Below are positions 1 through 34,251 of a stretch of DNA of 34,251 nt, one piece after another. Under the pieces are notes generated by a model, which was not told where the DNA came from, made no database searches, and saw only the letters and a program-made list of their open reading frames with translations. The position numbers were made by a program, and so were the translations under genes. The number at the start of each line of letters is the position of its first letter. The stretch's first letter is position 1. Origin of the DNA: an uncultured Anaerolineales bacterium (lineage in GTDB: Bacteria; Chloroflexota; Anaerolineae; UBA1429). The DNA is taken from NCBI GenBank assembly GCA_964624695.1, contig CAZUZB010000005.1:1-34251 (forward strand). The letters are read 5' to 3'.

Positions 1-1088
1 GGCGCGAGGGTGCGGTGTGACGAGCTGGCCGGATGCAGCGCCAGGCTCATCACATCGCCCAGGGTGGGCGCCGGCTGCACCAGGCGTAGCGCATCCAGAA
101 AAGCGAACGCCTCCACCCGCCCCGCGTCCCGCAGCTCAAAGGCCACCACGCCGCCGTAACCGCGCCCCTCGAACTGGCGGCTAGCGAGAGCGTGTTGCGG
201 ATGACTGCTCAACCCCGGATAGTGCACCCGTGCCACGCCGGGTTGGGTCTCCAGCCAGGAGGCCACCCGCTGTGCGTTGGCGCACTGCTCGCGCATGCGC
301 AACGCCAAGGTCATCAGCCCCCGCCGCACCTTCCACGCCTCCTGCGGGGCCAGGCTCGGACCCATCAACCGGCGGGTGGCGTCGAGGGCCGCAGCCCGCT
401 CCGCCGAACACGCCACCACTCCCGCCAGGGCATCGCCATGCCCCGCCAGGTACTTGGTCGCCGAGGCCATCGCATAGTCGGCGCCCAGCTCCAGCGGGCG
501 GGTCAGCCAGGGGCTGGCAAAGGTGCTATCCACGATCAACGTGGCATCCGCCTGGTGCGCCAGATCGGCCAGAGCGCCCACATCAGCCACCCGCAACAAC
601 GGATTGGAGATGGCCTCGCAGAACAACGCCGCCGGGCGGACCTGCCGTAGCGCATCGGCTACAGTCTTCAGGTCGTTGACGTCCACGTATGCGACGCCAA
701 CCCCCTGAGGCGCCATGACGCCATCGATGAGGCCTCGGGTGGCTCCGTATACGTCGGCCGCGCATACCAGCCCCCGCGCGGCCCCAACGCCCGCGCCCAA
801 CAGCGCGCCATGCACCGCCGCCATGCCGCTGGCATAGGCTACCGCTGCCTCGGCCCCCTCGAGAGCCGCCACTGCCTTCTCCAGAGCCACCACCGTCGGG
901 TTGGCATAGCGGCCGTAGGTATAGCCCTGCTCCCGCCCATCAAAAACGGCGTCGAGATCGGCCATACGCGGATACGAGTAGCTCACGCTGTGATGCACCG
1001 GCGGCGCGGTCGCACGCCACCCCTCTCCAGCGCCATCCGCCCGGATCCCCGCATGGACGGCCAATGTCGCCAGCTTGATGCGTGGCAT
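1..1088 (-). CDS. Cys/Met-metabolism PLP-dependent enzyme (cystathionine gamma-synthase / gamma-lyase / O-acylhomoserine sulfhydrylase family), 3'-partial (C-terminus runs off the window start)
   Basis: Absent from the ORF track because no stop codon lies in the window. My reverse-strand translation from ATG 1088..1086 stays open to position 3: MPRIKLATLAVHAGIRADG...GYTYGRYANPTVVALEKAVAALEG...STFASPWLTRPLELGADYAMASATKYLAGHGD... The SATKYLAGHG stretch is the PLP-lysine signature of this family; the Lys codon at 453..455 is in frame with the ATG. An AAAGGAG Shine-Dalgarno lies at 1093..1099, 4 nt upstream of the ATG. Confidence 0.8.
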   Translation of the reverse strand, partial: MPRIKLATLAVHAGIRADGAGEGWRATAPPVHHSVSYSYPRMADLDAVFDGREQGYTYGRYANPTVVALEKAVAALEGAEAAVAYASGMAAVHGALLGAGVGAARGLVCAADVYGATRGLIDGVMAPQGVGVAYVDVNDLKTVADALRQVRPAALFCEAISNPLLRVADVGALADLAHQADATLIVDSTFASPWLTRPLELGADYAMASATKYLAGHGDALAGVVACSAERAAALDATRRLMGPSLAPQEAWKVRRGLMTLALRMREQCANAQRVASWLETQPGVARVHYPGLSSHPQHALASRQFEGRGYGGVVAFELRDAGRVEAFAFLDALRLVQPAPTLGDVMSLALHPASSSHRTLA

Positions 1089-1160
1089 CGCGCTCCTTTC
1101 TGCGAGATAGCACCCGTAGAGTAGAGCGAATCCAGTCCTCTGGCAACCAACGCAACACGC

Positions 1161-1192
1161 AAAAACGCACAGAGGCCCGTGAGCCTCTGCGC
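1161..1192 (-). terminator. Rho-independent terminator downstream of the deacetylase gene
   Basis: The minus strand reads GCGCAGAGGC-TCACGG-GCCTCTGTGC followed directly by GTTTTT. That is a 10-bp stem (one G.U pair), a 6-nt loop and a U-tract, about 50 nt after the stop at 1244. Confidence 0.65.
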
Positions 1193-1243
1193 GCTGCCAT
1201 CGGCGCTGGTGCGGGCAGTTTCCGACGCCCGCCCAACGTTTCG

Positions 1244-2662
1244 CTAGTCTAGAGGGATCGCCTCGAACCGGTATCCCCGCGCCGAGAGATTCTCCAGCAT
1301 GATCTCGAGCGCTCCCACGGTCTCGCCCCGGTTCCCACCCCCATCGTGCAGCACGACGATCCGTCCCGGGGCGGCCTGGTGGATCACGGCTGCGGCGATG
1401 GCCTCGGCCCCGTCAGCCATCCAGTCACGTGGGTCAATGTCCCACAAGATCACACGCAGGCCGAGCTCTTCCACAACAGCACGGGAAGCATCATCGATGA
1501 CACCATAGGGCGGGCGCAAGCACGGGCTGGCGACTCCCCCAAGGGCTTCGTCCGTGCGCCAGATCTGCTCCATCAGCTCGTCGCGCTCCACCCCCACGAG
1601 CAGCGGGTGGTCCCAGCTATGATGGCCGATGACGTGGCCGGCGGCCACGATCGTCTGTACGAGATCCGGGTTCTTGGCTGCCTCTTGGCCGAGCGCAAAA
1701 AAGGTGGCTTTGGCATCGTAACGATCGAGGACAGCGAGGATCCGAGGCGTCCATATACGATTGGGGCCATCGTCAAAGGTGAGATAGAGCACCTTGTCGG
1801 CCGTCGCGTCCTCGGGCATGGGCGCCACCGCTAACGCACCGTCCTGGGGCTGCTCATCCAAAGCTACCGATGGCGCCTCGTTCCTATCGGGGATTTGGCG
1901 CTCGCCGCCTGGAGACGGTGCCGACTCGGCCATGGGCGCCTGGCTGTCCAGCGCGGCGTCGATCACCCAGGTAGCCTCGTTGGCCAAGGATTCGGTGGAA
2001 ACAGCTGACCATGATCGGGAAGCCACCGCGCCAGTGGATCGCGGCCCACTTTCCACTGCCTGCATCAGCGTCGACACATTGGGCGTGGGCGTCGGTTCGG
2101 GGTCAGGCGCCATGGCGGCGGCTGTGTCGCTGGCGCCCCATCCCTGCAGACCGATCAGCCCAGTGTTCAGCGTCGAGACCAGCGCCAGCCCGGCCAGAAG
2201 CAACCGTGTCCGCCCGAACAGACCCCTGCCCTTGCCAGAACGCTCCTCCTGGTCCGCCTTGGGCGCTTCGGCCTCGTCTGCAGCCTCATCATCCGCCGCC
2301 TCAGGAACCGTGGAGGCGGCCCGCTCAGCGCGGCGCGCGCGCCCGGGGTTACGCGTGATCTCGATCCCTTCCTCGGGATGCTCTGCGACCCACCGCCGCA
2401 GTGCTTGGGCGACCAGCGCGTCCATGGCCTCCGGCAAGTCGTCGGTGGTCCCGCCAGCGCCTAGCGCCTCCACCAAGGTGGGCTTCACGATGAGGCGCAC
2501 CGCTGGGGCCAGCAACTCGGCCATCAGCTCGGGCTCTTGCGCGATTCGTTCGCGCAGCACCTCATCGATTAACGGGAGCAGGGCCTCTTTCAGGTACTCG
2601 GGCGCGAGCAGGATGCGCCGAAGCTCGTTGAGCGCTTCCCTGGAGTAGCTATCAGCCGCCAT
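1244..2662 (-). CDS. Membrane-anchored polysaccharide deacetylase (CE4 / NodB homology domain) with a long N-terminal cytoplasmic helical region
   Basis: 472-aa ORF. All five CE4 motifs are readable in the C-terminal 200 aa: LTFDDGP, GHHSWDHP, RPPYG, ILWDIDPRDW and IVVLHDGG. One hydrophobic span (LLLAGLALVSTLNTGLIGL) lies near aa 155-175 and is followed by a Pro/Ala/Ser-rich linker. ATG at 2660..2662 with AAGGAA 6 nt upstream. The upstream gene stops 3 nt before this start. Confidence 0.9.
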   Translation of the reverse strand: MAADSYSREALNELRRILLAPEYLKEALLPLIDEVLRERIAQEPELMAELLAPAVRLIVKPTLVEALGAGGTTDDLPEAMDALVAQALRRWVAEHPEEGIEITRNPGRARRAERAASTVPEAADDEAADEAEAPKADQEERSGKGRGLFGRTRLLLAGLALVSTLNTGLIGLQGWGASDTAAAMAPDPEPTPTPNVSTLMQAVESGPRSTGAVASRSWSAVSTESLANEATWVIDAALDSQAPMAESAPSPGGERQIPDRNEAPSVALDEQPQDGALAVAPMPEDATADKVLYLTFDDGPNRIWTPRILAVLDRYDAKATFFALGQEAAKNPDLVQTIVAAGHVIGHHSWDHPLLVGVERDELMEQIWRTDEALGGVASPCLRPPYGVIDDASRAVVEELGLRVILWDIDPRDWMADGAEAIAAAVIHQAAPGRIVVLHDGGGNRGETVGALEIMLENLSARGYRFEAIPLD

Positions 2663-2665
2663 GGC

Positions 2666-3451
2666 CTATTCCTTGGTTGGCTCCACCAAACTGGCGAGAA
2701 TGTCCGTTGTGGCGTCTCCGGTCTCCATGCGTGTTGCGATCTCTAGGAACACGGCCGCCAGAGAGCGACGGTCGAGCTTTTGGCCATTCAGCTTGTCGGT
2801 CACCTGGCGCAGCTCGGCCTTGATCTCGTCCTCGGCTTGGCGCTTTTCACGCTTGACCGTCTCGATGCCACGCTCGTACTGATCCCGGTACTGGTCGATA
2901 AGCGACCGCAGCGAGTGCAAGTCATGGCTCTGGCGAGTTTGAGCAGCCTGAAGCTCACTCACCTGCTCCGCCAAGCTCTGCACCACGATCTGTAGCTGAC
3001 GTGACTGTGCCACTACCTGCTGAATCAGGGGCGCTTGCGAACGAACCTGCTCCAAGCTACGGGAGAGCTCTTCGTAGGATTGCTTGATCCCGCGCTCTAC
3101 GCCTGCGACGCGCTCCCTCTGAGCCTCTTGCAACTCATCGAGGCCGTCCAATGCTTGACGCATGTCATTGGCAATCCGGTCGTTATCGCGGCGCAGATCC
3201 GAGAACCGCCGCTCGTACTCTTCCATCTTGGTGCCAAAGAGCGCGTCGCGGAGCCGCTTTACCTCGGCATCGCGAATGGGCTGGCGAGGTTGATCCCCTC
3301 CACCCATGATGAGCTGCCGCACCCGCTCGAGGTCATCATGCTCCTCGGCTGGCCCCGTCTCGTGCGATGGCGGAGCTGACGGCTTGGTCACGGCCACGTC
3401 CTGACCCGCCGTTGCCTCTGCCTTTTTGCCAGTCTCTTCCCTGTCCGTCAT
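2666..3451 (-). CDS. Hypothetical coiled-coil protein (no recognised family)
   Basis: 261-aa ORF, Glu/Gln/Arg/Leu-rich with a heptad-like character through aa 60-230 (e.g. ...LDGLDELQEAQRERVAGVERGIKQSYEELSRSLEQVRSQ...SLAEQVSELQAAQTRQSHDLHSLRSLIDQYRDQYERGIETVKREKRQAEDEIKAELRQV). No TM segment. A perfect AGGAGG (3456..3461) sits 4 nt upstream of ATG 3451. The gene is tightly coupled to the deacetylase gene. Confidence 0.75.
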   Translation of the reverse strand: MTDREETGKKAEATAGQDVAVTKPSAPPSHETGPAEEHDDLERVRQLIMGGGDQPRQPIRDAEVKRLRDALFGTKMEEYERRFSDLRRDNDRIANDMRQALDGLDELQEAQRERVAGVERGIKQSYEELSRSLEQVRSQAPLIQQVVAQSRQLQIVVQSLAEQVSELQAAQTRQSHDLHSLRSLIDQYRDQYERGIETVKREKRQAEDEIKAELRQVTDKLNGQKLDRRSLAAVFLEIATRMETGDATTDILASLVEPTKE

Positions 3452-3571
3452 CGATCCTCCTGTGTCTAGGTGCTAGGTAGAAGGTATATCTCCACCCGGA
3501 CCATGCTCCCAGCTATTCCCCCGTCCTGTCGTTTCTGTTACCGACCCATCAGACGGCAACCTCTGTGACCA

Positions 3572-3580
3572 AGTATACCA
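3572..3580 (-). promoter_or_regulatory. Candidate extended -10 element (TGGTATACT) for the coiled-coil/deacetylase operon
   Basis: The minus strand reads TGGTATACT (TGnTATAcT) in the lower-G+C intergenic region. No convincing -35 is present. It would give a leader of about 110 nt. Confidence 0.3.
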
Positions 3581-3724
3581 AAGCCGCCGCACGCCTTGGG
3601 TGAAAGTTCCGTCAATATCTCGTCAAACTAGCGTAAAGCACACGTCGGGGAGCGGCCAAAGGCGCCCTACCCAGGCCGATCCCGATCCATAGCAAGGCAC
3701 GCTCCCGCCAGTCCGTCACTCACC

Positions 3725-3753
3725 TTGACCCACCCCCCGGCGGCCAGTATGAT
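3725..3753 (+). promoter_or_regulatory. Sigma-70-type promoter for the beta-mannosidase unit
   Basis: TTGACC (3725..3730), a 17-nt spacer, then TATGAT (3748..3753). It lies about 55 nt upstream of the ATG at 3808, in the divergent intergenic region. Confidence 0.55.
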
Positions 3754-3807
3754 CACGCTAGACGATTTGGGGCGATGAGCAGCCCTCATGCAAGGAGCGT
3801 AGACACG

Positions 3808-6288
3808 ATGGTCAACAAGATATCCCTCGACGGCACCTGGCAGTTTCGGGAGGCCGACAGCGATGCGTGGCAGCCCGGGCAGGTGCCCGGCTGCGTGCAG
3901 ATGGACCTGATGGCCCTGGACCAACTGCCCGACCCGTTCTACCGCACCAACGAGGTTGAAACGATCAAGCTCGAACACAAGAACTGGGTCTACCGACGCG
4001 CCTTTGATCTGGACCACGAGACAGTGGAAGCTGATATGGTGGAGCTGGTGTTCGAGGGTGTCGATACCATCGCCGAGATCTACCTGAACGACACCTACCT
4101 GGCCCAGATCGAGAACATGTTCATGCCGTTCCGCTTTGACGTGACGGATCTGCTCCGGATAGGCGAGAACGAGCTGACGGTGCGGCTGCTCTCTCCCGTC
4201 GACCTCCCCCTGGCCCTGCAGCGCAACAGCGGCCTCAAGCTCACCGCCACCAGCGATCAGGCCCGCAACTATATCCGCAAGGCGCAATACAGCTACGGCT
4301 GGGACTGGGGACCACGCATCGCCCAGGTGGGCATCTGGCGCTCTGTGTACCTGGACGTCTCCGACCGAGCGCGGCTATACGACCCTTATGTGCGCACCGA
4401 GGCCATCTCCAAGGATGCAGCCCTCGTGCGCGCTTCCGTAAGCGTGGATCTCTGCGCTTGCACCGAGGCCGACTTGGAATTCGCCATCAGCCGGGACGGA
4501 CAGCTTGTGTCACAGGGGAGCGTGGTGAGCGCCCCCACACCCGAGGGCGCCGGCGGCGAGCTGCTGCTGAGCATCCCCCAGCCCGAGCTGTGGTGGCCCA
4601 GCGGCATGGGCACGCAACCGCTCTACGATCTCACGGTTCGGGCGCTGGTCGATGGCGACGTCGTCGATGAGGTGACCGCGCGTTTTGGCGTCCGCACTGT
4701 AAGCCTGCTCCAAGAGGCCGACGCTGAAGGGCGGAGCTTTGTCCTGGCCATCAACGGCGTGCGCGTGTTCTGCAAGGGCGCCAACTGGATCCCGGCCGAC
4801 AGCCTGCTCCCGCGCGTCACCGCCCAAGACTATGAGGAGCTGATCCAACTGGCGGCCGATGCCAACATGAACATGCTGCGCATCTGGGGTGGCGGCATCT
4901 ATGAGGATCCTGCCTTTTACCAAGTTTGTGACAAGCTGGGCATCATGGTCTGGCAGGACTTCATGTACGCCTGCGCCCAGTACCCCGACGAGCTGGATTG
5001 GTTCGCCGACCTGGCCGAGGACGAGGCGCGGGCTGTGGTCGCGTCGCTGCGCAATCACCCCAGCATCGTGCTCTGGTGCGGCAACAACGAGAACAACTGG
5101 GGCTTTGCCGATTGGTGGCACACCGGCGTACCCAAGTTCGAGGGGAACTATATCTACCGCGAGATCCTGCCCCAGGTGTGCGCCGAGCTCGACCCCTCAC
5201 GCCCCTACTGGGTCTCCAGCCCCTATGGCGGCGATTCGCCCAACGGCATGGAAGAGGGCGACCGCCACTCGTGGGACGTCTGGAGCGGCTGGCGCGACTA
5301 TGCCGGCTATCTCCAGGATACCGGCCGGTTCATCAGCGAGTTTGGCTTCCAGGCCATGCCCTGCTGGAAGACCGTCCTCTCCTACACCGAGCCCGAGGAT
5401 CGCCGGCTCTTTTCTCCGGTGATGATGAGCCATCAAAAGATGGTCGATGGCAACGAGCGGCTGCTCCGCTTCCTCGCAGGGCGCATCGGCCTGCCCAAGG
5501 ACCTGCAGAGCTTTGTGTACCTGACCCAGTTCAACCAGGCCGAGGCCATCCGCACGGGCGTGGAGCACTGGCGCGAGCGCAAGTTCAGGACCAGCGGCGC
5601 CCTCTACTGGCAGTTCAACGACTGCTGGCCGGTGGCGAGCTGGGCCTGCCTGGACTATTACCGCCGCAAAAAGGCGCTCTGGTACGCCAGCCGCCGCTTC
5701 TATGCCGACGTGCTCCCGATCCTGCGCTTCGAGAACGACACCGTGACGCTATCGGCCGACAGTGATCGGCTGGAGGAAGCGACCGGCCAGGCCACGGTGA
5801 TCGCCTACGACCTCAAGGGATCTGTGCGAGCGCAGCACACCGTAGAGGTGAGCCTGTTGGCCAACGCCGTCACCCCACTCAGAACCTTCTCGCTCAGCGA
5901 GCTGGGCATCGGCTACCAACCGCGCGTCCTGCCAGAGGATCGCGGCTCGACCACCGTTCCCGTAGAGCGCAATGGCGACCTGCTGGACACCGTCGTCTAC
6001 GTTCACCTCAAGATCGGCGACCGCACCTATACCAACCATCTGGTCTTTGACCGCTTCCGTTGGCTGGAGCTGCAACCTCCCACCATCACGGTGGAGCGCG
6101 ACGGCGAGACCATCACCCTGACCAGCGACGTGCCCGCCTTTGGCGTGTTCGTCGAGACAGAGCAGGATGTGGACCTCTCGGATAACGGCCTGACGCTCCA
6201 ACCCGGCGTGCCGGTCACCCTAACGTGCGACGGCGACCCGGGCGAGGTCAGCGTCTTCGACCTGACCAGTCTGGTTGCCCAGATCTGA
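3808..6288 (+). CDS. Glycoside hydrolase family 2 beta-mannosidase-like enzyme (cytoplasmic, no signal peptide seen)
   Basis: The track ORF is 3775..6288. I prefer the in-frame ATG at 3808 (MVNKISLDGTWQFREAD...) because AAGGAG (3792..3797) precedes it and the predicted promoter would leave almost no leader for 3775. GH2 mannosidase hallmarks: QYSYGWDWGP, VLWCGNNENNW (acid/base Glu region) and FISEFGFQAMP (nucleophile Glu region). Confidence 0.9.
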   Translation: MVNKISLDGTWQFREADSDAWQPGQVPGCVQMDLMALDQLPDPFYRTNEVETIKLEHKNWVYRRAFDLDHETVEADMVELVFEGVDTIAEIYLNDTYLAQIENMFMPFRFDVTDLLRIGENELTVRLLSPVDLPLALQRNSGLKLTATSDQARNYIRKAQYSYGWDWGPRIAQVGIWRSVYLDVSDRARLYDPYVRTEAISKDAALVRASVSVDLCACTEADLEFAISRDGQLVSQGSVVSAPTPEGAGGELLLSIPQPELWWPSGMGTQPLYDLTVRALVDGDVVDEVTARFGVRTVSLLQEADAEGRSFVLAINGVRVFCKGANWIPADSLLPRVTAQDYEELIQLAADANMNMLRIWGGGIYEDPAFYQVCDKLGIMVWQDFMYACAQYPDELDWFADLAEDEARAVVASLRNHPSIVLWCGNNENNWGFADWWHTGVPKFEGNYIYREILPQVCAELDPSRPYWVSSPYGGDSPNGMEEGDRHSWDVWSGWRDYAGYLQDTGRFISEFGFQAMPCWKTVLSYTEPEDRRLFSPVMMSHQKMVDGNERLLRFLAGRIGLPKDLQSFVYLTQFNQAEAIRTGVEHWRERKFRTSGALYWQFNDCWPVASWACLDYYRRKKALWYASRRFYADVLPILRFENDTVTLSADSDRLEEATGQATVIAYDLKGSVRAQHTVEVSLLANAVTPLRTFSLSELGIGYQPRVLPEDRGSTTVPVERNGDLLDTVVYVHLKIGDRTYTNHLVFDRFRWLELQPPTITVERDGETITLTSDVPAFGVFVETEQDVDLSDNGLTLQPGVPVTLTCDGDPGEVSVFDLTSLVAQI

Positions 6289-6302
6289 ACGCAACGCTTG
6301 CT

Positions 6303-6330
6303 GCGGGGAGGTGGTTGCCCGCCTCCCCGC
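6303..6330 (+). terminator. Strong GC hairpin between the mannosidase and nitroreductase genes (terminator or attenuator-like, no U-tract)
   Basis: GCGGGGAGGTGG-TTGC-CCGCCTCCCCGC forms a 12-bp stem (one G.U pair) with a 4-nt loop, 15 nt after the stop at 6288. It is followed by GACGATGGTAGGAG rather than a T-run. Confidence 0.45.
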
Positions 6331-6351
6331 GACGATGGTAGGAGCTGAACC

Positions 6352-6873
6352 ATGCCCCAACTGACCATCCCGAACCTGTTTGCCCGCCGCAGCATCCGCC
6401 AGTTCACCGCCGAGCCCGTCACCGAGGACCAGATTCGAACTCTGCTAGAGGCTGCCATGGCCGCGCCATCGGCCGGCAACCGCAAGCCGTGGCATTTCGT
6501 GGTGGTGACCGATGCCGAGGCCCGCGCCAAGCTGGCGGCGGATCATCCCTATGCCAAGATGGTCGCTCAGGCGCCGGTGTGCATCGTGCCCTGTGGCGAG
6601 CCCGCCTCCAGCTACCCTGGGCGCGAGGCCTACTGGATCCAGGATTGCGCCGCCGCCACCGAGAATATCCTGCTGGCCGCCACAGCCCTCGGCCTGGGAG
6701 CTGTTTGGTGCGGCGTGCACCCCATCCCAGAGCGAGAGGCCTCCGCCCGCAGGTTGCTTGGCATTCCAGAGCAAGTGATCCCCTTTGCGTACATCGCCAT
6801 TGGCCATCCCGCCGAGCACAAGGAGCCTCGCACCCAGTACGACGCGGCCCGCGTGCACCACGAACGTTGGTAG
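6352..6873 (+). CDS. Nitroreductase family protein
   Basis: 173-aa ORF. The N-terminal signature NLFARRSIRQFTAEPVTEDQIRTLLEAAMAAPSAGNRKPWHFVVV is typical of the FMN nitroreductase fold. GGAG lies 7 nt upstream of the ATG. Confidence 0.9.
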   Translation: MPQLTIPNLFARRSIRQFTAEPVTEDQIRTLLEAAMAAPSAGNRKPWHFVVVTDAEARAKLAADHPYAKMVAQAPVCIVPCGEPASSYPGREAYWIQDCAAATENILLAATALGLGAVWCGVHPIPEREASARRLLGIPEQVIPFAYIAIGHPAEHKEPRTQYDAARVHHERW

Positions 6874-6888
6874 ACAAGAGGAGACCTC

Positions 6889-7689
6889 ATGCGACAGTTC
6901 CTGCAAGAGAACCCCGTTAGGGTCAAGCTCGCCCGCGGCAAGCCTGCCGTCGGCGGTTGGGTCACCTTTTGCTCGGCCGAGGCGGCCGAGGCCCTGGCCA
7001 CCATCGGCTTTGACTGGGTCTCCGTCGACGTGGAACACAGCCCCGTCGGCTTTGAGACCCTGACCAACTGCTTCCGCGCCATCCAGTTGGCCGGCAGCGT
7101 CCCCATGGCCCGGGTGCCGTGGAACGACACCGTCTGGATCCAGCGAACCCTGGATGCCGGCGCCATGGGCCTGATCATCCCCATGGTGAACACAGCCGAG
7201 GATGCCGCCCATGCCGTCTCTGACACCCAATACGCCACCCGCGGCCGGCGTAGCTGTGGCGGCAGCCGTCTGCGCCCCTATGTGCGGGAGCGGTGGGAGG
7301 ACTGGTCGGGCCGCAACATCCTCTGCATCCCCATGATCGAGACCATCGAGGCCGTCGAGAACGTGGAAGAGATCCTCTCGGTGGAGGGCGTGGCAGCCTG
7401 CTTTGTGGGGCCGCGCGATCTGGCCCTTTCCATGGGCATCGATGACAGCGACACCGGCCCCGGCACCGAGCACGAGGCCGCCATCATGCGCGTGCTGGAG
7501 GCGGGGCGCCGCTTGGGCGTGCCCGTGGGCAAGCACTGCTTTGACGCCGCCGAAGTCCGCCTGCGCATCGAACAGGGCTGGCAGTTCCTGGCCCTGGCCA
7601 GCGATGTCCGCTTTATGCAGGCCGCTGCCCAGGCCGCGCTCAGCTCGCTGAACCTGGCCGACGAGGCCGAGTCGAAAGACCTTTACTAG
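6889..7689 (+). CDS. HpcH/HpaI family aldolase (2-keto-3-deoxy-sugar-acid / 2,4-dihydroxyhept-2-enedioate aldolase-like)
   Basis: 266-aa ORF with GFDWVSVDVEHSP, ARVPWND..IQRTLDAGAMGLIIPMVNTAEDA and IPMIETIEAVENVEEI. GAGGAG lies 5 nt upstream of the ATG. The gene starts 15 nt after the nitroreductase stop. Confidence 0.9.
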   Translation: MRQFLQENPVRVKLARGKPAVGGWVTFCSAEAAEALATIGFDWVSVDVEHSPVGFETLTNCFRAIQLAGSVPMARVPWNDTVWIQRTLDAGAMGLIIPMVNTAEDAAHAVSDTQYATRGRRSCGGSRLRPYVRERWEDWSGRNILCIPMIETIEAVENVEEILSVEGVAACFVGPRDLALSMGIDDSDTGPGTEHEAAIMRVLEAGRRLGVPVGKHCFDAAEVRLRIEQGWQFLALASDVRFMQAAAQAALSSLNLADEAESKDLY

Positions 7690-7707
7690 AGCAGGCCACA
7701 AACGCGC

Positions 7708-7734
7708 AAGGGCGGGGATCGGATCCCCGCCCTT
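7708..7734. terminator. Palindromic hairpin between convergent genes (bidirectional terminator candidate)
   Basis: AAGGGCGGGGAT-CGG-ATCCCCGCCCTT is a near-perfect 12-bp inverted repeat. It lies between the aldolase stop (7689, +) and the oxidoreductase stop (7757, -). The minus-strand reading is followed by GCGCGTTTGTGG. Confidence 0.6.
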
Positions 7735-7756
7735 GATGCTTCCTATGACGATGTCC

Positions 7757-8917
7757 TCACACCGAGGGCATCACCACGTCGCAATAGCGCCGCTGCTCGG
7801 CCGATTCGCGCGCCCACAGGCACGTCAGCGCCGAGGTGATCCCCGCCTCGATGGGGCTGCGTGACGGCATGCCATCGCGCATCGCCCGGATGAAATCCCA
7901 CAGCAGCTCGCGATCGCCGCCAAAGTGCGGCATCTCGCCCGTGTAGGTGATCGTCTCCACCTCGGGCGACTGGTGCCGATACAGGCGAATCACGTTCTCA
8001 TACCAGTCAAAGTCGATGGTGCCCTTGTAGCCATACAGCCGCGCCCCGCGCCGGCCGGCGCTGAACCGGGCAAACACGTTCTGCGTGTAGGAAAGCTGCG
8101 CTCCACCCTCGTACTCGACGATCAGGTTGGAGAGATCCTCGTTGCGGATCTCGCGAGAGAACAGGCACATCCGCTCCGACGCTGTATCGACCTTTTCGCC
8201 GCGGAAGCGCTGATAGAACAGGTTGAACGGGCTCTCGGGGCAGGTCTCCCACTCGTCGCAATCGACGCAGTGCAGATCGTGCGGCTTGTCGCCACCATAT
8301 ACGCCACGGGCGTTCATGGCGCAGAGCTGCTTGGGAGTCTCGCCTAGTAGATATCCCACATAGTCCAGATCGTGGGTGGCCTTTTGCAGAAACAGCCCGC
8401 CGACCTCGTCCCAGTTGCGGTACCAATCGTAAAAGTAGACGTCGCCATAGGGCACATCGTTGGTGGCGACCACATGCTCCACCGAGCCGATGACATCGGC
8501 GTCGATCATCTCTTTGACGGTCTGCACATGACGGGTCAGCCGCAAGGGAAAAGACACCACCACCGGCGCCGGATACTGGGCATAGGCCTGGTGGAGCGCT
8601 GCTACCTGCTCAAAGCTGATGGCCACCGGCTTTTCCAGGAACAGCGGCATCGGGTGCTGCGCCACCAGCAACGCCATGGGCGTGTGCAGGTAGCAGCGGG
8701 TGCCGATCATTACGCCGTCCAGTTCCGCCTCGGCCAGCATGGTCTCAGCATCGCCGAAAAAGCGCGCGTCAGCCAGAAAGCCATCATCCTTGGCCCGGAT
8801 CTCTTTCGCGCGGGGATCGCACACGGCCACCACGCCGTACGGTACGCCAAACTGCCCGAGCCCTTTGGCCATGGACGACACGCGTCCACCGTAGCCGATG
8901 ATTCCCACCCTCAGCAT
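7757..8917 (-). CDS. Gfo/Idh/MocA family NAD(P)-dependent oxidoreductase
   Basis: The track start at 8923 is a TTG. The ATG at 8917 (MLRVGIIGYGGRVSSMAKGL, a Rossmann GxGxxG) is preceded by AGGAGG (8924..8929) at 6 nt. The EKP motif (FLEKPVA) is typical of the family. Confidence 0.9.
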   Translation of the reverse strand: MLRVGIIGYGGRVSSMAKGLGQFGVPYGVVAVCDPRAKEIRAKDDGFLADARFFGDAETMLAEAELDGVMIGTRCYLHTPMALLVAQHPMPLFLEKPVAISFEQVAALHQAYAQYPAPVVVSFPLRLTRHVQTVKEMIDADVIGSVEHVVATNDVPYGDVYFYDWYRNWDEVGGLFLQKATHDLDYVGYLLGETPKQLCAMNARGVYGGDKPHDLHCVDCDEWETCPESPFNLFYQRFRGEKVDTASERMCLFSREIRNEDLSNLIVEYEGGAQLSYTQNVFARFSAGRRGARLYGYKGTIDFDWYENVIRLYRHQSPEVETITYTGEMPHFGGDRELLWDFIRAMRDGMPSRSPIEAGITSALTCLWARESAEQRRYCDVVMPSV

Positions 8918-8927
8918 CGTCAACCTC

Positions 8928-10322
8928 CTACCTCGCCGGATTGTCGCCCAATGCGCGCCGATCGAGCCATCTCAGCGCCTCCTCACGAGACGCCATCTTG
9001 CCGGCTACCTGGGCCTCGCGAATCGCTTCTAGAGCCCGCCCAACGGACGGGCCCGAGCCAGCGCCCCAAACCCGCATCACGTCGCGTCCATCCACCAGCC
9101 GTGGCGGCTCAACCACCTGAGCGCGCCGCTGGAACCAGGCCATCAGCGCCTCAGCCGCCCGGCTCTGCTCCCCTCCCACCAAAGACAGCACGGCGCCGTC
9201 CACGCCGGCCTCGCCGTAACGGCGATAGTACCGGTAGAGCGCCACGTCGCCGTCGCCATCCAGACCTGTGGCCAGCGCCTCCGACCCCGCCACCGCACCA
9301 CGCACCCAGCGCACCTCCGCGCTGCCCAAGCGCAGGGCCAGGCACACGGCCTCGGCCACCTGCGAACCCAGAGCCGCCATCAGGGCCGCCAGCTTGGCAG
9401 CCTGGCAGCGCGTGCGCCCGCCCGCCAACACCCGTTCCCAGTCTTGCAGTAAAAGGCACCCTGTACCGCACACGGCATACCGTGCGCCATACATGGCGCC
9501 CTCTACCGCGCCATCGCCTATGGGACCGCGCGCCCAGTCCTCCAGCGCCCGCAACCGACCGAGCCCCCCGCCTAGCGCGTCTCTGGCCTGCTCCTGCGCG
9601 AGGCCCAGCGCCGGCGCCAGCGCGCCCAGCCGCGCCAAGTACCCCAACGCCATGGCCGCCCGATCCAGCCGCAGAATGGCGAACAGCTCGTCGCGCAGCC
9701 GCTCAGGCGAAGACTCGGCCAGCAACGACGCGGCCTGCGCCGCCAGCCGGCGCGTGGCCGGCTGCACCGGCAGACCGAGCTCGCCGCGAAAACGGGCCAG
9801 CCGCAACACGCGCACCGGGTCGTCCGAAAAAGCGCTCTCGCCGGCGCATCGCAGCAGTCCACGGGTCAGGTCATCATACCCGCCCGTGGGATCGAGCAGC
9901 GCATGCGGCGGGCGCATAGCCAGCGCCATGGCGTTGACGGTGAGGTCGCGGGCGCGCAGATCCTCCTCGATGGTAGGCGCGCGCAGGCCGGCCAGATCCC
10001 AGTGCTGGGCCTGGTCGCCCCGTCCCATCACCACGCGGGCCACGTCACGCTCGCTGTCCATCACGACCAAGGCGCCTCCCGCGCGATCGGCCAACGCGCG
10101 GGCCAGGCCCAAGGCCGAGCCATCCACAGCGAAATCCAGATCCATGGTGTCGCGCCCCAGCAGGGCATCGCGCACAGACCCGCCCACCAGATAGACCGGC
10201 TGGGGCCACGCGGCCATGAACGCCGCCAGCCATGCGCGTGCCGGCTCGCCCGTCAACCAGCCAGGGAGATCCTGGGGGCGGCGGGTCAGACGGGACGCCG
10301 GACGCGCGTCACCCACGCCCAT
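8928..10322 (-). CDS. tRNA nucleotidyltransferase / poly(A) polymerase family protein (CCA-, CC- or A-adding enzyme)
   Basis: 464-aa ORF with the class II nucleotidyltransferase head motif VYLVGGSVRDALLGRDTMDLDFAV and the downstream RDLTVNAMA. ATG at 10322 overlaps the Nudix stop by 14 nt. No HD domain is evident. Confidence 0.85.
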   Translation of the reverse strand: MGVGDARPASRLTRRPQDLPGWLTGEPARAWLAAFMAAWPQPVYLVGGSVRDALLGRDTMDLDFAVDGSALGLARALADRAGGALVVMDSERDVARVVMGRGDQAQHWDLAGLRAPTIEEDLRARDLTVNAMALAMRPPHALLDPTGGYDDLTRGLLRCAGESAFSDDPVRVLRLARFRGELGLPVQPATRRLAAQAASLLAESSPERLRDELFAILRLDRAAMALGYLARLGALAPALGLAQEQARDALGGGLGRLRALEDWARGPIGDGAVEGAMYGARYAVCGTGCLLLQDWERVLAGGRTRCQAAKLAALMAALGSQVAEAVCLALRLGSAEVRWVRGAVAGSEALATGLDGDGDVALYRYYRRYGEAGVDGAVLSLVGGEQSRAAEALMAWFQRRAQVVEPPRLVDGRDVMRVWGAGSGPSVGRALEAIREAQVAGKMASREEALRWLDRRALGDNPAR

Positions 10323-10929
10323 GTCGCATCAGCTCTAGATGCTGTAAGCAGATGACCGTCTTGGCATCGATGATCTCGCCGCGCTTGACCATGGCCAGCG
10401 CCTCATCCAGCGGGAACCAAGCAACCTGGATATCCTCGTGCTCCAGCGTCAGCCCCCCGCCCGGAGCGACGCGTTCGGATGGCGAGACAGGCGCCACAAA
10501 CAGATGGATACGTTCGGTCGTGGCGCCCGGGCTCAGGTAGACGCTGGCCACGTGCGTGAGCGCTTGTGGGCGATAGCCGGCCTCCTCCACCGCCTCTCGC
10601 TGGGCTGTGCTCGCGCCCTCATCGGCGGGGTCCTGCGTCCCCGCCACGACCTCCCAGAGCCACGGGTCGTCGCCACGGTCGTAGGCCACATGGCGGAACT
10701 GCCGGGTCAGCAGCACGGCCCAGTTTTTCGGGTCATAGAGAAGCACGCCGGCGGCATCGCCGCGCTCAAAGAGCAAGCGGGAGAGCGGAGGACTGAGGGT
10801 GCCATCGAAACGCTCATAGCGCAAGAGGAGACGATCCAACTGAAAGAACTCGTCCACCAAGCGTTCCCGCGAGAGCACCTGCACGCGACGTGGCCGTGGC
10901 TCTTGGGTGGGTGTGTGCTGCTCAGCCAT
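10309..10929 (-). CDS. Nudix hydrolase, NudK/YffH-like (nucleoside-diphosphate-sugar pyrophosphatase; GDP-mannose pyrophosphatase-like)
   Basis: 206-aa ORF. Nudix box AGTQDPADEGASTAQREAVEEAGY. From my memory of E. coli NudK, the overall layout resembles it: FERGDAAGVLLYDP..VLLTRQFR, a C-terminal GGG..EDIQV...AMVKRGEIIDAKTVICLQHL. The subfamily assignment is unverified. Confidence 0.8.
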   Translation of the reverse strand: MAEQHTPTQEPRPRRVQVLSRERLVDEFFQLDRLLLRYERFDGTLSPPLSRLLFERGDAAGVLLYDPKNWAVLLTRQFRHVAYDRGDDPWLWEVVAGTQDPADEGASTAQREAVEEAGYRPQALTHVASVYLSPGATTERIHLFVAPVSPSERVAPGGGLTLEHEDIQVAWFPLDEALAMVKRGEIIDAKTVICLQHLELMRHGRG

Positions 10930-11677
10930 GGCGCCTCGCCATCTGTCTCGCCGCGCAGGGGCTCGAACACGGCCTCGCTGGCAACCGATGCAGCAGCTCG
11001 GTCACGCTCGCCAACAAGAGGTCCGGCGCATGCTGGCCCACAAAGGCCTCGCGGCCGATAGCTGCGCCGGCATACACCACCGCCACCGTCCGAGCCCCCG
11101 CCGCCTTGCCCGCAGCCACATCCATCGGGTGATCGCCGCACATCAAGCAGCACTCTGCGGGAATGCCCAGACGCGCCGCCGCATCATAGAGATGCCGTGG
11201 ATCGGGCTTGACGTGCTCGGTGTCATCGCGGGTGACCAGCACGTGGTGCACCAGCGGATGACGGGCGAGCACGTCGGCTACCGCCCGGCGGCAGTTGCGC
11301 GTGACGATGCCGATGCCATACCCCCGTTCCGCCAGCTCCGCCAGCGCCTCCGTTACCCCATTGTACGGCTGAGCGAACCGCGCCGCCGCCATCTCGATCG
11401 CCTCGATGGCCTCGGCCGCCTCACGACGGAACGCTGCCGCACGGTCAGCCTCCAGGCAGCCGGCCACAGTGGCGACCATCTCGAGAGATGGCCGACGGTC
11501 CCAACCCTCGGCATCGATCCCGTATCGCCTCGCCAATGCCAACACGGCAGACCGCATAGCGGCAAAGTCGATGGTCTGGTGGACTAGCGTACCATCGAAA
11601 TCAAACAGCACAGCGCAAGGGCCGTCAGGCGCCGATCTCGCGGCGGAATCTGCGGCCACCCTATCAGCCGGCGCCAT
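10922..11677 (-). CDS. HAD-superfamily hydrolase (phosphoglycolate / sugar-phosphate phosphatase-like, subfamily IA)
   Basis: The track ORF 10922..12022 is over-extended, because its first 115 codons overlap the NHL coding frame. The internal ATG at 11677 gives 251 aa starting MAPADRV... with HAD motif I (VLFDFDGTL), motif II (GIVTRN) and motifs III/IV (KPDP...CGDHPMDVAAGKAAGA). It overlaps the upstream stop by 14 nt and the downstream start by 8 nt. Confidence 0.8.
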   Translation of the reverse strand: MAPADRVAADSAARSAPDGPCAVLFDFDGTLVHQTIDFAAMRSAVLALARRYGIDAEGWDRRPSLEMVATVAGCLEADRAAAFRREAAEAIEAIEMAAARFAQPYNGVTEALAELAERGYGIGIVTRNCRRAVADVLARHPLVHHVLVTRDDTEHVKPDPRHLYDAAARLGIPAECCLMCGDHPMDVAAGKAAGARTVAVVYAGAAIGREAFVGQHAPDLLLASVTELLHRLPARPCSSPCAARQMARRHG

Positions 11678-14600
11678 AGGCGCTGCCCTCGAACACCAGG
11701 ATGCGATGATTCTCGCTATCGGCCACCAGCACGCGGTCGGCACCATCCACAACGATGCCCGTCGGCAGTTGCATCGAGCCCAGATCGGTGCCGAACTGCC
11801 CCCACACATCCAGGAGCCGCCCCTGCCCATCGTAGACGAGCACCCGGTAGCCCTCAGGATCGGTGGCGTACACATTGCCCGACGCATCCACCGCGAGGTA
11901 GGGCTTGTTGACCACCGACACGCTCTCCCAGGCGTACAGATCCCACGCATGGGAGAACTGCCCATCCGGCGCAAAGGCCTGGATGCGATGGTTCCAGGTA
12001 TCGGCCACGTACAGCGTCCCATCGGGCCCCACGGCGATGCCCACCGGCTCCTGGAACCGGCCCGCGTCAGAGCCGGCGCCGCCGATGCCCAGGATCATCT
12101 CCCCTTGGGGCGTATACTTGACGATGCGCTTGTTCCCGGTGTCGCTCACATACACATTGCCGTCGCCATCGATGGCCACGTCACGCGGCCCATACAGCAG
12201 GTCGCCGTCACCGGTGGCGCCGGTCTGGCCAAAGGTGCCCCACTCGCGCACATAGCGGCCATCGGGATCAAAGACCTGGATCCGGTGGTTCCAGGTATCA
12301 GCGACGTACACATAACCCTCGGCGTCCACGGCCAGGCCCCACGGCTCCAGGAACTGGCCCGGAGCGGAGCCCTCGCTGCCCCACTGCCGCAACAATACGC
12401 CCGATGAGCTCAGAACCTGGATGCGGTTGTTCTGGCTATCGGCCACATAGAGGTTGCCCTGGGCGTCCGTGGCCAGGCCCTTGGGCGCGCGGAACAAGCC
12501 CGCCTCGCTGCCGGGTCCACCCCAGGCCACGGTGGCCTCGTGCGGGCGCCACAGCGCCAGATACTCGTCCCCGGGCAGCGGCTCGGCCGCCGCGCTCACC
12601 TCGGGGCCATAGTCCCATAGCTGCATGGCAACGTCACGCCGCACATACATGGCGAACTTGTTCACCAACGGCCACGCGTCCAGGCTATGCTGTGACTTGC
12701 GATACCAGATCACATTCCACAACTGACGCCGCCCCTCGGCGCTGCGGAGGTCGCTCCACAGCGTCTCGGGCATCCGTATGTACCAGTCCTGGTCGGGCCA
12801 CCAGATCAGTCGATACTGCCGCCTGAAATAGCGATCCCCCAAGAACGGCTTGATGGCCGACTCGTTGGATGGCCCCACCAGGATCACATCCGCATCCGCC
12901 GCGCCCTCTGTCGCCCCCACAAAGTAGGTGGCATTGGTAAAGTCGCGCAGATACCAGACGAACGGCCAGCTACTATCGTTGTCATAGGCGACGCGCAGAT
13001 GGAGCCCACCCGTCAGACGGTGCGACATCTCCTCCAGTTCGTTGGCCACCACCGCCACATCCGGCGCTCCCTGCGCATAGAACAGGAACTCGGTGACCAG
13101 ATCCTGGTTGATGAACGTGACCATCCACGCAAAGCGCACGGTGGCGGCCATGAGCACCAGCACCAGCGCCAGCGCCGTCAGGCGCCACGCCTCGCTCCGG
13201 CGCAGCCGCTTGACGATCTGCACCACGAACGCCGCCACAATGCCCACCATCACCAACGCCGCCAGCCATCCCATGGTCTCGCGCAACGCCTCAAGCGTGG
13301 TGCCCAGAGAGAACTGCCGCTGGAGCAGCATCGCCAGGGAAAGTATCAGCAGCGGCACCAGCAAGAACAGCCAGAGGCCGCCCCGTTGGCGCACCGAACG
13401 CCAGTCAAGATTGACCAAGCGCGCCAGGGCCCAGCCGCCCAAAAGCTGCATGGGCACCGCGATATGCAAGGTCAGCCAGGGCATCTTTTCGCCGGCCCAG
13501 GAGTAGATCACGAACGCCGCCCAGGCCCACAATATCAGCAAGGCCGCCACGGGCAACGGGCGCGCCACACCCTCGGCGTCGTCCAGGGCTGGCGGCTCAC
13601 CATCCAGCGCCGCCGGCGTCGCCTCACCCCGCAGGGCATACACCGCCGTGCCAGCGATCCCCAGCGCCACCGGTAAGAACTCGTACAGCCCCATCTGCAC
13701 GATATAGTAGAACCAGGGCTGGCTCCCGCGCGCCTCCCCGTGCTGTGAAAGCCAGTAGCCCAGCGAGCCCACCACGCCGGTGGCCAGCCCCTGGCCGTTG
13801 GTGAACATGGTGGTAAAGAGCGGCACCGTGATGCCCCAGAACACGCCCGCGCATGGCAACCAGAGCTTGCGATTCCAGAGGAGCCCGATACCCACACTGG
13901 CGGCCAGCACCACCCCAAAGATGATGCCCGACGAGACGATGCCGCTGGCCGAATAATCCACCGGATCGAACCCCAACGCCTGGATGGCAAAGGGGGAGGC
14001 CCAGGGCAGCAGCAGCGTGCCCATCACCATCAGCACATCGTAGGCGGGGCGGTCGGTCAGGTTGGCGTGCCGCAGATACGCCCACAGCGACCCAGCATCG
14101 GGCTCGCGGTCGCGCAACACCTCCAGGACATAGTAGCCAGCCATAAAGATGCCAAAGATGGCATAAGTGATAAAGGTGGTCTCTTTGCCGGCAAAGCCCA
14201 GGGCATAGCTGGCGGCCAGGATCACCAGATCGCGGGGACGACGACTCTCCAGGTAGCGCAGCATGGCCCACGCCAGCACCAGGTTGAATAGTATTGCCCC
14301 CTGGTCATGCCGGATAAAGCGCGACCGCGCCATCACCACGGGCGAGATGGCCATCAGCAGCATGGCGAGCAACGCCCCCCGTTTGCCCAGCCAGCGACGG
14401 AACGGAATAGCCATCGCCACGATAGCGATACCGAGTAAGGAGGTGCTCAAACGCGCGGTATAGTCGCTGTGGCCAAACAATGCATAGATCAGCGCGGTCC
14501 AGTGGTACAGGAACGGCCCATGGTAGACGGGGTTGTGCTGATAGCCCTGCCCCGTCACCAGCTTCCAGGCCTCCCAGGCATGGATGCTCTCATCGTGGCT

Positions 14601-14768
14601 ATAGCCGCGCGATGATAGATCCCATAGGCGCGTCAAAACCACAAAGAGCATCACCACCACACAAGCCACAGTCCACCAAGTGACCCGCTTGCTCCCAAAC
14701 AGCGGGCGGTCCAGCAGCGACCGAGCGTCGCGTGTCTCTGTCATCGAGGCACTCCCATCCTCTGTCAT
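11664..14768 (-). CDS. TIGR03663-like (PMT/GT-C-like) polytopic membrane protein fused to a C-terminal six-bladed NHL beta-propeller
   Basis: 1034-aa ORF. The N-terminal loop carries the DE and HGP signatures I recall for TIGR03663: RLWDLSSRGYSHDESIHAWEAWKL...NPVYHGPFLYHW. Roughly 14 or more hydrophobic spans follow. The C-terminal 278 aa hold six NHL repeats. The ATG overlaps the upstream stop as ATGA (14765..14768). Confidence 0.9.
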   Translation of the reverse strand: MTEDGSASMTETRDARSLLDRPLFGSKRVTWWTVACVVVMLFVVLTRLWDLSSRGYSHDESIHAWEAWKLVTGQGYQHNPVYHGPFLYHWTALIYALFGHSDYTARLSTSLLGIAIVAMAIPFRRWLGKRGALLAMLLMAISPVVMARSRFIRHDQGAILFNLVLAWAMLRYLESRRPRDLVILAASYALGFAGKETTFITYAIFGIFMAGYYVLEVLRDREPDAGSLWAYLRHANLTDRPAYDVLMVMGTLLLPWASPFAIQALGFDPVDYSASGIVSSGIIFGVVLAASVGIGLLWNRKLWLPCAGVFWGITVPLFTTMFTNGQGLATGVVGSLGYWLSQHGEARGSQPWFYYIVQMGLYEFLPVALGIAGTAVYALRGEATPAALDGEPPALDDAEGVARPLPVAALLILWAWAAFVIYSWAGEKMPWLTLHIAVPMQLLGGWALARLVNLDWRSVRQRGGLWLFLLVPLLILSLAMLLQRQFSLGTTLEALRETMGWLAALVMVGIVAAFVVQIVKRLRRSEAWRLTALALVLVLMAATVRFAWMVTFINQDLVTEFLFYAQGAPDVAVVANELEEMSHRLTGGLHLRVAYDNDSSWPFVWYLRDFTNATYFVGATEGAADADVILVGPSNESAIKPFLGDRYFRRQYRLIWWPDQDWYIRMPETLWSDLRSAEGRRQLWNVIWYRKSQHSLDAWPLVNKFAMYVRRDVAMQLWDYGPEVSAAAEPLPGDEYLALWRPHEATVAWGGPGSEAGLFRAPKGLATDAQGNLYVADSQNNRIQVLSSSGVLLRQWGSEGSAPGQFLEPWGLAVDAEGYVYVADTWNHRIQVFDPDGRYVREWGTFGQTGATGDGDLLYGPRDVAIDGDGNVYVSDTGNKRIVKYTPQGEMILGIGGAGSDAGRFQEPVGIAVGPDGTLYVADTWNHRIQAFAPDGQFSHAWDLYAWESVSVVNKPYLAVDASGNVYATDPEGYRVLVYDGQGRLLDVWGQFGTDLGSMQLPTGIVVDGADRVLVADSENHRILVFEGSAYGAG
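11667..12500 (-). repeat. Six tandem NHL repeats (coding, protein-level repeat)
   Basis: Six repeat cores are readable in the translation:
- GLATDAQGNLYVADSQNNRIQVL
- GLAVDAEGYVYVADTWNHRIQVF
- DVAIDGDGNVYVSDTGNKRIVKY
- GIAVGPDGTLYVADTWNHRIQAF
- YLAVDASGNVYATDPEGYRVLVY
- GIVVDGADRVLVADSENHRILVF. Confidence 0.9.
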
Positions 14769-16528
14769 GGCGAGCTACCGACAAGATCGAGGGGCAGCCA
14801 CACGTGCGCCCGTTCGCGCGCGGGGGCGCCCACCGGCAGGCGCGTCACCACCCAGCGTAGCCGTTCCAGGCTGGCGAGCTCGTGCAGCGCCAAGCTCTCC
14901 CAAAGCGCCACCGGCTGCCCGGCCAAGCGCGCCGGCCAAGCCTCCTCCGGCAGCTCGCGGGTGATCCAGACGTCAGCCTCCTCGCGTAGCGGGTCGGATG
15001 CCGCCCGAGCCCGAGGGTAGTCGCGCAGCGCCCAGCCCAGAACCTCGTCGAGCTCACGATCGTACACCACCCGTAGGGTGGTGCGATCCTTCCCGCCCTT
15101 GGTGGCCGCGCGATCCACCAGCGCCTCCAGCTCGCGGACGTCAGCCGATGCGATCCTGGTGTGTAGCGGCTCCCGTGGATCGCGCGCCGTCCGGTAGGCC
15201 AGCGCCGACGCGCTGGACAGGTGAACGGCGCCCCCCCAAAGAGCCAAAGCGCAGGCGGCAGCGCATAGAGCCCTACGCGCACCACACCAGAGGCCCAAGC
15301 CCCACAAGAGCACGATGCCGGCGCCCACCCCCCAGACCATCAGGCTCAGACGAATCCGTTGGCCCGTCTGCTGGTACGCCACCAGCTCCAGCCAGGCAAA
15401 ACAGAGCGCCACCAACGTCACCGCCACGCCCACGGTATCGCGCGCGTCTCGCTCACCCTGGCGGAAAGCACCGATCAGCCGCTCCACGCCACGCCCCGCC
15501 AGAATTATCGCCGGCAGCCAAGCCTGGCCGATCCAGAGCGTCCCGCGGTGGCCGCCAAGGGTGCCCAAGAGCAGCGCCCAAGCCAGCCACAAAGCCACAG
15601 CCCGCTCCCAAAGGGCAGAGTCCCTGGCTCGGATGGCATACCCGCAAGCCACCAAGGCCAACGCCAGCGTGACCGGCTCGTAAAAGGCGAGGTTGGTGAT
15701 CAGCCACCACCAGGCGCCCTCGGCAGAACGTGGCGCCAGATCCGCGAACCAGCGCCAGGCCACCTCAGCGGTCGCACCGATCCCAGCGAGGTTGGCCGTG
15801 GCCGCCGTGGCGCCCAGTACCAAGAGCGCGCCCCCCAGGGCCAGGTCTCGCCGCGAGACGCCCCCCAGCGCTTCCTTGATGCGCCCCAGTCCGGGCAGGG
15901 GACGGCGCGTCCCCAAGCTGACAAGAACCGCTACCGCCATGCCCATCGGTAGCGTATAGAACAGCGGTGCCGTCAGCACGCCCAACGCAATGGCCACCAC
16001 CAGCCACCGTGGCCGGCCGTGCTCTAGCGCTGCCAGCGCCAGCACGGAGCAACCCAGCGCCAAGACGGCCCCATCCCCGGACCGCGACAGATAGATGCCG
16101 ATGGGCGAGATAGCCGCCAAAGCCGCCACGGCCAACGCGCCCACCCGCCCCAGCCGCCGACGGAACAGGTAAGGCATCGCCACCAAAGCCGCTCCCACCA
16201 GCGACGGGAACAGCCGCACCGTGGCATCGGTGGCGCGCGTCAACGCAAATAGGGCCAGGTTCAGATCAAAGACCAGGGGGCTGTAGTAAACAGCGCGCCA
16301 GCTCTCGCCCCGAATGGCCCGCAACGCCGACAGGGCCGGGGCCAGCTCATCGGCGGCCAACGGCCACGCGCCCAGCCACAGCAGGCGGAACACCAGCCCC
16401 ACCGCCACCAGCGCAGCATAGGCGCCGACCTCCACGGTCAACCAGTCCCACGCTATCGTCCGCGTAGGTTCCCGCGAGGCAGCGAGGCTGGAATCGGTCA
16501 CAGCATTCATCCTACCCCAATCGAGCAA
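14765..16528 (-). CDS. Polytopic membrane protein, divergent TIGR03663/GT-C-like paralog
   Basis: 587-aa ORF, hydrophobic throughout, with a soluble C-terminal portion of about 140 aa. Its first loop aligns to the downstream gene (FRLLWLGAWPLAADELAPALSALR vs TRLWDLSSRGYSHDESIHAWEAWK), but YYSPLVF replaces YHGPFLY. The track start at 16528 is a TTG; an in-frame ATG at 16510 (MNAVTDSS) is an alternative. Confidence 0.8.
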   Translation of the reverse strand: MLDWGRMNAVTDSSLAASREPTRTIAWDWLTVEVGAYAALVAVGLVFRLLWLGAWPLAADELAPALSALRAIRGESWRAVYYSPLVFDLNLALFALTRATDATVRLFPSLVGAALVAMPYLFRRRLGRVGALAVAALAAISPIGIYLSRSGDGAVLALGCSVLALAALEHGRPRWLVVAIALGVLTAPLFYTLPMGMAVAVLVSLGTRRPLPGLGRIKEALGGVSRRDLALGGALLVLGATAATANLAGIGATAEVAWRWFADLAPRSAEGAWWWLITNLAFYEPVTLALALVACGYAIRARDSALWERAVALWLAWALLLGTLGGHRGTLWIGQAWLPAIILAGRGVERLIGAFRQGERDARDTVGVAVTLVALCFAWLELVAYQQTGQRIRLSLMVWGVGAGIVLLWGLGLWCGARRALCAAACALALWGGAVHLSSASALAYRTARDPREPLHTRIASADVRELEALVDRAATKGGKDRTTLRVVYDRELDEVLGWALRDYPRARAASDPLREEADVWITRELPEEAWPARLAGQPVALWESLALHELASLERLRWVVTRLPVGAPARERAHVWLPLDLVGSSP

Positions 16529-16547
16529 TCATGGTCACACCTGCGCG

Positions 16548-16556
16548 ATTATACCA
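16548..16556 (-). promoter_or_regulatory. Candidate internal extended -10 promoter (TGGTATAAT)
   Basis: The minus strand reads CTTGTGGTATAATCGCGC in the only sizeable gap of the array (16529..16616). It is a perfect TGnTATAAT, about 20 nt upstream of TTG 16528 and about 38 nt upstream of ATG 16510. No clear -35 is present. Confidence 0.4.
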
Positions 16557-16597
16557 CAAGGCCACCCGGCCGCCCTACCCAGGCCGCGATGACGCGC

Positions 16598-16625
16598 CCG
16601 CGCTACCGCGGCCGCGCTACCGCGG
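16598..16625. repeat. Perfect 14-nt tandem duplication (CCGCGCTACCGCGG x2) spanning the stop codon of the 778-aa gene
   Basis: 16598..16611 and 16612..16625 are identical. Each unit is itself a 5-bp stem / 4-nt loop mini-hairpin (CCGCG-CTAC-CGCGG). The TAG stop at 16617..16619 lies in the second unit. Confidence 0.9.
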
Positions 16626-18953
16626 GCGCCCGAAGATGATATAGCTCGGATTCTCGTACACCCGGTCGAACAAGGCGTCCAGCTTTTGCACAGTGGCGCC
16701 TCCGACCCCGTACCTGGCTCTTTCGCGCGGCCCCACCACCACCAGGTCCACCCCATAGGCGGCCAGTAGAGCCTGCGTCTCGCTGATGCTGGTCCCCTGG
16801 TAGATGGTGGCAATGTCCGGCTCGCGCTGGCCGGGGATCTCATAGCTGCCGCGCCATTGCAGCTCGTGCCCCGTCCACCCCAAGAGGGTCGGGATCCCCG
16901 TCCACGCCGAGAGGCGGTTGAACTCGGAATACGAGCCGCCGGGGGCCTCCACCATCACGTCATCCTCGCGCGCATTCTCACGCAGCCAGGCGATGGCGTC
17001 ATATTCGTCCGGCGATGTCTGCCGCAGATAGGCGGTGCCATCCAGCGTCGGCGGCGATGCGAACCCGCCGGCCTTGGCGGGCACGGCTGCCAAGGTATAA
17101 CTCAGCCCTGCCACCATGGCAACCACCGCCAATCCGGCCCAGGCCCTGGTGGCTCCGCGCGCCACGCCCCCCTCGGCCCGTCCCGCCCGCATAGCCCGCA
17201 CCGCTAGATGCACCCCAGCCACGCTCAGGAGCACCCAGACTTGGTAGTAGAACTTGAACACGGTGTTCATGCGCGTGCCAAACACGTCCCGCAAAAAGAG
17301 AAACTCACAGAACACCACCAGCGCCCCCGCCAGCGCCACCATGGCCAGGCTCAGACGAGAGGACGCGTCCACCCGGTCCTCGGCAGAGCCATCGCGCCAC
17401 CAGATAGCCAGGCACCAGATCGCCGCTCCCACGAGCAACGCGCCTAGCCAGGCCGTCCACCAACCCAGGAACGCGCAGGCCCCCGTCCCGGCCACCAGGC
17501 CCAGTATCCCCAGCCATTCCAGCGCGCCCATGCCGCGCGCCGACCTGCCTCGCCACGTTCGCCACACCAAGGCGCCCAGAGCCGGCGCCAGCCACACCAC
17601 TTGCGTGCCGAACATGAGCAGGTGCTGATGCAGCCGCGTCTTGATGCCCACCACCCGTCCAATCCCGCCCGCTTGCGAGCGCAGCCCCAGGTAGAACGGC
17701 AAGTATAGCGCCACCCCCAGCACGGCCAGGCTGCCCCCCGCCCGCACTGCATCGCCAACGCGTGCCCATCCCAATGGCGCGTCGTCGCTCGGCCGCCGCA
17801 GCAGATACGCCGCCACGACCATCCCCAGGTAGAGGGGATAGTCCCAGGTGTTCAGGAACCCCAGCGCTCCCACGGCCAGCCCATAGGCGACCAGATGGGA
17901 AAGCCCGCCTGGCCAAGGCAGCCCCAAGGCGCGCCCCGGCCGCTCGTCCAGCAGCAGGTTCAGCGCTAGCGCCAAAGCCACCAACACAAAGGGCAGCGCC
18001 AGCACATGGGGATGATTATCGCCCAGCAGGAAACTGAACGCCGGGAACTCAGAGATCACCTCCAGGCTGTTTCCCAAGGCGTCGCGGTCGTGGATGATGC
18101 GCGAGGCGCGCCACCACCACCACATGTCGTCGGGGTACCAGAAGCGCGACACGGCTGTGGCGCCCAGGTTCTTGACGTCCAGCCAGCGCCAAAGGGCCTC
18201 AGAGCCCCAGCCGCGCGCCCGAATCAGCTCGAACACACCCTCCAGGTTGCCCATCACCGCCACCATGATCGCGGTGAGACCGCCGGCTGCGACGGCCGCG
18301 TTTCCCTTGCCGCTGGACGGGGCATCCCGACCGGGTCGCGCCGCCATCAGGTTGTACCCCAGGCCCATGGCCCCGCTGACCGTCAGCGCAAACAGCGTCG
18401 CCCCCGTCAGGTTGAACCCCACCCCCGGCGCCACGCCCGACAGCCGCGTCAACACGGCCATCATCACATAGCCCAAGTAATAGTAGCTGATGCCATACCC
18501 GGCCAGCCAGGGATCGGCCGGCGGAAAGCTCCGGCTGCGCAGAATGCCGTTCAGAAAGGCGAACTCCATCGGCTTTTCGGTGGCGGCGATCTCTGGGTTA
18601 TAGGCGCGAAACCAGGCGAACAGCGCCAGGGCGACAAGGAATAAAAGCTCCAGCCCTAGTGCCAGCCGCCAGCGCTCGCGCAGCCAGGCGATGATCTCGT
18701 GCCCGTCCCGCCGCCAAACCAGAGCCGATCCCACGGCCACCAGCAGGGTCACCAATAGGATGCTGGAGAGCCGGTTCTCCAGCAGGCCCAGCGTCACCAA
18801 TAGCCAGGTGCCGTACGAGACCGCCAGCAACCCCAAGGGACGCGCCAGCGTCAGCCCCCGGTCGGGCAAGGGTCGGCACAGCCGCCATACCAGCGGGTAC
18901 GCCACCAGGCCCAACGATGTCAGCGCCAACCACCAGCGCAGCACAGCCACCAT
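16617..18953 (-). CDS. Chlor_Arch_YYY / DUF2298 family membrane protein (single-copy form)
   Basis: 778-aa ORF, highly hydrophobic. Family-naming motif GISYYYLGY (YYY at 18477..18485) preceded by [24 protein letters not shown]. Also [16 protein letters not shown] (18006..18053), NTWDYP and [12 protein letters not shown] (17250..17270), plus a C-terminal soluble region of about 170 aa. The ATG shares one base with the giant gene's stop (TGATG, 18951..18955). Confidence 0.9.
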   Translation of the reverse strand: [778 protein letters not shown]

Positions 18954-21900
18954 CAGCCGCTCGCTCCCTCCTGCTCACCCAGCGTCGTCTCCAGCGCCGG
19001 GCGATCCACGCGATACAAGACGCCGCCTTGGTTCTGGTACGCGGTCTCCAAGACGCCGTCCTCGATGAGCCCCCCTATCGCCGCCAGCCCGTTCTCAGCG
19101 TACACCGCCCTCTCGAGCTGGCCCACGTACACATAGCCAACCCCATACCGCGCCAGGATGTCCGCCGCGACTGCCGGATCCTGCGCCGTATAGAGCCTCT
19201 CGGCGTCGCGCTCTCGCTCCAGAACTGCGCCCCACGGCCGTTGCTCGTACTGGTGCATCCCCAGCAGGTTCGGCAGCCCCGTGAACGACGCGATGCGGCC
19301 GCCCCCCTCGCGATAGTAGCCCAAGGGCGCCTCCGCCACCACAGGGGTACCCTCAACATTGTTCCACAGCCAACGGATCACGTCCAGGTCATGCGCGAGA
19401 GCGATGGGATGCTGCGCGTCGGGCCAGTAATAGACCGCCGTCTCCATAAAGGCCGCGCCGTCCAGGGTCCAGCGCGGGCCACCATCCACAAACCGCTCGC
19501 TCACCCGCGCTTGCGTGCCCAACGGCACGTACGCAGCGGCCGCGCCCACCACGAGCGCCACCACCATGCACCAAGCCGCGCCCCATCCGCCACGCACCCA
19601 CGCTCGCCGCCAGAGTTCGGGCAGGCCAGCGCCCAGGGCCAGGCCCAACAACACCCAGGCCTGGAACGAGAACTTGAACACCGTGTTCATCCGCCGCCAC
19701 TCGGTGCCGTCGAGAAAGTCGGCTACGTACACCAGCTCGACCCCGGCCATCATTCCCAGGGCCAGCACCAGCATGGCACGTTGCAGTCGCGACGGCCCCG
19801 ACAGCCCCGGCTGGCACGCCAACCAGATGGCCCCAGCCAGCAACGGCAGGTAGAGCCCCACAGCGCCCAGCCCCAGCAGCGCGCTGCCGACTACCACCAA
19901 GGCGCAGACGGCGCCGACGAGCCACCACCCCCCCGGCAGCCGCCGCACCCAGGCCCGCCCCCACCAGGCCAGCATCGATACCGCGAGGAGCAGGTGCGTC
20001 CCCCACACCACCAGGGCGGGGAGTTGCCCGGTGCGCGCGTTGGCGGGCAGCAGGCGCAACCCCGCCTCGATCGGCACGTACGCCCGCGCAAAAGGGAGAA
20101 ACAGGGCATACCCGGCCGCGGCGATGGCACATCCCAGTAGCAGGTTACGCGCCACGCCACGGGCCCCAGCCTCATGCCATCCCTGAATCGCCAGCGCTGC
20201 CAGAATCAGCAAGCCGTACGGGATGAGATCCCACACATTGGTGGCATAGAGACCCCCCATCACCAAAGCCAGCGTGGCCGCAGCCGGCAGCAGTCCCTTG
20301 ACCCCGCCGCCTTCTCTGGTGACCAGAACCAGCAGCAGCGCCAGAACCAGCAGCGTCATCGGCAGTGCGATCACGTGCGCGTGCAGGTCGGCAAACAAAA
20401 AGGAAAAGAAGGGGAATTCGTTGATGGCATAGGGGATCACCCGCGTGGCTCGCGTCCAGTAGTCAAAGGGCATCAGGGCCGCATCGCCGCGCACGAGTTG
20501 TCCCAGCCCACGCCAGACCGCCGGCAGATCCCGCAGGCTGATCTCGGCCCCGTAAAAGCTCGCGCCGCCCGCCCAGCCCAGCGACTCCAGCCACTGCATG
20601 GGGGCCGTCAGGTTGCCGAGGCAAACCACCAGCCCCATGGCCACCAAGCCCGACCAAGCCGAGCGCCCCAGCCGCCGCCCGATGGACCAGGCCCCCAGGC
20701 TGACAAGCCCGAACAGCGTAGGGAGAGCCAGATTGAACCCGACCTCGGGCGCGAGTCCGGTCAGTTTGAGCAGATAGCTCACCAAATAGTGTCCATAGTA
20801 GTAATAGTTCAGGTACCCCCCAGCATAGTAGGGGTCATAGGGTGGCATGTGGGCCGATCGGCCGATGGCGTTCAGGTAGGCCAGCTCCATCAGCTTTTCG
20901 CCGCCAAAGTAGGGGTGCCACAGGTCCGGGTTGAGCAGGCGAATCACCACCAGGCCGCAAAAGGCCACGGTGAATAGCAGCTCCTCCGCAACGATGAGCC
21001 GGCGCTGCTCGGCCCAAGCGACGGCGATGGCCTCGCGCCCCCGTTTGAGCCCCAGCCAGCAGGCCAGCGCCAGCGCCGCCACAGCCAGCCAGGCGACCCA
21101 GGCCAGGTTCGCCCATAGGCGCAGGCTGGCGCCGATCCAGACCAGGTAGCCCGCCACCAGCCAACCCAAGAGCCGCGCCCAGGCATAGCCCGCGTCTCCC
21201 CAGCGGCGAAACAGGATCGCCGCCAGCGGCCACGCCGCCAGGCCCAGCCCCGCCATGACGAGCCACCAAACAAGGATCGCCAACGGCGCGCTGTCGTTGG
21301 CGATCCCGTTCCACCTCTGGTCTCGAATCACCGGTAGCTCGTCGACCGGCTGTTCGAGCATCAGCGAGCTGGATTCGGGCACGGTGGCCGGTCCCTGCGC
21401 GGCAACCCGCGCGGGCACCCATCGCGGTCTCCACCGCTCCCACGCGTCCCGCACGGTGTCCCAAACGCCAGCCACCGATGGCGCGCGAGCGATGCCCCGC
21501 ACGGCATAGATGGTCACCGGACCATCCTGATAGGCCACGTCTAGTTGGCTGCCAACCATGGCGTCCAACGTCGCCAGCCCCACAGCATCGTAATAGGCAC
21601 GCTCCAGCTCGCCCACATAAATATAGGCCACGTTGTGCCGATCGATGACCGCGCGCTTTTCGGCTGGATCTTGACTTGCGTAGAGCGTCTGCACGTCCTG
21701 CAGGCGCCAATCCACCACGATGCCGCCCACCGCGGCGCGCTGCTGCTTCTGGTGCCAATCCCAGCCCACAATGCTGGGCAGGCCCGTATACACCGAAATG
21801 CGCCCACCCCAGCGATAGAGGGGCGTATTGCCCTCGGCAATGACCGGCGTCCCGCTCACATTCTCCTGCAGCCAGGCAATGGCGCGCTGGTCGTATGCCA

Positions 21901-24900
21901 GCGTGAACTGGGTATCGCGGTCGCCGTACACGGCCGTCGCCATATAGGCGCTGCCGTCCAGGCCAGGGGGCTGGTCAGGGACGTTCCACCGATCACGGAT
22001 CTTGGCCACAGTCGCCGTGGGCGCATACAGGGCCGCGCCCGCTACCAGTAGCACCAGCCCGGCGGTCCACCAGCCGCGCGCTCGGCTGGACCACAAGCTC
22101 CGGCGCTGTGCGATGGCCGCCAGTCCCACAGCCGAGGCCACCCCCCACAGCACCCAAGCTTGCAGGGAGAACTTGAACACGGTGTTCATGCGCCCGATGT
22201 CGCCTTGGAGCACCACATACTCGATGCCCACGGTCAACGCCGCGCCCACCGCCACCAGCGCCACGGCCACCCGGTCGCGCTCTCGCAAGGCGGGATCGAC
22301 CAGCAGCAGCAGCGCCAACACCAGCAACGGCAGCCCGAACACCAACGCCCCCAGCCCCGCGATGATCCCCGCCAGCCAGATGACCCCCAAGGCCACCAAC
22401 AGCGCCCAACCTACCTGGTATCCCACCGTCTGGCCGAAAACCAGCGCGCGATAGAGCCGCCTGAACCGCACAGGCCGTCGCAGGAAGGCGCGCATGGCGC
22501 GTACGGTCGGCAGTCGCGTGCGTCGCTCCCGCGCCAACGTGACCAGATAGGCATACAGGACGTACAGGAACAGGCCGTGAATCCACAGGTACTCGCTCAC
22601 ACTGGTCTGCGCACCGTCCCATAGCCGCACGCTGGTATATCCAGCGCCATAGTTGGCGTGATAGGGCCACGTCAGCAGATAGCCCGCCGCCAGTGTGAAC
22701 AGCAGCCATCCGAGAGCCCGGGCCAGGCCGCCCAAGCCCAGAGATCTCTGCCGAGTCCACTCGGCCGCCAGAAAGGCCAGTCCCGCCAGCCCGGCATAGG
22801 TGGGCAGATCCCAGGTATTGCTGCCCCACAGGTAGCCCAGCACCAGCCCCAACGCCAGCCCCTCGCCGATGCGCGCCCAGGGCAGCCCACCCAAGATGCG
22901 TCGCCAGCGCGGCGCCGCAGATGCAACCTGCGTTGGTGCCGAGCGACGCCGCCATACCACACTCACCATCAGGCCCAACGCCAAAAGCGCATAGGGCAAC
23001 GCCGTCATATGGGCGTGCAGGTCAGCGTATAGGAAGGTAAAGAAGGGAAATTCGTTGATCTCGCCGTGCCCCATGACGCGGGAGGCGTTCCAGTACCACC
23101 ACTCGGGACGAAAGGCCAGCGCCTGCCCCTCGAACAGCCAGCGCCACAGCCCCGTGACCCCACTCGTCAGGCTGCGCAGCGTGGCCGAGCCGGCGCTGGC
23201 CATGGCACCAGCCCCCAGCGCCTTCCAGCCCTCCCACAACAGCTTGACCTGGCCCAGGTTGCCCAGCAGGACGATGGCGACGGTCCCCGCGAGCCCGTAT
23301 CCCCACGCCCGAGACCACCACCCGCCCTCCTCATCGCTGGCCAGCAGGCCATACACCACCGAGCAGGCTCCCGTTCCCGTCAGCGCAAACAGGGTCGGCA
23401 CGGCCAGGTTGTAGGCAGTGGTCGGCACGATGCCCGTGAGTTTGATCAGCGACGCCACCTGCGCCAGCCCCAGATAGTAATAGTTGATATAGCCGCCGGC
23501 GAACCACGGATCATACGGCGGGAACCAGCGGCTGCGCAGGATGGCGTTCAGGTAGGCCAAGTCCATGGGCTTTTCGCCACCCATCACCGGGTGCCACAGA
23601 TCCGGATTGGCGTAGCGAATCGCCACGAACAAGCAAAAGAGCGCCAGGAACAAGATCTCGCTGCGCAGCAGCCAACGCCAACGCAGCCGTGAAAAGGACC
23701 GCAAGGCATGGCGCTGGAGGTAGGCGGCCACCGCGCCCGCGCCCACCACCAAGCCGGCACAGGCCCACATCAGCCCCGTGGTGTTGGGCGCAATCCGCAG
23801 GCTGGGCAGAATCCAAGCCAGATAGCCGAACAGGAGCAGCCCCAACGCTTTGCTCAGCAGATACCCCCGGTCGGGCAGGCCGCGCAGCAGCCCGAACGCC
23901 AACGGAAAGGCGCCGAAACCGAGAGCATACAGCGCCAGCAGCCAGGCTAGCACCGGCCAGCGGTTGGACCAGCTCCCCGGCGCAAACATCGCGCGCCAGG
24001 TGCCGGATGCCTGCTGCTCGGACCAGGTCTCTTGATCCAGCACGAGCTGGTTGGGCGCGCTGGCGGCATCCTTGGGTTTGGCGCGCACCACCCGATCGAG
24101 CTCGATGTCGTCAAACAGCGCCCGGACTCGATCCAGGTCAAAGTCAGCGCGCTTGCGAAAGATGGTCACCTTGGGGTGGTCATAGACAGTCCACGACTCG
24201 TCGGCGTTGTCGTCGTTGATGGGGATGCCCAGCACCCGCGGGTGCGAGGTAAACTCGGCCACCTGCTCAAAGCCCAGCTCCCCCGCGAACAGCGCCTCGT
24301 AGAAGCGGGTGGTCATGGGATACCGGTCGGGCAAGCGCGGGATCGAGCCATAGAGCCGATTGCTCGACAGGGCGATATACTCGACCTCGGTCAACCAACG
24401 GTAGAGTTGCTCGCGTTTCTCGGGCACGTCCTCCCAGTAGAGGTCCATCTGGATCATGCGGTATTCCAGTCCCGCCGCATGGCCGTCGATGCTCAGAGGC
24501 AGCGCGTCGTCCCACAGCTCGTTCGAGATAGCCGAGCCGGGCGGGATGTACGCATAGATCCAGCGCGATGCCTCCACACGGGTGACCGGCCGCGTATAGA
24601 TGCCGGCCACCGCCGTCCCCCAGAGCAAAGCCCCCACCAGGGGCACGACGGCGCCACCCAGCGCCGCCCAACCGCGCCACCCTAGCTCGCCGGCTCGGCG
24701 CCGCCGCCGGAACGCATCGCACAGCCGCACCACCAGATAGCCCGCCATCAGCGCCATGGTCGGGTAGATGGGCAGCAGGTACCGGATGGTCTTGACGAAC
24801 TGGATGCTCTGGTAGCCAAAGGTAAACGTCACCCAGATCCAGGGCAGCAGGTACGTCCACCGGCGGTGCTTCCAGACCTCCCAGCCCATCAGCCCCCAGC

Positions 24901-26113
24901 CGGCCCACGCAGCCAGCCCCAAGGGCAAGCCCTGACCCCAAAGCAGCATGTTCTTGAGCATGTACCAGACCGGCGCGCGCGCGGCCCACTGATGGCTGGG
25001 GGGATAGTCGATCTCTCCCGAGACCAGCTTCTGGATGTACTTCATGTCATCCAACCAGCGGGGGTTGAGCCGCAAGCCGAAAACACCCGGCCCCATAAAG
25101 GCCTGCGGTTGCACAAAGCGGAACACGGCGAACGCCACCAGCAGGAGCGTCGCCCCGGCAGCCAAAGCCCAGCCGATCTGCGACACCCACGGCAGTAGTC
25201 GTTGCCCTTGGTCGTCGTCGGCGTCCAGCCGCAACGAGACCCGCAGCCCCGCAACGCGGCCCTGCGATACCACGCCGGCCGGCGCGCCACGGTGGGCGAT
25301 GCCGCTCATCCGCACGAGAAAGGCCGCCGCGATCACCAGGCCAAAGGTCAACGCGCTGATCTTGGCCGACACGGCCAGGCCGAACGCTACCCCCAGCCCG
25401 ACGACGCTCCCCCAGCCCTCGCCTTGAGCCACCCGCACCGCAAAGTACAGGGCCAGTGTCACGAACAAGGTGGTGGTGGTATCGACGGTGAAAAAGTGCG
25501 ACTGCTGGATATTCAGCGCCGTGACCGCCAGCAAAAAGGCGCCAGCCAGGCCAACCCGCTCATCGTACAGCCGGCGACCAATCAGAAAGACGATCAGCAC
25601 GCTGATCAGGTCCATCCCGCCGGCCATGGCGCGGCCCACCAAATAGATGCCGTGATACCCCGTGAGCCCGGTCAGCCCGCCCAAGAACTTGGCCAGCACC
25701 AACGGGAACAGCCCATAGACATACGTCCCGTGGGGAGTGTTGTAGGGGTTGAGCGGGTTGATGCTGGACTCTAGGTACTCGGCCAGGCTGGACGGCCACC
25801 AGAGGCTGTTCTCCACCATGGTGAGGAAACGCTCGTCAGGATGGAGATGCTGGCCGTCGTCCCAGTCCAGCCCCACAAAGCGCAGGCTGGCTCCCAAAGC
25901 CAGCACCAACAGCAGCGCCAGCCAGGTCAGCAGCACCCGACGGTCGGGTCGCATCAGCGCTTGCCAGGTTGTGCGTGCAGCCTGCCAGAGGGAGCCCCAA
26001 TCCGTGGCCACATCAGGGGTCGGCGTCGCGCCGTCGACCGGATCGCCTATGCTATCCAAGCTACTGTTCTCCATAGAAAGCGACAAAGGTTGCTCGGCCG
26101 TACCCATCCACAT
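18953..26113 (-). CDS. Giant (2386 aa) tri-modular membrane protein: GT-C/PMT-like N-module plus two Chlor_Arch_YYY (DUF2298) domains
   Basis: A single uninterrupted 7.16-kb frame. The N-module has [21 protein letters not shown]. The two YYY modules carry [16 protein letters not shown]...[10 protein letters not shown] and [16 protein letters not shown]...[10 protein letters not shown]. The start is uncertain: ATGs at 26113, 26107 and 26074 all overlap the upstream gene's 3' end (stop at 26061). Confidence 0.85.
   Translation of the reverse strand: [2386 protein letters not shown]
18956..21298 (-). other. Giant protein YYY module 2 (about aa 1606-2386)
   Basis: It starts at [38 protein letters not shown]. 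YYYY at 20795..20806, [16 protein letters not shown] at 20375..20422, MNTVFKF at 19670..19690. It ends ...[24 protein letters not shown]. Boundaries are approximate. Confidence 0.7.
21503..23965 (-). other. Giant protein YYY module 1 (about aa 717-1537)
   Basis: It starts at [35 protein letters not shown], which aligns with the N-terminus of the 778-aa protein. YYY at 23474..23482, [16 protein letters not shown] at 23009..23056, MNTVFKF at 22169..22189. It ends near ...[10 protein letters not shown]. Boundaries are approximate. Confidence 0.7.
23966..26113 (-). other. Giant protein N-module (aa 1 to about 716): GT-C-like membrane domain plus soluble domain
   Basis: HPDERF acidic first-loop motif, about 12 hydrophobic spans, then a soluble segment ...[30 protein letters not shown]...[18 protein letters not shown]. 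It is homologous to the partial gene at 33153..34251. Boundaries are approximate. Confidence 0.7.
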
Positions 26114-28022
26114 AGGTCAACGCAATACCTCGATGGAACGCCTGTTGCAGCCGCGTCAGCGACGCTACGTCCTCGGGCGCCAGGATGATCATGCGCATGC
26201 CCGGTTGGTCATCCAGCGGCGGCTGCCCGCCGACCAGCTCGGCCAGCTCGTGCGCCGTTGGCAACGACCCCTGCGCTAGCTGAGCCCGCACCGCATTGCC
26301 ATCATAGTGATGCGGCCAGACCACAGTATACACGTTTCCCTGGTGGGCAAAGGCATCGATGGCGGCCGCCATCTGCCGCGAGATGGAATGGTTGCCGGCC
26401 GGCAGGTTGGCCCGATAGTCGCGGAAATACACGCGCCATGAGGCGACCACCTCGCCTCCCAGCATGGCCATCACCAGCGCCACAGGAGCCAGCGCCGTCA
26501 GCCATCGCCCGTCGCCCAGCCGCTCCCGCAACCTCCGCAGACTCCCTCGCAGCTCTGCCAAGACCACCGCGGCCAGGAGCAGGGCCGGCACCAGGGCTCC
26601 CACCGCCCGGCCCGCGTTGGGCACCTCTTGCGGAAAGGCCAACGACAACGCCGTTGGCGCCAGCATTACCGGCAGTGTGACCAGCAGAGCAAGCCCTTCC
26701 GCCCGTCGCCAACGCCGCAGCGCCCAGGCCATTCCCAATGGAAAGAGCGCCGCTGGCAGGTAGCCCAACTGCCGCAGCTCGGGCACGTTGCTGGTGGCGA
26801 TGAGATCGCCCCGAACGTTGAACATGCCCACCGTGCGCCAGGCATTCTGCAGCAGAATCCAGGCCGGTCGCCCCGGCAGCGGCACCTCCTCGGCGGTCAT
26901 GCGGGTAGCTACCCGGAACAGATAGCTCGCCGGCTGCGCGACCGCATAGACGGCCAGCGGCAACGCCACATAGGCCATCACCACCACGAGGAGCGCCAGG
27001 CCAGGCAGACGGCCACGCAAACGCGCGCCCCGCCCAGCAACCCACTCGCCCGCCACCAGCAGCAGAATCCAGAAAGGAGCCACCATAAAGGCATTGTAGC
27101 TGTGCAGCCCCAGCCCCAGCGCCAGCCCGCACAGCCCATAGTAGGCGCGGTTGCCCGTGCGCACCGCCCGCAGCCAGGCCCACAGCGCCACCGCCACCAG
27201 AAGGGGCATCACGCTCAGGCGGTAGCCGATGCGGGTCAGGATCACGTGCCAGTGCGCCACAGCCGTGAACGCCGCCGCGTACAGGCCGACCTCACGGCTG
27301 TGCACCTCGCGCCCTAGCAAGTAGACCGCCGGCAGCGTCGCCAACCCCAAGAGGGCGCTGGCGACCTTGATGCTGGTATGGCTCAGCCCCAAGAGACGGG
27401 CTGGCAGCGCTGCCAGGTAGAAAAAGAGCCCCTCGCGCCCCGGCCACGATGCAAAGAACACCGGGTACTGGCCGGATAGAATCTGCTGGATATTCCCGTG
27501 GATATGGGGCAGATCGCAGCCCATCTCGGCCGGCAGGTCCGCCAGCTCGTACAAGCGAAAGGCCGCCCCCACCGCCATGATCGCCAACAGGCCCACGCCG
27601 GCCCATGATAGCCGCAGGCCATCAGCATCGACGCGCCACCGCCGAGGGATCTGCACCCCATCGGGCCAGGCCGCCCAAGACAGCAACGCCAAGCCCCCTA
27701 GCCACATGATTCCTGCCAGCGGCGTGACCCGGTTGGCCGCAAAGGCCGGCATGCCGATCAAGCCCGCCCCCCAGGCAGCCAGCACCAACCACCACGATCT
27801 CGCCCCTCCCGCTGGCCGCGGCCAAGCTCCGGGAATCGAGCGCTCTGGTGAGGGGGGCGAGCTCCACCCGTAAGCGACCGCACCAGCCACCAAGAGCGCC
27901 ACGCCCAGCCCTGTGCCGCGCCCCGAATCCAGCAACCGTTGGCCCAGAGCGCCGACAGAGGCCGCCGCCAGAGGCAGCACCAGCGGCGCCCATGATCGGC
28001 TTGTGCGCTCGGCGCCCATCAC
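26061..28022 (-). CDS. GT-C fold glycosyltransferase-like membrane protein (family 39 / PMT_2 / ArnT-like), variant first-loop motif
   Basis: 653-aa ORF and polytopic. The track start at 28022 is a GTG; an ATG follows at 28019. The layout is typical of PMT_2 (…AAFRLYELADLPAEMGCDLPHIHGN...GLSHTSIKVASALLGLATLPAVYLLGREV...), but the usual Asp-Glu dyad reads Cys-Asp. It begins 3-6 nt after the upstream stop. Confidence 0.8.
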   Translation of the reverse strand: MMGAERTSRSWAPLVLPLAAASVGALGQRLLDSGRGTGLGVALLVAGAVAYGWSSPPSPERSIPGAWPRPAGGARSWWLVLAAWGAGLIGMPAFAANRVTPLAGIMWLGGLALLSWAAWPDGVQIPRRWRVDADGLRLSWAGVGLLAIMAVGAAFRLYELADLPAEMGCDLPHIHGNIQQILSGQYPVFFASWPGREGLFFYLAALPARLLGLSHTSIKVASALLGLATLPAVYLLGREVHSREVGLYAAAFTAVAHWHVILTRIGYRLSVMPLLVAVALWAWLRAVRTGNRAYYGLCGLALGLGLHSYNAFMVAPFWILLLVAGEWVAGRGARLRGRLPGLALLVVVMAYVALPLAVYAVAQPASYLFRVATRMTAEEVPLPGRPAWILLQNAWRTVGMFNVRGDLIATSNVPELRQLGYLPAALFPLGMAWALRRWRRAEGLALLVTLPVMLAPTALSLAFPQEVPNAGRAVGALVPALLLAAVVLAELRGSLRRLRERLGDGRWLTALAPVALVMAMLGGEVVASWRVYFRDYRANLPAGNHSISRQMAAAIDAFAHQGNVYTVVWPHHYDGNAVRAQLAQGSLPTAHELAELVGGQPPLDDQPGMRMIILAPEDVASLTRLQQAFHRGIALTYVDGYGRATFVAFYGEQ

Positions 28023-28025
28023 GGC

Positions 28026-29993
28026 CTAGCCCTCCAGCAGGTAACTGACAAACAGCAGTTCCCCGGATCCATCGTAATGCCGTGTCAAGGCCCCATCAGG
28101 GTAACGCACCTGGATGGCATCCAGTTCCCATTGCCGCTCCGGCAGCAACACAAACAGTGCGCGTCCCTCGATATCCGGCACCCCATCGGCGTTCTCAAGA
28201 GGCTCTAGCAGGTCTGCCCCCTGGACGTCTGGGTTCAGATAGGGGATGGTGGCGAACCCGTAATAGATCCTGGGAGCGCCCACCATATAGCAGGTCAGGG
28301 GTGCCGGCAGCGTCTGCAGGTGCCGCGCGATGCCGTGCGCCACCTGGGTGTTGGGGCCGCCATAGATCTCCAGCGGGGTATAGGTCCGGAAATAGTAGCG
28401 TGCGCTGGCAGTCGCCAAGCCTGCCGAGACCAGGAGCGCGACAGCGGCGGAAGCGGCCGCAGGCAGATCCACCAGGGCGCCCATACGCTGCGTCAGGTCG
28501 TCCAGCCCCAGCGCCACCAGCATCGCCGCCGCCGGAATGGCGATCACATAGCGCGGGCTGGAGGGCGGGTTCTCCAAGAGGGCGCCGCCCAGCAGCACCA
28601 CCGCGCCGATCCACACCAATAGCAAGGCCGCGCCGCTCTCGCGCCATCGCCATGCAGCCACCACCAACCCCAGCACAAAGCAAACGGCGCTCCCCACCCC
28701 CAGCAGCGGGATCGTCGCGCCATAGTGAAAGGTGGGATCCGTGTATAGCACCCAGCCCAATGCCGCCTGGCGTAACTGTCCCAGGAACACCACCGCCTCG
28801 CCAACCCCGCGACGGACCGCCTCCTCAGCCAGCCAACCCGACGGGCCGATGGCCAGCATGTTCCAGCGCGCTACCATGTCCGCTGGGTGGGCGCGCCAGA
28901 ACATGAGCAGAGGCATCGCCGCCACCGCCGCGCCCACGCCGACAAGCGCCAGCACGGGAACCGCCCTCTCCCAGTAGCCCGCCCGTCCCCTCGAAGACAG
29001 CAGGACATACGCGGCCAATAGGATCGGCACCATGCGAGCGCCCATGTAGAAATAGGCACCCAGGCCGAGGCAGACCCCACCCAGTAGCGACCATGCCGCG
29101 CTCTGGCGTTCGAGCCCGCGGTCGGTGGCATAGAGCGCCCCCAGGGCCAGCGCCGGATCCCAGGTGTTGTTCATGCCCAGCCGCCCAAAGTGGATGGCAA
29201 AGTGGTAGCCCGCCAGGAACACGGTTGCCAGCAGGGCCACCCGCCGCCCGAACCAGCGCCGCGCCATCAGATAGAGCAGAGGCACTGTGATGGTGGACAC
29301 GAGGGCCGAGCTGATCCTCAGAGCCGTCACCGTGCGGCCGAACCAGTGCACCAAGGGCGCTTGCAGGAAAAAGTAGAGGGTTGGGTGTGAGAGCCATCCG
29401 GTCGCAAAGGGGTTGGTCAGCGTGCCAGCTAGAACGCCGGCGGCCTCCAGCCCCATAGACGCTTCATCACCAGAGAGAACGTGGGGAATAGTCTCGAGCG
29501 ACCAGAAACGGAGCAGCCCAGCGATAACAGTCAGGCTGAACACCGCGAGCAGCTCTGGCGTCGGCCGGCGGAGCCTGCGCCAGAGTACCGACACACGGCT
29601 AGGCAAAGCACGCCAGCGGACGACCGCGGCCAGCGCCAGGAGCACGGCCGCTGCCCAGCCGGCCAGCAGATCCCACTGCGCCTCTCCAGGTGCTCGGCGC
29701 AGCGCCGCGCCGCCCACCAGCATGCTGCCGACCAGGGCCCCCGCAAGGCATACGGTTCGCAACCATGAGCGGCCCAGCAGCTCCCACCATCGCGCCAGAA
29801 GCTGCTTCAGCCAGCCAGCTCCTTCTCCCCCTCGTCGCAGCGCTACCAGATAGAGAACCAAAGCCGCACCCCACAGGATCGCCCCTCGCGCCAGATTCTG
29901 CTCGCCACGGCTCCAGGCGAGCTGCGCCGCCACCCCCAAGAGGAGCGCCGCCGCCACCAGCCATAAAGTCCCTCGTGACCGTCTCGGGGCCAT
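28026..29993 (-). CDS. GT-C fold glycosyltransferase (family 39 / PMT_2 / ArnT-like)
   Basis: 655-aa polytopic ORF with LLRFWSLETIPHVLSGDEASMGLEA (first-loop DE dyad) followed by RISSALVSTITVPLLYLMARRWFGRR, the usual PMT_2 arrangement. ATG at 29993 is 6 nt after the methyltransferase stop. Confidence 0.85.
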   Translation of the reverse strand: MAPRRSRGTLWLVAAALLLGVAAQLAWSRGEQNLARGAILWGAALVLYLVALRRGGEGAGWLKQLLARWWELLGRSWLRTVCLAGALVGSMLVGGAALRRAPGEAQWDLLAGWAAAVLLALAAVVRWRALPSRVSVLWRRLRRPTPELLAVFSLTVIAGLLRFWSLETIPHVLSGDEASMGLEAAGVLAGTLTNPFATGWLSHPTLYFFLQAPLVHWFGRTVTALRISSALVSTITVPLLYLMARRWFGRRVALLATVFLAGYHFAIHFGRLGMNNTWDPALALGALYATDRGLERQSAAWSLLGGVCLGLGAYFYMGARMVPILLAAYVLLSSRGRAGYWERAVPVLALVGVGAAVAAMPLLMFWRAHPADMVARWNMLAIGPSGWLAEEAVRRGVGEAVVFLGQLRQAALGWVLYTDPTFHYGATIPLLGVGSAVCFVLGLVVAAWRWRESGAALLLVWIGAVVLLGGALLENPPSSPRYVIAIPAAAMLVALGLDDLTQRMGALVDLPAAASAAVALLVSAGLATASARYYFRTYTPLEIYGGPNTQVAHGIARHLQTLPAPLTCYMVGAPRIYYGFATIPYLNPDVQGADLLEPLENADGVPDIEGRALFVLLPERQWELDAIQVRYPDGALTRHYDGSGELLFVSYLLEG

Positions 29994-29999
29994 GGTTGT

Positions 30000-30884
30000 C
30001 TAGTCCTTGATCGCCAGCAGAGCCAGGTTCACAAAGGTGCGCGGCCGGCGCATCAGGCGCGGGTTCTCGTTCCAGCCATCCACCCACTCCATCAGACCCA
30101 GCGCCCAGGTCATCGGGTTCCAGGGGCTGCGTGGGTTCTCGTCTCCGCGAAAGCGGTCGGTCGACCGCGCCAACCCATCGGGGAGCAGACCTCGCTGCAG
30201 CAGGGTCTTGCCCAACGTATAGACGATGAACTGGGTGCCGGGGAAGCAATAGTGGGTAAGCTGAGCCTGCTCCAGGATGCGAAAGCCGTGCCCCTGGACG
30301 ATCCCAGCCAACTCCTGTTCGTCGTACAGCCGCACATGGTTGGCCCAGATGCCCGCCAAGGGGCCGCGCCGCACCGGCGGGAGGCGCAGGCTGGTCAACG
30401 CGCGATTGAGCGGATCGAACCATCCCGAGAACGCCGCCGGCGGCACCGTGATGGCCAGCAACCCGCCGGGGCGGAGCACCCGTCGCACCTCGGCCAACCC
30501 GGCGGCATCGTCGTCGAGATGCTCCAACACCTCGGAGAGGATCACCCGATCAAAGGTCGAATCGGCAAAGGGGAGATGCTCCAGCCGTGCCCGTGCCAGC
30601 GTCGCCCGCCCGCCCAGATGACCATAGGCATAGCCCAGGGGCTGTGGATCCAGATCCACTCCGGCCAAGCGCAGGCCCGGCGTCACCGTCTCTAGCGCTT
30701 TGAGGTAGAACCCCATGCCGGTGCCACCATCGAGGATGGCCTGCCCTGGCTGGGGCGAGAGGCGACGCAGCACCCAGCGCACCCGCCGCTTGTAGGCAGT
30801 GTCGCTCTCGTTGCGGAGCAGCGCATCCAGCCGGCGCTCCTGCTCGGTGGATAGCCCTTGTGCTAGCGACATATCGGCCTTCAC
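30000..30884 (-). CDS. Class I SAM-dependent methyltransferase (Methyltransf_11-like) with a C-terminal extension of about 100 aa
   Basis: 294-aa ORF. SAM motif I ILDGGTGMGFY, the post-I acidic residue in AGVDLD, and motif VLRPGGLLAITV. The track start at 30884 is a GTG; an in-frame ATG at 30872 (MSLAQG...) is an alternative. Confidence 0.9.
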   Translation of the reverse strand: MKADMSLAQGLSTEQERRLDALLRNESDTAYKRRVRWVLRRLSPQPGQAILDGGTGMGFYLKALETVTPGLRLAGVDLDPQPLGYAYGHLGGRATLARARLEHLPFADSTFDRVILSEVLEHLDDDAAGLAEVRRVLRPGGLLAITVPPAAFSGWFDPLNRALTSLRLPPVRRGPLAGIWANHVRLYDEQELAGIVQGHGFRILEQAQLTHYCFPGTQFIVYTLGKTLLQRGLLPDGLARSTDRFRGDENPRSPWNPMTWALGLMEWVDGWNENPRLMRRPRTFVNLALLAIKD

Positions 30885-30889
30885 CGCCT

Positions 30890-32020
30890 CTAGATCAGGC
30901 TCTGCAACAGCTCCTCATAGTCCGTGATCGCGCGCTCTACGCTGAACACCGCCTCGATCTCTTCCCGTGGGCGCACAAAAGCCTCGCGATGTTCGATGAC
31001 GCGCACGATCCCCTCGGCCAGCGCGGCCGGGTCTTGCGGCGCCACCAGCGTCCCCATGCCCGAGAGCTGGACCACCTGGCGCGCTCCGGGGATATCCGTC
31101 GCCACCACCGGCGTGCCGCTGAGCATGGCCTCCACCTGCACGCTAGCAAAGCAGTCGGTGCGGCTGGGCAGGCAAAAGACATCGCACATGGCATAGAACC
31201 GCGCCAGCGCCGCCGGCTCGCGGATCAGCCCCAGCATCACCAGATGCTCGCGATGCTGCTCCAGCAGCGGGCGACAGCACTCGTAGAAGCGCTCATAGGC
31301 CACTCGGTGCTCGCCCGCAAAGGCAAACTTGGCCTGAGGAAGCTGCTCGAGCACCAATGGGATCGCCTGCAGCAAATAGTCAAAGCCCTTTTCGTGGACG
31401 AACCGCCCCGCAAAACCGATCAGTGGGCAGCCCTCCAAACCCAGCTCGTGCCGCCAGGCGGCCGGGTCGCCGTCGGGCGGCGGAAAGACCACCGGCGGCA
31501 GAATCGACGCCGTCTTGGCCGCGTGCGGCCGCAAAAAGGCCGAGTGCTGCACATAGTCATCGGTATAGGTGCTGATCCGATCGGCCTCGGCAGCGCCCCA
31601 GTCGAGCAGCGCGCCCACAACCCGCTGCACCACCTGATCCCATGGCGACCGGGGCATCACCAGGTCGCCGTGGTGCGTCATCAGCACCTTGCGCCCCGCT
31701 CGGTGCGCCAGCCAGGCGACCAACCCGGCCTCCAGCATGGGCGTGTGCACCTGGAGCACGTCATGCTCCCGGACCAATCGCCTCACCTGTGACGGGTACG
31801 CAGGCATCACCTGGCCACGGCTCAGACGGAACCAGGCCGGCACACGCACGATGCGCACCCCTCGGTACGTCTCCACGGACGGCAGCTCGCTGCTGTAGCG
31901 CGAGGTGATCACCGTGACCTGATGCCCGCGCGCCGCCAGCCCTTCGGCGATGCGCTGCGCAAAGGCGGTGAGTCCGGTCCAGTGTGGATAATAGTAGGTT
32001 AGCGCCGTCAGAATCCTCAA
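30890..32020 (-). CDS. GT-B fold glycosyltransferase, family 4 (Glycos_transf_1 type)
   Basis: 376-aa ORF: MRILTALTYYYPHWTGLTAFAQRIAEGLAARGHQVTVIT (GT4 N-domain) and the EX7E-type C-domain region ...FCLPSRTDCFASVQVEAMLSGTPVVATDIPGARQVV. TTG start at 32020 overlaps the upstream stop (TTGA). Confidence 0.9.
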   Translation of the reverse strand: MRILTALTYYYPHWTGLTAFAQRIAEGLAARGHQVTVITSRYSSELPSVETYRGVRIVRVPAWFRLSRGQVMPAYPSQVRRLVREHDVLQVHTPMLEAGLVAWLAHRAGRKVLMTHHGDLVMPRSPWDQVVQRVVGALLDWGAAEADRISTYTDDYVQHSAFLRPHAAKTASILPPVVFPPPDGDPAAWRHELGLEGCPLIGFAGRFVHEKGFDYLLQAIPLVLEQLPQAKFAFAGEHRVAYERFYECCRPLLEQHREHLVMLGLIREPAALARFYAMCDVFCLPSRTDCFASVQVEAMLSGTPVVATDIPGARQVVQLSGMGTLVAPQDPAALAEGIVRVIEHREAFVRPREEIEAVFSVERAITDYEELLQSLI

Positions 32021-33051
32021 CGTTCGCCCGGCTCCTCTGCCTCATCAGCCGGGGAAGCGTTCACCTGCGCCCCGGCCAGCTCGCGCGCTGCGCCCAGGCT
32101 CAGGCCCTCCTGCGTCAGGCCCACCAGTCCCAGCACGATCATCGCCAACATGGTATAGATATGCAGTCCCAAGGCGTATCCAGCCCCTTCGCTCTGGCCC
32201 ACGCCAAACACCAGCAGCGCCTGGACGGCGGCCCATTCGAACACCCCCAGGCCGCCGGGCGAGGCGGGGATGGCCATGCCAAAACCCGTCGCGACCAGCA
32301 CCATGGCCGCTGCGCTAAAGGGCAGATGCGCCAGCCCAAACACCGCCATCATGATATAGTTGAACAGCGCATAGCCCGCCCAAATCAGCGCCGATGAGAC
32401 CAGCAGGCCGGGCACCAGGCGCCAGTTGAGCAATACCTCAAAGCCACCAACCAGGTTGGCCACCCCCGCCCGCACCTTGGGGCTGCCAACCAGAGGAACC
32501 CGCCCTACGATGCGCCACAGCAGCTCCATGCCTCGCTCTCCATGGCGAGCCAACACCAGCATGCCCACCACCCCCACCGCGGCGATCGTTCCCAACGTCA
32601 CCGCAGCTTTCGTGGCCCAGCTTGGGAACTCGACAAACGGCAGCAGCAGCACCAGCATGATCACCACGGTGAGCATATCCACGATGCGCTCCATCAGCAC
32701 AGTAGATAGCCCACGGCCGACCCCGCCAGCCGCGCGGCGGCCCACCAAGACGCCCCGAACGATCTCCCCAGCCTTGGCGGGAAAGATATTGTTCATCAAG
32801 TAGCCGATGTTCACCAGGCGGAACAGCCACATCAGCGAGAGCGGGGCGTCGCCATCGAGGAGCAGGCCCCAACGGTAAGCTCTCACCAGGTTGATAACAA
32901 CCACCACCAGCGTGGCAGGTACCAGGTAGATGTACCGCGCGCTGGCGAACAGCCGCAAGAGCTCGTCCCAGTCCAGGTCGCGGAGGACCAGGTAGAGGAA
33001 CAGCAGGCTGATGGCCACCCCGATGGCGACTTGCACCCGACGCTTGCGCAT
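32017..33051 (-). CDS. Flippase-like membrane protein (TIGR00374 / LPG_synthase_TM, MprF-flippase-domain-like)
   Basis: 344-aa ORF with about 8 TM spans. The N-terminus is characteristic: RKRRVQVAIGVAISLLFLYLVLRDLDWDELLRLFASARYIYLVPATLVVVVINLVRAYRWGLLL. ATG at 33051 with GGAG 5 nt upstream. It is the first complete gene behind the candidate promoter. Confidence 0.85.
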   Translation of the reverse strand: MRKRRVQVAIGVAISLLFLYLVLRDLDWDELLRLFASARYIYLVPATLVVVVINLVRAYRWGLLLDGDAPLSLMWLFRLVNIGYLMNNIFPAKAGEIVRGVLVGRRAAGGVGRGLSTVLMERIVDMLTVVIMLVLLLPFVEFPSWATKAAVTLGTIAAVGVVGMLVLARHGERGMELLWRIVGRVPLVGSPKVRAGVANLVGGFEVLLNWRLVPGLLVSSALIWAGYALFNYIMMAVFGLAHLPFSAAAMVLVATGFGMAIPASPGGLGVFEWAAVQALLVFGVGQSEGAGYALGLHIYTMLAMIVLGLVGLTQEGLSLGAARELAGAQVNASPADEAEEPGER

Positions 33052-33075
33052 GTGAGCTCCGTGCAGTATAGAGAC

Positions 33076-33093
33076 GGCCCCTCATCTGGGGCC
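33076..33093 (-). other. Small hairpin in the putative 5' leader of the array
   Basis: GGCCCC-(6 nt)-GGGGCC, a 6-bp stem. It lies between the candidate -10 (33106..33114) and the Shine-Dalgarno at 33057..33060. Confidence 0.35.
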
Positions 33094-33105
33094 ATCCGAT
33101 CGCCG

Positions 33106-33135
33106 ATTATAGCATCGCCCACAGGCCCGCGCCAA
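33106..33135 (-). promoter_or_regulatory. Candidate promoter of the glycan-assembly array (TTGGCG - 18 nt - TATAAT with a TGC extended -10)
   Basis: The minus strand reads GATGCTATAATCGGCG, with TGCTATAAT at 33106..33114. TTGGCG lies at 33130..33135. It sits in the 101-nt gap between the partial upstream gene and the flippase-like gene. Confidence 0.45.
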
Positions 33136-33152
33136 GCGCGCGCCCTGCCCGC

Positions 33153-34251
33153 CTAGGGCCAGGTGATCTCTGCCAAGCCCAGGGCTTGCTCCAGCTCGGC
33201 AGAGCTCAGCGCGACGGTGCGGCGGAACACCAGCGGCTTGGGATGGTCGTACACGGTAAAACTCTCGTCCGCCATACCCAGGTTCAGGGCACGGCGGCTC
33301 GCCTCCGCTTCCGCCACCAGCGCGGGCATGGGCAGCCCCACGTGATCGAACGTGTCGTCGACCAGCTCCACCCCCGCCAAGCCAGGATAGGCCGTGCTCA
33401 AGTGCACCAGCTCGAAACCCAGCTCTTCCGCCATCAGGGCCTGATAGTAGCGCGAGGTCAGTGGATAGCGCTCGGGCAGCCGAGGGATGGTGTTATACAG
33501 CCGATGGGTAGAGAGCACGATATAGTCGGCGCTCTGCAGGTAGCCCAGCAACTGGTACGCCTTGTCGCGGGTATCGGCATCGTAGGCAGGGAACCGAAAC
33601 ACGTTCAGGTCCGTGTAGCAGGCGTCGGGCCCGGTACGACGTTGCGTCAGCGGGAGCGGATCGTCCCAATGCTCGACCACGACGATCGATCCGCTGGGCA
33701 CCGTCTCGCAGATGTAGCGGGTCGTCTGGATCCACGGGTGCGTCTGCGCATAGACGCGCAGGTAGGCCAGGGCATACAGCGCCGTGGCCACCATCACCGC
33801 GCCCGCCGCCACGCGTCCTAGCACCCGCGCCCATCGCGCGCGCAGACCCCACGCCCGCCACAAGAGGTGCCCCGCCCACAGGCATAGCAGCGGCGTGATC
33901 GGCAGCATGTACCGGGCAAACTTGGCATGGAGGCCGCCCACGGCCGCCACATACACCAGGCACCAGGATAGCGGCACCAGTAGTGCCACCGCCCGATCTC
34001 GCTCCTTTGCCACGAATCCACGGATCACGAGCCCCACCTGGAGCGCCATCCCCGTCAGCCCGGCCACGCCCAGCGGCACCCCCAGCGACCAAATCAGCAG
34101 TTGCCGCAGATGGTACAGATAGGGGATCGTTCCAGCATACTGGCGGGTGTAGGGTACATCAATGGCACCGCTGGCCATGCGGCCCTCGTGGATCACGTCC
34201 GTCAGAAAGCGAAACGGATCGATGACGGCATAGGGCTGGGCCGCCGCCATG
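33153..34251 (-). CDS. GT-C-like membrane protein, 5'-partial; stand-alone paralog of the giant protein's N-module
   Basis: The frame is open to the window edge. The visible 365 aa align with aa ~340-700 of the 2386-aa protein:
- SGAIDVPYTRQYAGTIPYLYHLRQLLIWSLGVPLGVAG vs [38 protein letters not shown]
- KFARYMLPITPLLCLWAGHLL vs [21 protein letters not shown]
- YPLTSRYYQALMAEELGFELV...ADESFTVYDHPKPLVFRR vs [21 protein letters not shown]...[18 protein letters not shown]
The N-terminal part, with its expected acidic loop, must lie beyond the window. Confidence 0.85.
   Translation of the reverse strand, partial: MAAAQPYAVIDPFRFLTDVIHEGRMASGAIDVPYTRQYAGTIPYLYHLRQLLIWSLGVPLGVAGLTGMALQVGLVIRGFVAKERDRAVALLVPLSWCLVYVAAVGGLHAKFARYMLPITPLLCLWAGHLLWRAWGLRARWARVLGRVAAGAVMVATALYALAYLRVYAQTHPWIQTTRYICETVPSGSIVVVEHWDDPLPLTQRRTGPDACYTDLNVFRFPAYDADTRDKAYQLLGYLQSADYIVLSTHRLYNTIPRLPERYPLTSRYYQALMAEELGFELVHLSTAYPGLAGVELVDDTFDHVGLPMPALVAEAEASRRALNLGMADESFTVYDHPKPLVFRRTVALSSAELEQALGLAEITWP

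Follow-up and report, generated by a model that had tools for sequence, protein, structure and literature searches.

A conserved three-module membrane protein with two YYY (DUF2298) modules in an Anaerolineales operon, and its predicted GT-C-like folds

A single frame of 7.16 kb in the genome of an uncultured Anaerolineales bacterium raises the question of whether it encodes a genuine fused membrane protein and, if so, what such a giant might do. The frame runs without interruption over positions 18953..26113 on the minus strand of the window (the whole stretch of DNA analysed, 34,251 nt) and encodes at most 2386 aa, as the initial annotation had described. However, the gene calls of the closest relatives start with MENSSLDS, which corresponds to M14 of the giant (ATG at 26074), and this start overlaps the stop of the upstream gene by 14 nt, as it does in the relative L001; the true start is therefore probably M14, giving a protein of 2373 rather than 2386 aa. 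At the other end of the frame, the TGA of the giant shares one base (18953) with the ATG of a free-standing YYY gene (Y3; 16617..18953, minus strand, 778 aa). The junction reads GGCTGATGGTG, and a Shine-Dalgarno-like site, GGAGGGAG, lies just 5' of the Y3 start. Judging from this stop/start overlap, Y3 is translationally coupled to the giant. The TGATG overlap and the tandem order of three YYY modules on the DNA, two in the giant followed by Y3, were thus as first reported.

The three-module anatomy initially read from landmark motifs was recovered with the TIGR03662, DUF2298 and PMT_2 profiles and with a family HMM, from which the limits of the YYY modules were taken. An N-module (23966..26113, aa 1-716), a PMT_2/GT39-like GT-C membrane domain recognised by Pfam PMT_2, invariant columns, an AF2 model and Foldseek, is followed on the same strand by YYY module 1 (Y1, TIGR03662/DUF2298; 21494..23959, aa 719-1540), a linker of about 70 aa (21284..21493, aa 1541-1610) and YYY module 2 (Y2; 19001..21283, aa 1611-2371). 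The family HMM that set these limits also delimits the linker, which contains a conserved PV.ELP...WN stretch and is predicted to lie outside the cytoplasm; the limits agree with the 717-1537 and 1606-2386 proposed earlier. NCBIfam TIGR03662 matched the giant over two stretches (1030 bits; cutoff 300.25), Pfam DUF2298 matched it twice (741 and 384 bits; cutoff 27.8) and Y3 proved to be a full-length TIGR03662 protein (522.6 bits), the curated cutoff being exceeded by both proteins. The YYY.G motif lies at aa 878 in Y1, aa 1770 in Y2 and aa 157 in Y3, and its spacing to MNTVFKF (431, 372 and 405 aa, respectively) was exactly that given at the outset. Pairwise alignments of about 830 columns each confirmed that the three modules are homologous along their whole length, with identities of 36.7% for Y1-Y2 (E 2e-89), 32.9% for Y1-Y3 and 32.8% for Y2-Y3, so that the two copies within the giant are, as suggested, slightly closer to each other than to the single-copy gene.

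The N-module matched Pfam PMT_2 at aa 168-267 (49.9 bits; cutoff 26.1). It has about 11 TM helices, an alpha/beta soluble domain at approximately aa 510-716 and, in loop 1, the invariant residues W84-D85 and H91-P92-D93-E94-R95, of which D93-E94 is invariant in 46 sequences. The PMT_2/GT39-like assignment thus combines a score above the gathering threshold with the acidic DE pair of that loop. Comparison of the YYY and N-module profiles with hhalign gave a probability of 12% and so did not connect the two kinds of module at the sequence level. Only 15 aa remain after Y2, and no TPR was matched anywhere in the giant at E<=0.01 or in its last 236 aa at E<=10, in agreement with the absence of a TPR tail noted earlier.

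A mis-assembly or sequencing error that joined separate genes could also produce a frame of this kind, and split versions do occur in some relatives: in L002 the modules are cleanly divided over three genes, and the split in L077 looks like a frameshift. Against this, the fusion runs uninterrupted in at least 21 loci from independent genomes, among them chromosome-scale assemblies and the genome of cultured Roseiflexus castenholzii, and the joints fall in conserved linker sequence; we consider an artefact extremely improbable. The same pair of genes, of 2366 and 778 aa, is present in a relative from a different assembly (P0002/L001, 81% identical) and in L003, and the chromosome-scale MAGs OY776562.1 and JBMNFN010000001.1 contain ORFs of 2349+784 and 2367+788 aa, respectively. 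This recurrence of fusion and gene order in independent assemblies ruled out mis-assembly as the source of the giant, and the fusion is genuine.

How common the layout is was assessed in a census of 82 related loci. In 21 of them, a free YYY gene came after a tail-less protein made of an N-module and two YYY modules; an N-module with one YYY module, followed by a YYY gene, was also found in 21, and L002 has an N-module with one YYY module followed by two separate YYY genes. In the related loci, the N and YYY modules always occur together, either fused or adjacent. The processive multi-site machine suggested at the outset would go further than these observations, which extend to this joint occurrence and to the retention of the invariant residues in every module. 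Relatives of the TPR class show TPR Pfam matches and tails of about 200 aa, whereas the TPR-less form with two YYY modules, which NCBI routinely annotates as 'DUF2298 domain-containing protein', makes up 46 of the 120 best database matches. The giant is an ordinary member of a known family with a layout that is common in public genomes, and the window provides a new species-level member of the TPR-less group, the nearest species-representative genome being 81% identical. The proposal of a variant architecture therefore stands only against the old TIGR03662 description; the form is not rare, being shared by 46/120 best matches and 21/82 loci. The YYY/DUF2298 family as a whole is large, with 9,731 cluster representatives (50% identity) matching at E<=1e-3. 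A distant DUF2298 gene of Pseudobutyrivibrio lies within a surface-polysaccharide locus, and a tblastn search against plasmids gave a partial, unannotated Halarchaeum match with uninformative neighbours.

The initial annotation had explained the architecture by tandem duplication followed by fusion. In our tree, Y1 and the free YYY module form separate clades, each with 100% bootstrap support and each spanning Anaerolineae and Roseiflexus-type proteins, so that the duplications predate those lineages and a recent duplication is rejected. As a recent event, duplication and fusion was thus not borne out: the paralogues are ancient, and the split form is exceptional. Since L002, the sole cleanly split form, is an exception among fused relatives, fusion is no more likely than a later fission. 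The orthology of the Y2 modules of the TPR and TPR-less classes received a bootstrap value of only 52%.

To what kind of protein these modules belong is suggested by predicted structures. The AF2 models of Y3 (pLDDT 89.4, pTM 0.93) and of the N-module (pLDDT 87, pTM 0.86) were compared with the PDB using Foldseek. All 11 matches of Y3 at E<1e-3 were GT-C enzymes (DPY19, AglB, STT3, PglB and ArnT), each with probability 1.00 and with low global TM-scores of 0.3-0.37, and its C-terminal domain resembled the AglB-S2 globular domain with a TM-score of 0.50-0.54 normalised to the target. The N-module matched AglB, STT3, ALG9/12, ArnT, Pmt4, AftA and Emb, with E-values down to 2e-11. Searches of the giant, Y3 and the Y3 family profile against PDB sequences revealed no meaningful similarity to any solved structure. 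Because the YYY modules resemble neither solved structures nor the N-module profile in sequence, their placement comes from the predicted structure alone, which points to a GT-C fold beside AglB/STT3, DPY19 and ArnT. This assignment, and the GT-C fold that the model likewise indicates for the N-module, are newly proposed here.

For counting helices, a plain Kyte-Doolittle scan proved too coarse. Under a 16-TM model with both ends outside, the K+R residues in short loops were distributed inside:outside as 23:8, 28:5 and 18:7 in the three YYY modules when 17-residue helix cores were used, whereas the loops between full predicted helices gave an indecisive 13:11. Each YYY module would accordingly fit a 16-helix topology with both termini outside the cell, and the C-terminal end of the N-module is also predicted to lie outside, which would allow the modules to join head to tail without an extra helix. 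In L002, the free Y2 gene opens with a lipoprotein signal peptide (...LTLLAGC) followed by a stretch equivalent to the linker, which indicates that the linker is exported. With 16 helices, all conserved acidic and His motifs and the C-terminal soluble domains would face outside.

We defined near-invariant columns as those at least 93% identical across 109 YYY modules. Sixty-three of the 64 such columns are kept in Y1, Y2 and Y3, the exception being aa 1964 of Y2, where P is replaced by I. The set includes four acidic residues (Y3/Y1/Y2: E126/847/1739, D147/868/1760, E302/1021/1899 and D312/1031/1909), two His, N-W-D and RMNTVFK. The invariant NP[DE], E126 and D147 sit in the first long predicted outside loop. 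Judging from this conservation, the invariant acidic and His residues are candidates for an active site.

These residues and folds could also belong to an oligosaccharyltransferase-like protein that transfers a ready-made glycan en bloc from its lipid carrier onto proteins of the envelope, in the manner of AglB, STT3 and PglB, instead of extending a glycan sugar by sugar. These three enzymes are among the best structural matches of YYY, the similarity of the C-terminal soluble domain to that of AglB-S2 is in keeping with such a role, and an invariant His lies within a G-W-x-x-H-like stretch of that domain. However, DPY19 and ArnT match YYY about as well as AglB does, and no STT3 match from Pfam or NCBIfam was obtained on any YYY module. 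The WWDYG motif of STT3 is not conserved either, the aligned stretch reading GWDWH in Y1, GMHQY in Y2 and GWTGH in Y3, and three to four paralogous oligosaccharyltransferases in one operon would be unusual. We therefore regard this explanation as unlikely. Equally improbable, in our estimate, is that the YYY modules are not transferases at all but flippases or scramblases of lipid-linked sugars, or non-catalytic scaffolds or chaperones for the adjacent PMT_2-type enzymes. The literature searched contained only incidental mentions of the DUF2298/TIGR03662/PF10060 family, with no functional study and no YYY enzymology, and a GT-C-like protein of the TIGR03663/Agl23 family is encoded next door; Agl23 of Haloarcula has been reported as a candidate hexose-P-dolichol flippase, with flipping of lipid-linked oligosaccharide in vitro (PMC11182771), and so indicates that membrane proteins of GT-C-like type may be flippases and not transferases. 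Nevertheless, all three paralogues have strictly conserved acidic, His and Arg residues in their soluble domain and in loops predicted to lie outside, a pattern typical of an outward-facing catalytic site rather than of a scramblase groove, and the operon already has two other flippase candidates.

We thus favour, with moderate confidence, the view that the giant is a genuine, conserved polytopic protein of Anaerolineae-type Chloroflexota in which three GT-C-like modules, together with a coupled fourth, would build an extracytoplasmic glycan. Extracytoplasmic glycan assembly is the likely role of the giant, whose neighbours all lie on the minus strand. Upstream are two PMT_2-type GT-C proteins assigned with Pfam (26061..28022, 653 aa, with its position conserved in relatives; 28026..29993, 655 aa), a SAM-dependent methyltransferase (30000..30884, 294 aa), a cytoplasmic GT4 glycosyltransferase with a GT-B fold (30890..32020, 376 aa), a flippase-like membrane protein (LPG_synthase_TM/TIGR00374; 32017..33051, 344 aa) and another PMT-like GT-C gene, which runs off the window so that just its C-terminal part is included (33153..34250), and which has a 621-aa counterpart in L001. 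Downstream of Y3 are a membrane protein of 587 aa (14765..16528), whose resemblance to Agl23/TIGR03663 is weak and falls short of the curated cutoff, and a 1034-aa GT-C-like membrane protein of the Agl23 family (TIGR03663, 261 bits; cutoff 126) with a C-terminal NHL beta-propeller (11664..14768). The flippase-like protein, GT4, methyltransferase, PMT_2 proteins and two Agl23-like proteins form a conserved operon around the YYY genes, and the Agl23-like genes come after the YYY genes in most loci of our dataset. No polyprenyl-phosphate sugar synthase (GT2) was found within the window.

In the proposed pathway, the GT4 enzyme would supply a primer in the cytoplasm, and the flippase-like and Agl23-family proteins would carry lipid-linked intermediates across the membrane. 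Each of the four modules, working alongside the operon's remaining GT-C proteins, would then move a sugar from a polyprenyl-phosphate-linked donor onto the growing extracytoplasmic glycan; the product may be a lipoglycan or a glycan linked to the wall or to protein. A more specific version is that DUF2298/YYY is an unrecognised GT-C family and the giant a covalent hetero-oligomer of three GT-C enzymes, whose head-to-tail fusion the distinctive 16-helix topology permits, and which would act with its free YYY partner, with other proteins of the PMT_2 and Agl23 types and with an MprF-type flippase, GT4 and the methyltransferase to build a Chloroflexota-specific LAM-like lipoglycan or wall-linked glycan. 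We offer this version tentatively and think it somewhat doubtful in full. If the fold assignment is right, the operon represents a compact GT-C-like set with as many as nine modules, in which natural fusions point to enzymes that work together. It would also offer an entry point to the poorly understood envelope glycans of Chloroflexota and, for structural studies, a natural case in which GT-C enzymes are covalently joined. The window itself contributes one further species-level example only.

Among known proteins, the two-copy class of TIGR03662, which we take from the TIGRFAM description to have an extra N-terminal region, two domain copies and three to four C-terminal TPRs, shares the first two traits with the giant, which lacks the C-terminal repeats. 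A 2679-aa protein of R. castenholzii (P0099; CP000804.1) likewise has a PMT_2-like N-region and two YYY modules, with a free YYY gene coming after it, and the Y1 modules of the TPR and TPR-less classes share one clade with 100% bootstrap support. It differs from the giant in its C-terminal TPR tail of about 200 aa, its identity is only 37-40%, and the 10 kb covered on either side of its locus contained no PMT_2, Agl23-like, GT4 or methyltransferase neighbours. The TPR-less proteins of Anaerolineae and Chloroflexota MAGs (P0002, P0006 and P0014; 45-98% identity) have identical architecture, operon order and stop/start coupling, with no substantial difference from the giant.

The predicted folds of the N-module and YYY match those of AglB/STT3/PglB, DPY19, ArnT and PMT, which we assume to belong to the CAZy families GT66, GT98, GT83 and GT39, respectively. 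With structurally characterised GT-C enzymes, YYY would share a C-terminal soluble domain that is predicted to be extracytoplasmic, and the invariant acidic residues in its first large predicted outside loop are putative counterparts of theirs. In contrast, the sequence of YYY shows no detectable similarity to those enzymes; YYY also has about three additional helices at its N-terminus, which is predicted to lie outside the cell, and carries motifs unlike theirs (EK.M, YYY.G and one beginning EFP..F....D); moreover, the giant holds three modules in one polypeptide, whereas characterised GT-C enzymes are single modules. TIGR03662 and TIGR03663 co-occur in genomes. TIGR03663, the family of Haloarcula hispanica Agl23, has a member two genes downstream, although that family is separate from the giant and the copy in the window has an added NHL propeller. 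In mycobacteria, the Emb/Aft/Mpt sets of paralogous GT-C enzymes build arabinogalactan and LM/LAM, acting sequentially outside the membrane with polyprenyl-phosphate sugars after cytoplasmic GT4 steps and flipping, and GT-C enzymes can work as homo- or heterodimers, as in the Pmt1-Pmt2 heterodimer. These systems use several paralogous GT-C enzymes, as the operon described here would, but as separate polypeptides of other families.

The giant gene (18953..26113, minus strand) consists of 2386 codons in one uninterrupted frame, as the initial annotation had read it. Its product matched the NCBIfam model TIGR03662 (Chlor_Arch_YYY) twice, with 1030 bits summed against a curated cutoff of 300, and Pfam assigned it two DUF2298 domains and a PMT_2 domain at aa 168-267. 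The family HMM built in this analysis delimited the YYY modules at aa 719-1540 (Y1) and 1611-2371 (Y2), a few residues from the boundaries drawn previously; the YYY-to-MNTVFKF spacings given for Y1, Y2, and the free-standing Y3 (431, 372, and 405 aa) were exact, and the reported lack of a TPR tail was confirmed, no TPR being found in the whole protein or, even at E<=10, in its last 236 residues. Because the closest relatives are called from MENSSLDS, corresponding to M14 of this protein (ATG at 26074), and this start overlaps the stop of the upstream gene by 14 nt, identically to the related locus L001, the real giant is probably 2373 aa long. With the start of the longest ORF, the overlap with the upstream gene would be 53 nt (26061-26113, minus strand). 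On the 3' side lies Y3 (16617..18953, minus strand), a full-length TIGR03662 protein of 778 aa; its ATG and the TGA of the giant have one base in common (GGCTGATGGTG), as claimed, and a Shine-Dalgarno-like site (GGAGGGAG) is located upstream of this ATG.

An assembly artefact was rejected as the source of the fusion, which recurs in independent assemblies. P0002, an 81% identical protein on an unrelated ENA contig, is encoded by the same uninterrupted three-module gene, again coupled stop-to-start to a YYY gene of 778 aa and flanked by the same neighbours, and the fusion is also present in the chromosome-scale assemblies OY776562.1 (ORFs of 2349 and 784 aa) and JBMNFN010000001.1 (2367 and 788 aa). 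A scan of species-representative genomes yielded 248 loci encoding relatives, nearly all in Chloroflexota MAGs.

Among the best 120 database matches to the giant, 46 share its architecture (N-module and two YYY modules without a tail), 32 carry in addition a TPR tail of ~200 aa (the Roseiflexus type, to which the TIGRFAM text refers), and 30 have the N-module with one YYY module. In the 82 loci examined for layout, the tailless two-YYY gene was followed by one free YYY gene in 21, and in 3 the downstream DNA was too short to show a full-length one; a TPR-tailed giant preceded a free YYY gene in 3, including that of cultured Roseiflexus castenholzii. The single-YYY form was followed by one free YYY gene in 21 loci and by two in 2 (L002, which is clean, and L077, which is frameshift-like); none was found in 22, only ~8 of which have ~10 kb of downstream DNA. 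Because of these counts, the TPR-less form, already annotated by NCBI as "DUF2298 domain-containing protein", is a well-populated subclass, and the giant is a new species-level member of it. The variant architecture proposed initially thus holds for the absent tail but not for novelty.

Further arrangements were observed among the relatives. In P0087, P0088, and P0104 (L087-type proteins of ~2300 aa), ~1440 aa of N-terminal sequence precede a single YYY module; these proteins may represent another fusion permutation, with two PMT_2-like modules and one YYY. At locus L026, the two upstream PMT_2 genes read as one 1358-codon ORF, which would be an additional GT-C/GT-C fusion in the operon, or a frameshift or read-through.

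BLASTP comparisons of the modules (~830 columns each) gave 36.7% identity for Y1-Y2 versus 32.9% for Y1-Y3 and 32.8% for Y2-Y3, in agreement with the earlier view that the fused copies are closer to each other. In a neighbour-joining tree of 109 modules, Y1, Y2, and the free-standing Y3 type separated cleanly into three groups. Bootstrapping with 52 taxa gave 100% support to the Y3 clade and also to the Y1 clade, which comprises TPR-class, TPR-less, and single-YYY proteins; the Y2 groups of the TPR class (100%) and of the TPR-less form (99%) were solid, but joined together they received only 52%. By these groups and bootstrap values, the YYY paralogues predate the Anaerolineae/Chloroflexia split, and a recent tandem duplication was rejected. 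Of the proposed duplication and subsequent fusion, the duplication is retained, but as an ancient event, and fission is an equally possible origin of the rare split form. Overall, the initial observations were borne out, and their interpretation was supported in part.

No sequence relative of YYY was found among solved structures, even by profile search, and the YYY profile did not match that of the N-module. An AlphaFold2 model of Y3 (63 sequences; pLDDT 89.4, pTM 0.93) was searched against the PDB with Foldseek, and all 11 matches at E<1e-3 were GT-C enzymes, namely DPY19 C-mannosyltransferase, AglB, STT3, PglB, and ArnT. The C-terminal soluble domain by itself matched the AglB-S2 globular domain (target-normalised TM-score, 0.50-0.54). 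Since the global TM-scores of the model are only 0.3-0.37, the predicted assignment of YYY to GT-C stays at the fold level. Beside these matches we considered an OST-like en bloc transfer of glycan by the YYY modules, which is unlikely. The N-module model (pLDDT 87.2, pTM 0.86) matched AglB, STT3, ALG9/ALG12, ArnT, Pmt4, AftA, and Emb, with E-values down to 2e-11. PMT-type enzymes have an acidic pair in loop 1, to which the invariant H-P-D-E-R stretch retained in loop 1 of the N-module corresponds.

The Y3 model contains 16 membrane-length helices. With both module ends placed outside, K+R residues in short loops are distributed inside:outside at 23:8 in Y3, 28:5 in Y1, and 18:7 in Y2. In L002 (14550-17168, plus strand), Y2 has a gene of its own, which still carries the ~70-aa Y1-Y2 linker and starts with MARTSGRYRKARSVLILFSLSASLTLLAGC, a lipoprotein-type signal peptide (…LTLLAGC) gained ahead of the linker; this indicates, independently of the K+R counts, that the linker and the Y2 N-terminus are exported. 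The arginine run RRRRR ahead of the last N-module helix likewise places its soluble domain outside in the model. Every soluble domain is thus predicted on the outer side, which speaks to the check on topology that the initial annotation had proposed, and these outside ends would explain how modules can be joined head to tail without an adaptor helix.

Across the 109 modules, 64 columns are near-invariant (at least 93% identity), and the only such residue missing from Y1, Y2, and Y3 is a single proline in Y2; judged by these residues, all three copies look competent. The near-invariant charged and polar residues (E126, K127, D147, E302, D312, H314, H316, N368, W370, D371, R561, N563, K567, H696, R710, and E744 in Y3 numbering) lie without exception in predicted outside loops, outer helix ends, or the soluble domain. 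A role of the YYY modules as flippase or scaffold, weighed beside this distribution, seems improbable.

The giant belongs to a co-directional cluster kept across many Chloroflexota: a partial PMT-like GT-C, a flippase-like protein (TIGR00374/LPG_synthase_TM), a GT4, a methyltransferase, two PMT_2 GT-C proteins, the giant, Y3, a weak Agl23-like protein, an Agl23-family protein fused to an NHL propeller, and HAD, NUDIX, and CCA-adding enzyme genes. About nine GT-C-like modules (the partial PMT-like, two PMT_2, the giant's three, Y3, and two Agl23-like) thereby occupy ~22 kb of one strand (11664-34250, minus strand); no polyprenyl-phosphate sugar synthase (GT2) was found within the window. The Agl23-NHL gene (11664-14768, minus strand), which most relatives also have two genes downstream of the giant, encodes 1034 aa with a genuine TIGR03663/Agl23-family membrane domain (261 bits versus a cutoff of 126) and a C-terminal five-repeat NHL beta-propeller. 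In Haloarcula, Agl23 has been reported as a candidate flippase for hexose-P-dolichol and moves lipid-linked oligosaccharide in vitro (PMC11182771). The longest HAD-hydrolase ORF (10922-12022, minus strand) shares ~360 nt with the 3' end of the Agl23-NHL gene; because the relatives' protein is called at ~243 aa, its true start is probably further downstream. In the closest relatives, the HAD, NUDIX, and CCA-adding enzyme genes come after the cluster. The far end of the window (1244-6288) encodes a NodB/PgdA-like polysaccharide deacetylase on the minus strand and a GH2 beta-mannosidase-like protein on the plus strand, both absent from the relatives' loci examined, which span only ~10 kb on each side of the giant. 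A distant Firmicutes DUF2298 gene, 26% identical to Y3 (7932-10187 of L084, Pseudobutyrivibrio xylanivorans plasmid pNP95), lies in a surface-polysaccharide locus with GT2, glucosyltransferase-domain, O-antigen ligase family, epimerase/dehydratase, and DegT aminotransferase genes.

The giant belongs to a known, well-populated kind of protein with uncharacterised function; it is of value chiefly as an entry point to a large orphan family (9,731 YYY cluster representatives at 50% identity), not for a new architecture. The most likely mechanism for the cluster is GT4 priming, flipping, and outside sugar addition by GT-C modules. The cytoplasmic GT4 would make a lipid-linked primer, which, together with polyprenyl-phosphate sugars, would be carried to the outer face by the flippase-like and Agl23-type proteins; the three modules of the giant, Y3, and the PMT_2 proteins would then add sugars outside the cell, probably with a different linkage for each module, with possible modification of the glycan by the methyltransferase. 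In its logic, this gene set resembles the way in which mycobacteria assemble LM/LAM and arabinogalactan.
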